Part shown: one piece after another, positions 1 to 63,978 of the stretch
Numbering within the stretch: position 1 is the first letter of the stretch
Layout of the letters: the number at the start of each line of letters is the position of its first letter
Source of the DNA: Chara braunii
Taxonomy: Eukaryota > Plantae > Charophyceae
Assembly: GCA_003427395.1 (NCBI GenBank)
Contig: BFEA01000027.1
Span: 1,172,170 to 1,236,147 of the forward strand
Length of the DNA: 63,978 bases
Reading direction: 5' to 3'
Made by a program: the position numbers and the translations under genes
The notes under the pieces: generated by a model
Told to the model about the DNA's origin: nothing
Database searches by the model: none
What the model saw: the letters and a program-made list of their open reading frames with translations, nothing else

Positions 1-12
1 ACCCCCGCCCGA

Positions 13-64
<52 letters not shown>
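13..64. repeat. (CA)n microsatellite
   Basis: Perfect CA dinucleotide run. Confidence 0.95.
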
Positions 65-68
<4 letters not shown>

Positions 69-239
69 GCGGGGTTTCGAAGCGGTTTTTGTCTTTTCTT
101 TTCTTTTTTCTGTTTTTATTTTTTGTTTCGCAATAGAAAACAACAATGCCCCCCCAAAAAATATAGGCGTGTAGGTTTTTTTTAGGCCTACACGCCCATA
201 TATATATTTTGTTTTCATGCGTTAGAAAAAAAAATAAAG

Positions 240-349
240 ATCCTGCACCGAACTTGACTGGTCGGCCGAGGCCGAACCTAGCCGATTTGGCCGTCGGCCG
301 CGGCCGCGGCCGATTTCCCCCCCCGGCCGCGGCCGAGCGTGCAACATAG
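240..349. mobile_element. Possible right end of a DNA transposon (GGCCG-rich subterminal repeats, ending ...GTGCAACATAG) that truncates Gypsy element A
   Basis: Dense GGCCG/CGGCC repeats end abruptly where homology to the Gypsy downstream ORF begins. The other end is not identifiable in the window. Confidence 0.3.
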
Positions 350-854
350 TCTGAAGCCTTACGACATCATCCCTCATGCCTTTTATCCGAAGGCGGAGGA
401 GGTGGTGATCGACGACGACGAAGAAGACGACGACGAGGAAACGTTGGAGGAGGGAAGCTATAGCGAGTATAGCGAGGGCGAGCTGAGTGAAGAAGAAGAA
501 GAGGAGGAAGAAGGAACCGACTCTGAGTGGGAAGCTTTGCCGGAGGAAGCAGCGCGCACGGGCACGGAGGCGGAAGACCCTGAGGTTGCGCGTAGGCGAG
601 AAGAGATTGTCATCGAGAAACGCCAGCTGGAGTTCGCCACCGGAGCAAATCTGCGCATCGGCAACGATCCGACCAAGAACCCGGAGCCACCGAAACCCGA
701 AGATGGCGACCCCGCAGCCGCCGCCCCAAGTACCACGCGACTGAGACGGAGCAGATCCCCCTCCTCCTCCAGCCCCACCCGTCCCCCAGTTCGCCCACGT
801 TCCGATGCGGGCGATAGGCCTTCGTCTTCGGACGTTATCCCGCCGTGCCCTTGA
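350..854 (+). pseudogene. Element A accessory ORF3, C-terminal part (acidic tract plus RRSRSP tail)
   Basis: EEGSYSEYSEGE..SEWEAL..EDPEVARRREEI..LEFATG..RRSRSPS aligns with 35750-36215. Confidence 0.7.
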
Positions 855-1310
855 TTTTCTCACCCTCGAACAGATCCGCACCCCCGTCACCTTCCCCCTC
901 CATCCCTTCCTTCCCCATCTCTTCTGCGATTTCTACTCTACCCGCCTACTTGCTATCGTCTACCCTCACGCATCCCTTTAGCCCACTGCCCCCACGTTCT
1001 GCTGGCATATCCTGTTGTTCAGCGCTGCACGGGAGCGATGCAACGTGGTAGAAGTCTAATGCGTAGCCACGGGGACAATCCCCGCCTGTCGCCACTACGA
1101 TTCCTTTCGCGCGGCGCTCCTCCACACCCTCTCCTCCTTCTATCGCGACTACCTCGCTTCCCTCCCTCATAGCGGCGATCACTTTCCTCGCTTCCACCGG
1201 ATCATCCGATATGAGGAGCTTCCGGTGACGGTAGAAGGGAGGAATCGCTACCTACCCCCACTTCCTCCCCATCGTCCCCGTGAGATCCCCTCCATGTACC
1301 GCCTCTACTA
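805..1310 (+). pseudogene. Element A accessory ORF4 (frameshifted, with stops)
   Basis: MRAIGLRLRTLSRRALD...GTIPAC...DYLASLPHSGDHFPRFHRIIRYEELP matches ORF4 of element B (36166-36693). Confidence 0.7.
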
Positions 1311-3574
1311 GCCCATTCCAACTAGGCGGTAGATCCCGATCACGTGACTATTCCCCCCCCCTCCTCCTCTCTTCATCTAATCGGCAGGGGAAAACAACAC
1401 GAATCAGTAAGCTTTGCGAAGATCACGCCATCGACGATGACATCAACCTACGCTCTGATTCGACGGGCAGTAACAAACTGGGGTGCAGAGCACACGAAGA
1501 ACCGGCGGACGATGATGGCGTCACCTGGACGACCATCGATGATTCCAGCAGCACAGGCCAACAAAAGATTGCAATTGAAGATGTCGTCAACATGGACTCT
1601 GGCTGGATCGTTTGTTGATACGCTTGGTTCCTCATTCATCACTCTGTTCTCTCTCTCTCTCTCTCCTTCTCCGCCATGACATGCAATCAGGAGATCACAT
1701 AATTTTGGAACCCCCTGCGCGTCACATATGTGACTAACAACTTCCCGAACCCATGCTATCTTTCATACCCTTTTTGCTTGTATCATACCAACCCCATAAA
1801 AACCCCGTTTCGTTTTCTTGATTTCGGGTGCCGCGTTTTTGGCCCCCATCTTTCGGAAGCTTTTACGATTCTCGGGTTCTGCTTCTTCTTTTCACAATTC
1901 GGGAAATACATACGAATTTACGTGCGCCTTAGCGAGCGCACTGGGAATTAAGCCCTTCAATTGGGAATTCCGGGATAGGCGGAACTTCGACATGTCCTTT
2001 TTGTGAGTGAATGTTCTCGGTCGCGTTGGGGAAAACTCTCGGAATTTTGTGGGGATGCGAATAGGCGCAGGACTTTCTTTCCCCGCGTCGCTCTTTCTCG
2101 CGCGGATATGGTGATTTCAATTTTGAATTGGTTTCGGATGTAGGCAAGTTGTAACTTTTTCGGTTCCTTTTTCTCTTTTTTCTGTTGACGGCGCCACGCA
2201 TGCAAAGCTTTCTCCTCTCTGTCCCCCGAATCGCTCNCTCCCGCGCTCCTTTTTCCTTCCCCCCCCCCCCTTCTTCCTCTCTCCTCGTAACTGTTTTTCT
2301 TCCTCTCTCTCTCTCTCTCTCTCGCTCTGATCGGTTGCACGCCCATTTTCCCTTTCTTGATTGTCTGAATCTTGGGCCCGTCTTGCGCTACTTCTCGCGC
2401 CTTTTTCCTTCTCACCCTCCAACTCAGCGCACGACGCCCGGTCGATCCTTCGATAACTCCCGCTCGCCAATCAGGTATGTGGATCAATAAGACCTTCCTA
2501 TTGCGCGACGAATCTGATTGGTTTAACCTTGAGTTTCGAAGGATCAACATGGCTTCCACGGACGCTCTTCTCAAAGTCTTCTCCTCCTGCTTCTCCTCTT
2601 ACACCTCGACTTTCGCTTCACTTTCTCCCCCTTATGTCTCCCTTGTCGCAACTATAAAATCCGCAAGCGCGTCCGCAAAGCTCTCTTACGTTCTCGACTC
2701 CTGAGCCAGCTTCCAGGAAGCAGTGGCTAGGCAGAGTGTTTGATGCGAGTCGGAAAGTCCTGTCGGGCAGACGATAGGTTGGCCGGTTGCGCGCTTGATC
2801 GCCACGACGGACTGTGGGATCTAGGCGAACCACGTCGAGTTTACGTCGGCGGGGTGACGATCGCGGTGGTGGGAGTTAGCACGCGACGGCCGGGACCGTC
2901 GGTGCAGGTATTGATGATCGGAGTTGAGTGAGTAATTGGCCTGGGGCCATATTGGAATTCACGGCGAATGCGCCTTTGTGATTGTGAATCTTTATCTCAG
3001 GCGTGAGTGTGAGGTGGCAACGCCGAACTTTTCTCTCTCTTCCTCTCCTCCATTTTTGAATGATGATGCGTCTGGATGTTTATCTCTCCCTTGAATAAGA
3101 ATGGGTCTGCATGATGTTCCTGGGTGAAAGAACTTCCGGAACTCTTCCATTAGTTTCCTGGGTAGTCCCCCTATGCAAGAACCCCGTCTTCTTGTCTTGT
3201 GAACAGTGGATGCACGTGTATTATTCAGCGATCCATCTTTTATCCCTGTGCATATCTCATTTTCGCACCTTCCACAGTGAATGTATGTATGGAGATACGT
3301 GCCTTTTTGCATTGATTGGACAATTGTCGTCGGAATTTTGTTCGAGAATGCAAGAGTGTTTAGATNTGTANTTCTGAACGCACTGCGCATGCCATCTGCT
3401 TTANGCTGCACGACATCTNCAACCGACCTACAGGGCGGCCGCGAAAAACAAGGCGCCTTGAATCAACGCCGCGTTGGCTCACTAAACCTGAGTCGCNGGT
3501 CAGTCCTATAGTTACATGCATGATCAAGCTGATGAGTGTTTTCTTTCTCTCTCTTTTGTGTCGAAAAGGATTGA

Positions 3575-4027
3575 TTGGGGGTTGCNCGAGTGTTTTCTTT
3601 TCTTGATGACGTCTCGGGATTTTTGCAATTGATTGATATGTGGACTGACAAGCACCCTTCGATTGGGCACCAGCCTCCCGTATCTCCCGTCTCCACACGG
3701 CCTTTTCCCTACCACGAGGAAAGGACACGTGTATGCGAGTGGGACGTACGAGAAGCTGTCGCACAAATCAACGGACGATACTACTTCCCTCCGGCAAACC
3801 GTTGTTCAAGGTTCGTAGAGGCTGGGTTTGTCATTATCGATACGCATTTTCCACCTTACTCGATATTGTTGCCATTCAACGAGTTGATCGTCATCCCGTG
3901 GACGTCAGTAGAACCCCATTGGTCGCGCACCCTATGCACCGAATGCCAGCGCTTTGAGCGCTACGAATCCAGGGGTTTCCACTACCGTGTGCGGAGTGAG
4001 GACATAGAGAAAGAGCCACGCGATTAA
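3575..4027 (+). CDS. LTR-encoded ORF of element A (unknown function, CxxC-containing); start codon uncertain
   Basis: GFVIIDTHFPPYSILLPFNELIVIPWTSVEPHW...CTEC motif is shared with the LTR ORFs of B, C and D. Confidence 0.6.
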   Translation: MGVXRVFSFLDDVSGFLQLIDMWTDKHPSIGHQPPVSPVSTRPFPYHEERTRVCEWDVREAVAQINGRYYFPPANRCSRFVEAGFVIIDTHFPPYSILLPFNELIVIPWTSVEPHWSRTLCTECQRFERYESRGFHYRVRSEDIEKEPRD

Positions 4028-4587
4028 GACCCTCCACGTCGGATTCGGAACTGGTCAGTAAACGACGACGGGACTTAATACGAAAGCGAGACACGCGAAG
4101 CGTGCCGAAGCCCTTCTATTCTAAACGACGGGTCGTAGCCAAGTGGGAAGTCCGACAATATTTTCTGGATTGAATTCATATTTCTCCCTCCTCTCGCGCC
4201 AAACTTCCGCGCGCATTTTGCGTCTCTCGAAAAACGATCGACTTACTTCATCGGACCAACCCGGAGGATTTCAGTTCCGTCTGTGTCCCCACACTCAATT
4301 TCCAAAAATCCTTGGCACACCCCTTCTTGCTGTTTTTATGGGCCTCTTTCCGCACATCTAGCACTCCGAACGAAAGACAGCACAGGGCGTGAGGTTGCAC
4401 GTCACACCTGATCATTATGGTACCCGGCCCGGTAAGTCTCCCGATATATACTTTTTTTTTTTTTTTTAAGAAAAAAAAAACAATGCCCAAGGCTGATATT
4501 ACCAATAAGAAAATTGAGGCCGGGGTCCTCACAGTCTACCCGGAGTGACCGAACCGAACTTGCTGAGAACCGGGCTCAGCGCCCCAT

Positions 4588-4598
4588 ATGATGATAAC

Positions 4599-4638
<40 letters not shown>
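4588..4638. repeat. (GAT)n microsatellite
   Basis: Trinucleotide run. Confidence 0.9.
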
Positions 4639-4641
<3 letters not shown>

Positions 4642-4866
4642 TCCTGCTGATTCTACGTGAAATGTGAGATAATCATACTAATGATGACGACGCTAACAAT
4701 GATGATAATTAGTGTATATAAAAAATATAGAAGACTACGCTATATCAGCAATTCTGGCCTCCTAATTCTAGAACAACTCCTAGCCCTCCCTGTACCAGGA
4801 CATTGCAACTCAGAGATAATACCAACCTAACCAACGTCAACCATAGTCGACCTCTTCTCACCACCT

Positions 4867-5620
4867 AGACTATCCCCGGCCCCATAGGTTGTCAAGGCAG
4901 CCCCCCCCAGTTTGCCACTGGATTGCCTTCCTCCCTCAGCAAACCCCAGATCTTTCTACAAGGCCTCACACTCCTGCCATTTGCAGGTTACAGGGCAACG
5001 CCCCAGCTCCGGCCACCATCGTTCTGGCATCGGCAAACCAGGGGCACAGAACAAAGCAACTCTGTAGATATCAGTCCAGGTTCGACCATCTCTCTGAAAT
5101 CCTATATCCCGAATGAGGAAGAAGGCCAGATGCTGCCAAAAATTTCAAAACACCAGAAAGCTTAATATAACATGATTGAAAATTATGCGATTCTTTGTTT
5201 TTTTTTAGCAAACCTAGTCATCCCTTATACCAAACACACAACCCCAGAGACAATACTTTCCTAACCAATGCAAGTCACAGGTGATGTGATCTTGCCACCA
5301 AGACTATACCCGGCCCTTTAGGTTGTCAAGGCTGACCCCCTCCAGTTCCCCACTGGATTGCCTTCCTCCCTCGACTAATCCCTAGATCTCTCTACCAGAC
5401 CTCACGCTCCTGCTACCAACAGGTCGCAGGGCTAATGCCCCAGCACCGGCCAGCGTCGTTCTAGCATCGACAAACCAAAAGCCCGAAACACATTGGCTTT
5501 GCAGACATCTGTCAGGATTCTACCATCTCTAAAACCATGTATTTCATATAAAGGGAAAACCAGATATCGCCTAAATTACAAAAAAACAGGTAAGCTTGAT
5601 ATAGCATAATTAGTATTTAC
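4867..5620. repeat. Diverged tandem duplication, period ~434 bp
   Basis: AGACTAT.CCCGGCCC.TAGGTTGTCAAGGC...CACTGGATTGCCTTCCTCCCTC occurs at 4867 and 5301 with continuing similarity. Confidence 0.8.
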
Positions 5621-8469
5621 ACCTAAGGTTAGTCTCCTCCCTCCCCTCCTTTCCATCCTGTCCCAACGCTGCCTCTGCCGAAACGGATTACCCAGATTGC
5701 AGGCAACCCATCACCGCCCCAACTTGGGCCAGTCCCACCTTCCCCACCCTTATCCCACAAAGGCATACAGTTCCCTCCCAAAGTATGCCTCTGCCCACCT
5801 TTTACCCTAATCTGCCTCCGCTGGTGTGAGTACCCCCACCCCAACCACAGAATAAGGCAACCCACTAGTTCTGCTCGCACCCCCTCCAGGGCTTCACCTC
5901 CCTCCTTGTCCTGCAGAGCGAAGCTGTCCCCTGTTCACCCACCTTCCATCCATCAGAAATAAACATCGATACTCAGAGAGGAGAATATAGATACCAGAAA
6001 CACAATTGGCATTTCAAACCAAAGAAAAATAAGCCGAAGACGAGGATTCTGCAATGGAATTGGATAAGAGTCAGGTTATGGAAGCAAATGCAGCGAAGAT
6101 AAAACATGGAAAGTGATACAGATTGTAGACTCAGAGATTCTAAATTTAGGAATTTAGGTAGACTAAGATGAATGACTTTAGAATTTTAATTATTTAGATA
6201 TTTAGGTATTTGAAAAATACCTCAAGGTCAAATTCAGTTCAAGAAAGATTAAGGAAATAAGGGACTATCCATGTTTCATAATATTAATAGAATATTATTA
6301 AGATGTTATTGAGTTGATGATAAGATTGATTTTCAGATTGATATGTAGGATGATGATCAAGATGATGACTAAATGATAATTAACAAAAAAATGAAAGCTA
6401 CACTCCCCCTTCCCCCCTTCACTCCAGACAATCTCTAATCGCAACCCTCTCCTACTGCCTCACCCCCTCTCTCCCCCCTGCCCCCCCTCCTCCTTTTCCC
6501 GACTTCTCTCACACCCATCCCCCCTCCACTTCCTCTCGTCATCACAACTCTTCTCCCTTCTCACACACATGAAAAGGAGAGCGGCGCATCAAAAAAGTAA
6601 GTAGAGCCGAAAAATGAGTCAAGAGAGTCGGAAGGGAATGAGGACAGAGAACGGGAGAGAAAGAAAAAGGAGGACGGAGGGAAAGGAGGACGAGGGAGAG
6701 ATAGAGAATGAAGGAGGGAGAAGAAATGTACCCTTCCATAGAAAACAGAAATAAAGGATTGGAAAAATCATGAAAATGCAAGCAGAGGAGAAAAAACTAT
6801 AGCAAACGTGAGACATACTCCCCCCCCAACCTGGTTTTCCGGAAAAAAAACACTAAACGCTAATCCCTCCCCCTTCCCCCACAAACCTCCCTCCACTACT
6901 CTTCTGCTTGATTAGCATGCATTTGTGTGAGCTTGCTTGTACTGAGCAAACCTACGGACGGTGCGAACCGGCGATACTTCGATTACGATGGCGGACTGGG
7001 ACTTTTCGACGGGAGCGGACGAGGACTTACCGCTCACGCCCGACACCGAAGAGGAGAGAGCAGCGGAAGCAGTGGTATATCTCCCTCGTACTTTTCTCTC
7101 TGTATGGACCTTGTTTTTTTGCATGCCTCCGCGGATTGGGTGCGTGTACGTTTGTGATGCAGGTGTTTTAACCCCTCTGACAAGCCGGTTTGTGGTAACG
7201 GGGTGCCAACGGCGAAAAAGCTTTTAGGGGAGCCACACCCCTCCTGCCAGCATCGGGAGCACCCCAGGAGAAGCGGGTCATGTGCATTTTGTCTCGACAG
7301 CCACCGTAACCGAGTATCTATGGAAGTCGAATCCACATGTAGCTCAGAGTAATAGAAGCGGAGGGACTACGCGAGAGAGGAGGAGAATGGGGCGCACGAG
7401 GTGTGGCAAGCACCGGGGGACGAGGATGGGAAGGAAATAGTAAGGGAGAGAATCCGAAAGGGGGAATGGAAGCAAGCGGAAAACAGTAATCGAGGGGAAG
7501 GGAGGGAACCATATCGAGCTCCGCAGATAACAACAGGATGGGGGGAGAGGAGCCGGGGAAGTTCGGTAGCTTTCCTTTGTCTGTGATAATCTGATTACAA
7601 CATTTCTTGGTTTCTATGCTGTTTCCTTTTTTTTTTTTTTTTTTTTTTTTTTATGATTTGTCGGTATGGAGTCCGCTTTACCGTTTGATGAAATGATATG
7701 CTCCTGGTATAACTTGTTCCCGTCCCCAATGCATGTATATATGCCGTTTCCCCCTCTCCCTAACTATGGGGATGAAGGGTTTGTTTAAAGACTGCTCAGG
7801 ACGCTGATGGGATCCTTTTTCCTTTTTCGGATGGGATCCTGACATCACCCGACAGTAACGTGGCTATTGGGCCATGTAACGAACCCCTGCAAACCCCTGC
7901 AATGGACAGCCGAACCGCATTCACCACCCCGGACCACCAGTCCGACTGCCACGAGGCAGCAAACCTGCCTACGTCCGCAGATCAAAGGATGGACTAGTTG
8001 TCTTGGGTGAGGAAGCGATATCGGGATGGGACTCCCCGTCCAATCGAAGCCATACCCCAACCAGGGGAACGGGCTGGAATGGGACGATGATGGAAAGCCC
8101 AACACCCGCTGATAGGTTGATCTGCCTTTATTTCTATTGTTATTGTAAAACATGGATGAATAGCATGAGGATGTCTAGGTGCTGCTCATAGTCCCTTCGC
8201 GCGTGACAGATGAGGGCGAATGCATGATGGTATGGTGGCAGTGAGCAACGTTTGAAGGATTGTGACCGGTCCGGGTGTACCACTGTGATGGTGGGGTACA
8301 TGGCATGGTTTGCCGTGGGATCGTTTTTGGCACACACATATCGACTTCAAAGCGACCCATGGAATCATCTTAAAATGGCCCGCCAAGGTATGCTCTCCTG
8401 TCCATTTGCGGATGGCTTCCTCCTATCGTGGATTGCCTGACGGATTGTCTCTCACAGACACTGAGAGAC

Positions 8470-8756
<287 letters not shown>

Positions 8757-9473
8757 GCTTAGTTGACAATCACATGTCTCACAAATACGTGTTTGTACAC
8801 GATGGGCATATGGTGACTTGCAATACGTAACTCTGTATGCACGTGTTGTGCTGCGAGCGTAACCACATAGAGCCCGCTTGTAATAATAATAATAAAAAAC
8901 AAACTCAATCTGTAGTAGAAGATCAAGTCCGGTCTGCCTTGAAAAAGGTAGCAAGTCGCTAAATGCAGAACCAAATTTAGCGAATAACATGAACAAACGA
9001 AATTCCTCGACAAAGGGGTATTTTCTTCAGCATCAAAGACAAATTCTGGCTATATGCTGGAACCTCCGACCGATTGACGCAAGCAAAATAATGATAATGA
9101 ATGCATCGGTGGGGACAACCAGCTTAATAGACCCCATTTGCAAGGAAATCGATCAGGAGGAACTCAATTACAAGCAGCATGGAGTCTCTCTTGCCCAACA
9201 TGCACACGGCAACAAGTTGATTAGCAGAATTGACAAAGCAATGATCACATTCGCACAAGAATTCACATGTTGGTATTTTTATGACAACCCTCTGGCACAG
9301 CTCACAACAGGCGCCCAAAGGCCTGTTGGCTGAACGTCCTCAGGCCAATGTGTCTTCGACCTGCCCCAACCTTCTTAAATACCTCACTCGGAATCCTGTG
9401 CGGCCCGTAGGCACCGCTGTCTGGAGGCTTCCTGGACAAGGCCATAGTTTATCGGGTCGCGGACAGCCTGACC

Positions 9474-9590
9474 AGGGCCTATAGGTCAGTTGGGCTTAAG
9501 CCCTTTGGGCCTGACCGCAGGGCCTCGACAGCTTGACGAGGGCCTATAGGTCAGTTAGGCTTAACCCCTTTGGGCCTGAGCGCAGGGCCT
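9474..9590. repeat. Two near-identical ~52-bp direct repeats, period 65
   Basis: AGGGCCTATAGGTCAGTT.GGCTTAA.CCCTTTGGGCCTGA.CGCAGGGCCT occurs twice. Confidence 0.85.
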
Positions 9591-9891
9591 AGCCGTTCTC
9601 TGCTGCCTGCTGGAAGGCCCTCACGGCCTTGCACATTCTTGCCACACGAGAAGCAAATCACATGAAGGCAGGATTTGACTCGGACTGAAAACAAAAGACC
9701 AGGCACTGCAACGAACAGGCCGCTCCATCATCCTATTCTCTGCATAGCATGCACCTCACCAACACACACCTCCCCCCATTTCTACACACATCAGAACAAT
9801 GCTGGATTAGCCTGTGCAAAGAATGGAAAGTGTAGAGCCATGAAGAAATAGAAATCAAATAAATTTGTACAATCGCTCATTCTGAATAACT

Positions 9892-10025
9892 CATGGTTGC
9901 CCCGGACCCGTACACCCAAACAACAGCACACGGACACCGGACCTGTGTCTGGGTCTAACCGGACATCCAGACATCCGGACCCAGACAGTTCGGTTTGGTG
10001 TATCAGTGTCCAGTTGTCTGGGAGG

Positions 10026-10067
<42 letters not shown>

Positions 10068-10626
10068 ATAGGACACATACACAGACAAAAACAGGTTTGT
10101 GGGACTGGTCGGACATGCTAATAAATTAATTATTAATCACATTGCCCCTGAAGACACACACAGCTCTGCTGTATCTAGAATGAAAGTTGCCCCCCAATAC
10201 GGCGATGGCACTGCAGCGGGCAGGAACTTCGACGACAGCTCTGCTGGACGAGGCGGACTTCAGGCAGGGGCTGCTACTCTTCGACCGGGGCTGCCACTCT
10301 TCGACGTTCGAAAATCGTGTCCTCCACACGTTCGAAAATCGGATCCTACCACCGGCGGGGCTGCTACTGTGCTCCCGTGTTTTCAACTTTTCATACAGAG
10401 GGCCCCTTTCAGGGCCGGTCCGGGTGGGGTACCAGTTCGCAAAAAACATCAGCAATATTTTTCCGGGGTATACCCCAGCCCCAGGAAAACGGCCTGGGGA
10501 CCCCAAAAAAAAAATTCCAATTTTTGACATCGGGGTCCAACAGGACCCTCCTAACCGGACACCGGACCCGGACGCCGAACACCAGACTGTCTGGATCGGG
10601 ATCCAGACGTCCGGCTGGCGACCATG
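9892..10626. mobile_element. Non-autonomous hAT-like element (MITE)
   Basis: TIRs CATGGTTGCC / GGCGACCATG (9/10), perfect 8-bp TSD GAATAACT (9884-9891 and 10627-10634), and CCGGAC subterminal repeats. Confidence 0.85.
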
Positions 10627-11196
10627 GAATAACTTACATTATTACATAATAAATTAATCATAAGAAAGCATTCCATGCAAAGCACATCTGCAGTGAAGAT
10701 GACAAGGGTTACCTTATCTCCCAGTCACGATTCATTACCTGCATAGCAAAGCAAAGCGAAGCGACACATCCACGGATCAGATAGAAAGGTCAGAAAGATG
10801 TGTATATATCATGAGGACAGACACACACATCACAGAGCAAAGACAGATAGACATACATGGAAAAGCATAAAGGCATAGACAAAGACATTACAGAATGAAA
10901 TTGGCACACACATTAACATATACAGGCACACACATTGCAATTTAAAGACATATGCAAGGAATTGCACACAGGCATAGACAAAGACATCAGGGAATGACAT
11001 TGACATATACAGACGCAAATATAGCCCTCCTTTTCTTTTAATAGACAGAGACAATAGAGAATGGCATTGACATAGGCATCAACATATAAAGACACACACA
11101 CACACCGCAATGTAAAGGTATGCGTGAAATGCCCATACGCATAGACAAAGATATTAGAGAACGGTGACATTGCCGTAGGCCTCTGACGACATACAT

Positions 11197-11676
11197 CTGG
11201 GCTACCAACCGGGCCGCCGAGGTCACCTTGGTTGCCCAGGCGCTCCGGCCAGGCATGGGCCAGGGAAGGTCCCTGCAAAAAAAAAAAAAAAACAAGTCGG
11301 AAAAAAAAAAAAAACTACATTATNNNNNNNNNNNNNNNNNNNNNNNNNNNNNNNNNNNNNNNNNNNNNNNNNNNNNNNNNNNNNNNNNNNNNNNNNNNNN
11401 NNNNNNNNNNNNNNNNNNNNNNNNNNNNNNNNNNNNNNNNNNNNNNNNNNNNNNNNNNNNNNNNNNNNNNNNNNNNNNNNNNNNNNNNNNNNNNNNNNNN
11501 NNNNNNNNNNNNNNNNNNNNNNNNNNNNNNNNNNNNNNNNNCCAAAAAAAAAAAAAAAAAAAAAAAAAACTTTACCAATTTTACCAAATCAATTTTTTAA
11601 TATTTTATTTTTATTATTATTATTTTTTTTTTTGGCCTGCCCGGGCAAGTGGTCCTGTGCCACTCAGGTAGCCTAG
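11197..11676. mobile_element. Second hAT-like MITE (spans a gap)
   Basis: TIRs CTGGGCTACC / GGTAGCCTAG (9/10); imperfect 8-bp TSD ACATACAT / GTATACAT. Confidence 0.55.
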
Positions 11677-12235
11677 GTATACATGGAATTGCACCTACAT
11701 ATAGAGAATGACATTGACGTAGAGATACAGTGATGCACACATCGACATGTGCATGGAATTGAGCATAGTCATAGACAACGACATCAGAGAATGACATTGA
11801 CACAGGCATCGACTCATACAGACACGTTGCAATCTAATCTACAGACATGCTGGGAACTGCACATAGGCATCCACAAATGTATCCAAGTTAAACCATTACG
11901 GCCTCGCCACACCACTCTCGAGAACGAGAAAAAATTATCGAGTGCTCCCTAAATTCGAGAGGTACCAAATTCGTCAGCTTTGGCTGCTTTGAACACAGCA
12001 CTCTCGAATGGCGTACTTTCAAAACGTGGTGGGAAAGAAAAAAAAAAGAACAGAAGACACCAAAAGAACCGGCAAACCGTTGTCCATCCTGACCTCAGGC
12101 CTAATCGCGAATGTTCAACTTTCCACACCTAGAGAAAAGCTGAGCACTCTCCAAACCAGGGCTGCAGCAAGCCGGAGTACTCTCGGCACTGGAGACTCCG
12201 GAGAGTACTCACAGGAACGCTTTTCTGACCACTCT

Positions 12236-12345
12236 GATTTATTTATTTATTCATTTATTTATTTATTTATCTATTTATTTATTTATTTATTCATGTATTT
12301 ATTTATTTATTTATTTATTTATCTATTTGTTTATTTATTTATTTG
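12236..12345. repeat. (ATTT)n microsatellite
   Basis: Tetranucleotide run. Confidence 0.9.
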
Positions 12346-13095
12346 TTGGTGTAACAGCCCTGGAGACAGCTTGAGGTGCTGGTAGGAGCAGACACATCAA
12401 GCTGGCCTTGGGGAGGCTCCATGTATTGGTGGGGAGCTGCACCTGCTGGGAAGCGGGCCCAGCGTGGAGAGGTGGTTTTCGCAATGCGTGGTGAGGACCT
12501 TTTCCCCAATACAAGGACCTTACACAGTCAGAAAGAGGGTGACATATAGGGAACAAAACGGAATGGGTGTTACGTAATGTTCTTGTAATCTTCATTTGAA
12601 TCATTTCCCAATTGACCTTTTTTTTTTTTTTTTTTTTTAACATCCCGTTTGCTTACCCTCCTTTTCCGTTTTCTAACTTCACAATATATCATTTCTTTTT
12701 TCTTCTATTTACCTCATTTGGTTAACTTTTCTTGTCAATTTTCATGAGTTTCCCTTTGTTCATTTCCCATTTCCATTTCGTCCGGTTTTGCTTTCCATTT
12801 CCATATCTTCTTTTTCCTTTTCTTACCATTTTCTTCATTTACCTGCCTTATTCACTTTGTGAAATTTGTTGGTCTCTGATTTAGTAATTTTTATTATTTT
12901 TACAATTTTTTTTCAGAAGAGAAGTCTGGCAATCCTAATATCTGTCTTACACATGTTTTGCAATCGTGTTGTGTTTGTTATTCCTATCCATCCAAAATCC
13001 CATGAGGCAGATGGAGCACATAAAGCTGATGATTGCCAGTAACTTCAGGCAAGATCAGTCCTTTCCCTCTCCCTCGTCCTCCTCTCTCACTCTCC

Positions 13096-13151
<56 letters not shown>

Positions 13152-13360
13152 ACTCTCTCTCCATCCCTCTCCTTCGTACTGCTTTTATTCCTTTCGTTTC
13201 CCTTTCCTTCCTTTCCTTATTTCCCTCACTTGCTTTTTCATCCTTCCTTTCCTTTCTTCTATTCATTATTCAAATGATCCATGGGGACTTTTCTGTGGCT
13301 TGACATAAATATTAAATACCCTGCGGCTTGACATACATACCTCTGCCTTCCCCGGACTCC

Positions 13361-14452
13361 TCAGGTTGTTAGAAGGTCAGGGAACTGCATCAACACTGTC
13401 CCGGTGACTTTTGCCTTGGAATCTGGAAAGAACTCAAATCCAGGCCTGGCAGAGACACGTCCGCTCTTGTCGACCTGAAGCGGATAAGGCATCAGGTGTG
13501 CCACCATATCCACAGGCTCAGGTTGCACATACAGCTGCCAGTTTCGCTCTGCCATCTCCCGCACCTTGCGTACACACTTGGAAGTCCATGGGGCTGAGAA
13601 CTCCTTATCCACTGAGCCCAAGTGTTCGGCCCAAAGGCTCATTCGGAAACCGTGAACTGCACCTTTCGGAGCCTTCAACTTGGGGTCTTCAGTATCCTTC
13701 TTGGGCTTCTTCGTTTCGTCTGCGTCTACGAGCACGTGATGAGGTTGCATGGCTCCAAAAGCAATCTCGCTGTCGCGCCCTCCATCCATGGAACGCTGAT
13801 TGATATTTGCCGATCCAACTATGATGTAGTCATCGTCGACAATCATCATCTTGGAATGAACGTAGATCATCATCCGGCGATTCTTCTGCGCCTCCTTGTA
13901 CATGACCTCGGCATCGGAGATGGGCGTCGACGGGATATGCTCAACATCAGCACTCTTCACAGACTCTCGGGCACCGATGCAAAAGAAGTTGAGGTAATCC
14001 GTGGGGTGCTGATCGTAGCGCTCTGTTGTTCTCAGAGCATCTGCCACTATCTTATACATCATCGTCATGGTGTTGTACTGCCACCGCAGCATTTCTTGAA
14101 GGGGTGAGGAGGGGGTGAGATGTGGATCTCCCTCAGGATACATAGGCACAAGGATATAAGCTCCAAATGGCTCACCATCTCTAATTTTGCTAGCTATCTT
14201 CAGTGCTATTTCCACAGCTACGGTGTGGTATGCTCCCGCCCCCTGCGACTCTGCCCACATATGAGAACTTCCCATGAAATACTGGTTCTCAATGTAGATG
14301 AAGCGCTCTGCATTTCGAATAGCTTCGATGTATGCATTTTGAATGCTGCGGTCAATGATGTCATCCTTCCAGCTCACCAAACCCATCCTCACCGCCTCCC
14401 TTGGACTTTCGGGGAACCCATACACCGACTCAGTATCGATAGACCGGAACAG
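13361..14452 (-). CDS. PLD: Phospholipase D (C2-PLD, alpha-like), coding exon 3
   Basis: LFRSID, IYIENQYFMGSS, second HKD motif HSKMMIVDD, GSANINQRSMDGGRDSEIA, HLMPYP. CAG acceptor at 14453-14455, stop at 13361. Confidence 0.95.
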   Translation of the reverse strand: MFRSIDTESVYGFPESPREAVRMGLVSWKDDIIDRSIQNAYIEAIRNAERFIYIENQYFMGSSHMWAESQGAGAYHTVAVEIALKIASKIRDGEPFGAYILVPMYPEGDPHLTPSSPLQEMLRWQYNTMTMMYKIVADALRTTERYDQHPTDYLNFFCIGARESVKSADVEHIPSTPISDAEVMYKEAQKNRRMMIYVHSKMMIVDDDYIIVGSANINQRSMDGGRDSEIAFGAMQPHHVLVDADETKKPKKDTEDPKLKAPKGAVHGFRMSLWAEHLGSVDKEFSAPWTSKCVRKVREMAERNWQLYVQPEPVDMVAHLMPYPLQVDKSGRVSARPGFEFFPDSKAKVTGTVLMQFPDLLTT

Positions 14453-15684
14453 CTGCACACACACCACAAGTAGGTACAAACTCACACAGTAAGTTAAGCT
14501 TAATTGCTGTACCTTGCAATTCCCTGAAGTCAAAAGCTACCATGTCCGAGTTGGTATACTGTAAAGACAGTGTAAAGTCGAAATGGTGCAAAGCAATTCA
14601 CGCAACGTAGCACAGAGTTACACAAACAACTGGTCAAAACTCAAAAGAAACAGTGAAAGTGAGCCCAGGATAAGCTCAGGATAAGCCCAGCAGTGAGTGT
14701 CTAAATTGCCCCCCACCGCCCCCTGTGCTCCCCTTTCACCCCCTTCCACAGATACACACATACACACACATACCGGCATACACAGGTGTGTAGTCGATGA
14801 GAGCTGCAGCACACACATACACCACATACACGTAGAGAAGGGGATGCCCAAGAAGAACACTGAGTTGAGGGTCTTACCTCCTCTTGCAGACGAAATGACA
14901 TACGGAACATCCACTGAACGAAGGTAAAGCCATGGATAAGATAAGCAACCCATAATTACTTGTGGTCATTTGCTCGATATGCAGTGAGGTAGTCCAGCCG
15001 GGGACCGCCTTTGGCCACTGCAAACCTGTCCAGGATCTGGAAATGTTTCATCAATGTCCCAGACAGGGTGAATTTTGCATGCGGAACCTTCTCAACAGTG
15101 CAAGAAGAAGGCCCAGTCAGGCAATCCTTGCCTGCAAAATTCAACAAGTTTCAATCCTGCCAGTTCCTTCGTCTGATTAGCGGGTAGATGCAAGCAGCAG
15201 GAGGGCAAGGGCATCCCTGTTGGTTGTGCCTGCTGGGTACGTAGGATATTCCCAAACGTGACCACAGTGAGGGCAAAGGCGGCCCAATAAGAATGTGCCA
15301 ACTCAGAGGCAGTGAGTGACCATTGTCTCCTCATGCTCTCTCTTAGATGAGATCCTTAAATCGCAACACACGGAAGCTGGTTTAGGTGCACCCATCCAAA
15401 AAGCCACCCATGAACCACGTTCAGCTTTCAGGATGGATTGGTAAAGCGCCTTCTCAGAGGGTTTGTAATCTGGCGAGTCATTCTGAAAAAAAACTTCATG
15501 AGAAGAGCAAGGACATACTGTTGTTTCATACAGAGGATAGATGGTGTAGAGGGAAGTACTGCGCCTGTTTCACGAACGCTAATGATGACAGTGAACGTTG
15601 TGAGGGAAGGAGAAGTCTGAAATTCTGGGTCAAGCATTAGAGAAATGCAGCCGCTATCAAGAAAGAAAAACAAGAAGAAGCAGT

Positions 15685-15777
15685 GCTGCTGATGATGATG
15701 CTGATGATGATGCTGCTGTTGATGCCGATGATGATGCTGATGCTGATGCTGATGATGATGATGATGATGATGACGAC

Positions 15778-15821
<44 letters not shown>

Positions 15822-16853
15822 GAAAGAGAGAACTAGAGGAACTGCCGAGCAAAAGAATAAAAAGCAGGAGTGGTGACAATGATAATGATGGTAAAGATAC
15901 TGAAGAGAATAACAAGGAGACAGACAGGTGGTGTGCAAGTGGGTAGGGGTGGAGGCGGGCAAACTAATGGAGTGAGCATGGGGCACAATGGTAAGGATAC
16001 TGAAGAGAATAATAAGGAGACAGACAGATGGTGTGCAAGTGGGTAGGGGTGGAGGCGGGCAAACTAATGGACTGAGAGAGGGGCACATGGACGGACCGAC
16101 CAACTGATTGACAGATGGACGAGCCGTTGGATGACGAGCACACAAACAACCAATAGACAGACCACCTGACCAATGGAGAAACCAACCAATAGACGTATCA
16201 AACAATCAGCAGGCCACCCAACTGATCTAACTATGGATGGCTGACAGATCGACCAATAGATCAAAAGATGGATGCGTCTATGGATGATGGGACAATTGAT
16301 TGAAGGACCAAGCGATTATACAACTGAGCAGAAGACAGAGAGACAGACAGATAGCACTACTACGGATGAACAGGTGGATGGGAGGGCGGGTGGGCAGGCA
16401 AAACGGGCATACAATGGACATATGGACAGATAGAAAGACAAACAAACATACCTACCTACATACCTACCTACGTGCGTACATACATACATACATACATACA
16501 TACATACATACATACATACATACGCACGTACGTACGTACGTACGCACGCACATACATACATAAAGACATACATACATACATACATACATAGGCAGAGAGA
16601 CAGGCAGAGACGGACGGACGGACGGATGCAACGGACCCCGGCCGGACAGACGGACACAGCGGATGGACGGACGGATGCAACGGGCCCCAGACGGACAGAC
16701 AGACACGGCGGATGGACGGACCGACGCACAGACGTGACGGATGGACGGACAGACAGGCAGAGACGGACGGACGGAGGCGACGTAGGGACAGACAGACGGA
16801 CGGATGGACGGATGGATGGACGGACGGACGGACAGACAGACCGATAGAGAGAA

Positions 16854-16886
<33 letters not shown>

Positions 16887-17028
16887 TGCAACCACACAGC
16901 CAGACAGGCAAACAACTGGACAACCAGCCAGCCAGCCAGCTAGGCACACACAGAGAGAGAGAGAGAGGGAGGGAGAGAGAGAGAGCAGGAGACAAACAGA
17001 CAGACAGACAGACAGTCAGACGCATGCG

Positions 17029-17060
<32 letters not shown>
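15685..17060. repeat. Compound microsatellite field in PLD intron 2 ((GAT)n, (TACA)n, (GGAC/AGAC)n, (GA)n, (CA)n) plus an ~85-bp duplication at 15887/15988
   Basis: Direct observation. Confidence 0.9.
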
Positions 17061-17061
<1 letters not shown>

Positions 17062-17254
17062 AGGAGGCAGCGAGAGAATGGCAGTCAAATCATGCTTGTC
17101 AGATGGGAACAATGCTTGTCAGATGGGAACAATCTTCATCCACATCGAGCAGCAAACAAGCTAAGTCATTTGTTGTTTGTATCATTCAGTTTCCAATGAT
17201 GGTTGCAGGTCGGGGCCAAACAAACAAACCAAAAAAAAACAGTGGCATACATAC

Positions 17255-18598
17255 CTGCACCTGCCAGGTGTCAGGATCGTCATCTGAGGTCACAGGTCGG
17301 GCCCCAGGTATGACACTCCCTGGTGTGCCAATGGGAAGGAGATCAGTGTTGTAAAGGGAAGCTTGTTTCCTCCACCTTTGCTGGAAGTTCTCTAGGACAT
17401 CCCATGCAATCGGACCTTCAAGTTTTGCATGTATGTCGTGCCAAGGTTGTCTTGGCCCTCCCTTGTCGAGGGAAGCCGACCCTGCAACGCTTGGTTGGTA
17501 GAAATCATCCTTGTGCCACGTTCGCAAGGTGGAAAAGATATAATGACTCGGAGTGTCAAATCGACCATCTGTCACATCCAAACCTCCAACAAAGGCAACC
17601 AATCTCCTGTCCCCTTCTCTGCTCCCTTCATCATCACGTCCCCATTTCCATTTCTTCCCTTTCGTCGGGTGCTCCACTGGGGCAGCATCAACAACTATTG
17701 CCTTTTGGTGGTGTGAAAACATCATAGACTTTGAAGCGGATTTCACCAAGTCTGTTGAACGGGGCGCAAGCACACACCGCACTTTCGTGTTCTTGAAGTA
17801 TTCCATCGTCTCCTCGTCATGAGTGCTCATTACTCCTTTAGTAACAATCGAGGAGGATGTTCGGTCATCCCAGACAAGCAACAGAACACGAACCCCTTCA
17901 GCTGCCTTCCGTTTCAACAATTCCCCTAGCCGAACATGCCCTGAACCTTCGTGGATCCCTCGCTTCTCGTCCCTGATCAATCGGATCTCTGTGTAAACTG
18001 ACCAGCCAGTGATATATATGAGATGCTTGGCATCCAAAATGGCCTTATAAAGATCTTCCCAAGCCCGTTCTTGACGATAAACCCGAGAGCCGGAGAGAGG
18101 GATCGCGGGCAATCGCCCTTCTTCCACATGAGCATCCTGATAAAGAGTCACACGGCAGCCTTTGCGCTGCTTAAAGAAGGCCTCTTGCACTTCAGTCTCC
18201 GGTCCACGAAATCGGGCCATCCATTCCTTCCTCGTGCTTCTTTTCAGAGCTGGTTTGAACGCTACACTGAATTTGATATGGGCGCCAGGAAGCGTTTGGC
18301 CTGATGCATCTGTCATGTCATGCCAGCCATCGAAATGATGCCCAGACAGCAGCTCATCAGCTGGCAAGTCGACCTGAGCAAGAACCACATTGTCTACTAC
18401 CAACTTGTTACGAATCTCAATCCTTAGACGACTTCCTGAGTGGGCAAGGTAGATATGGAACTCCTCGTCCCATCGAGGTTCGGATGTGTTCTTGCGAGAT
18501 TTGGTCTGGCCCAAAACAACCTGCCCAATGCAGATAGAAGCATAGAGCTCCACTTCTTTCCCTACCCCTCCTATGTAGCTGTTCAGGGTTGTCTTCAC
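17255..18598 (-). CDS. PLD: Phospholipase D, coding exon 2 (rest of C2 domain plus first HKD)
   Basis: VTLYQDAH, IYITGWSV, LLVWDD, HHQKAIVVD, QPWHDIH. AG acceptor at 18599-18600 and GTATGT donor at 17254; 1344 nt, phase 0, joins WQVQ to LFRSID. Confidence 0.95.
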
Positions 18599-18650
18599 CT
18601 GCATGTCATACAAGCACCAAGCGCAGCAACAACAAGCAGATGGACGCAGC

Positions 18651-18927
18651 AAAAGAATCAAACTAAATGTAACTGTCAGCAAAATAATCAAACTAAATGA
18701 AACTGTCAGCAAAAGAATCGAACTGTCCTTTCGGACATCCGTTAAAATTGGAACGATACAGAGAAGGAAATGGCCCCTGCGCAAGGATGACACGCATAAA
18801 TCGAGAAATGGTCACTATAAAAAAGAAAAAAGAAAAAAGAAAAAAATCAAACTAAATGAAACTGTCAGCAAAAGAATCGAACTAAATGAAACAGTCAGCA
18901 AAAGAATCAAACTAAATGAAACTGTCT
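18651..18927. repeat. 30-bp tandem repeat (AAAAGAATCAAACTAAATGAAACTGTCAGC), ~5.5 units, interrupted by a U6 copy
   Basis: Units start at 18651, 18681, 18711 (partial), 18840, 18870 and 18900. Confidence 0.9.
18725..18813 (+). pseudogene. U6: U6 snRNA retropseudogene
   Basis: GTCC..GGACATCCG.TAAAATTGGAACGATACAGAGAAG..ATGGCCCCTGCGCAAGGATGACACGCATAAATCGAGAAATGGTC. The AGC triad is lost, an A-rich tail replaces oligo-T, and there is a ~14-bp TSD. Confidence 0.9.
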
Positions 18928-19257
18928 GCGGCGCTTTTATGGGTGCAGAAGCAAAAGCTAGTCCAGAAGACCAGCAGTTTGGGGATGCATCAAGGACAAC
19001 AACAATAGTTCAGGCAAGGATCCACCTGTTGGTTAAGTGTGATCCACCTCTAGTACCCCTTGCAGCCCATTTGTTCCGACACGTTTGTATATAACCCCGA
19101 TTTTTGGGGGTTGGAGAGTGCAACCCCGATTTTCGGGGTTGGAGAGTGGGTTGGCCTGGCGAGGAGGGAGGGGCATTTTTTCGTCAGTCCCATATGGTAC
19201 CACCAGCCTCCTTACGACGACGTTTCTTTGTCCTCAGCCTGGTGCACCCCGCGAACC

Positions 19258-19357
19258 GGGGCTAGGTCCCACTTGCACGAATTAAAAGATAGAGACCGTA
19301 GATGGCCGAGATCGACGGCCAAAATCTCCTAATCCGTGCAAGTGGGACCTTGTCCCC
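19258..19357. mobile_element. ~100-bp MITE, copy 1
   Basis: TIRs GGGGCTAGGTCCCACTTGCACG / CGTGCAAGTGGGACCTTGTCCCC. Confidence 0.8.
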
Positions 19358-19479
19358 GGTTGTCCGGACCGTAGAAGCATGCCCCTGGGTGTGAGGATGG
19401 GGTCTGAAGACTCTGAACAGACCTAAGAAGAAATGGTGCTGCCAAAAAGACAAAAAAAAAAGGAAGAGAGCAAAACAGT

Positions 19480-19583
19480 GGTGTCTAGCTCAGTTGGTAA
19501 GGCACGCAAGCGGCATTCAGTTCAGGAGGTCTTGGGTTCAATCCCCATTCCTCATAGGTCTTGGGTTCAATCCCCATTCCTCA
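19480..19583 (+). mobile_element. tRNA-derived SINE-like head with duplicated B box
   Basis: A box TAGCTCAGTTGGTAAGG and B box GGGTTCAATCCC, with a tandem duplication of the B-box segment. No convincing acceptor or anticodon stem. Confidence 0.6.
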
Positions 19584-19802
19584 TGTACCTTCCTGGGCAA
19601 GCTTGGCGCCCGCCACCTAGAGATAATATGGCGTTGGTCCCCCCCAGTGGCATTGAGCAGAGGCTTCTGATGTTCATATGGGGAGGGGACCGGAGGGGAG
19701 GAGGCACAGTGACTGGCCCATGGAAGAAGCTCGGTCCTGATGCTACCGGCTGACCCCTGGCCGGTATCGCCCCCACCTGCTGTAGCAGGTATCGCACCTG
19801 CT

Positions 19803-19901
19803 GGGGCTAGGTCCCACTTGCACGAATTATGCCATATCGACCGTCGATAGCGAAGATCAACAGCCGTAATCTCCTAATCCGTGCAAGTGGGACCTTGCCC
19901 C
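19803..19901. mobile_element. ~100-bp MITE, copy 2
   Basis: Same TIRs as 19258-19357, with a diverged core. Confidence 0.8.
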
Positions 19902-20240
19902 AGGTGGGTGCAGCTCCGGCGTGTTCCCTCGTTGGAGGCTTGATCACGGATGTGGCTGCTACGGGGTTCCCCGTAATACTAAATGACAATAAAAAAGAAA
20001 GGCCGTCCTGTCCAGATTCAACAGGCAATTGAATTGGTTGGGCCAACAGACAAATAAGAAAACTAACCGAGTACCAGAAATACGCGAGAAAAGGCCCGAG
20101 GCCTGGAAAACGTGTTGTGGCGCCTGAAAAATGCACTGGTCGCCAACCGATCCAGGGTTCAAGCTGCTCCGAGCGCACACACAGATGAACAAAAAAAGAA
20201 AAACATCATGAAGAAGAAGAAGAAGACATCTGGATGCGCT

Positions 20241-20328
<88 letters not shown>

Positions 20329-20551
20329 CCCTTGTTGTTCCCATCCCTGAAGCTGCCGGCCCGCTCGCTTGTTCCCCTCCCCTACGAGTCCCCTTCCTAT
20401 TTGTTTAGTGCCTCCAGTCGAATCGCGTCGGAGGCTCAACGCCTCAATGCACGGCCGATTCGCTATAGGGAGGGCGGGACAGCCGGTAGTTGAGCTTGTA
20501 CATGTTTAGTGGAGTCGTTTAGTTCAGTTTCGCATTTTTTTACTTTTTTTG

Positions 20552-20652
20552 TTGGACCATTTCTCGATTTATACGTGTCGTCCTTGCGCGCAGGGGCCAT
20601 GCTAATCTTCCTTCCCTGTATCGTTCCAATTTTAATGGATGTCCCGAAGGAC
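20552..20652 (-). pseudogene. U6: U6 snRNA retropseudogene
   Basis: Reverse complement matches plant-type U6. ACAGAGA box mutated to ACAGGGA, small insertions, A-rich tail. Confidence 0.9.
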
Positions 20653-20949
20653 AGTTTCACGCATATTTAGTCGGAACTTGTGAAGAATTTTTTTGTTTTT
20701 CTTGGTGATTTTCAAAGCCCGAGCCCCTAGGAAGCCACTGCGTATCAAATAACATTATCAGCACACCTAGCATCCGGTCGGGTTGTTCACAAAAAAAAAA
20801 AAAAGAAAAAAAAAAAAACATTAATTTTATTTTAGTCACACGAACTGAAGCCAACGACTTTTCAGGTTCTCATTACTAGTAATAATTCCCCCAAGTTGGT
20901 AGGTGTGTTTGGGAAAGGGCTGGCAAGAGTGGCATTATGATTCACATAC

Positions 20950-21078
20950 CCCATCAAGAAGGGACCCAGAGCTCATATTTCTGGCCTTCATTCCCCTCGC
21001 TTCTTCAATTTCAACAACCAAGTCGCCGTGCAAGATGTAGTCTCCATGAGAGGAGGAAGAAGAAGACGAAGAAGCCAT
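20950..21078 (-). CDS. PLD: Phospholipase D, coding exon 1
   Basis: MASSS...YILHGDLVVEIEEA is a typical C2-PLD N-terminus. GTATGT donor at 20949; 129 nt, in phase with exon 2. Confidence 0.9.
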
Positions 21079-21475
21079 GGATCCAAGAATCTGCAAAACA
21101 CACGTGGCACCAATCAATGGCTCAAAAAAGATGTTCGGAGAGGCTCAATTTTAAGAGAAACTATAAAGAGTCAAACCGAAACAATAAAATAATAATAACT
21201 TTAATAAGAGTGATAATAACAAAAATAATACAGCAATAAAGCCTGCCCGCATAGGATAGTAACTGTACTCAATCCTATTTGCTCCTTTCCGCTCTGGGCT
21301 CAACGACAGTGGCGCTTTTTTCAACCACATCGCCGTTTTCCTACGTCCCGACACAGCCTGCCTCGTTTTCTTTTTCCCTTTGCTACGCATGATGCCGCTC
21401 ACCATCAGCAACAACTTCCATGCACTTCCCACCACACACACGGTAAAACCCATGAGACTTTTGAACTACGGCACA

Positions 21476-21508
<33 letters not shown>

Positions 21509-21684
21509 CGACGGCAAACACACACACACAGAGGCAAGAATAACAAAAGCGAAAAGGGAAGGCTTGTTTGTGGACTTGTGCATAACAAACAGGACAAAAT
21601 ACACACGTGCGTGACAGGCAAGAATAACAAAAGAGAAAAGGGAATGCTTGTTTGTGGACTTGTGCATAGCGAACATGACAAAAT

Positions 21685-21741
<57 letters not shown>

Positions 21742-23170
21742 GAATAACAAAAGGGAAAAAGGGAAGAGAAAGCGAGCTTACGGCACCCCATTGTCGCACT
21801 GTCCGAAGGCCACCGTGGAGGGCGTCGTATCCGTCGTGCAAGATGTCGCCAATGTCAGCAATCAAGTCGGTAGGAGGGCGGGATCCGTCTTCCGCACCGT
21901 CTCTGTCCGTGCTGTGGGCACAACCAATCGGTCGACCTTCCCGATCGAGACGGGTCCCATCCGCGCCCACGTCCACACACGTCTTGTCCGTTGCTTTCGA
22001 CCGGTCTGTCGTACAGGAGCTTGACAAAGCAGCGCCCCCTGTACATGCACCCACCGTGGCTGCATCATGGCTGGGCTCCGCCACGTCATCCGACTTCTTC
22101 GCCGACGCGCGTGACGTGGACACCAGCTCATCCTCCGCTGCCACGTGTACGATCGCACTCCATCCAGTTGAACATTGGGTCAGATACACGAACGACAAAA
22201 AAATCAGCACCCGCCAAATTACCCACCCGCATTTTCTCCTCACCACATTCTCGACAGCAGCCCAGGAACCTGACGACGGGACGCGCCGACGGATCCCGAC
22301 GTCGACGTGGCCGACTCCCATCCCCCCGACGGCCGTTACGTCCCCCAAATTAAGCAGAATGGGGGGTACATATGTACCCAGCTCTCCCTTTCCCGCTCTT
22401 TCGCCTCCGCTCTGGTGCGCTCCACGTGCGCCCATCGCGCCTGGACATAATGGCGGGATGCTCTCGGACTGCCAAAATCGACCCGTAGCTTGGTCGCTTC
22501 CCATGGACAAATTTTCAATTTTGTAAGTTAAAGGATACATAACATAACAACTTCCCAATCTCGAGTGCGTCGACAAATCATTTCATCGAATCTGGACTGC
22601 CCTAAACTCTCTGGTGCATCAAAAATAAATAAATAAATAAATAAAAATTAAAAAAAAATCAAATTAAATCTGGAGCCATTCACCGTATGAGCATCCGACC
22701 TGGATTTTATTTCTTTTCATAGCGACGTCTTTAGAAGGAGTGGGGAGTGCCGTCGGAAAAACAGAGAGACTCCTGAAATTGAAATTTTGGCGGGAGACTC
22801 GTGGCATAGGGGATCCTGTACTTCTCAGATCAAGACTGCAGGCATTCGATTGGTATATAGAAATAGTATATATTACAGGATACGATGTTATGCATATGTA
22901 TTCATGTATTTAATAATAACTGGTATACCTCATCATATTACTACCAGTAGTACTTGCGGCGCTCGTAATAGCGCGCTCACCCCTCGAGCCCTCAAGCACT
23001 TAGAGTGGTGATGTCTTGCGTAATTTGTCCAACCGTTGGCGGCGGCGCAGCATTGAAATGTCTGAAATGGGGTAGTGAAGGGTGTTTAATTTGCAGTCGC
23101 TCGACGGAGGTGGTGCGCGCGTAATCACTCGTCAGCAATACAAAAAAAAGATACCCGTAATAACTACACA

Positions 23171-23333
23171 CATAAATAATAATCAGTTATTCGACGGCGT
23201 GATGGGCGCGCATAAATAAATAATCAGTTATTCTACGGTGTGATGGACGCGCATAAATAAATAATCAGTTATTCTACGGTGTGGTGGGCGCGAACAAATA
23301 AATAATCAGTTATTCTACGGTGTGATGGGCGCG
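23171..23333. repeat. ~41-bp minisatellite, 4 copies
   Basis: CATAAATAAATAATCAGTTATTCTACGGTGTGATGGGCGCG repeated. Confidence 0.9.
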
Positions 23334-23593
23334 TGCCGCGGTTATAAACAGGAAGACAAGAGAGGGAGCAACAGGATCAAAGAAGCTCGAGCCGGCAGTA
23401 AACAAGAACTACCGTAGGTAGAATTTCAAGTGAAGAGACAACCAGAATATGGAATATATGGAATATTCCAAAAGAAGAGATGGTAAAAAGCGCGGCGAGG
23501 ATCTTGGGAAAAAGGAAGAAGAGGGTTGGCGGGAAGAAGATCATGCTACCATTACTATTTCGGGGAATTTCCAGACGACTGAGGGCAGGAAAT

Positions 23594-23891
23594 CGCCACA
23601 CCAGTCGGAAAATGTGCAAAATGAGAATTAACTTCCCGCTAGAATATGCCCAGATGCACCCGCCACATTTTCGTCATTTTCGCAATTCGAGAGTGGTGTG
23701 ACGAGGCTCTGATTCAAGCAAGGAGTACACCAGCGGGCGGCCGGGCGGGCAGACGGCGAGTGACTGATCCACTTCTGCAGCTTGAAACCCGCCCCGCTCC
23801 CCAGCTCGCGCACGCCTGCACAATGCCTTATCGACTCGTAAACACGTTTCCGCACCCTTGCTTTCCCAGTCTGTCGTCAGTTGCCGGCTAC

Positions 23892-23950
<59 letters not shown>

Positions 23951-23964
23951 GGTTGCCGGCTGCT

Positions 23965-24024
<60 letters not shown>

Positions 24025-24052
24025 ACNNNNNNNNNNNNNNNNNNNNNCCCCC

Positions 24053-24125
<73 letters not shown>

Positions 24126-24732
24126 CACACACACACAGAGGCAGGCAAAAAAGCAAAAGACCCCCGGTGACCGGAATTCCGCGATCGAGTGGAGAGAGAC
24201 GTGAGAGAAAGAGAGAAGGGAGTGAGAGAAAAAAAGGAAAAAGTCGTCTTTGAGCTCGCCTCAGTTTGGCAAGCTCGGACTTCCAGAGCAGTGAGTCTTG
24301 CTGCGCCTCCCCTCTGTCGCTCTGGCGTTCTACCGTCTATGCGCTTCTTCACTGTTTAGGATAGGGGATTCCAGACCCACTTACGATCCCCATCTTGGCA
24401 TCCTAAAACACCATAAATATATAATTAAAAAAAAACGAAAACACAAACTCCTACTGTGAGGGGATGGGGATGTGACTACGAGTACACACAGAGGAGATCA
24501 TCCTACTGGTAGTGTGATGAGCATGGAGAGCTCTCCAAACTCCTTCCCTGTGTAGCGTGTTCCCCCGAGTGGAATTTGAAAGTACCTTCGCAAGAGGGGT
24601 ACTTGGGCCAACAGAGGGCCTCGACACACCTCTGTCGAAATGTGAAAAAGACAAAAATGGGACGGGCGCATCTGGCCATGTTCTAGCGGGAAGTTCATTC
24701 TCATTTTGCACATTTGGAGAGTGGTGAGGCGA
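23594..24732. repeat. Inverted pair of ~120-bp repeats (23594-23711 and 24612-24732)
   Basis: AAATGTGCAAAATGAGAAT.AACTTCCCGCTAGAA.ATG.CCAGATGC.CCCG and its reverse complement; a related end motif occurs near 11900. Confidence 0.8.
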
Positions 24733-25445
24733 TGCCCAGAGTCTTGATGCATGGAAATGCCCACACAGATTCGCAAAGATTCGTCGAGGGCTCGGCCGAG
24801 ACGAGGCCCAGCCATCATCGAGTCGTTGGCGGGAAGCCGCGAGGGCGCGCTGTTTCGCCCCCTCACTCAATGCACCTCCCCCGGGCCTCCAGCTTCGGGT
24901 GAGGTTCTGAGCTGAATTTGCCCGCCATATCAGTTCACATTCACGCCCCCAGTGTAGGCAAGCAGAGGGATCTCAACGCCGCTATCGGGGCGGTTTTTCT
25001 TTTTCTTTTTTTTCTTTTTTTTGGGCGTTTTTTTTTTCGCCGCTGTGGCAGGCGGGAAGGCGCGAAAAGGCACGAGATGCCACGCGGATACGCCAGGGAG
25101 AACGCAGCACACGCGGATCAGCCGGAGCGGATGCCGAGCAGCCCATGTATTCGCATGCATGGGTTGCGCTCCACTGCAGAGCCACACCCCTCTTGAAAAC
25201 GTTTTTTTTTTTTTTTTTTTTTTTTTTTTGGTCCCTAAAAAGTTTAGTACGGAGGGGAGCGCCGAGGCTGGGCGACTGCGCTATTTTGCGCTAATTCTGT
25301 CGCTCCGAACCGGCGCTAGAGCGGGCGGGCGGTTGCCCCCTCTCGCTCGTTCCCTGCCTTGCCGTCATCCCCGCCATCGCTGACGGGCCACGGAGGAACT
25401 TCAATACCCGCATATCGCAAGTACCGACAAGGGTCGGCGGACATA

Positions 25446-25542
25446 GGGTCGGATCCCACTACCCTGGATTATTCATTTTTCACCATCGATCACGAAGATC
25501 AACGGCCAGAAATGAACAATAGGAGCTAGTGGGATCTGGTCC
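25446..25542. mobile_element. ~97-bp MITE related to 19258/19803
   Basis: TIRs GGGTCGGATCCCACTA / TAGTGGGATCTGGTCC; shared core CCRTCGAT..CGAAGATCAAC.GCC. Confidence 0.65.
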
Positions 25543-26130
25543 TATGTAGTTCCCTACAAGCTACCGGTAGCCCAGTATCCCGCAGTATCCTCCTACCTTC
25601 CTAGTCGAACCAACCATGTTGCCATGCAATTTCCGGGTTTCTTTTTCTTTTCCTTTTTTTTTTCTTTTTGTTTTCTTTTTTCATTTTCTCGTCCAAATCG
25701 GGAATAGTAGTCAACCGGATTTTGTTGGACGACAACAGGGAGTCTGAGTCACCTTCCGTGTACCTTCCGTCTAGCACTGCCGATCAAGGCAGAAGTACTT
25801 AGGGGCGAGAGTGGGAGATGAGCAGTATATTGGGTGAGGGAACTCAGCGGCGGCTTTAATTCCACTAAAAGGAAGCGGGTGGGGTGGCTACGATCGTAAG
25901 GTAAACATGAGAGAGGAGGATGGCTAGAGGGTAACAAGGGAGGATAGGTACGCCTCGATGGGAGGCGATTGGCTTCTAAGGTTGTAACAGCCTTTGGCTT
26001 CTAAGGTTGTAGCAGCCTTCGGAAGGTCTGCGTACTCCTTCACAGGAAGGAAGGGGGAGTCGGGAGACGGGGGGCTATGCAGCAATAGGAAGGAAGACCT
26101 AGTGAGAGCTTTCGAGGTGGTTGAGGAGGA

Positions 26131-26668
26131 GTGGGAACAGGTATGGAGGTGGAGGGTCAAAACGAAGGAGGGGAGGGGAGGAGGTCGCCCCCCCCCCCAC
26201 AAACAAACTTCTGGGCTGCAGAGGATAGGACAAGGCATTCGATAGGGCAGTGCTATGATGAGGGAGTGATGCAATTAGTGGCCAATTTAGGGGAGGTGGT
26301 CATTGACGAAAGAGGAAAGAGATTCAAAGTGAATGAATCCTTCGACGAGATCAAGGAGAGATGGCTGAAAGAAAGAACAGTCGCTTTTATCTTCCAGGAT
26401 GAGGCCCGGGACCTAGCAAGGAGCGTGAAGGAAGACCTAGTGAGAGCTTATGAGGATGGGTGGATGGCTCGGCGCCTGTTTAATCCGGAGGTAAGGAGAG
26501 GAAGGATCAAGTTTGAAAGTCCTAACAGTATCTCTTATGTGGGCAAAGCGGTGGAAGTGGCGGCGTGGCTCCTACAGAAGCCGTCACTCATGCTGAATCT
26601 CGGAGGGAAGGAGTCTGCGGTCTTAGTGAAGCCTTGGATGACGAAGCTGGAACTGAAGGACTTAAGGT
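26131..26668 (+). pseudogene. Probable LINE ORF1 (RRM-like) fragment, cut by an insertion
   Basis: Protein-like ORF ending ..VLVKPWMTK.., resembling the KPW motif of plant L1 ORF1 RRMs; it stops abruptly at a tRNA-like insert. Assignment by recognition only. Confidence 0.4.
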
Positions 26669-26674
26669 TGTCCA

Positions 26675-26757
26675 GTTGATGTAGCTCAGTGGTTAGAGCA
26701 CGGATTGGATATGCGCATTGTGGTATGAGGTTGCGGGTCCAAAACTCCGCAGCCTTG
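26675..26757 (+). other. Degenerate tRNA-like sequence (SINE-like head)
   Basis: A box GTAGCTCAGTGGTTAGAGC; T-arm-like GCGGGTCCAAAACTCCGC. Confidence 0.55.
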
Positions 26758-27556
26758 CACATGGACACCGGCAGGTTGTTAGAATGACGCTGTGACGAAC
26801 CAATTTCTGTTCCGCGCGATCTTCTGCGCGATGACAATGAGGGGTCCTAAGATGGGAAGGTTGGGCCAATTACAGGAGATCGGTATCGAAGGGAAATTGC
26901 ATCGCTATCCTCGCTTTTTCGTCTTTTCTCTTTCGTCGCTTCTTTTCGGATGGCTGGGTTCAGGGCCGGGCAAGTCCCGAGATGGCCGATTGAGTGGCCG
27001 TCGCGCCGACAAAAGCACGAATAATAATGTTTGACGCCGCTTCTTTCTTGTTTTGTTGTCGGGTTTTAGGCGCGGAGGTCGCGCGGGAATTTTGCTTCGT
27101 TCTTTTTTATTTTCTTTTTCGAATCTTGACGAGTCCTAGACGGCTCTCAGAACTTCGGATTTTCTTTTCGGAATTTGTGCTTCTTTTTGCATTAGCTAGG
27201 GATTTGGGAATTTAGGAATTCGGGATTTCTTTTGTCACGCGTTGTCTTTCTTGCGCGCTTCTTTTTGCGGCTGCAACGGAGCTTTGATTAGTCGGCGCCC
27301 TTAATCTCGCAAGTAACTGTAATTTTTGGGCTGGCGCCATTGTAACTGTATCTTTCTTCTTGAGCTTCGTCTTTCCCGCTCTCTCTTTCCCTTTTGCTGT
27401 GCCTAGCTAGGCCCGNGGCCTGCATGCTCGGATCGATGCGTGGAGAGTGGCTACGTCCCCCACGCCGCGGTCTGGCTATGCAGAACGTAGGCGCTCCCTC
27501 TCCTAATCTCCTTTCTAAGTCCTTGCAATTCTGTGTTCTTCGCGCATGCATGCACA

Positions 27557-27567
27557 CTATAAATTCC
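27557..27567 (+). promoter_or_regulatory. Candidate LTR TATA box (CTATAAATTCC)
   Basis: The same motif lies at equivalent LTR positions in A (2652), the B 3' LTR (37710) and D (minus strand, ~49117) despite flanking divergence. Confidence 0.4.
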
Positions 27568-28609
27568 GGTTGCGCGATTAGATAGCTCTCTTAACCAGTT
27601 GTTGGAAGCTCGGGGTAGCGCGATCAGTGAGTGTCGGCTCACGAGCGAAGTAAGAGGTGAGTTGAAGTGGGAGTCGGGCGACCCGACGAGCTGGTGCCGA
27701 ATGCGCGGGGTTGACGCGTGGGGCTACGACGGACTGTAGCGCGCGGGCGAACCTGACGGGTGCAGGAGGACTAAGCGGGGTGACGACTTCGTGGGTTGGT
27801 GCGTGACGACAGACTATCCGCATCAGAGAGAGAATACCGTTTAGGGGCACCTTGGATCGCGTGCGGAAGGCTTCCATTACGCTGCAGTGATAAGATGCCA
27901 AGCTCTTGGGACTCGGAGTACTTCGACCCTTGGGTGAGAGAATGTATTAGGCAAAGATACCCGGAATTCCCCTACCTAACTGAGAATCGATTGTGACTTA
28001 GGGAGTTTCACTGTGCCGTAACCAGCGATCCAAGGTGCCCCGATTTTCCCACCACGGATATCATGCAATACTTCATATCCCCCGACTTCGTCGTTATCAC
28101 TACCAATTTCCCTCCCTTCCGTCTCCTCCTTCCATATTACCACTCACCGTGGTACCGTGGAATTCCATCGCCCCGTATTGGCCCCGCACGCCTTGCGGAA
28201 ATTGTCGACGACGCGGCAACCGATGAGCCCCTGAAACTAGGGGGCCTAACCAAAACACGCGATGACAGACGCCATGTGTCTGCACCCGAAGGTGCAACTC
28301 ATCGGAATCACAACCGTCCCGGGCGGGCCTCTCCCAGAACCGTCGCCACCAAAACAGACGGATCGGACGGCCTTGAATACACCGCGCATGTCATCTGCCT
28401 TATGCTGCACGACCTCGACTGCCATCAGACCAGAGGTAACTCGCCCCTTTAGATCTATTGCATCTATGCCCCTAAAACCTTACTACATGAGATCTTAATT
28501 CCCACCTGGGACTCCACCCACACTTTTCCCAAAAATCCTTGGCACACCCCTTTTCGCACTTCCAGACCCACATCCCACTCCGATCAGGAAGTCGCGCCGA
28601 GCGAGAGGT

Positions 28610-28622
28610 TGGTATCGGAGCC
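28610..28622 (+). promoter_or_regulatory. Primer binding site, initiator tRNA-Met type (TGGTATCGGAGCC)
   Basis: One mismatch (G:U compatible) from the canonical TGGTATCAGAGC; identical in elements C and D. Confidence 0.9.
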
Positions 28623-28754
28623 CGACACGTGGCAAGGTTCTAGGATTCGTAGTTGGGCGATCTGGCTAACAGGGGACGACCTCGACCGAGGAACGCACAT
28701 CGACGCGACCCGGTCGTCACCAGAAGCCGGTCTGCGGCTCGAAGGGCGGTCAAC

Positions 28755-29807
28755 ATGAACGCTAATCAACAGAACCCCCAACAGAATCCAAATCCACAAC
28801 AAAATCCTAATCAACCCCCACCACGAGCACGGGCTCCCATGACGCCACCCGATCTTTATCTATTCGACCTTGCACATCATCTCGCTGGAGCATGGCTAGC
28901 ATCGCTCCGGGCGCAGCAGTATGATGACAACGAGGCGCAGGTAAATATCCCCGCACGCTTGGGAGGAGACGCCCATCACTGGTTTAGCACCTATGTATGG
29001 GTCGATCTCCCAACGTTCGAGCGAGATTTCTTGAATCGATTCGATTACATCCACCCGGAACAGGCTCTTTTTATGATCAAAGAACGAGTTAAAAAACCCC
29101 TCAAATCTGTCACCGAGTACCGGAACCGATTCTATAGGATGTTTGTGAAAACGGAACGAGGCGAGCAGGTAGGTAGAGATTTGTTAATCGATGGACTTCG
29201 CAGCCGAACGATGAGGGCGAAACTGCGAAAACAGTTCTCCCCCATCAACCATATGCTGCAACAGATCATGGCAGCCGCAAAGGAAATGAAACGAAAATTC
29301 GCTGCGAGTTTCGAAGAAGGGGAAGACTATCATAGGGAAGGAGACTCATCCGAGCTAGCAAGAGCTAAAGCTGAGTTGGCTGCACTACATAACAAATTTG
29401 AAAACATGGGGTTTGTGTCGGGCCCTGTCACCTATCTGGAACAGATTAGTCCCAAACGACCAGCCCCGAGTGTGATTACGAGCGTGCCCGTGTCCGTGAT
29501 GACAGCACCCCCACCCCCAATCGAAACCCCCTCACGACCGAATGAGTCTTCCGCTCTATTAGAACTAACCAAGACATTGGTTACTCTGATTCAGGAAAGC
29601 AAAAAAGAACAGCGGGAACACAACGCTCGAATAGAGGCGATGATGAGGTCGATGCGACCAATAGCGATGCGTGCCGCTTCGATTCAACACGGATTGGCCC
29701 CGGCACCCCCTCCTGCAGGAATCCCTGGCAATCTGAATGTTTGTTACACGTGTCACCAACCAGGGCATATAGCCCGAGATTGCCCTCATCGACCCCCGCA
29801 GCAATGA
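28755..29807 (+). pseudogene. gag: Element B gag
   Basis: Retrotransposon gag-like core (AHHWF..DLPTFERDFLNRF) and zinc knuckle CYTCHQPGHIARDC. The frame continues past TGA codons, probably CGA decay. Confidence 0.9.
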
Positions 29808-32800
29808 GTCGGAGACGCACCGGTAGCGGCGGCCCCGATCGCCAACGGACCTGGATGAGTAGGGGCATTGATGGAAGAAATGGAAGGAGGCGGAAGCACA
29901 TTAGCTACAATGGAGGAAGCTACTGAACTAATCCCGTTGGATCAGTATGTAACACTTGGCTACCCAGGGCTTGGGATGATCGGAACGATTAGACCCGCGC
30001 CAGAACAAAGAGAAGTGGCGGAATGGCGACCTTCTCCAGGAGAAATGGAGTCGGGAGGACCCACCTTCGTCACTGGGAAAATTGATGTTTTGAACATCGT
30101 TCGAGCCTTAGATCATTAGATTCCTCTTCCGATTGAACATCTACTTTTGATATCGGAACAAGCCAACGAACGGATGTTGCAACATTGCAAGGCGAATCAG
30201 AAACGATTCGCCCTCGCCCGAACAATGAACACGAAAGCAAAGAATCCAGCACAAGATGAAAAAGTTGTCGGAGCTTCAGACCCAATACGGTTAGGATTGA
30301 TCCAGAAGGACGATCACTTCCTACGAATCAAACCAATCCCCTGGAAATCCGCCGAATGCGATATCGAGATATGGGGAATCCCGTACAACGTCATTATCGA
30401 TTCGGGAGCCGCTGTTCTGGCTATCTCGTTACGGGTAGTTGAAAGAGCATGGAGGAAGAACGATCTAATCATGCTTACGGAAAAAGATCAGCTCGTTTCA
30501 GCAGATGGGGAGAAGATTAAAACGGTGGGACGAATGACCAATGTTGCTTTTCGATTAGGGAAGGTACATGCTTTGGGAGATGTCATAGTCTTAGACGTAA
30601 ACACTTACGACGTCCTTTTCGGCCTTCCCGCTCTTGTGGCCATGCGAGCCAATCTGGATTTCGAGAGACGATCGATTGTCCTCCGAAATACAGGAGGAAA
30701 ACCTTATGTTGTACCGATGAGATTGACCCTTCGTACCACCACTAACGTGACTCCGCGATTTTTTCCCCTGATGGCAGGAACCCTCCGCGTGATCAACTGG
30801 GATAATTCCGCAGACAACGGGCAACTGTAAAAGGACACGGACAACAGCGACGAGGATGATCCGGTGATCCTGGGGATGGCACAACAGCGTATCCATTACC
30901 CGTTGCAAGGAACAAGGTCGCTAAGCCTGACCGATCAGAGTTTACAGAGAACGCAAGCCATGATTATGGGTGAACCCCTCGTGCAAATTTCGAGGATGGT
31001 CGATTCTTTGGAACCCCTTGGAACCCTGTACGAAGGTATCTCCCCTCTACTTGCACGATATAATGACAAAAGACACTATTGCGACATCACGAGTCTTCCA
31101 CGATCTCTTTTGTCACCTGCAAAGGAGATACGATTGGTACGCTTGGGAGCGGAGACCAATTCTTTGGAACCCCCCGAGCGCCTCGAAACCGGACTCGGAA
31201 TCAAAATCGCAACGAAACCAGTGCCTTGGCAGGACATTCGAGACAGAATAACACCGAAAGAACACGTGGCCATCCGAGAACAGGATGCACGGACGATGGC
31301 CACGGTATTCTCCTGGCGGTCGGACAATTCGTTTATTTTCGCGCCCCCGCCCTAGAACATTAAGCGGGTGAGTGCGAAACACATCGATGTGCGGATATGG
31401 GATGAGTTGTACGAGTTGCACATGCCCCAATACGTACCTGATGAAATCCACCACCTAATCGCTGAAATTCTAAGAGAATACAAGGGAGTGATTAGTTTGA
31501 TAGACACAGACATTGGACTGTCATTAGTCATACAGCACGAGATTCAAACCGGAAATCATCCCCCAATCCACTGTAAGCCCTACAGATACTCCCTGGTGGA
31601 GCGGAAAACGACCCTTGAGCGGATTCGAGAATTCGAAGCCAATGGGTGGATCGAACCCGCCACCGGGCCATGGTCGTTCCCGGTAGTATTAGTGCCAAAA
31701 AAGAACGGATCGATTCACATATGCATTGATTATCGCAAGCTGAATGACATCACCATTAAAGATGTGTACCCCCTTCCCAGGATTGATGACTTGCTGGATG
31801 CGATTGGATGTGCTAATTATTTCAATAAATTTTATATTCGACATGGCTTCCATCACATCCTGGTTAAGGAGGAAGACCGACCGAGAATGGTCTTTGTATT
31901 GTTTGAAGGCATGTGGCAGTGGGTTCGATATCTGATGGGTATTTGCAACGCGCCTGCCACGTTTTAGCGAGCGATGAACGTGACGTTTCAAAACTTCGTC
32001 AACAAGACGTGGCTCACTCAAGGGATGATTAACTTTTGCATCATCGTGTACATGGACGACATCCTCGTCTACTCAGAGACCTATCATGAGCATGCACAAC
32101 ACATCGAGTGGACGCTAGGAGCTCTGAGAGACGCTTGGTTCAAGATCGTGCTCGAGAAGAGCGAGTTTTTCCTCTCGGAAATCTCGTTCTTGGGTTACGT
32201 GGTGACACGTGGAGGACTGCGACCAAATTCAAGGAAAGTCACGGCGGTGAAAGATGCTCCTGTCCCCACATCAGTGATGCAGGTTCGAGCTTTCCTGGGA
32301 TTGGCATCGTACTACCGTCGTTTTATCAAAGGCTTCGCTCGATTGCACGACCTCTTACGAATCTGCTACGAAAGGACCAACCCCTCAGTTGGGACGCAGA
32401 GTGCGAACAGGCCTTCGCCACCCTCAAAGGCGCTCTAGCGACAACACCTATTTTGATCCGGCCGGACCCCACGAAGCAGTTCAGTCTCATAACGGACTGG
32501 CAACCAAAGGCGATTTCCGCTATTCTAGTGTAGAAGGGGAACGACGGCCGAGAGCACGTCATCGAGTACGCGTCTCGTACGGTGTCAGACGAACAAAGGA
32601 ACGACTCAGCCCCGCAAGGAGAATGCTATGTTGTAATCTGGGGAATTCAGCACTTCCATCCGTACTTGTACGGACAGAAGTTCCTCCTTGTAACCAATCA
32701 CGAGCCATTATTGGCTCTCAAGAAACTCACAAATTACACGGGCATGATTGGATGGTGGGCAGTGCGCCTACAAGAATACGATTTCGACATCATCCACCGA

Positions 32801-32974
32801 AAGACAGAGAGGCACGGTAACGCGGACGGGTTGACACGTCTGCATCGCCCCGCTAAGGTATCGAAGGGCGAAGAAATCATTTCGTGGAAGGAACTGGAGT
32901 CAGCGAACGGACCCAAGTACGGACAAGTGGCAGTCCTTCCACGTGGCAAGAACCAGGCGATTAGCAATGGGTGA
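29808..32974 (+). pseudogene. pol: Element B pol: aspartic protease, reverse transcriptase, RNase H (multiple stops and frameshifts)
   Basis: IIDSGAAV; WSFPVVLVPKK..CIDYRKLN; YPLPRIDDLLD; YMDDIL; FLGLASYYRRFI; ITDWQ..; RLQEYDFDIIHR.....NADGLTR. Confidence 0.95.
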
Positions 32975-34681
32975 CGGAGGTAATCCTACAACTCCTCTCT
33001 CCCCCCTCTTGTCTTCATTTTTTCTCTCCCTACTCGACAAATTTTGTTATTTTTGTGAAGCAATCTCGCGCGTCTACTCGATCTCAATGTGTCCTAGCGG
33101 AGAAGGGTATGCAGAATGGATAGATTGTCGATAGTGTGTCGCACGAGCCCATGACTCGTGCATCCAGTACAGAAATGGCGATAAGCCTTGGTTGTGTCCC
33201 TTGTGTTGGACTGATAAGATTCCGACTGAAGCTCGATTTCTTGATGCCACGTCAGAAGGGTTGGAAAAGACCCGAAAGTTTAGAAGGGCCGAGGTATGGA
33301 CGGACACCGCTCTAATTGCCACCTTGGTAGGAACCCCCCTCCAGGACTTCACTAAGGAAGGCTGGAGGAGGGCCAACGAAAGGGCTAGGGACTATCGCTG
33401 GAACGAGGGCCGGTTAGAGAAACGAAAGACAGATGGTTGTGGGATTTGGATGGTAGTATCGCACCCGTTCATGAGGTATGACTGGGTTAAGACGGCGCAT
33501 GAGGAAACGACAACCCATTTTGCCGTACGGATCACGGAAGCGGCAATCGACAAGAACGAATGGTATTGGTTCAATATTCGTGATGATGTGAAATTCATCA
33601 TCGCGAATTGCCATGTCTGCGCTACTGACAAGGCGTCGATCCAACCGCCAAGATCGATAGTACCGACGATGGTTGAACGACCGTTTCAAAGGGTTAGCAT
33701 GGATACTACCGATATTGTGGTGCCCCCTGGACCGAATAGCTGCGAGTATTCAATCCTACTAGTATTCGTAGACCATTTTTCGAAATGGATCGAGGCATAT
33801 CTGTGTCGTACGCGACAGGCGGCTGAAATTGCGCGATATGTCAACCGGTTTCTAGGGATGCACCAGGACACAGAGGAAATCCTAACCGACAACGGGGTAG
33901 AATCTGAGGGGAAGTTTTAAGGAATCTGGTCGTACATGGTGTCGCTATTCGGAACACTGCACCCCACATGTCGCAATCTAATGGCCTAGTGGAAAACGCA
34001 AATCGAGTGATAAAGACAGCGCTGCGACGAAACATCGGGGCACGGGATACGAGGCCCTGGCCCGATATCGTAGATCACATCCTAGCGGTCCATCGGGGAA
34101 CGCCTCACGAATCAACGGGCCTTAGCCCCGTCCAATTACGAACCAATAGTGTAGCTTGTGTCTCGATACCGAGCCTTCCCGACGAATCTTCATTGAATCG
34201 ACGGCCCACAAGGGCCAGGGTTCGGGACAAGGCCAAGCGGCACATGGAGTTGATGGAGCGGTCCCTTCCCCGATTAGCCCGAAAACGCCAGAAAATGACC
34301 GAGTTGGCCCATGGCCGACAGGTCCGTAGCTACGAGGCCTGAAATGGGAACGCAGGACCACGGCCCCAGTATAAATTGGGGGACCTGGTGCAGGTGAGGA
34401 AATGTGCTCGCCAAGGGAAGATAGCGCCACGATTCTTCGGGCGGTTTCGTGTGATCGAACTCGGCCCGAACAGAGTGAACACTGTGCGCCTCGTGCCGGA
34501 GGTTTTGGGAAGCCGATCGGCTCGACCGATCGTCCGCCACGTGTCCTATCTACGTCTTCTCCCTTCCTTTCCATCTCAAGTTGCGTCAGCTTCCTCCTTC
34601 GCTACAGAAGAGAACGACGATTCCTTATCACTCTCATCCCCTCCTGTTTCTCTCACTCCATCCTCATCGCCATCACCATGA
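32967..34681 (+). pseudogene. Element B integrase with N-terminal PHD finger
   Basis: PHD-like C4HC3 at ~33045-33205; HHCC (AHEETTTH...CHVC); D,D-35-E core (SMDTT, LTDNG, NGLVENAN); GPY/F-like C-terminus (YKLGDLVQVRK..FFGRFRV). Confidence 0.9.
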
Positions 34682-36215
34682 GTTTTCTCACTGAGCGGGC
34701 TCTCGGCGATCACATGCTGGCACCACGTGGCGACATTTCGGCAATTCGGCAAGTTCATCACCCGCGATTCAGTTTGGACCTTCTATGGCTCGCACAATTC
34801 TTCAACACTACCGGGGTGTACGCAGCGACGGAGTTCCGATTCATCGGCCATCGTCAAGCGATCGTATTGGCAGAGGCGACGGCGGTTCGACGACTGTCAG
34901 CACCAGGAGTTAGCCACGTGTCTACCGTCGTCATCTTCAGTGGTGACATTAGCGCGATCAGCCCTCTGCGACACACGGTCATCCGGACGTCGCTAAGGGA
35001 GTGGGGTCAACAACTGGCAGCAGAGTGAAATCAGTGGCTTACGCGCCGCGACGATAATTTTGTCCCCGCGGACGGCATCGAAGTCGGAGGACTCCGGACG
35101 TCTCGACACGAGCCCGCGGTGGTGCTTCCTGAGCTCGTCCCTTTCCAGCGTCCTCAATGAACCGATCCCAGCTCTCTACCTTCGCTCTCCCCTCTCTCTT
35201 CACTACCTTTTGGCAGTCCGACCTTTGCCCCCATCTCTCTTTTCGTCTGGAACCACTTGTTGTCCCCCTCCTCGACCGAAGACAGTGGGAACTGTGATGC
35301 GAACAGTTCGTCGATCTTTCAGTGTGTCTGGTCGGAGTGCTGCTGACGTGGACGAGGGACATAGAGCATCGCGCCTGGATCGCATACGTGGAGTTGTTGA
35401 TCATCCAAGCTTGGAGGACGAAGGTGGAAGGAGACCTTCTCGGATTTCTATTATGATCGGTGCATCTCGGCTATCGACAACAGATCGTACAGGAACTCAC
35501 GATTCCCCTCGCGCAGCTGGCCGACGATCTCCCTCTCGATATTGTTTCGCAGTGTGACGAGATCCCGGTCCCGCACATCCTATCACGAACTCTGACACCC
35601 TACCTGCAATGGTCGGCTTGCCTCGAGGAGCTAGCAGGTAATGACAACCCGCCATCGCAACAACCATACATGGACCCCTGGGGGATAATCGACCTCGCCT
35701 TCTTTCAGCCCCGAATGGCCTCTGAAGACGAGGCGATAACACTAGAGGAGGAGAAGGAAGAGGACGAAGAGGCAGGCGACGAGGAAGAACAAGAGAAACC
35801 CCGGAAGAAGGAAGTTACAGCGAGCACAACGAGGGAGAACAGAATGACGAAGAGGAAGAAGAAGAAGAAGATCAGTTGGAAGAAGAGGAGGAGTCTGAGT
35901 GGGAGACCTTGGGTGAAGAGGCGGATCGCGCAGAGACTCACGAGGAGGATCCCGAGGCGGCACGAAGAAGAGAAGAAATCGCAGCAGGAAAGCAGCCGCT
36001 GGAGTTCGCGAGTGGGGCCGAACGAGCCGGCCAAGGATCCCAAGCCGCCCAAGAATGACGATGGGGACCTTGCTGCCGAGACTTCGAGCGCACCGGCCCG
36101 AAGGCGACGAAGCCGATCCCCCTCCCCCTCCACCTCCGCCCGTCCACCAGTTCAAGCTCGTACCGATGCACGGCATCGGGCTTCGTCCCCGGTCCTTATC
36201 CCGTCGTCCCCTTGA
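34678..36215 (+). pseudogene. Element B accessory ORF3 (one or two ORFs; acidic tract, RS-rich tail)
   Basis: The ATG overlaps the integrase stop (ATGA). Long protein-like frames with stops and frameshifts; the C-terminus is conserved with 339-854. Confidence 0.65.
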
Positions 36216-36693
36216 CCACCTCACCCTCCGCCAGATCACTACCCGCATCACCTTCCCTTGCAATCCCTTCCCAATCGACACCTTCCGCTTCTTCTACGCC
36301 ACCCGTCTTGCCGTTACGGTTCATCCCCATCCTTCTACCCGGTGTGCCACCCCTGTCTTCTGTTTCCATGCCCTTCTCTTCAGTGCCGTGTGGCAAGGCC
36401 GCAACATCGTCGAGGTTTACTGCATGATCAAGGGGACTATCCCCGCATGCGAAAACCACGATCACTTCCGCACGGCGCTTTTCCGAACTTTCACCACGCT
36501 TTACCTCGACTATCTCGCCTCCCTCCCTCATAGTGGTAATCGATTCCCTCACTTCCACCGGATCATCCGATATCAGGAGCTTCCGGAGACAGTCGCGGGA
36601 TTAGAACGCTCCCTGCCCCCACTCCCGACTAACCCACCCCCTCGCCATGCCCCCATGTATCGTCTTCCCTTTCCCCTTCCCTTAGGTCATTGA
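36166..36693 (+). CDS. Element B accessory ORF4 (175 aa, unknown function)
   Basis: Open frame; start codon and sequence conserved with 805-1310, with synonymous changes. Confidence 0.7.
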   Translation: MHGIGLRPRSLSRRPLDHLTLRQITTRITFPCNPFPIDTFRFFYATRLAVTVHPHPSTRCATPVFCFHALLFSAVWQGRNIVEVYCMIKGTIPACENHDHFRTALFRTFTTLYLDYLASLPHSGNRFPHFHRIIRYQELPETVAGLERSLPPLPTNPPPRHAPMYRLPFPLPLGH

Positions 36694-38710
36694 TGCACGG
36701 TTGATTGACACGTGTCACGGCGATGGCACGCACGATCTCCCCCCCTTGGACTGAAGAAAGCCCATCCTGAGGAATTATAGGAGACAACCACGTGTGCCAC
36801 CCTGGATGACGTCCACACTCTTATCGAACGGTAAGTGGCAACAAAGAAGGCTCCGCGTGTCAATCGATTAGAGAGATTGACACGTCTCATGATTCAAGCA
36901 AGTAGGAGCTTGCTTAAGATTGGAACCCCCTGGGCGTCACATATGTGACGAACCAATTTCTGTCCCGCACGATCTTCTGAGCGATGACAATGAGGGGTCC
37001 TAAGATGGGAAGGTTGGGCCAATTACGGGAGATCGGGATCGAAGGGAAATTGCATCGGTATCCTCGCTTTTTCGTCTTTTCTCTTTCGTCGCTTCTTTTT
37101 GGATGGTTGGGTTCAGGGCCGGGCAAGTCCCGAGATGGCCGATTGAGTGGCTGTCGCGCCGACAAAAGCGCGAATAATAATGTTTGACGTCACTTTTTTC
37201 TTGTTCTGTTATCGGGTTTTAGGCGCGGAGGTCGCGCGGGAATTTTGCTTCGTTCTTTTTGAATTTCTTTTTGGAATCTTGTCGAGCCCTTGACGGCTCT
37301 CGGAACTTCGGATTTTCTTTTCGGAATTTGTGCTTCTTTTTGCATTAGCTAGGGATTTGGGAATTTAGGAATTCGGGATTTCTTTTGCCGCGCGTTGTCT
37401 TTCATGCGCGCTTATTTTTGCGGCTGCAACGGAGCTCTGATTAGTCGGCGCCCTTAATCTCGCAAGTAACTGTAATTTTTGGGCTGGCGCCATTGTAACT
37501 GTATCTTTCTTCTTGAGCTTCGTCTTTCCCACTCTCTCTTTCCCTTTTGCTGTGCCTAGCTAGGCCTGCGGCCTGCATGCTCGGATCGATGCGTGGAGAG
37601 TGGCTACGTCCCCCATGCCGCGGTCTGGCCATGCAGAACGTAGGCGCTCCCTCTCCTAATCTCCTTTCTAAGTCCTTGCAATTTCGTGTTTTTCGCACAT
37701 GCATGCACGCTATAAATTCCAGTTGCGCGATTAGATAGCTCTCTTAACCAGTTGTTGGAAGCTTGGGGTAGCGCGATCAGTGAGGGTCGGCTCACGAGCG
37801 AAGTAAGAGGTGAGTTGAAGTGGGAGCCGGGCGACCCCAAATGCGCGGGGTTGACGCGTGGGGCTACGACGGACTATAGCGCGCGGGCGAACCTGATGGG
37901 TGCAGGAGGACTAAGCGGGGTGACGACTTCGTGGGTTGGTGCGTGACGACGGACTATCCGCATCAGAGAGAGAGAGAGAGAGAGGATGAGAGAGCTGAGG
38001 TTGATGGACGTGGATTTGCAATTTTCTTTGTCTTGTCTCCCTCTTTGCTTTTGTATATAAGTTTTGATCTCGGCTTAGGGCGATTTGCCCGTTTCCTTTG
38101 TTTTCGGAATCTTTGCCTCGGTTTCAGCCCACCCTTGTTTTGCGGTTGATCTTGATCTCATCTATCGTATGTTCTGATGAATAACTAGATGAATGAATGC
38201 CATGTCTGATGTTTTTCTTTTGTCTGGTCATTGCCTTGGCCTGTCATAAGCATGGTAGAAATTTCTGCATAGTCGTCTTTCTTGCCTCTATTATTGTTCA
38301 TCACTTTGATCCGCTGTTGTTCTAATGTTGCTATGATATCTGATGTATGACAATGCCTTGCATATTCGGGAATGATTGCTTGCGAGATTACAGAGTGATT
38401 AGATGATTGGGTAGTTGTTTACGACACATGGCGATTTTGCATAAGGAATTAGGCTCTCATTCTCCCAGAAACGAGCGAACACCCAGCGGGGACACACGGA
38501 AGCACGATTCGATCCGTGCAGCCTACACGTGTCCACACGCGCCGATTCGTGACCATCAACGAACTTGACATCTCTGGTATCGGATAGGCGGGAATTCCCC
38601 CCCCTCCTCCACACACACCTAAACGGATAGAAATTTCCGATATCACATCGGAAAAATCCCCTTGCCGGTTAGACGCGTGCGGAAGGCTTCCATTACGCGG
38701 CAATGATAAG

Positions 38711-39193
38711 ATGCCAAGCTCTTGGGACTCGGAGTACTTCGACGCTTGGGTGAGAGAAAGTATTAGGCAAAGATACCCGAAATTCCCCTGCCTAACCGAG
38801 AATCGATTGTGCCCTAGCGAGATTCACTGTGATGTAACCAGCGATCCAAGGTGCCTCGATTTTCCCACCACAGATAACACGCAATACTTCATATCCCCCG
38901 GCTTCGTCGTTATCACTACCAATTTCCCTCCCTTCCGTCTCCTCCTTTCGTATCACCAACTCACGGTGGTACCGTGGAATTCCATCGCCCCGTATTGGCT
39001 CCGCACGCCTTGCGGAAATTGCCGACGACGAGGCAACCGACGAGCCCCTGAAACTAGGGGGCCTAACCGAAACACGCGACGACAGACGCCACGTGTCTGC
39101 ACCCGAAGGTCTGACTCATCGAAATCACAACCATCCCGGGCGGGTCTCTCCCCGAACCGCCGCCATCAAAACAGACGGATCGGACGACCTTGA
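38711..39193 (+). CDS. LTR-encoded ORF of element B (intact in the 3' LTR; disrupted copy at 27895-28376)
   Basis: GFVVITTNFPPFRLLLSYHQLTVVPWNSIAPYW...CGNC motif is shared with A, C and D. Confidence 0.65.
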   Translation: MPSSWDSEYFDAWVRESIRQRYPKFPCLTENRLCPSEIHCDVTSDPRCLDFPTTDNTQYFISPGFVVITTNFPPFRLLLSYHQLTVVPWNSIAPYWLRTPCGNCRRRGNRRAPETRGPNRNTRRQTPRVCTRRSDSSKSQPSRAGLSPNRRHQNRRIGRP

Positions 39194-39629
39194 ATACACC
39201 ACGCATGCCATCTGCCTTATGCTGCACGACCTCGACTGCCATCAGACCAGAGGTAACTCGCCCCTTTAGCTCTATTACATTTATGCCCCTGAAACCTTGC
39301 TACAGGAGATCTCCGTTCCCACCTGGGACTCCACCCCCACTTTTCCCAAAAATCCTTGGCACACCCCTTTTCGCACTTCCAGGCCCACATCTCACTCCGA
39401 TCAGGAAGTCGCACCGGGCGTGAGCTTGGGCGTCACAAGGCACGGCTGGACACACACTCCCCTAGCTTGACGCATGGTACTATTACAGACACTGCCTGCA
39501 CACCACCCGGGGGTCAGTCCATGGGTGTTGTATGCTGGCCTAGACTTCACGTTGGATGCTGGTTGTTGTTGGCTTTGGTCGCTCTGACAATCTCCCCCAG
39601 CCCGGACATTACACACATTATATCCACTT

Positions 39630-39700
39630 CCCACGGTGGTACATGTGGTAAAACTCTCCAATTTCATACTGTAGGTCACAAGTTCGAGTCCGGTTCCGGA
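39630..39700 (+). other. Degenerate tRNA-like A/B-box sequence
   Basis: GGTGGTACATGTGGTAAAAC ... AAGTTCGAGTCC with tRNA-like spacing. Confidence 0.4.
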
Positions 39701-40101
39701 CTTTGGGGGGGGTCCTGTCCAGATAGGCCTGTCTCTACCACATACACCCACACACAGGGATACCACTTCAGATAGCACAACCATGATACATATTCTATCA
39801 ATACCATACACACATACTATACACACACACATAGCTCAAGCTACACACAAACACATGTACTACTGGAGGTCATAAGAGCACCTCTCACCAATACTCAGTA
39901 CTCACCTCGCAGATGCTCCATGGTGGGGAGCAGTGTTTGTCGGGTCCACATATAGATTACGAAAAGATGCAGAGTACATACACATATACACAACCATAGG
40001 GCTGGGAGAAGGTCACGATCAACTAATAATGATGATAGTCGTCCGATGATAAGCATCCCCCTTAATATCAGCTAGATCTGTGGTGGGTGACTAGAGGGCG
40101 T

Positions 40102-40147
40102 TGTGACACCCAACTTCACGTCCGGCGCGACTTCCTGATCGGAGTGG
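40102..40147 (-). mobile_element. Right end of another B-family element (E), interrupted by element C
   Basis: Reverse complement CCACTCCGATCAGGAAGTCGCGCCGGACGTGAAGTTGGGTGTCACA matches 39392-39437. Confidence 0.85.
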
Positions 40148-42107
40148 TGTGACGAACCACTTTCTGTTTCGCGCGAATTTTTGTGCGATGACAATGAGGG
40201 GTCCCGAGATGGGAAGGTTGGGCAAATTGCGGGAGGAGGGGTCGGCGAGTAAATTGCGTCAGTGTCCTTGCTTTTTTCTTTTCCTTCGCTTCGCTACTCC
40301 CCTTTCGATGGTGATGGGACAGGCCTGGGACAGACGGTTGAGTGTGCGCGCCCCATTGGGCGTGATCAATAACGATTGGCGATAATTATTTCTTGCTCTG
40401 CTAGGAATAAAAGGAGGGAACTGAGATTTTGGCGCGACGATCGCGCGGGAGCTTTTCGGGTTTGTTTTTAAAATTTTCCTTTCAACTAAGAACGAGCCCC
40501 GAGGGCTCTCGGAATTTTTGATTTCCTTGTCTCACCGGAATTTTTCTGTTGCAATTTTGAGTTCAGATAGGAATTTAGGACTTTTTGAATTTCTTGCCGA
40601 GCGGCGCCTCTTTCTTGCGCATATATTCCTGCGGGGGGAACGAAGTTATGACTAAGCGGCGTCCTTAATCTTGCATGCAACTGTAATCGATGGGCGGGCG
40701 CCATTGTAACTGTATCTTTCTTCTTGTTCCTTCGCATTCTTCCCGCCCTTTTTCCCTTCTTTTTGCTGCATCTGATTGGCCTGAGCGCTGCATGCCTAGA
40801 TCGATGCGTGGAGAGTGGCTACGTCCCCCACGCCGCGATCTGGTCATGCCAAGCGTAGGCACTTCCTTCTCTGCTCCTCTTTTCAAATCCCTGCAATCTC
40901 ACATCTTCGCGCACGCATGCATGCGATAAATTTCATCAGCGTGATTAGAAAGCTCTCTAAAAATTTTGGAAGCTCGAGGTTAGCGCGATCAATGAGGGTC
41001 GGCTAATGAGCGAAGTAAGAGGTGAGTTGACGTGGGAGTTGGGCGACCCGACGAGCTGGTGCCAAGGGCGCGGGGTTGACGTGTAGGCCACGACGGACTG
41101 TGGCGCACGGGCGAACCTGACAGGCACATGCGGACTAAGCGGGGTGACAACTTCGTTGGTGGGTGCGAGACAACGGACTGTCCGCATCGGAAAGAGAGAG
41201 AGAGGGGAAACAGGCGGATATGGAATTGCAATCTTCTGTCTTTTCTCAGTCCTTGTGTATGAAATTTTGGCTCTGGGCGAGGCGCCCTTGTTTTGCATTT
41301 TTGACATTTCTTTCGGCTTTGTGTGATGTGCGGCTCAATCTCCGTCCTCCCTATTTCGTTTTTGCATCCGCTTGATGAGATGGGTTTGATGATCTTGTAA
41401 TGCTTGAATACCCGATGTTTTGCGTGTCATCCTGAATCATCCAGCGCTTGCAGCACTGATCTATTCTCACTCGGATGATTGGTAGGTGAAAGGAGTTTGA
41501 TACTGTTACGGTGCTTCGATGTATGTCTGGATGGTGATGAGATATTCTCCTAATGGCCACATAACTGCTTTTTGGTCGAACAAAATTGTCTGAAGGATTG
41601 TTGCATGAACCTTCTTCTGCACAGGTGATTGGCTAATGGATCAACCCACAGTGGACCAACCCCGCGAGTCCCCGTGTAAGTGCGATCTGACGAGCACGAC
41701 TTACACGCGCCCCCACGAGGACGGCCCGCAACCCCGAATAATCTTAGCACGACAGATCTCGACGCGAATGATGGAATCCCTATCTACGGTACGGGTCAGG
41801 ACGAATTGCGGTCCCGACGCCCTCAGACATTCGGGGATCGCTGAGTGTATAGGCTTTGTGCAAGACCGAAACGGAACGAGATTGATAGTCTGAGGGAATT
41901 AGTTGCATGACTGAGCCGGTACGCTGACAGATCGCTCCCCTGGTTATTTGCGCAGATCAGGATCTGGTCCGCTGGCCCTTGCGCACGCACGTGTAAGACA
42001 GCGGTCGTCCGCAGACGTGCCATCTATACGTGCGCCCGCAAAAGCCAGCCACGATCTCGCCCCGTAGGAAGATGTGTATGCAGGAATTCGGTTGAACGAG
42101 ACATGCA

Positions 42108-42686
42108 GTGGCGATAGATTCTCCTTTCTGGATCACCGATCGCGAAAGCCTGAGGGACCCAGAATACCGAGCGTATTGGGAGAGGGAACAGATCCGTCGG
42201 CAGCGAATCCGACAACATCGCCACCTTCGGAACCCTGGGTATCTTGAGTACCCCTGCCGGACTGAAAACAAGCGACTGTGCAGGGGCGACTTCCAGCTGG
42301 CAATCAACCGAGACTCGCGGATTCCCGGTTATCCCGACACCCGAAACCAGCAATATCTTCTAACCCAAGGCTTCGTTGCCATTACCACTGACTTCCTTCC
42401 CTACTATACCGTCCTCCCCTACCACCGGTTCCTCGTGGTCCCCTGGGATTCCATAGCCCGGTTCTGGCCCTGTCCGTCGTGCTCGGAGTGTCGGCAGCCC
42501 GACGAGCATCGGCAGGTGATGATCGTGCAACGAGCTCATCTCAGGGCCGAGCGACGAGAACCCAGCTCGTCTTCGTCGGACCCCGAGACGTGCGACGGTC
42601 GGCAGCGGTACGAGCACTCCCACAGAGACACCCGTAGCAACCCACCCCGGCCCAGGCAACACAATCTGGCATCAACCCAACTCTGA
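42108..42686 (+). CDS. LTR-encoded ORF of element C; start uncertain
   Basis: GFVAITTDFLPYYTVLPYHRFLVVPWDSIARFW...CSEC. Confidence 0.6.
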   Translation: MAIDSPFWITDRESLRDPEYRAYWEREQIRRQRIRQHRHLRNPGYLEYPCRTENKRLCRGDFQLAINRDSRIPGYPDTRNQQYLLTQGFVAITTDFLPYYTVLPYHRFLVVPWDSIARFWPCPSCSECRQPDEHRQVMIVQRAHLRAERREPSSSSSDPETCDGRQRYEHSHRDTRSNPPRPRQHNLASTQL

Positions 42687-43004
42687 GCCAGAAGACACTT
42701 GCACTCCTACCCCTGAAACTTGCCACAGAAGATCTCAGTTTCGACCTGGGACTCCACCACAAATCCCCAAAAATCCTTGACACACCCCTTTTTCGCACTT
42801 CCGGGCCCCCATCCCACTCCGATTAGGAAGTCGCGCTGGGCGTGAGGTTGGTATCGGAGCCGACACGTGGCGAACTCACAGGGAGGTAAGCAGGATAGAC
42901 GTTCAGACGATCTGGCGAATAGAGGATGACCCAGACAGCGGAACGCGCCTCGACACGATCCTATGGTACTTAGGAGTCGATCGGCCGGAAGACAGACCGT
43001 CAAC

Positions 43005-44937
43005 ATGAGCGTCAATCAAGCGCTAAACGTTAATGTACAGTTGGGCGGGGCACCTGTCCCCGCACCACCCGTCCGAGTTCGCACACATGCAGCTCCCCCT
43101 TATTTGTATCTCTTCGACTCTGCGCATCACCTAGCCGGGGCATGGCTGGCCACCTTACGGGCTCAACAGTACGATAACGATGAAGCCCGGATCAACATCC
43201 CCGCCCGATTGGGAGGAGACACGCACCATTGGTTTAGTACCTACGCCTGGATCGATCTCCCGACCTTCGAGAGAGACTTCCTAAATTGGTTCGACTACAT
43301 CCACCCCAAACAAGCTTTCTTTATGATCAAAGATCGTGTGCAGAAACCTCTTGAATCCGTTACCGAATATCGTAGTAGGTTCTATAGGCTGTTTGTCAAG
43401 TCAGAGAGAGACGAAAAGGTAGGTAGAGACTTGTTTATCGATGGGCTTTGAAGTCGGGCGATGAGGGCAAAAGTACGAAAGCAGTTCTCCCCCATCAACC
43501 ATACCATGCAGCAGATTCTGGACGGAGCCGAGGAGATGGAAAGAAAGTTCGCCGCCAGCTTCTTAGAAAGCGAAGATCACGCCAAGGAGGGAGACTCCTC
43601 GCAGCTGGCCCGGGCGAAAGCTGAGCTGGCAGCGCTTCAGAACAAATTAAAAAATATGGGTTTCGTCTCCGAACCTGTCACCTACCTAGAACAGGTCGCG
43701 GCCAAAAGGCCGATACCCGATACAGTCGCAGGACTACCCACAGCGATCACACCCTCGCCTCCCCCAAGCATCCCCGCAAAGCCTAACGAATCGAATGCCA
43801 TATTAGAATTAACTCGAACGTTAGTTTATTTGATGCAGGAAAGTAAGAAGGAGCAGTGTGAGCACAATGCACGAATTGAATCGATGATGAGGTCGATGCG
43901 CCCCATTACCATTAGGGCAGCCCCAGGAATGCCAGGAGCAGCCCCTGCCCCAGCAATAGGAGGGGCAGCAGCCAACACAAGTGTTTGTTACACGTGTCAC
44001 TAGCCAGGACATATAGCCCGGGACTGCCCCCACTGACCTGCACAACCCAGGATCGAAGCCGCGCCAGTGGCAGCGGCCCTGATTGCTAATGGACCCGGTC
44101 GAGTGGCTACGATGGTGGAAGAAATAGACAATGGTGTGAAAGACGATAACTTTATACGAATCCGGACTCTTCCATGGAAATCCGCCGAATGCGACGTGGA
44201 AGTTTGGGGAAACCCCTATAGCGCGGTCCTTGATTCCGGAGCCGCGGTCCTGGCCATCTCCTTGCGAGTAGTCGAACGGGCCGGCAGGCGAAAGGATGTG
44301 ATCCCATTCACGGAAGGCGATCATTTCGTCTCCGCTGACCAAGGCAAGATCCGAGTCATAGGGAGGATGGCGAATGTAGCCTTCCGCATCGGTAAGGTCA
44401 ATGCCTTAGGTGACATGGTGGTCCTAAACGTGAACATGTACGACCCTTACCGCGTTGCGAGCCACGCAGGATTTCAAACGACGAGCCGTTATCCTCAACA
44501 ACACAGGAGGAAGTCCATACACTATTCCGATGCATCTCACTCTTAGGGTAGCCTCGATGGTCGAGCGACAACGACAGGAACCTGGCACGGTTCTGCGAAT
44601 GATACGATGGGAAGAATCCACGGACGACTCCGACACTGAAGAAAACGAGGCTTCCTTGCCATCCATCACCACCGAAAGCGAGGAAGAGAACGACCCGCAG
44701 ATTCTCGAACTAGCACGACGGATAATCCATTACCCGGTTCGACCGAAAACAACGAAGACGTTCGTATTTAGCAACGAGGCAGCCCGACGAACTCGGGCCC
44801 TTATCCTAGGAGAACCACCGGTATAGGTGTCACGGATGCCCGATTCTTTGGAACCCCCTCGGACCCTATACGAGGGAGCTGCCCCACTGCTACCACGATA
44901 TCTGGACAAACGGTCGTTTTGTGATGTTACGGGCATA
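43005..44937 (+). pseudogene. gag: Element C gag-protease
   Basis: Aligns to B gag; CYTCH*PGHIARDC; VLDSGAAV. Confidence 0.9.
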
Positions 44938-44939
44938 CC

Positions 44940-46109
44940 TCGAAGAGGAAGACGGAATGGGGTTTTCAGAAGGAGGGAGGGGACGAAGGTAGGAGGTATG
45001 GCGGACAACGGGAAGAGAGCTATGGCTGGCGCTGGCCTCAGGCGCGATGCGGACCGTGTTGGCTCCGTTAGGACCGAGTTCCACTACGAGAAAACAGCCA
45101 GAGAACTTGGGAGCGAGTTTCCGGTCGCGTGCACATTTACGTACCTGCACCAGATCCCCTGGTTTATATTGGTGTTGCGGGTCTGCATTCCCGTTCCGGG
45201 CCTCGTAGCTACGGACTTGTCTACCGTGGGCCAGTTCGGTCATTTTCTGTCTTTCCGGGCTAGGTTAGGGATAACCCTTTCCATTAAATCTGCATATCGC
45301 TTAGCCTTGGCTTTAAGGGCCGCACGCGTGTCCCTGCCCCCTTTTTCGACAATTCTCGAGATACCCCGATTATCGACACATGGAATGTTATTGGTCCGAA
45401 GCTGAAAGGGGGTGAATCCAGTGGACTCATGGGGGGTCGCTCGATGGATCCCGATGATTTGATAGACAATCTCGAGCCAAGGACGCGTGTCATTAGTCGC
45501 TAAATTCTTGCGGAGAGCGGTCTTAATCATGCGGTTCGCATTTTCGGCCAACCCGTTCGACTGGGAGACATGGGGAGCAGTGTGTCGGAGAGTAACGCCA
45601 CGATGCATCAGTAATTCCTCGACCTCAACTTTGAATTCATACCCATTATCGGTTAGAATTTCCTCTGTATCTAGATGGTTATTGAGGAATCGGTCAATGT
45701 ATGTAGCTATCTCTGAGGCCTTACGGGTCTTACAGGGGTAGACTTCGATATATTTCGAAAAATGGTTGATCAACACCAAAAGAACGGAATATTCACAACG
45801 GTTGGGGCCAGGTGGCACGTCGATATTTGTTGCGTCCATACTGACTCGCTGGAAAGGGCGTTCCAAGTGATCTTTTTCCGTGTAAGAGATAGCAGCGACC
45901 CACGCAGTTTCAGATGCGTCAGGTTCGGTCGTAGAGGGAGAGGTTGTCTCAGCCTCGTCATCCTTCTTCTTTAGCATTCGCTGAACGCGTTGATACGTGA
46001 AGTGTTTTTGATTCTTCCGACACTGCATAAGTTTATCATTTGCTACCTCTGATATGGTTACCAAGTGTTCTACTGGGACAGGAACTCGGATATCCGACTG
46101 CTTGAGCAC
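44940..46109 (-). pseudogene. Element D post-gag linker fused in frame to integrase core
   Basis: ..YTEKDH|LERPFQRVSMD..LTDNG..NGLAENAN..YKPGDLVQVRK. Confidence 0.85.
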
Positions 46110-46178
46110 CTGTAGAACACCAATTTCTCCCGTTCGAAACTGCGGTCCGGGTTCTGATCCTCGCTCGACCCATTCGAG

Positions 46179-47449
46179 CTAATCTTTGCCAGGTCGGATT
46201 GCTCCCATCAATCCTGCCAAATGAAGATACTCTGCAGGATCAACGACATCAGCTGCTTCGGAAGATGATCCCGAAGTGGACGCGATGGGGTCGGTCGAAG
46301 ACGGCTGTTCGGTAGAGAAGGAGAAGGCTTCTCTATCCTTTGTTGCTTCCAACACTGCGGCCACCCGACCTTGATTCAGGGCCACAGGCGCAGCTGCTGG
46401 CGGGGGTTGATTACGCTTTGGCTGAGGGCATTCACGGGCAAAGTGTCCAGGTTGTTTACAATTGTAACATTCAATCCTCCCTACTGGATTGACCGCATGA
46501 GGGGGAGCAGGGGGCGCTGGTCCACATACAGGAGGAGCGGTCAACAGAGGGTACGAAGCAGGAACGGGGCGGGAAGGGTTAGAATTAGCTTTCATTAGTT
46601 TCGTCATGATCTGTTCCAACCGATCCATCTGAGAAGCCTGCATCTGAATCAGATTATTCATCCACTCAAACTGTTTAGCTGTAGCAGTATGAATCATCTG
46701 GGCTAGATGCATGTTAGTAATAGGCACTGAGGTAGCATCCTAGGTCATTACGGTATTCACGGGTGCCATTTTTGGAGAAAGAGAAGGCCTCGAGGGAGGC
46801 AGGGGATGAGAGATCCGGAGTGGGCCCGTCTTGATCAGGGCGAGGGTAAAATCGTCCCACCGCTCTGAGCCACAAGCGCCGCTTAGCAGCCACATCTTGC
46901 ATCGTGTCCGAGATGTCTTCATCCCCCTGACTGATACTTGCGCGTATCCAGCAGATCTAGTTCAAGCGCTTGAGCTATGATAACGGGTAGCTGGTTCGTC
47001 TTTGGAGAAACTTTTTTCTGCAGCTTCGCTTTCAACACTGGATTGCGGAGATGATCGATGAACAAGTCTCGAGCAGCATTTTCTTCCCGCCCAGATTTAT
47101 CTAATGCAGTTTGAAACCGATCCACAAAGTCGGCCAGCAGTTCTCCGGGTTCCTGTGGTCGGGTTTTTAGTACGAACCACGCGGCATCTTCGCTGACTTC
47201 GTCGAATCTCGCTAGGAACGCCCTCTTGAACATATCCCAATCTACCCACCTATGCCTTCTAAACCAATCGTGAGCAGTGTTTCGAAGTAGCAGGGAAATG
47301 ACGCGAGGGAGATCCTCTGCACCATACCCCTGAGCTTGCACGGCTTGGAGCCATGCCTCGGGATGAGTATAGTTGGGGTAGAACGGGAAGGTAGCGGGGA
47401 TGCTTACCATCACCCGGGGAGGTGCTCCATTAGCGTCGGGCATGGGCAT
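46179..47449 (-). pseudogene. gag: Element D gag (frameshifted)
   Basis: AHDWF..WDMFKRAFLARF; zinc knuckle. Confidence 0.85.
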
Positions 47450-47810
47450 TTCTAGTCGAGCTTCGGCGGACCTCTGTCGAGTGACGGGAGGACTAAGACG
47501 GTAAGATCGGTTAGATGATCTTCCTCTCGCCAGTTCGTCTTACTCTCGTCAGAACCGACACGTGTCGGCTCCGATACCAACCTCACGCCCTGTGCTGTCT
47601 TCCGTTCGAAGTGTTTAAAATTTCGGAAGTGGCCCCGGAAAGGCAGCAAGATGAGGTGTGCCAAGGATTTTTGGAAGATTGAGTGCGGGGACACAGACAG
47701 AACCGAAATCCCCAGTGCCGGTCCGACTTAGTAAGAAGGGGGGAGAGTCCGTCACTGCGCGGGTTCTGAGGGAGAAGAAGGCGCGCGTGGGACTCATGGC
47801 GTGAGGAAAT

Positions 47811-48350
47811 TCAATCCAAAAAGTATCGTAACGGTTGAACTTCCCATCGAGCTGTCGCTTTACGTTTCGCGTGGAAGGGGGCGGGCACGTACTTGGTATC
47901 CCGTTTCCGGGTCAAGTCCCGACGTCGCTCATTACACAACTCTGAATCTGACGTGGAAGGCCTTAACAGGGTGGCTCTTTCCTTATGCTCATCTTCCTCT
48001 CGTACTCGGAAGTGAAAGCCCTTTGATTGGTAACGCTCGAAGCGGCAACAATCGTTGCACAGAGTGTTAGGCCAATGGGGCGCTACTGCTGACCACGGGA
48101 TGACGATTAGCTCATTAAACGACAATAGCAATGAATAAGGCGGAAAGTGTGTGTCCACAATAACAAAACCAGCACCGACAAATCCAGAGCATCGAGTTTT
48201 AAGAGGCAAGTAGTATCTTCCGCCGATCTTGGTGACGGCTTCTCGTACGTCCCACTCGCATACACGTGTCCTCTTCTCGTTATATGGGAAGGGGCGTGGG
48301 GGGGATGCGGAAGGCCGGCGCCCAGTCGGCTTGGGACAATCGGTCCACAT
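47811..48350 (-). CDS. LTR-encoded ORF of element D
   Basis: Close homolog of 3575-4027 with mostly synonymous differences. Confidence 0.65.
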   Translation of the reverse strand: MWTDCPKPTGRRPSASPPRPFPYNEKRTRVCEWDVREAVTKIGGRYYLPLKTRCSGFVGAGFVIVDTHFPPYSLLLSFNELIVIPWSAVAPHWPNTLCNDCCRFERYQSKGFHFRVREEDEHKERATLLRPSTSDSELCNERRRDLTRKRDTKYVPAPFHAKRKATARWEVQPLRYFLD

Positions 48351-50200
48351 GGCAACAGCGAGATCCTATTTAGCATGCATCCCACATGTTAATCAGAACG
48401 ATCCTACGATCTAGTGGAAGACAAGTCCATCAGGCAATCGTCTCATGATCCAGACATTCTCATTCATCCTCACAGACATTCATCAAAGAAGGTGCGAAAA
48501 TGGCAGCCACACATCATTCAGTTCTCCGTGTGCTCTGTACCCCTGCCCCGTTATCCCCGATTAATTAAGCGTCAGCCAAACAACAATCTCATTCCTCGTG
48601 TACAATAGATTAACAAGCATCCATAATTGTTCATGTCATAGAGGGAGAGAGAGGAGGTAGGGAGGAGAAGACGCGGAGCAGACAAGATAGATGAAAATTA
48701 CACCAAGATCCGATGATGAAAAAAAGGAAAGAGCTTCGGGCTTAACTGTCGTCGAACTGAACTCACACCAAGGAATAGATTCGAGACAGGGAGGCGCATC
48801 CGCCGCGAAGTTCAGTTATGGCCCCGGGCCATTCATCCATTCAACTCTGATTACTATCCCCGTGCATGCACCGACGATCCCGGCCGTCGCATGCCACTTT
48901 CCACCACTGCGATCGTCACCCCGCCGACTTAGTCTCTGCACAGCCTTCCCGGATCCCACAGTCCGTCATGGCGATCAGGCGCACCGTCGGCCAGACTACA
49001 GTCAGCTCGTCGGGACTTTTCGACTCGCACTCCACACATACCATCTAGCCACCGCTTCCCGGAAGCTGGCATACAAGTTGAGAGAGAGATTTGTGGGCGC
49101 GCTTGCGGAATTTATAGTTGCGGGAAGGGAGGTAGATACGAGGGAGGATGCAGATTGGGGCAGGGAAGGGTGAGGGGGGGTAGGGGATAATTGCTCGGCG
49201 AAAGCCATGTTGATCCTTCTGAGTCCGATCGTAGCCAATCAGAGTCATCGCATAATAGGAGCTTCCTCTTACACGGCGCTTCTCCTTGGCTAGACGAGGT
49301 AAGGAAAAGACCGACCGGGTTCTTGGGTGTAGGACTTAGAGTGGGAGGGGAAGGGTGCGCAGGATAGCGCGAAACGGATCCAAGATTCAGATGATCAAGA
49401 AAGAGAAAACGCGCGCGGGGCGAGAGAGAGAGAGAGAGGGAAAAAACGGTTACAGAGGGAGAGTGAGCGTGGGCGCGAAGGGAGCGTCGAAGATGGCGAG
49501 GGGAGCAGAAAGGGGGAAGCTCGCTTGCATGGCGCCGATCACAGATGCAAAAAGAGGCACCAAAACAGTTACAGATTCNNNNNNNNNNNNNNNNNNNNNN
49601 NNNNNNNNNNNNNNNNNNNNNNNNNNNNNNNNNNNNNNNNNNNNNNNNNNNNNNNNNNNNNNNNNNNNNNNNNNNNNNNNNNNNNNNNNNNNNNNNNNNN
49701 NNNNNNNNNNNNNNNNNNNNNNNNNNNNNNNNNNNNNNNNNNNNNNNNNNNNNNNNNNNNNNNNNNNNNNNNNNNNNNNNNNNNNNNNNNNNNNNNNNNN
49801 NNNNNNNNNNNNNNNNNNNNNNNNNNNNNNNNNNNNNNNNNNNNNNNNNNNNNNNNNNNNNNNNNNNNNNNNNNNNNNNNNNNNNNNNNNNNNNNNNNNN
49901 NNNNNNNNNNNNNNNNNNNNNNNNNNNNNNNNNNNNNNNNNNNNNNNNNNNNNNNNNNNNNNNNNNNNNNNNNNNNNNNNNNNNNNNNNNNNNNNNNNNN
50001 NNNNNNNNNNNNNNNNNNNNNNNNNNNNNNNNNNNNNNNNNNNNNNNNNNNNNNNNNNNNNNNNNNNNNNNNNNNNNNNNNNNNNNNNNNNNNNNNNNNN
50101 NNNNNNNNNNNNNNNNNNNNNNNNNNNNNNNNNNNNNNNNNNNNNNNNNNNNNNNNNNNNNNNNNNNNNNNNNNNNNNNNNNNNNNNNNNNNNNNNNNNN

Positions 50201-50255
<55 letters not shown>

Positions 50256-51334
50256 CCTATGTGCACGTTTGGCAAGCTTCTTATCTCTGTCCAGGTACAT
50301 AATTAAGAAAGGGATCAAACGAATGAATGCAATAGATCTGTACAAACACACACAACGAATACACAAAAAGTTTGAAAAAGGTTACATCAGAAGCAAATCT
50401 GCAGCAAGCTCGAACCTATCTGCCGAGGTAACAGTCACCTTGACTTGACACAGCACAGACCCCTCTGAGAACAGGCAGTTGCAGACTGAACACAGGCAAT
50501 GTAACTTAGCTCTGCTGAATGGCAGGGTCAGCCATCAAGCATAGCCTGCAAATGAAAGGGATCCATCAAGAAAACCAATTAACCAAAGGTCAGACAGGTG
50601 TCGACATGGGCAGATCAGTGTACAATACAAAGCCATAGGCATGAATGTGCACATAGATACTGACATCAAGAAACTTGCAGGCGTTGGACATTGAAACCAA
50701 GGCCAAAAGCCGAAAACCAATGTGCAATCAGCTTGAACGGCATGATTTTTTTTCTGTGTTCTGTCCGCAATCTGAGTTTGATGCAAGATTTCTGTGTTTT
50801 TCTGAGTGTTCAGATCGACTGTTTTGCTTGTCCAGATTTTGGGTCAAGTGAAGCCCTAGTCCAGACCTGGTTGTCCACGTGTAAATGTCCCGTCCCTGGC
50901 GAGTGTCCTACTTGCAAAAAGTAGAAGCTTTCGAGGGTGAATAGTACCAAATCTTGTCTGAACAAATTTGTGACTTGGGGACTTGTTCCAGTAGTCGAAG
51001 CTCCAAAATCCATGGCGAGTAGCGGCGCCCGAAAAGCAGCAGTGTTTTTGTAGCAGATGCTTTCGCACACTTCATACAGCAGCAGGTTGCCAAGAACAGT
51101 CCAAAAAGTCCTCTGACCCGTCTCCTGCTGTAACGCTGAAATCCTTGCGAAGAAGACCGGCATCCGTCCACACAACGGCCATGACAGGCGGGGATGCGAT
51201 CAGCACCGTGGCGAATGGAAAAACAAAGATGGCAAAATTTCTGACACATTTTCTGACTGTCAAGTTGGGCGAGTGACGGGTACTATATAACCAGGCCCTT
51301 GAATTCGTAGGGGCATTTGGATATGTAATGACCT

Positions 51335-52655
51335 GCAAAATCACAGACTGAGAACTTTGCTATTATCTGAGTTGTGCCGCTGGACTGTGTGGCTTATTGA
51401 GATTCCCGCATTCTGCTGCTAAGATTTCGAAGCACGTGTGCATGCATGATTGCTGAGTTTCCGTGTGTTTGTCAGACTGCATGGTTGTTTGGGTGTGTGT
51501 GTACTTGTGTGCTGGAAAGGCCCTCGGCTTGGTACTTACCTGTAGCCGTGCTTTTGTGGGAATGCAGCAGGAACTTGGAGATAGGCTAGGCCTCCTGTAG
51601 GATGGAAAACACTCAAGTAGTGGGTGGGTAGGCAGAAGAAGACAAAAAGTTAGTACCTTTAGAGGCCGAAGGAATTGTGGAGTCCGATAGGCTTGGAGTC
51701 AAGGGATACCGGTCCGGTAGTCTTGAGTCTAGGGCCTGCAGGAGGGATATCAGACTGCAATTATGTTTCCCTCTGAAATGGGGAAGGCACCGGTAGCTTG
51801 GGAGGCAGTGTGGCCTGGAAAGTCACCCACCCGAAGAGGCAGTAGGCCGGTATATTTTCGGGGAGAGCCAAGAGCTCCTCCTCATTTGCAGCGTGCAAGG
51901 TTGGGCGCCATGCTGGTGGAGCGAGCACTCAGTGTAACAGTGGGGAGGAAGAAGGCAGGCTCGGCCCTCCACCTTGGCTATGGTGGAGAGAACCAAGGAG
52001 GAGACTCCGGGGAAGAAGTAGGACGAGGAATACGGTGAGCAAGGAGGAGAGTGGCAGGGGTGCTTACCTGGTTATGGTGGTCCGCATCTTCATCTTCCTG
52101 GCTGGTGCTGCACCTGGAAGGCCCCAGTAGGGGTTGGCTTCTACAAGAAAGACTTCGGGGTAGTGGAAGGCATGGCGGCCATAGGAGAGATGTGTGGGCT
52201 TTGTGTTATCCTGTGAACATCGGAGCTTTGCTCCATTAGTCAGCCCTAGCCACCTACTTGACTAAGGCGGAGGAAGGTGTATGAGATGGCTATGGTGAAA
52301 CTCTTGAGTGGGTGGCAGTAAGGAGAGTATTTGGACATTGGTTCTCGTTCATTCTTTCATTGTTGTTATTATTCAGAAGAACAAGTTGCAGGAGTAAGAG
52401 GAGGTTGGAGATGGTGGTGAGTTAAACGGGGATTTGACATTGGTCCTTTCTGGTGTCAATCGTCTTCTTCTTCTTCTTCTTCTTCTTCTTCTTCTTCTTC
52501 TTCTTCTTCTTCTTCTTCTTCTTCTTCTTCTTCCATTCTTATTTCTTCATCTTCCTTTGTCTATTTCTCCTTCAAAGTTCTTTCATTTCAGTTGCCATTG
52601 AATGGCATTGTCTTTCTTCGAGTTATTGCACATCAAGATAGTCAGGATCATAACA
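51335..52655 (-). repeat. ~1.3-kb dispersed repeat, inverted copy
   Basis: Reverse complement aligns with 60280-61460 and 62365-63705, including the (GAA)n tract. Confidence 0.8.
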
Positions 52656-55600
52656 GATTGTCAAATACTTTAATGAGGGGGTATGGGAACAGCTAAGAGG
52701 GGTAGAAAGGAGAGACTGGCTAGATGTCATTTGCATTTAGGAAACCCACCTTATGGACACGGTGGAGCACCACCATGTGCATAAGGACGTCTGGCCCTAC
52801 CACGCCTTCCGGGCGCATGCTCCACGGCCCATAAATGCGGGGGTGCCCATCTGGGTACCCCCTAACTCAAGATTAGAACCAGTACACTGGGAAGTAGACC
52901 AAGAGGAGGGGAGGTGGGTATGTGTTTTGGGGATGCTAGAGTTGGAAGTAGTGCTGATTGTCTGCATATGTGGGCCCAACGAGGTGGGTGCCAGAAGGGG
53001 ATTTTTTGAGTCTACCAAAAACAAGATCCCAGATGCGATCCCGACCATTCTGGCGGGGGGCTTTAACGCGGCACCGGACCGCTGGCTGGACAGATGGACG
53101 CTCCGCTCCCCATGCCCCGCATACGTGGAGGCCGACGAACAAATCATCGCGAACTTATGTGGGTCACTAGGTCTGTATGATCCCTTCCGCTGACTATTCC
53201 CGAATAGGCGAGCTTTCTCTTGTTATAGGAAAAATTGACCAGATAGAATCTCGAGATCAAGGATTGATCTAATATTGATATCGCAGGACCTGGAAGGGGC
53301 TCTACAGATAGCGGAGGTATTTCCACAGAGTGTGTTCCCTGGTCTGGACCATGCCATGTGTGTTGTTAACCTCTCTTTCAGAAGACGGTCGGGCCAGGGG
53401 CCGAGCTTTTTTAAACTTAACACTTCCCTATTAATAAAAAAGGAATTCCAAAACTTCATTCACGATGTGTGGCAGTACTGGAAATCACACAGAGAGACCC
53501 TTCATAATGACATTTTGCGGTTTAATAATGGACTGGCCTTTGTTGCTAGAAAATCTAGTGAATTCCCTAAAAGGATCGTGCCCAAAAGACACGCAGATGA
53601 AATAGATTTACACCAACAACTTCAACAATTGAAACAACAACAAGAACATAAAGAACAAGACATAAACACGGAAAAGGAACTTTCAATCGCCATTGAGGCA
53701 ACAGAGAGTCGTTTGCACTCATATGGAACATAGATGGCAAGGGGCACGAATCTGAGGAAAGTTGCACAGGTATAAAACAGAGGGAACAATGGACACCCGG
53801 TTTTTTGCTATGGCTAAGCTAAGGATGGGCAGGTCCATCATAGAAGCGTTGCAGGATCCGTCACAACCCCAAGGCCCCGTGGCTACATCAACACCCCAGT
53901 GCGTCCAGATAGCAAGAAGCTTTTTTTAAGACCTTTTCAAGTCACGAACTAAGGAAAGACCATATGAACAAAGAATGGAAGAAATTGATGAATTCTTGAC
54001 ACCATTACATCAAATTTTGTCGGAACAACAAAAGGAAGCCCTAGAGATGCCTTTGACCAAGGGGGAGGTATGGTCGGCATTGATGCTAATGAAGGAGGAG
54101 AAAACTCCGGGGATAGATGGGCTTCCTAATGAATTTTGGGAGACCATATGGAGTACCCTATCACAAGATCTCATGGACTGTTATCATGCGGTGTAGACCA
54201 TGGGTTATATGGGAGAATTGGTGGGACAAGGGATCCTGACATTGCTGCATAAACAAAGGGATAAAATGAACATAAGGAATTATCGGTCAATCATCTTGTT
54301 AACGGTAGTCTACAAGATGGTGGCAAAAGCCCTGGCGAACCGCCTAGTTAGTGTGTTGGAAGACATTATTCACCCTGCACAGACGGGCTTCATCAGGGGA
54401 AACAAGATCCAATATAATATCTTGCTGGTTAACGAGGTTATAAAAATGTCACGACAATCTAAGCATAATGCAACCGTCATTTTTGTAGACTTTGAAAAAG
54501 CGTATGATCATGTTGACTAGTTCTTCCTGGACAAGTGTTTGGAGAGAATGAACTTTGGTCTGACCTTTAGAAGGTGGATTGAGATCCTACACCATAACGT
54601 CACAACGACGATCCAAGTGAATGGCAGACTGACCCCTGTCATCCATCTGGAGCGGTCAATGCGACAAGGGGACCTCATCGCCCCCTTTCTCTTCGTCATC
54701 ATTATGGAGGCCCTAGCAGCGAACCTGAGGGCCCATAAAAACCTCCGGAAAATACAGATTTCCTCCATCCCAGAGGAGGCCATCCCGGTTTGTTCACCTT
54801 TTTGCAGATGACCTTACCATAATGGCGGGCGTATCTCAGGAAAACATGCAGGAAATCCAAGAATTAATGGACCATTTCTGTCTCCTGTCAGATATGACAG
54901 TCAACTGGGGCGATAATACACAAGGATGGTGCATACACTACCAGGGGGGAGACCGCCGCAAAATCCCGGTGTCAGATGGATGCCTACAGAGACCCCAATC
55001 ATAATACTGGGGGTCTAGATGACAACGAAGGGGCAGCCACCCCTGAACAACGAGTGGCTCACCCAACCGGTCCTTGAAAAGTTGAGCCAGTGGAAGGACA
55101 GGCAGACATCTCTAATGGGTCGCTCCTTGGTGATTAATAACGTAGTCCCGACAACCCTCTGGTACAAGACAACGATCTGGGCTCTCAGTAAACCCGCAAC
55201 TGCCTCCCTTCATAGATAGGTGGCGACCTTCTTATGGAGAGGAAACCATGAGTGCTCTACAACAATTAGCAGAGTAGCCTGGAGGTCAGTTATTCAACCT
55301 AACTCCAAAGGGGGTCTGGGGATTATTGACCCTACTACCCAGGTGATGGCCTTAGCCCTCGAATGGGTGAAAGCCTATTGTTCTCTACACAGGCGCTATG
55401 GCAGCCCCTAGCATTGCAGCAAATCGCCAGGCTGGCACCACTAGCCTCTCCTGAAGTTGCGCCAGAGACACGGCTCGAGGACAGATACTCGGCTATACCC
55501 AGGAAATCGGCAAGGGCTAGAAATGATGGGGAGACCGATAGACATGCAACTAGGCATGACTTAAAAAAGGACCCCTTTGGCCCGCTATTCCAAGGACATG

Positions 55601-57150
55601 GCAGAAGTTGGCCCTGGCGAATAAGTTTCGCCTGAGTGTTGGGAAGAAGAGGCCCGACAACCCCTTTTTGGAAACCGATGGATTACAGATCAGCATAGCA
55701 GGGTACTCCTCAGCAACGAGAATCCTTGGAAAGGTTGGGTCAAGAATGAGATCCTGAGAGTCAAAGACATCTGGGATCAAGAAACCAAAGAGTGGTTGTC
55801 GGAGTCCCAACTAAGGGTGAAGCTGAGGTATTGCCATAAGGTGGGAGAGGCACTGGACACGGTCATTTTTGCTATCCCCCTAGATTGCGTCTGGATCCTT
55901 CGCAAGGGGTCGTCGGTGAAGGAAGGGGATTGGGTAGGGTTCAGGGGCACATAGGGGGTGATCGGAAATATAGTATATACCCGTCCTGTAGGTGCGGGCG
56001 AGCAACAGGAAGTGGTTGTCAACTGGTTCAAAATAAGGGCAGATAACCATTTGGAACAGGTACAACTAGAAGAAACAGAATGGTACCCGAGGTCGGGAGT
56101 ATTCCGTATCCGTGTCCTTAAGGAAAAGGACCAATGAAGGGTATACAAACCAAATATGCCAATACAGAAACTCCCCTTAGATCCTAATGAGTGGAGATGG
56201 ACTCTGCAATATGGTACGGGTAGATCCGGGGAAAGGCGGTTGCATACTCTCTCTGTCAAAGCCACTTAGTACCGAATGCTAAGACCAAGAGTCAATTTGA
56301 AGGATGTGGTTGAGGCGCGCTGGATGAATCATCTTGATATAGGGAGGGATATGTTGCGACCAGTAAATTGGTTAAGGCAAATAAAGCTATGCCAGCAAAA
56401 CTAGCCTCCTTACAATGGCAGGTGGAACATAGCCTGCCAACAAACGATTGGCTAATAGACAGAACGCGCCTGGAACAAAAAGGGTTGGGACTTCCCTGGT
56501 GCAGGCTATGTAGAGAATCCTTCCCTTCTAGGAAATGGCCCGAGACCAATATGTTTCTGCAGTGCCCAGCAGCGATATGGCTGTGAAGATGGTGGGACCG
56601 CCTCGAGAGACGAGTAGGCGCCTCACAGCCCTGGCCATGGGACTGGAGAGCGCTCCTCTGCGAAGCATGGGGCCCAGTACAGGTCACCACCTTTGAGAAG
56701 AACATGTTTAAAGTGGGCGCCGAGCCATTATCTGGGCTATCTGGTGGCGTCGGTGCACATTGGAAATGGCAGGGGTACGCCGGGATGGCATGGAGTTTAT
56801 TAACTCAGTAAAGGAATAAATACAAGAAGATATTACCATCCAATGGGAAAGAGTCAAACAGAAGACAACTTTTTTACACTCTAAACAGGAAATCATACAA
56901 ATTATTGAAAGTTTCTGCAAAGACTGGCTGGCGGGGAACAAGGTGGGTGGATTGCAAAGGTAGAGTGGAAAGAAAGGGAGAAGGGGAGGGATGTTGTAGG
57001 AGACGGGGACAGAGACTACCATCTAAGCTTTCAAGATTGGACGAAGATTCACTCCTCTTTCCCGACTCGGCCCTCTTCAGAATTTGTCGACTTTTTCCCT
57101 CCCTCACCTCAGGCTTTGGTGGACATGGATTGGTATGGGGGGGCAGTCGA
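52655..57150 (+). mobile_element. Decayed L1/Tx1-type LINE ORF2 (AP endonuclease, RT, C-terminal Cys-rich region)
   Basis: DVICI*ETH, LAGGFNA, RIDLILIS, LDHAM; KTPGIDGLPNEFW, NYRSIILL..YKMVAKALANRL, QTGFIRG, DFEKAYDHV, RQGDLIAP, FADDL; KGGLGI; CRLC..ET..FLQCP. Confidence 0.9.
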
Positions 57151-60100
57151 TAAAATGGTAGTTCTGGGGTACCTGCAGGAACTTTTATTCTGTTAAAAGG
57201 ATCGTAGGGGTGAAGGATGGTAAAAGAGGTTGGTGAGGGGAGGGAGGAACAAGTCTTGTAGCAGCAGGTATGTCCCAGACGCGAGGTCTCAAAGTCAATG
57301 CAGTATAATGAGGTTCTGGTCTCAAAAGAAGGAACTGCAGTTACAGTCTTGATTTCCAGCAGGTGCAGCAGGTGCAGCCCAAGGCTGAAGGGTGGTAAAA
57401 GGGCCTGGTGAGGGGAGGGAGGAACTAGTTTGCAGCAGTAGGTATCTGGCGCCTGGCTCAGGGAGAAGAGGTTGCCCCCTAATTTCCTGCTCAGTCAATC
57501 CTCTGGATTCCAGGGTAATCAATGCTGGCAGGAGTCTCCCACTTGCTTTCTTTTCCTGATATACTCCAAATTCAGTCTGTATAAGGGACGATGGACCCAT
57601 TTTCCAGCAGGTGATGCTCCCCACCAATAGATGGAGTCTCTCCCCAGGTGCTAGTGGTGTCTGCTCTTACCAGCACCACTATCACTGAAGGTGTCGTTTC
57701 CCAAAAAAAAAAAAAAAAAAAAAAAAAAAACCGGGGCCCTTAGGGGATTTTGGTCAAAGTCCGGTCCAGGCGTGCATGGGCTGGCCCCTGGTGTATAGTC
57801 TAGTACCACAGATATCTGAACCCTGTAATGCATTGGATACGTCCAGACCTGGAATGTACAAGTGGGACCACCATGAGGAGCAGCAGCAGGCCTGCTAGAG
57901 CTGTTAGGTCTCTGGAGGGAGGCTGGGTACCTCCCTCCGGTCCAGCTGCATATTGGAGAATAGGGAAACAATGAAGGGCTGTTATTTATCCTCGCTTGAA
58001 TGACTCTCTGGGCGCCTACTGCTGAGGGAGGGAGACAGAAGAGAAGTCAGGAAGGCTCCTAGCTATGGTCGATGACCTTCCTGGCTATGGTGAGCCATAT
58101 AATTGAGGGGAGTGAGGTGATGCGCTTCGAAAGAATGCCTGACTAGTTTTGCCCATATTATGTCTGATTAACTGCTTGAGACTAAGTGGGAGACGAAAGA
58201 AGGCAACAGGACGCCGAGGAGTTCTTGTGAATGTTTTGCATGTACCTGCTTCAGATTATCATCTCTCTTGCGTGTGAGGCCCCAGGCCTCGGCGAGCCCC
58301 TAAAAGGGCTGCCTGTGCAGAATACTGCTGGGCCATTAGTGAAGGTCGCAGTGAGAGAAAAGAAGGCCAGCGCTAAGTGAAGGCTGAGCCTGGGTTACTG
58401 GGCCTGGGACAGGCGGCGGCCTAGGCCCAGCCTCCAGTTAGTTACACAGGCTGGGACCCGAACTTGGACCAGAAGGCGGTAGGAACTGCCCAGTGCCTAC
58501 TTCCCCAGATCCTGGCCTCACAAAGGACAGGCAGAGTCCTGTGTCTTTAATAAACAGTCACAAGTAAAGTGAACAAAAAAAAGATAGGCTCTTTTTTTTA
58601 TAGGCTAATGCAACAAAAAATGCTCTTTTTATTAGGGCTACTACATTGCTGTTGTATTGCTTTTTGGAGGTGAGAAGTGGGCTTTCTTTGTCAAGGGACT
58701 TCAGTTCTGGGTGTGCTCTTAACTGGTGTGCTCTTGGCTTTCATAATTTTGCTTTCAACTCATCTCACTCATACTTGGTCCTCTATGAGCTTTTGCATCT
58801 CGAAAACTATGTGTTCTCATCGGATGGTTCCTTGCATATGGTGCTTGATATTTGGGGGTCAAGCTGACCTCCCTCGATGAGTTTTGAGTGTTTGGATGCT
58901 GGCATTTAATGTGGTTGATAGGAAAGAGAACCTCCTGCTGATCCTCAGGCCACTAGGATTACTAATGTGCTTTATATGGGCCCTGAGAAAGGAAAGGGTT
59001 TAAAGGGTTTAAAGGGCTTAAAGGGTTTCACAGGTTTAAAGAAACAGACGTAGCAATAGCGTATAGGGGGGCTGCTGAATAAGGTAGGGCTAATAGAAAA
59101 GAGGTGCTCCAATATGGGATGGGTGATACTGGCAGCTCTATGGGATAACGGAGCACCAGGATGCGACATAAATGGTCAGAGCCCTAGGAAACAATAAACA
59201 ACGCACTCTGAGTTATAAGATGCATTAATGGGACATTCTCTGTGCTAAAAGATGTATCAATGGGACGCTGGACCCGGTTTCCAGCAGGTGACGCTCCCCA
59301 CCAATAGATGGAGCAGCCCGATAAATAAACCCTCAATTCGGACGGTTCTCTTACCACCGCCGGAATAGAGGGCTTACGCAAAGGGCTATTTCCAGGGGGG
59401 GGGGGGGGAAAGCAAGAGAGATGAAGCAGATGATGAGGGAATTCACGAATTTTTTCACGTATCTCTTGCGAGTACTTGCTGGAAGGGGAAGTTTGTGAGT
59501 ATTCTTTCATTCGCTTGGTTCACTGAGCTTTCATTCTTTATTTTTTACGAAGAGGACGGACAAGAAAGATTGGAAGAGGAGGAGAGGAGTGGATACTATG
59601 CTGAATGGAACCAATACAACATTTACCCACCATGCATCTCTACAGACTAAAACTACAAGATGACCTAGCAGGGACATGTTTGTTCTTCACTCTCCCTCTA
59701 TTCCTCTCGAGTGTGTCGAAGCTCTCTCCCATCATTGAGCGACTTGGACCATAGCACTTACATGACTGGCAATAGACACAGAGTGAGACCGACCGACAGA
59801 CAGGCGGGTAGATGGAGAGATCGACAGGCCGATGGAGAAAAAGACAGACGGGCAGACGGACAGAAGGACAGAAGCACAGAAAGACACACACACACACACG
59901 CACACACACGCACTCCCATGGGCTACTCTTTTGGAGCACATGGAAGATGGGGGACTTCTGTCGTATTTTAAGCAGTAGTGTCAGTGCTCCTGGTGTCGCG
60001 TGGAGATTCTGCGGAGTTATTTTGCGGTTTTGTGGGCCGAATCAGAGGCCTCTTCCAATTCTTTCGGACCATTGGAGGTTCTGGTCGGTGCTTTCTTGTT

Positions 60101-60279
60101 GGTAGTGCCTTCTGCGTTAATTGTTAAGGATGTTGCCTTTTGTCCTTCATCGATGTATGCCCGAATGTTTGGGTATGTGCCTGGTATGTGATTTTGCAGA
60201 GCAGGCTGGAGTTGTACGGTGAGTGGGCACTTGGCGCTTCCCTCTGCTTTTTTTCCTTACATTGAAAAAAATATATATT

Positions 60280-61457
60280 GTTACAATCCTGGCCAATTTC
60301 GAAGTGCAAAATTCACAAGAAAGCACAATACCCATCCAATTGTAAAAGAAATGAATGAACTTGAGAGGAGGGAGAGATAAAGGAGAAGAAGAAGATGAAA
60401 GGCAGAAGAAGAAGAAGGTGTACACCAGCATAAGACCAATGATAATTCCTCCTCCTCTCGTCAACTAACTCCTCCTCCTTGCACCTCCGCTCTTATTCAA
60501 ACAACAAATAATAATAATAATGATGAATGGCTGAACCAGAATCAAAGTCCGAATCCCACTTCTACTGCTTGGCATCACTAGAGGTCCACCATAGCCATGG
60601 CCTCCATCTTCTTCCTCCTCAACCAGGCCAAGGCTATGGCAGACTACTAAGGGCCTAGCCCTGCTGTGTAAAAGACAGCACAAAGCAGCTATGTCAGCTG
60701 CTGCTCAGGGCGTCATGCCTGACTCTGCCTTGAAGCCTTCTTGGTGTGGCGCAACCCCCACTGGGGCCTTCCAGATGCAGCACCTAACAAAGTGATGAAG
60801 ATGGCGTCCACCATAGCCAGGTAGGTACCTCACCACTCTCCTACCTAGTCCCCTTCTTCCTCCTCCTCCTACCGGTAGAGCTCCACCATAGCCGAGGTCG
60901 GAGCTCCCGGCCTTCTTCCTCCTCCCAGCGCTGCAGTGTCCAGTGCTCCTCCTTCCAGCAGCGCCCTGAAGCCCAGTGCTGGCCCAAGCAGCACGACCTC
61001 CAAACTTGCATACCGCAAATGAGGTACAGCCCAGTGCTCTACCTGAAGATATAGCGGCCTGACTGCCTCTTGGGCAGTGACTTCCGGGCCGCGCGGTCTC
61101 CAAGCAACCGATACCTCCTCCCTTTTGGAGGGGAACATCATTGCAGGCTTTGATATCGTCCGCACAGGCCCTAGACTCAGACTACTTGGACTGGTACCGG
61201 CCTAGACCTTGCCTACCAGCTACTGGGCCTCTAAAATGCCAACTTTTGTCTTCTGCTCAGCATCCAGTTCCCAACACATCCACCGCTACTTGAGTGATAC
61301 CGGCCTACCAGCTACTTGAGTGTTTTTCCCGCTGCTGTGAGTGTCGCGGGCCCACCCCAGCTACTTAGAGCGTTTTCCCCACTGCAACCCTCAAAGTCAT
61401 GGCCACAGGTAAGTACCGGCCCTGCAGGGCCGCCAATCAAACAAGTGCCCTTTCAGG

Positions 61458-61460
<3 letters not shown>
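60280..61460 (+). repeat. ~1.3-kb dispersed repeat, copy 2 (runs into (CA)n and a gap)
   Basis: Aligns with 62365-63545. Confidence 0.8.
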
Positions 61461-61544
<84 letters not shown>

Positions 61545-62364
61545 NNNNNNNNNNNNNNNNNNNNNNNNNNNNNNNNNNNNNNNNNNNNNNNNNNNNNNNN
61601 NNNNNNNNNNNNNNNNNNNNNNNNNNNNNNNNNNNNNNNNNNNNNNNNNNNNNNNNNNNNNNNNNNNNNNNNNNNNNNNNNNNNNNNNNNNNNNNNNNNN
61701 NNNNNNNNNNNNNNNNNNNNNNNNNNNNNNNNNNNNNNNNNNNNNNNNNNNNNNNNNNNNNNNNNNNNNNNNNNNNNNNNNNNNNNNNNNNNNNNNNNNN
61801 NNNNNNNNNNNNNNNNNNNNNNNNNNNNNNNNNNNNNNNNNNNNNNNNNNNNNNNNNNNNNNNNNNNNNNNNNNNNNNNNNNNNNNNNNNNNNNNNNNNN
61901 NNNNNNNNNNNNNNNNNNNNNNNNNNNNNNNNNNNNNNNNNNNNNNNNNNNNNNNNNNNNNNNNNNNNNNNNNNNNNNNNNNNNNNNNNNNNNNNNNNNN
62001 NNNNNNNNNNNNNNNNNNNNNNNNNNNNNNNNNNNNNNNNNNNNNNNNNNNNNNNNNNNNNNNNNNNNNNNNNNNNNNNNNNNNNNNNNNNNNNNNNNNN
62101 NNNNNNNNNNNNNNNNNNNNNNNNNNNNNNNNNNNNNNNNNNNNNNNNNNNNNNNNNNNNNNNNNNNNNNNNNNNNNNNNNNNNNNNNNNNNNNNNNNNN
62201 NNNNNNNNNNNNNNNNNNNNNNNNNNNNNNNNNNNNNNNNNNNNNNNNNNNNNNNNNNNNNNNNNNNNNNNNNNNNNNNNNNNNNNNNNNNNNNNNNNNN
62301 NNNNNNNNNNNNNNNNNNNNNNNNNNNNNNNNNNNNNNNNNNNNNNNNNNNNNNNNNNNNNNNN

Positions 62365-63705
62365 TACGATCCTGGTCATTCCCAAAGTGCAAATTCACAA
62401 TGAAAGACAATGCCACCCAATTGCGAAAGAAATGAAAGCACTTGCAAAGAGATAGAGACCAGAGAAGAGGGAAAGAAGAAGAAGAAGAAGAAGAAGAAGA
62501 AGAAGATTTACACCAGCAAGACCAATGAGAAATCCCCCCTTCCCTCTCCACCTTCCTCCTCCTCCTTCACTTCGCCAATCTTATTCTTTTCCCAATAATA
62601 ATAATAACAATGAGTGGATGAACCAGAATCAATATTCGAAGTTCCCTCTTACTGCTGACTCAACAACAACAAGTCCACCATAGTTATGGCTTCCCTCCTT
62701 CTTCCTCCTCTCACATGCCTAGGCTATGGCGGACTACTGAGGGCCCTGCCCTCCTGTCCAAAGGACAACCCAAAGCAGCTATGGAGCTGCACTCCTGTCC
62801 AAAAGACAACCCAAAGCAGCTATGCCGCCGCTGACTAAGCTGCCACGCCTGACTCTGCCTCGAGCTTCCTTGGTGCGGCACTACCCCAACTGGGGCCTTC
62901 CAGATGCAGCACTAGATGGTGTCCACCATAGCCAGGTAGGTGCCTCGCCACTCTCCTCCTTCGCCCCCTTCTTCCTCCTCCTCAGGCTGGGCTGCTCGCC
63001 ATAGCCAGGCTGAGCGCCCAGCTGCCCTTCACCTCCAGGCAGCGCTGTACCAGTCCAGCGCTGTGCTCCAGCAGCATGTCGCCAATCCTTGCATACCGCA
63101 AATGAGGAGGAGCTACTTGCTCCACCAGAAGATATAGCGGCCTACTGGCCTCTTGGGCGGTGACTTCCTAGGCCGAGCGGCCTCCCAGCAACCGGTACCT
63201 CCTCCCTTTCGGAGGGAAACATCATTGCAGGCTCTGCTATCGTCCGGACAGACCCTAGACCCGGGCTACTTGGACTGGTACCGGCCTACCTCTATCCTAC
63301 CGCTACTGGGCCTCCAAAAATGCCAACTTTTTGTCTTCTTCTGCTCGGCCTCCAGTACCCGACTCCTACCACTACTTGAGTGGTACCGGCCTACCTGCTA
63401 CTTGAGTGTTTCTCCCCGCTGCTCTAAGTGTCGTGGGCCTACCCCCGCTACTTGAGTGTTTTCCCCGCTGCAACCCTCAAAGTCACGGCCACAGGTATGT
63501 ACCGGCCCTGCGGGGCCTTTCAACCAACAAGTACCTTGCGGGTCACACACACACTCAGTCGACAAGCACTCAGACAGGCATGCAAACCAGCAGGCACGCA
63601 CACACACATGGACTTGGAAACTACAACAGAATGCGGGAATCTCAGCAAGGCATTCATTCCAGCGGCAAATCCCAGAAATCAGCAGTGTTCTCAGTCTGTG
63701 TTTTT
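62365..63705 (+). repeat. ~1.3-kb dispersed repeat, copy 3
   Basis: Diverged tandem neighbour of copy 2. Confidence 0.8.
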
Positions 63706-63978
63706 GGCGGGTCATTACAATATATATATATAGTCAAACAGAGCTGCCCGGTAAACCATAGGCAGAGAGGGAGAAGAGGACAAGAAACGAGGGGCTGTGG
63801 CAAACTGTTTTGTCGGAGTTTCACCGACTCATCAGGAGACTGAACCCTCAACAGTCTGCAGAATCCCCTAACTGATTACACTATAAGTGATAATCCACCT
63901 TAACCCCGGTTGTGGTTAAGCATCAACGACTGCCCGACAACTGATACCCTGAGGTGGGCACCAACCACTTCCCTCAAG

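Follow-up and report, generated by a model that had tools for sequence, protein, structure and literature searches.

Split direct repeats are described as the defining feature of the PAT, Ngaro and VIPER retrotransposons (PMC4157794, PMC9210276), and plant gypsy lineages are described as having a 4-5 bp target site duplication (TSD) and a polypurine tract (PPT) (Neumann et al. 2019, PMC6317226). Repeats of the DIRS type have been reported on a Gypsy body in the charophyte Klebsormidium nitens, where the legend of Fig. 4c gives the order A-coding-B-A-B together with Gypsy domains for the element KnitGypsy-Dnmt3 (de Mendoza et al. 2018, PMC5890265). The text of that article (PMC5890265) was found to describe neither how long the repeats of this element are nor its junction, its TSD or a mechanism, and searching three supplementary files by terms turned up no mention of its repeats. 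In retroviruses, circles with joined long terminal repeats (LTRs) are mostly regarded as dead ends, as stated in a study of foamy virus integrase, an enzyme reported there to cleave each strand of a palindromic LTR-LTR junction behind its CA, with 5' overhangs of 2 nt as the outcome (PMC1180852).

Here, we analysed 63,978 nucleotides of the Chara braunii genome (contig BFEA01000027.1, positions 1,172,170 to 1,236,147; hereafter the window, in whose coordinates features are given). A self-comparison of the window and a motif scan revealed five related pieces belonging to two families, with elements B, C and E in one and elements A and D in the other. The sole complete one is element B (26791-39437, + strand), a whole but decayed Ty3/gypsy-type retrotransposon with TG...CA ends. 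Element A is a 3' part (1705-4406, +) made of a conserved motif (1705-1715), an 11-nt block (1716-1726), a TA, an LTR (1729-4395) and a terminal block (4396-4406); element C (40148-42861, +) consists of a 5' LTR without this block (40148-42848) followed by the primer-binding site (PBS); element D (47567-49578, - strand) also has a 5' LTR without block, with its end at 47580 followed by the PBS and its start in an assembly gap; element E (40102-40147, -) comprises the final 46 nt of a right end, terminal block included, and is broken off by element C. Since these four are partial, internal and terminal blocks can be paired within the same copy in two cases only (n = 2). In the nest at 40102-49578, element C is inserted in reverse orientation in the end of the LTR of element E, its pol stops near 44940, adjoining the reversed integrase region of element D, and element D is without most of its protease, reverse transcriptase (RT) and RNase H region. 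The window also carries a third, solo-LTR-like repeat family of ~1.3 kb with TG...CA ends (51324-52655, +, flanked by GATA/GATT; 60279-61522, -; 62365-63719, -) and a phospholipase D gene with two long exons (13364-18811, -) that encodes a C2 domain, two PLDc motifs and a PLD_C domain.

A preliminary description of this DNA had assigned to these elements the layout A1-internal-B1-TA-A2-B2, in which A is the LTR and B the 11-nt block, and our junction tables agree with it. In element B, repeat A1 (the 5' LTR, 26791-28609, +, with a TATA-like box near 27557) ends with GAGGT, lacks a CA and directly abuts the PBS TGGTATCGGAGCC (28610-28622, +), which starts with TGG, is the same 13 nt in elements B, C and D, and is presumably of the initiator-Met type as judged from a plant motif; a tRNA search within the window found none. 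GAGGT abuts the PBS in the same way at 42848 in element C and at 47580 (-) in element D, as had been claimed for all three copies. The 5' LTR is without the last 11 nt in these three window copies (3/3), on which this part of the layout rests, so that the two equal TG...CA LTRs of Ty3/gypsy elements are not found here. All three right ends do carry the extra block, namely TGCACGTCACA in element A (4396-4406), TGGGCGTCACA in element B (block B2, 39427-39437, +, ending with CA) and TGGGTGTCACA in element E (40112-40102, -), and its register is identical after LTR ends that read GAGGT, GAGCT and GAAGT. Block-TA-TGTGAC is found again upstream of the 3' LTR in 2/2 cases, at 36931-36949 in element B and at 1716-1734 in element A. 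In element B, this stretch starts with block B1 (TGGGCGTCACA, 36931-36941, +), the internally placed copy of the right end, and continues through a 2-nt spacer (36942-36943) into repeat A2 (the 3' LTR, 36944-39426, +, with a TATA-like box near 37710). Perfect palindromes of 16 bp (36935-36950, on neither strand in particular) and 14 bp (1721-1734) are present, and the one of 16 bp lies across CA-TA-TG and reads like an att junction formed by two ends placed end to end. Over 1805 aligned sites, the two LTRs of element B have an identity of 94.2% (K2P 0.06), the 5' LTR being short by ~700 bp through an internal deletion relative to A2.

The block co-varies by family as first described, being of the TGG type in the family of element B and of the TGC type in that of element A, at internal and terminal places alike. 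This match within each family argues for the earlier suggestion that the terminal copy may be templated from the internal one. The single-letter differences between blocks in elements A and E are CpG-type transitions, and the probability that a sequence at a set position agrees by chance with a particular 11-mer, one mismatch being allowed, is ~8e-6. Considering that the LTRs of the two families have in common short stretches only, near the sub-terminal region, the presence of the same layout in both indicates that it is old and has been maintained. We regard it as virtually certain that the split-repeat architecture is real. The 11 nt at the end of the LTR read GGGCGTGAGGT in elements A (4385-4395), C (42838-42848) and D (47590-47580, -), and with one or two changes in elements B (39416-39426) and E, and are conserved across both families. 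This LTR end, which has GGGCGT in common with the terminal block, may be a relic of duplication or a sub-terminal mark separating the right end from the internal palindrome.

A polypurine tract is absent from these elements: the 15 nt that precede the block or the LTR contain 6-8 purines, and the best 12-nt purine windows (9-10 purines) sit 20-30 nt before the block. The expected place of the tract is occupied by a conserved TTGGAACCCCC (36920-36930, +). When five junction regions were folded as RNA, the z-scores ranged from -1.8 to +0.5, and we claim no special structure for them.

Element B is flanked by a 4-bp TSD, ACGC on the left (26787-26790, +) and AGGC on the right (39438-39441, +), with one substitution that is in line with the 94.2% identity of its LTRs. 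In sequencing run X6, 38 reads join the left flank of element B directly to position 39440, which corresponds to the empty site with ACGC present once. The element is inserted in another high-copy repeat (26300-26790 and 39438-39700), and empty-site reads are common. A 4-bp TSD and TG...CA outer ends were thus found in the one testable element (1/1), and since this TSD lies outside the block, the DDE integrase took the CA of the block as the end of the element. ACGC stands at the target of element B and also at the right flank of element E (40101-40098, -), that is at 2/4 visible flanks, which is too few for a preference; moss Phygy elements are described as favouring NCGN targets (PMC6317226).

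The coding part of element B has the gypsy domain order gag-protease-RT-RNase H-integrase, with gag at 28653-29807 (+; weak Retrotrans_gag, zf-CCHC), protease, RT and RNase H at 30120-32857 (+) and an HHCC and DDE integrase at 33135-34582 (+); stops and frameshifts break the protease, RT and RNase H region, the integrase has a frameshift near 33910, and none of these coding regions is intact in this copy. That a DDE integrase rather than a tyrosine recombinase is encoded, as proposed earlier, was borne out by a set of seven integrases, of which six have the HHCC motif and five the full D-D-E triad, the second D and the E being 35 positions apart, the misses being truncated or deleted copies. 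Pfam scans of 11 frames of element B and of 6 homologs found no tyrosine recombinase family, and no methylase family (Dnmt3) was found in such scans of the frames of element B and of homologs. An extra sense open reading frame (ORF) with an acidic tail follows the integrase (34678-36083, +, broken) and is also seen at 534-731; its 38 homologs are all from Chara, are 55-91% identical and are annotated as host genes (CBR_g numbers). This ORF matched no Pfam family, had Atlas scores of at most 0.80, a model pLDDT of 45 and a best Z of 6.0 in structure comparison; we assign no function to it, and Pfam, Atlas, the model and the structure comparison gave no sign of a recombinase or a ligase.

The homologs of the integrase are named Chara braunii proteins in 13/13 cases. 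In a quick RT tree of 120 sequences of at least 170 residues, from which shorter hits were dropped and which was built without named lineage references, 17 sequences that are 70-100% identical form one clade (SH-aLRT 100, stem 0.82), and the next hits are at most 45% identical. A search with RT-RNase H gave 150 best hits. Twenty hits were looked up, of which 10 are from Chara and the others include Rhizopus, Haematococcus, frog and metagenome proteins, and none of the 150 best RT hits matches two short methyltransferase motifs. Pattern scans of metagenome contigs and viral contigs gave 0 loci, which is uninformative on the range of the elements since there is little algal DNA in those collections. 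Considering that equal LTRs and a PPT are both lacking, we class the element as a variant of Ty3/gypsy and not as an ordinary member.

In retroviral-type replication, the minus strand begins at the PBS, such that the right end of the cDNA copies the end of the 5' LTR. The right cDNA end would here be a GAGGT that lacks an att site, so that inheritance from the terminal block of the parental element is impossible and the internal block must be the source of the terminal one, and since PBS-primed synthesis is unable to template the terminal block, some end-joining step is needed. We compared the LTR end with the internal site and found no similarity upstream of the block; a homology-driven jump is ruled out on this ground, and the transfer must be end to end, with a plus strand that starts at the TG of the block and a copied repeat that corresponds to block-TA-A.

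We propose that RT joins the ends of the linear DNA copy and that, prior to insertion, the DDE integrase opens the CA-TA-TG palindrome next to this join, a reading of the sequence to which we give about an even chance. Replication would start in the standard way by tRNA priming at the PBS, giving a right end that stops at GAGGT without att site. The plus strand would then start 13 nt upstream of the TG of the LTR, just after TTGGAACCCCC, which likely sets this start, and would make the copied repeat block-TA-A. One to three leftover primer bases at the right end would form a TG(G) overhang that may pair with the CA or CCA 3' end of the left terminus, and extension by RT would put block-TA behind the LTR. 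Retroviral and LTR-retrotransposon RTs are reported to clamp ends with at least 2 base pairs (bioRxiv 2021.05.13.443781). The block starts with TG (TGG in the family of element B), as do the first bases of the PBS, and this common TG(G) is the overlap that RT needs for clamping, if RNase H spares a few primer bases. The integrase, already sitting on the termini, would next make one staggered cut after each CA, and with a spacer of 2 nt separating CA from TG, a single such cut would leave two CA-3' ends that are recessed, each beside a 5' overhang of 2 nt. Strand transfer would then give the 4-bp duplication seen at the target site of element B, and the internal palindrome, left uncut, would template the next round. 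The preliminary description had placed the cut at CA/TG in the palindrome, and a cut at CA/TA/TG fits the layout as read from sequence; it had also mentioned a template jump by TG(G) overlap as an alternative; such a jump fits at least as well as the circle that it favoured and merges with the cut of the palindrome. Several points speak against a join by RT: a cleavage preference of RNase H, and not an overlap, could account for the TG match, the integrase would need to act 13 bp inside an end, and a pyrimidine-ended primer would somehow have to withstand RNase H.

A host ligase may otherwise close a block-TA-A...block-TA-A cDNA into a covalent 2-LTR circle, of which the integrase would open the new junction; we consider this rather unlikely, while it deserves to be weighed first among the other explanations. 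A single closure would be enough to yield exactly the layout seen, the 2-nt spacer fits one staggered cut in this case as well, and the foamy virus integrase is reported to cleave 2-LTR junctions (PMC1180852). Moreover, foamy virus 2-LTR junctions were uniform in 36/40 clones (PMC1180852), so that the precision of the joint alone is compatible with blunt ligation. The TG match to the PBS is left unexplained by ligation, and the circle would contain two identical palindromes of at least 13 bp, such that a cut at the internal one would yield tandem junctions and ends in which an internal block abuts the flank. If a plain 2-LTR circle was formed as the preliminary description had it, one would expect from its equal palindromes that this other permutation arises about as often.

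The internal junction is present in many copies and hardly varies between subfamilies. Aligned to it (36886-36975), 1112 contigs of DNA run X1 and 953 of DNA run X4 pile up on 36922-36948, and the loose ends of the contigs show that other subfamilies diverge to the left and to the right of this core. The variation that follows describes the aligned copies only, since diverged reads are clipped and do not enter the count: no variant of at least 2% is listed at 36916-36929, 36931, 36934 or 36937-36953, there is no indel, the TGC form of the block makes up 21%, and CpG positions vary by 2-4%. At the joint between repeat A and block B2, no indel was found among 12 entries listed of 33, and the register is the same in 3/3 copies. 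An equal share of the other permutation would shift depth by 15-25%, as estimated from the depth table. The summed contig depth, which is not a copy number, changes by +4.2% and +5.8% at the left edge of the block and by -5.8% and -2.2% across its right edge, along a smooth slope; this test is partly blind, as pieces of ~20 letters stay unaligned and no rise is seen at the LTR start, where starts of 5' or solo LTRs must exist, and only subfamilies matching over at least 30 letters could reveal alternative permutations. Among 28 raw reads (27 from run X6 and 1 from run X7), at most 2 begin at the block and at most 1 ends near the block end, and no site of an alternative permutation appears among the 17 loose ends listed of 112. 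RNA reads, used as a sample of copies only, map on both strands with no start or end peaks listed. The lone read of run X7 spans 36931-36963 from the first base of the block, which may reflect a tandem junction or simply where a read happened to end; it looks as a tandem-junction read would, which counts against the join by RT. Alternative permutations are at most a minority by depth steps, read ends and listed loose ends, and equal use of both palindromes is unlikely. The plain circle as first stated is not upheld, with steps of only +4 to +6% and -2 to -6%, and these small steps argue that the integrase favours the palindrome beside the ends. A ligated circle would consequently need an integrase preference for the end junction, perhaps through GGGCGTGAGGT, which precedes block B2 but not block B1 and which, as an 11-nt LTR end conserved in both families, could mark the right site; an LTR end of this type could equally supply site choice in any of the models compared here. 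That some joined-end intermediate, made by RT or by ligation into a circle, is opened by the integrase appears likely to us.

A third explanation, which we find improbable, does without any circle: the integrase would cut the left end 13 nt in, and the released 13-mer, clamped to the TG(G) overhang of the right end, would be copied by RT, resulting in a blunt right end with CA-TA that then undergoes ordinary processing. The 2-nt spacer, the TG overlap and the spared internal palindrome would all be accounted for with linear ends alone; this scheme, however, requires a 13-nt 3' processing and the retention of a short oligonucleotide, for which no precedent was found in the literature searched. 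Very improbable is that one-LTR circles recombine through repeat A into existing solo A-B repeats: the product, A-internal-B-TA-A-B, has the observed order, but such recombination cannot make new A|B joints or target duplications and hence is not the origin of the layout, and the terminal block is that of the own family's internal block in both families. That these are ordinary LTR elements whose pattern comes from nesting, flank sequence or assembly error, as the gaps and the nested, broken elements of the window might suggest, is largely refuted and extremely improbable, since two families show the same register, the TSD and the empty site put the block inside the element, and individual contigs, as well as raw reads, from other runs extend across the internal junction.

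Returning to the joined ends, we lean towards the view that such an intermediate is obligatory in Chara, with primary cDNA ends that have no att site, a single integrase cut at an encoded att-att palindrome that makes both ends, and a plus strand made without a polypurine tract. Joined LTR ends as an integration precursor are an old open question of retrovirology, and in Chara the join is written into every provirus, so that each genomic copy is one independent record of a join and that the precision of joining, the choice of site and the templating can be counted from the genome alone. An obligatory intermediate of this kind would, if true, mean that the Panganiban-Temin pathway is realised in nature at high copy and that split-repeat elements using tyrosine recombinases have a DDE counterpart, and the layout links DDE elements to that of PAT and Ngaro. 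Tools for which a pair of equal TG...CA LTRs, a PPT and an adjacent TSD are obligatory will overlook such elements or trim them wrongly, which matters for a very abundant repeat family in a key relative of land plants; if our reading is true, such elements are possibly widespread and overlooked by LTR finders.

As to known systems, the Chara element is like Ty3/gypsy elements (Metaviridae) as described by Neumann et al. (PMC6317226) in its gag-protease-RT-RNase H-integrase order, tRNA-type PBS, DDE integrase, TG...CA outer ends and 4-bp TSD, and like the non-chromoviruses of that account in its extra 3' ORF and long LTRs, but it differs from them by its unequal terminal repeats, a 5' LTR without CA, the lack of a PPT and its internal att-att palindrome. 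Foamy virus also has a palindromic junction that is cut after CA on both strands; according to that report (PMC1180852), however, the junction exists in unintegrated DNA only and the LTRs of the provirus are equal, whereas it is a fixed part of the element in Chara. Troyka is likewise an LTR lineage defined by odd termini, but its description gives CG...CG ends, a 3-bp TSD and a restriction to animals, with no split repeats mentioned (PMC12440569); membership of the Chara element in Troyka is ruled out by its TG...CA ends and 4-bp TSD. DIRS-1 also carries its joined termini as an internal copy that serves to rebuild the ends, as described in PMC7192593, although with inverted repeats, single-stranded cDNA, a tyrosine recombinase and no known primer. 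The preliminary description knew of no Gypsy lineage with the present layout; this has to be qualified for KnitGypsy-Dnmt3, whose legend places DIRS-type repeats on a Gypsy body (PMC5890265), and it otherwise stands, as our literature search, which covered few subscription papers and not Repbase, found no other account of this lineage or junction. KnitGypsy-Dnmt3 is similar as a charophyte Gypsy body with a DIRS-style repeat order, a likeness by description only, and it differs by a Dnmt3 in Pol, of which the Chara element has none (PMC5890265). With PAT, Ngaro and VIPER, as described in PMC4157794 and PMC9210276, the Chara element shares the order A1-internal-B1-A2-B2 and a B1-A2 boundary that is an end-to-end junction; these elements use a tyrosine recombinase and can have a far longer B (152 bp in DIRS-53_XT versus 11 bp in Chara), whereas the Chara element has a PBS, a DDE integrase, a TSD and a TA between B1 and A2. 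The Chara element is thus a gypsy element by its proteins, PBS and TSD that works like a split-repeat element.

Follow-up and report, generated by a model that had tools for sequence, protein, structure and literature searches.

The LTRs of Ty3/Gypsy elements in the charophyte Chara braunii carry a homologous reading frame of 160–190 codons, which we regard, with a probability of about 0.93, as a real coding gene of the element. A profile search, performed against the six frames of the whole window (the 63,978-nucleotide stretch of contig BFEA01000027.1 analysed here) and of both fetched loci, recovered the frame in all five window LTR copies named in an initial annotation (in elements A, B, C and D, the two LTRs of B counted separately) and in two further copies, L001+ and L001-, on a related contig (L001; BFBZ01005442.1). 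When the protein encoded at 38711 was used as tblastn query the frames of C, D and A were matched with E-values from 2e-20 to 6e-15, and a homologous frame is confirmed at all five named places, with the coordinates or the state of some copies corrected (Table 1). A match of 33 residues on L002, an unrelated bacterial-looking contig, lay outside the listed ORFs and was dropped from all counts.

Table 1. Positions of the LTR frame and of associated features in the window (+ forward strand, - reverse strand)
Feature	Position	Strand	Remark
LTR ORF, 3' LTR of element B	38711..39193	+	intact, 160 aa from ATG
LTR ORF, 5' LTR of element B	27895..28376	+	broken
LTR ORF, element C	42096..42686	+	open for 196 codons, no in-frame ATG
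LTR ORF, element D	47811..48350	-	intact, 179 aa
LTR ORF, element A	3638..4173	+	frameshifted near 4005-4020
5' LTR of B	26791..28609	+	ends at PBS without terminal CA; ~700 nt of T-rich leader missing
3' LTR of B	36944..39426	+	
5' LTR of C	40148..42848	+	
3' LTR of A with terminal repeat	1729..4406	+	
5' LTR of D	47580..49578	-	start in assembly gap
TATA-like box	37709..37717	+	counterparts 2652, 27557, 40924, 49117 (-)
Predicted intron, 3' LTR of B	37810..38445	+	conserved GT donor, T-rich, 20 ATGs, acceptor-like end
Predicted intron, counterpart in C	41022-41624	+	
Inverted repeat/putative hairpin, B/C-type leader	38488..38542	+	counterparts 41665-41715, 41982-42036
Best-conserved non-coding motif, both LTR types	39346..39365	+	also 4302, 28529, 42767, 47674 (-)
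gag-PR-RT-RNase H-integrase of B, decayed	28755..34680	+	Pfam matches in Ty3/Gypsy order
PBS	28610..28622	+	same site 42849 (+), 47579 (-)
Internal 11-nt repeat B1 + TA + LTR start	36931..36950	+	16-bp palindrome; counterpart in A 1716-1735
Terminal 11-nt repeat B2, ends in CA	39427..39437	+	not in 5' LTRs; counterparts 4396-4406, 40102-40112 (-)

Two of the seven DNA copies, those in the 3' LTR of B and in D, have no break between the ATG and the family stop. The copy in the 3' LTR of B is open already from 38588 and the true start may be situated further upstream; the 5' copy of B contains stops at 27994, 28224 and 28263 together with a frameshift near 28140, and in C position 42108 is a GTG and not an ATG. 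For A a start at 3575 had been given; the frame itself is present, but its start is the ATG at 3638, and a gap of 4 nt near 4005–4020 shifts the frame, the family frame ending at a stop at 4171–4173 with the same last residues as in D. Of the copies on L001, L001+ has its stop a few codons early, and L001- has a break close to the beginning of its core and is interrupted again downstream. In each of the five window copies the frame starts 715–771 nt short of the LTR end, i.e. not in the internal region, and the distance from its end to the PBS is 160–235 nt. The 5' ends of the frame vary between copies; an aligned Met-Trp-Thr start is common to the A-type copies A, D and L001+ and to the C. 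braunii gene model P0003.

Alignment of nine cores revealed 12 invariant columns, including two Cys and two Trp, and a CxxC whose first Cys is replaced by Tyr in one sequence, so that this third Cys is found in eight of the nine. The exact motif that the initial annotation had given for all LTRs is present in A, D and the 3' LTR of B (three of five) but not in C or the 5' LTR of B. Three LTR families had also been proposed; by DNA identity there are not three or four but only two types, A/D (68–70%) and B/C (72%), and the poor alignment of LTR DNA described between families holds between these types but not within them. In the ORF tree the A/D type and the B/C type are split at 100/100, and the promoter blocks group in the same way (75–90% identity within a type, 57–63% between types), indicating that the ORF predates the divergence of the two LTR types and has been inherited along with them. 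On L001 the A-type LTR is nested in a B-type LTR of opposite orientation, and an AT-rich insertion of ~530 bp (L001:1980-2505) is located near the end of the A-type LTR.

Selection on the frame was analysed using Nei-Gojobori counts with Jukes-Cantor correction. Over the 82 ungapped codons of the A/D core the differences are distributed 18/9/40 among the three codon positions and dN/dS is 0.12; the five other frames of the same core all contain stops, four of them giving values near or above 1 and the mirror frame a low value, as expected. A recount of the 13 codons earlier compared between A and D gave the same eight synonymous codon changes and one replacement. With DNA-guided alignments dN/dS is 0.14 for D/A, 0.06 for D/L001+, 0.22 for L001+/A and 0.33 for B/C, the values for B/L001- and C/L001- being 0.07 and 0.18, and Fisher P is below 1e-4 in all six pairs. 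The A/D value becomes 0.36 if A is read in its own shifting frame, the codon-position test alone is not significant for B/C (P 0.11) and synonymous sites are saturated between the two LTR types. As controls, five aligned non-coding LTR blocks were read in three frames each, giving dN/dS of 0.47–0.94 and no codon periodicity (chi-square P 0.47–0.90); because 3 of these 15 control frames reached P < 0.05, a modest dN/dS deficit alone means little. Compared with the controls, the range of 0.06–0.33 in the six pairs bears out the purifying selection that the initial annotation had proposed. The gag of B/C has a dN/dS of 0.04.

A fragment captured from the host, or a frame open by chance, functionless for the element in either case, is a very improbable explanation. 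Such a reading could draw on the low number of fully intact copies (2/7), on the near-neutral difference that separates B's 5' and 3' copies over their first 80 codons (dN/dS 0.96, with 0.29 in the remainder) and on the presence of the sequence in two Chara gene models. Recent breaks are expected after insertion, however, as is a near-neutral difference between the 5' and 3' LTR of B from post-insertion decay, and selection is seen between all element lineages tested, which largely refutes this reading. The gene models P0003 and P0004 (CBR_g17916 and CBR_g19774), 70–72% identical to copy D, are the only named relatives found; they fuse the A-type ORF to unrelated exons, in one case a DCP1 gene, which fits LTRs situated inside host genes, and we read them as LTRs probably absorbed into host gene models by annotation artefact or exonisation. 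The LTR ORF explains why Chara gene models absorb the sequence as an exon. A word-seeded search of 5.8 billion proteins gave relatives in 2 of 1092 near-length candidates and 2 of 6083 longer ones; neither of two candidates for shorter relatives (30–66 aa) was retained, and no stand-alone host homologue was found in the word-seeded protein searches. The initial annotation had named a dN/dS near 1, or a captured host gene, as speaking against its proposal; what was found is low dN/dS and no host-gene match in the searches run.

Complete LTRs are 2.5–2.7 kb long and share a common order. Beyond the TATA-like box, 765–920 nt from the LTR start, the sequence is GC-rich and conserved for ~300 nt and then T-rich and poorly conserved; a small island of conservation precedes the ORF, and after the ORF come a strongly conserved motif ~80 nt before the LTR end and then the PBS. 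The ORF is situated 770–1180 nt downstream of the conserved box in full LTRs, in agreement with its earlier placing downstream of a TATA-like box and upstream of the PBS, and if this box is the promoter the ORF is likely to be located in R or U5 and not in U3.

In the five copies whose leader is complete and includes the TATA box, 21–27 ATGs are found upstream of the ORF. For the ORF to be the first cistron, ahead of gag, as the initial annotation had suggested, this number in the unspliced leaders would call for a spliced RNA or another route. When analysing the leaders a putative intron was identified (Table 1), whose 15-nt donor region is invariant in all three full B/C-type LTRs, with an acceptor-like site 600–710 nt downstream in each. 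In the 3' LTR of B, where the acceptor is AAG, 20 of the 21 upstream ATGs fall inside the predicted intron. Its removal leaves 2+7 ATGs in C, and in the A type, where an aligned GT is found at the same border in A, D and L001+, the first exon retains 3, 10 and 9 ATGs, respectively; D has no AG at the aligned acceptor. Judging from these sequence features, a spliced RNA initiated at the promoter of the LTR itself is the likely template for the ORF.

The ORF could also be a last exon or a host-directed factor, which is considered unlikely. An in-frame ATG is missing in C, and the copies are not alike at the 5' end of the frame; the CERV product of the C. elegans Gypsy element Cer1 is, in the available part of its description, built in this way from an internal ORF (PMC10309623), and additional sense ORFs under selection are found upstream of the 3' LTR (dN/dS 0.11 and 0.33). 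The aligned Met-Trp-Thr start shared by A, D, L001+ and P0003 speaks against a last exon, however, and so does the frame in D, which stops at the family stop though the 3' part of D has been lost.

After the acceptor the B/C-type leaders contain one or two inverted repeats that form predicted hairpins (four folded, z -1.8 to -2.3). In a set of five hand-picked sequences 7 of 16 pairs have changed on both sides; the covariation score was reached by none of 500 shuffles, and five hairpin measures were reached by 0–11 of 500 shuffles. No fold was obtained for two candidates of the A type (z -0.3 and +0.9), and the hairpin is therefore not common to both LTR types. G-U pairs occur in the stems, the inverted repeat is equally a palindromic DNA site, and a search of Rfam gave no match in 36900–43000. 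A peptide motif upstream in the B/C leaders, K...YT-C/R, was rejected as coding, being found on both strands at one place and reflecting the inverted repeat. In the C leader an ATG-initiated frame of 85 codons (41636–41893) is located just past the predicted acceptor and overlaps the hairpin; it gave no Pfam match and is not conserved open in the other copies.

The product would be basic, with a predicted pI of 8.2–10.7 in five proteins and with Arg/Lys-rich tails of 12–20 Arg+Lys in 56–78 residues (a feature of composition only), and the best 19-residue hydropathy window of 0.9–1.4 in five proteins gives no clear membrane helix. Putative zinc binding, as proposed in the initial annotation, would rest on the CxxC and one invariant Cys. 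A fourth nearby Cys is found in each LTR type at a type-specific place, and the pattern would be compatible with a four-Cys metal site, for which it is not evidence. No Pfam family was matched by any of six members at E up to 10, including the domains PF10536, PF04195 and PF03078 known from plant extra ORFs such as Ogre ORF1, TRP28, PMD and Athila ORF1, and zinc-finger families (PHD, RING, CCHC and others) gave neither a full ligand pattern nor a profile match. The best E-values in NCBIfam and PHROGs were 0.11 and 0.088, each for one of the six members; PDB sequences gave a best E of 2.2 in one search and no match in another, and the ESM Atlas a best value of 0.78, with unnamed clusters and no usable named match. 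Two AlphaFold2 models were poor (mean pLDDT 39 and 49), and the Foldseek search with the better of them, with nothing under E 6, carries no weight given the quality of the model. Among viral contigs no relative of the LTR protein or of the junction pattern was found. The LTR protein appears, in the searches run, to be without relatives outside Chara-type sequences.

The element that carries the frame has the domains of Ty3/Gypsy, best seen in B, where the reverse transcriptase piece has Ty3 RT as closest solved structure (E 8e-18) and the LTRs are 92–94% identical. The PBS, which we take to be of the initiator-Met type, follows directly after all three 5' LTRs. These three lack the terminal CA, an extra 11–12 nt ending in CA is present at all four outer right ends, and both 3' LTRs are preceded by a copy of this tail plus TA and a C-run, with a palindrome instead of a polypurine tract. 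The arrangement B1-TA-LTR-B2 is found in B and A, with B2 at two further element ends, which suggests integration of a circle cut at the internal CA-TA-TG junction; the split-repeat layout leaves the place of the ORF in the duplicated repeat unchanged. Split repeats of the form A-internal-B-TA-A-B, here together with a DDE integrase (rve matches), were observed in the window at 36922–36950, 39427–39437, 1707–1735, 4396–4406 and 40102–40112 (-), L001:2545-2556 also carries a split-repeat end, and a conserved TTGGAACCCCC is located immediately before B1. Target sites could be compared for B, the only element with both ends, giving ACGC (26787–26790) and AGGC (39438–39441), with 3 of 4 positions matching. 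The other flanks are GCGT (40098–40101), CCTG (4407–4410), GTGG (40144–40147) and TCGT (L001:2557-2560), and three of the six fit NCGN.

Within the pol of B a PHD-like Cys/His segment between RNase H and integrase (33033–33260) is broken by a stop and gives a weak Pfam PHD match (E 0.0075, below the curated cut-off). A stretch of ~300 codons between protease and RT (30831–31355), partly common to C (44834–44910), gave no Pfam match in the part scanned, and no methyltransferase match was found among the pol pieces scanned, which are decayed and incomplete. In D (45036–47579, reverse strand) the next domain after gag is an integrase core, neither protease nor RT nor RNase H being discernible in between, and D adjoins the truncated C tail to tail near 45036–45083; D is likely a non-autonomous form that keeps an intact LTR ORF. 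Elsewhere in the window, which is DNA of plant type, the exons of a host phospholipase D gene (13361–18811, reverse strand; C2, PLDc and PLD_C domains) are found among decayed retroelements, and another repeat family, unrelated to the LTRs studied here, is present in three copies of 65–74% identity in both orientations (51324–52616 and 60282–63719).

A replication cofactor, which would help to copy a very long R-U5 of ~1.7 kb, to join the circle or to present the CA-TA-TG junction to integrase, is a quite unlikely role for the protein. The elements in which the ORF occurs do have split repeats of the form A-internal-B-A-B and lack a polypurine tract, and D, where no protease, RT or RNase H can be recognised between gag and the integrase core, has kept the ORF intact. 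The available part of the description of a split-repeat Gypsy in Klebsormidium, however, mentions no such ORF (PMC5890265), and the link between ORF and split repeats is limited to these few elements.

For the role of the protein, which we infer to be accessory or regulatory as the initial annotation did, the splicing of the leader is central. Six of the seven copies retain the T-rich putative intron. The seventh, the shortened 5' LTR of B, was rejected as a spliced copy, its junction being off the predicted splice sites and accompanied by ~25 unrelated bases. When a retroelement replicates, the 5' end of its packaged RNA is the template for R and U5 in the two daughter LTRs alike. Since six copies keep the stretch and the seventh is not cut at the predicted sites, the packaged RNA would be unspliced there, while the ORF probably depends on the spliced form, being poorly accessible to scanning as long as the stretch remains. 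Our tentatively preferred model, built by analogy, is that of a nuclear export factor for unspliced element RNA. From the LTR's own promoter a spliced RNA would give a small, basic, Cys-containing product; this may bind element RNA in the nucleus, and the bound, intron-retaining genomic RNA would be exported, as with Rev and CERV. We infer the promoter, the intron, the translation and the nuclear location of the product, and its export function is guessed. The model is ranked first because a basic Cys-containing product of a spliced RNA together with a leader hairpin fits the picture known for Rev, Rem and CERV. Against it, none of the possible functions is backed by a sequence family, a solved relative or a fold, the leader is not cleared of ATGs by intron removal in C, A, D and L001+, D lacks the acceptor AG, the hairpin is confined to B/C-type leaders in a hand-picked set with z of only -1.8 to -2.3, and no export signal was identified in the LTR protein. 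In plants, elements like Ogre and EVD produce both spliced and unspliced RNAs, and a dedicated export protein is not known for them.

A close rival of the export model is a regulator at the level of DNA or chromatin (a transactivator or anti-silencing factor of the LTR), possibly acting at the leader inverted repeats as double-stranded sites, which we consider possible but doubtful. The selection, the basic tail and the Cys pattern fit it equally well, as does the leader inverted repeat, which can just as well be a palindromic site in DNA; ORF and LTR type vary together, and the weak PHD-like segment in pol, although below the curated cut-off, points in the same direction. Accessory proteins of transposable elements often counter silencing, according to the available text of one source (PMC13547354). 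No DNA-binding family or fold was found in Pfam, PDB or the ESM Atlas, however, and the G-U pairs of the stems are slightly more in keeping with RNA than with DNA.

The LTRs of elements other than retroviruses are treated as non-coding, and genes like this one would be missed because surveys of additional plant-element ORFs describe those that are internal or at least 250 codons long. If a gene under selection follows the promoter of the LTR, even a solo LTR may give rise to protein. The ORF is also a small, testable candidate for the means by which an algal Gypsy would regulate its unspliced RNA or its silencing, and the lineage has DIRS-like ends as well. A wider and rather speculative proposal, to which we give little credence, is that the LTR is a self-contained gene, its promoter, its intron, the frame of a new protein family and a poly(A) site close to the end of the LTR all lying within a giant R; every LTR, solo LTRs included, would supply a trans regulator that switches the element from short spliced LTR transcripts to the full-length genomic RNA and back, in a Gypsy integrating as a circle cut at the internal junction. 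A search of full-text literature gave no LTR-encoded ORF in a plant or algal retrotransposon and no account of these Chara elements, in a coverage without most subscription papers, so that a prior description is possible; a phrase search on LTR-encoded ORFs returned only MMTV, HIV and miRNAs.

In HIV the nef frame is located in the LTR, in U3. MMTV sag is likewise placed in U3 in the accessible part of its description (PMC9412291). The analogy to these two genes drawn in the initial annotation is a loose one. MMTV sag/naf and HIV nef resemble the Chara ORF in being coding frames in the LTR, copied to both ends, but sag and nef belong to vertebrate retroviruses and are situated in U3, ahead of the main promoter, whereas the Chara ORF is downstream of the TATA-like box, likely promoter of a non-enveloped algal element, and its product has no clear membrane helix. 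A precedent is CERV of Cer1, with a spliced mRNA, a candidate NLS and a Cys-rich loop, which is required for export of genomic RNA; Rev, Rem and CERV all solve the export of intron-retaining genomic RNA, as far as the available parts of these sources go (PMC10309623, PMC9412291). The likeness consists of a small accessory product with a basic stretch and a Cys-rich part, a spliced mRNA and an element genomic RNA that keeps its splice sites, the last two being predicted in Chara. No sequence relationship to CERV, Rev or Rem is shown, and an export role in Chara would be by analogy.

Among plant Gypsy elements extra ORFs are placed in the internal region (PMC7264820), and REXdb, in the part of its description available, counted ORFs of at least 250 codons (PMC6317226). 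Ogre ORF1 and the ORFs of Athila and Retand are comparable in being lineage-specific conserved ORFs beside gag-pol, and some products of such plant ORFs are nuclear and proposed to be regulatory, according to accessible portions of the reports (PMC7264820, PMC6317226, PMC11963269). The Chara ORF differs from them in lying inside the LTR, hence twice per element, in its 160–190 codons and in the lack of a Pfam match.

In the layout of its ends the B element shares A1-B1-A2-B2 with PAT and Ngaro elements, as these are described in the available text (PMC4157794). DIRS-like A-B-A-B repeats in a Gypsy are also reported for KnitGypsy-Dnmt3 of Klebsormidium nitens, which has in common with the Chara elements a charophyte Gypsy domain set, this layout and purifying selection on an accessory coding region; the domain that KnitGypsy-Dnmt3 has in addition is a Dnmt3 within Pol, and the available part of the description makes no mention of an LTR ORF (PMC5890265). 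Phygy of Physcomitrella, with a 4-bp target duplication, a preference for NCGN, mostly a tRNA-Trp PBS and, in the accessible text, no extra ORFs (PMC6317226), is only a partial fit, NCGN being found in 3/6 Chara flanks, and the Chara element differs from it in a presumably Met-type PBS and in its extra ORFs. Extra ORFs of Gypsy elements are already well known, and the finding is an accessory ORF of a Gypsy element, placed inside the LTR.
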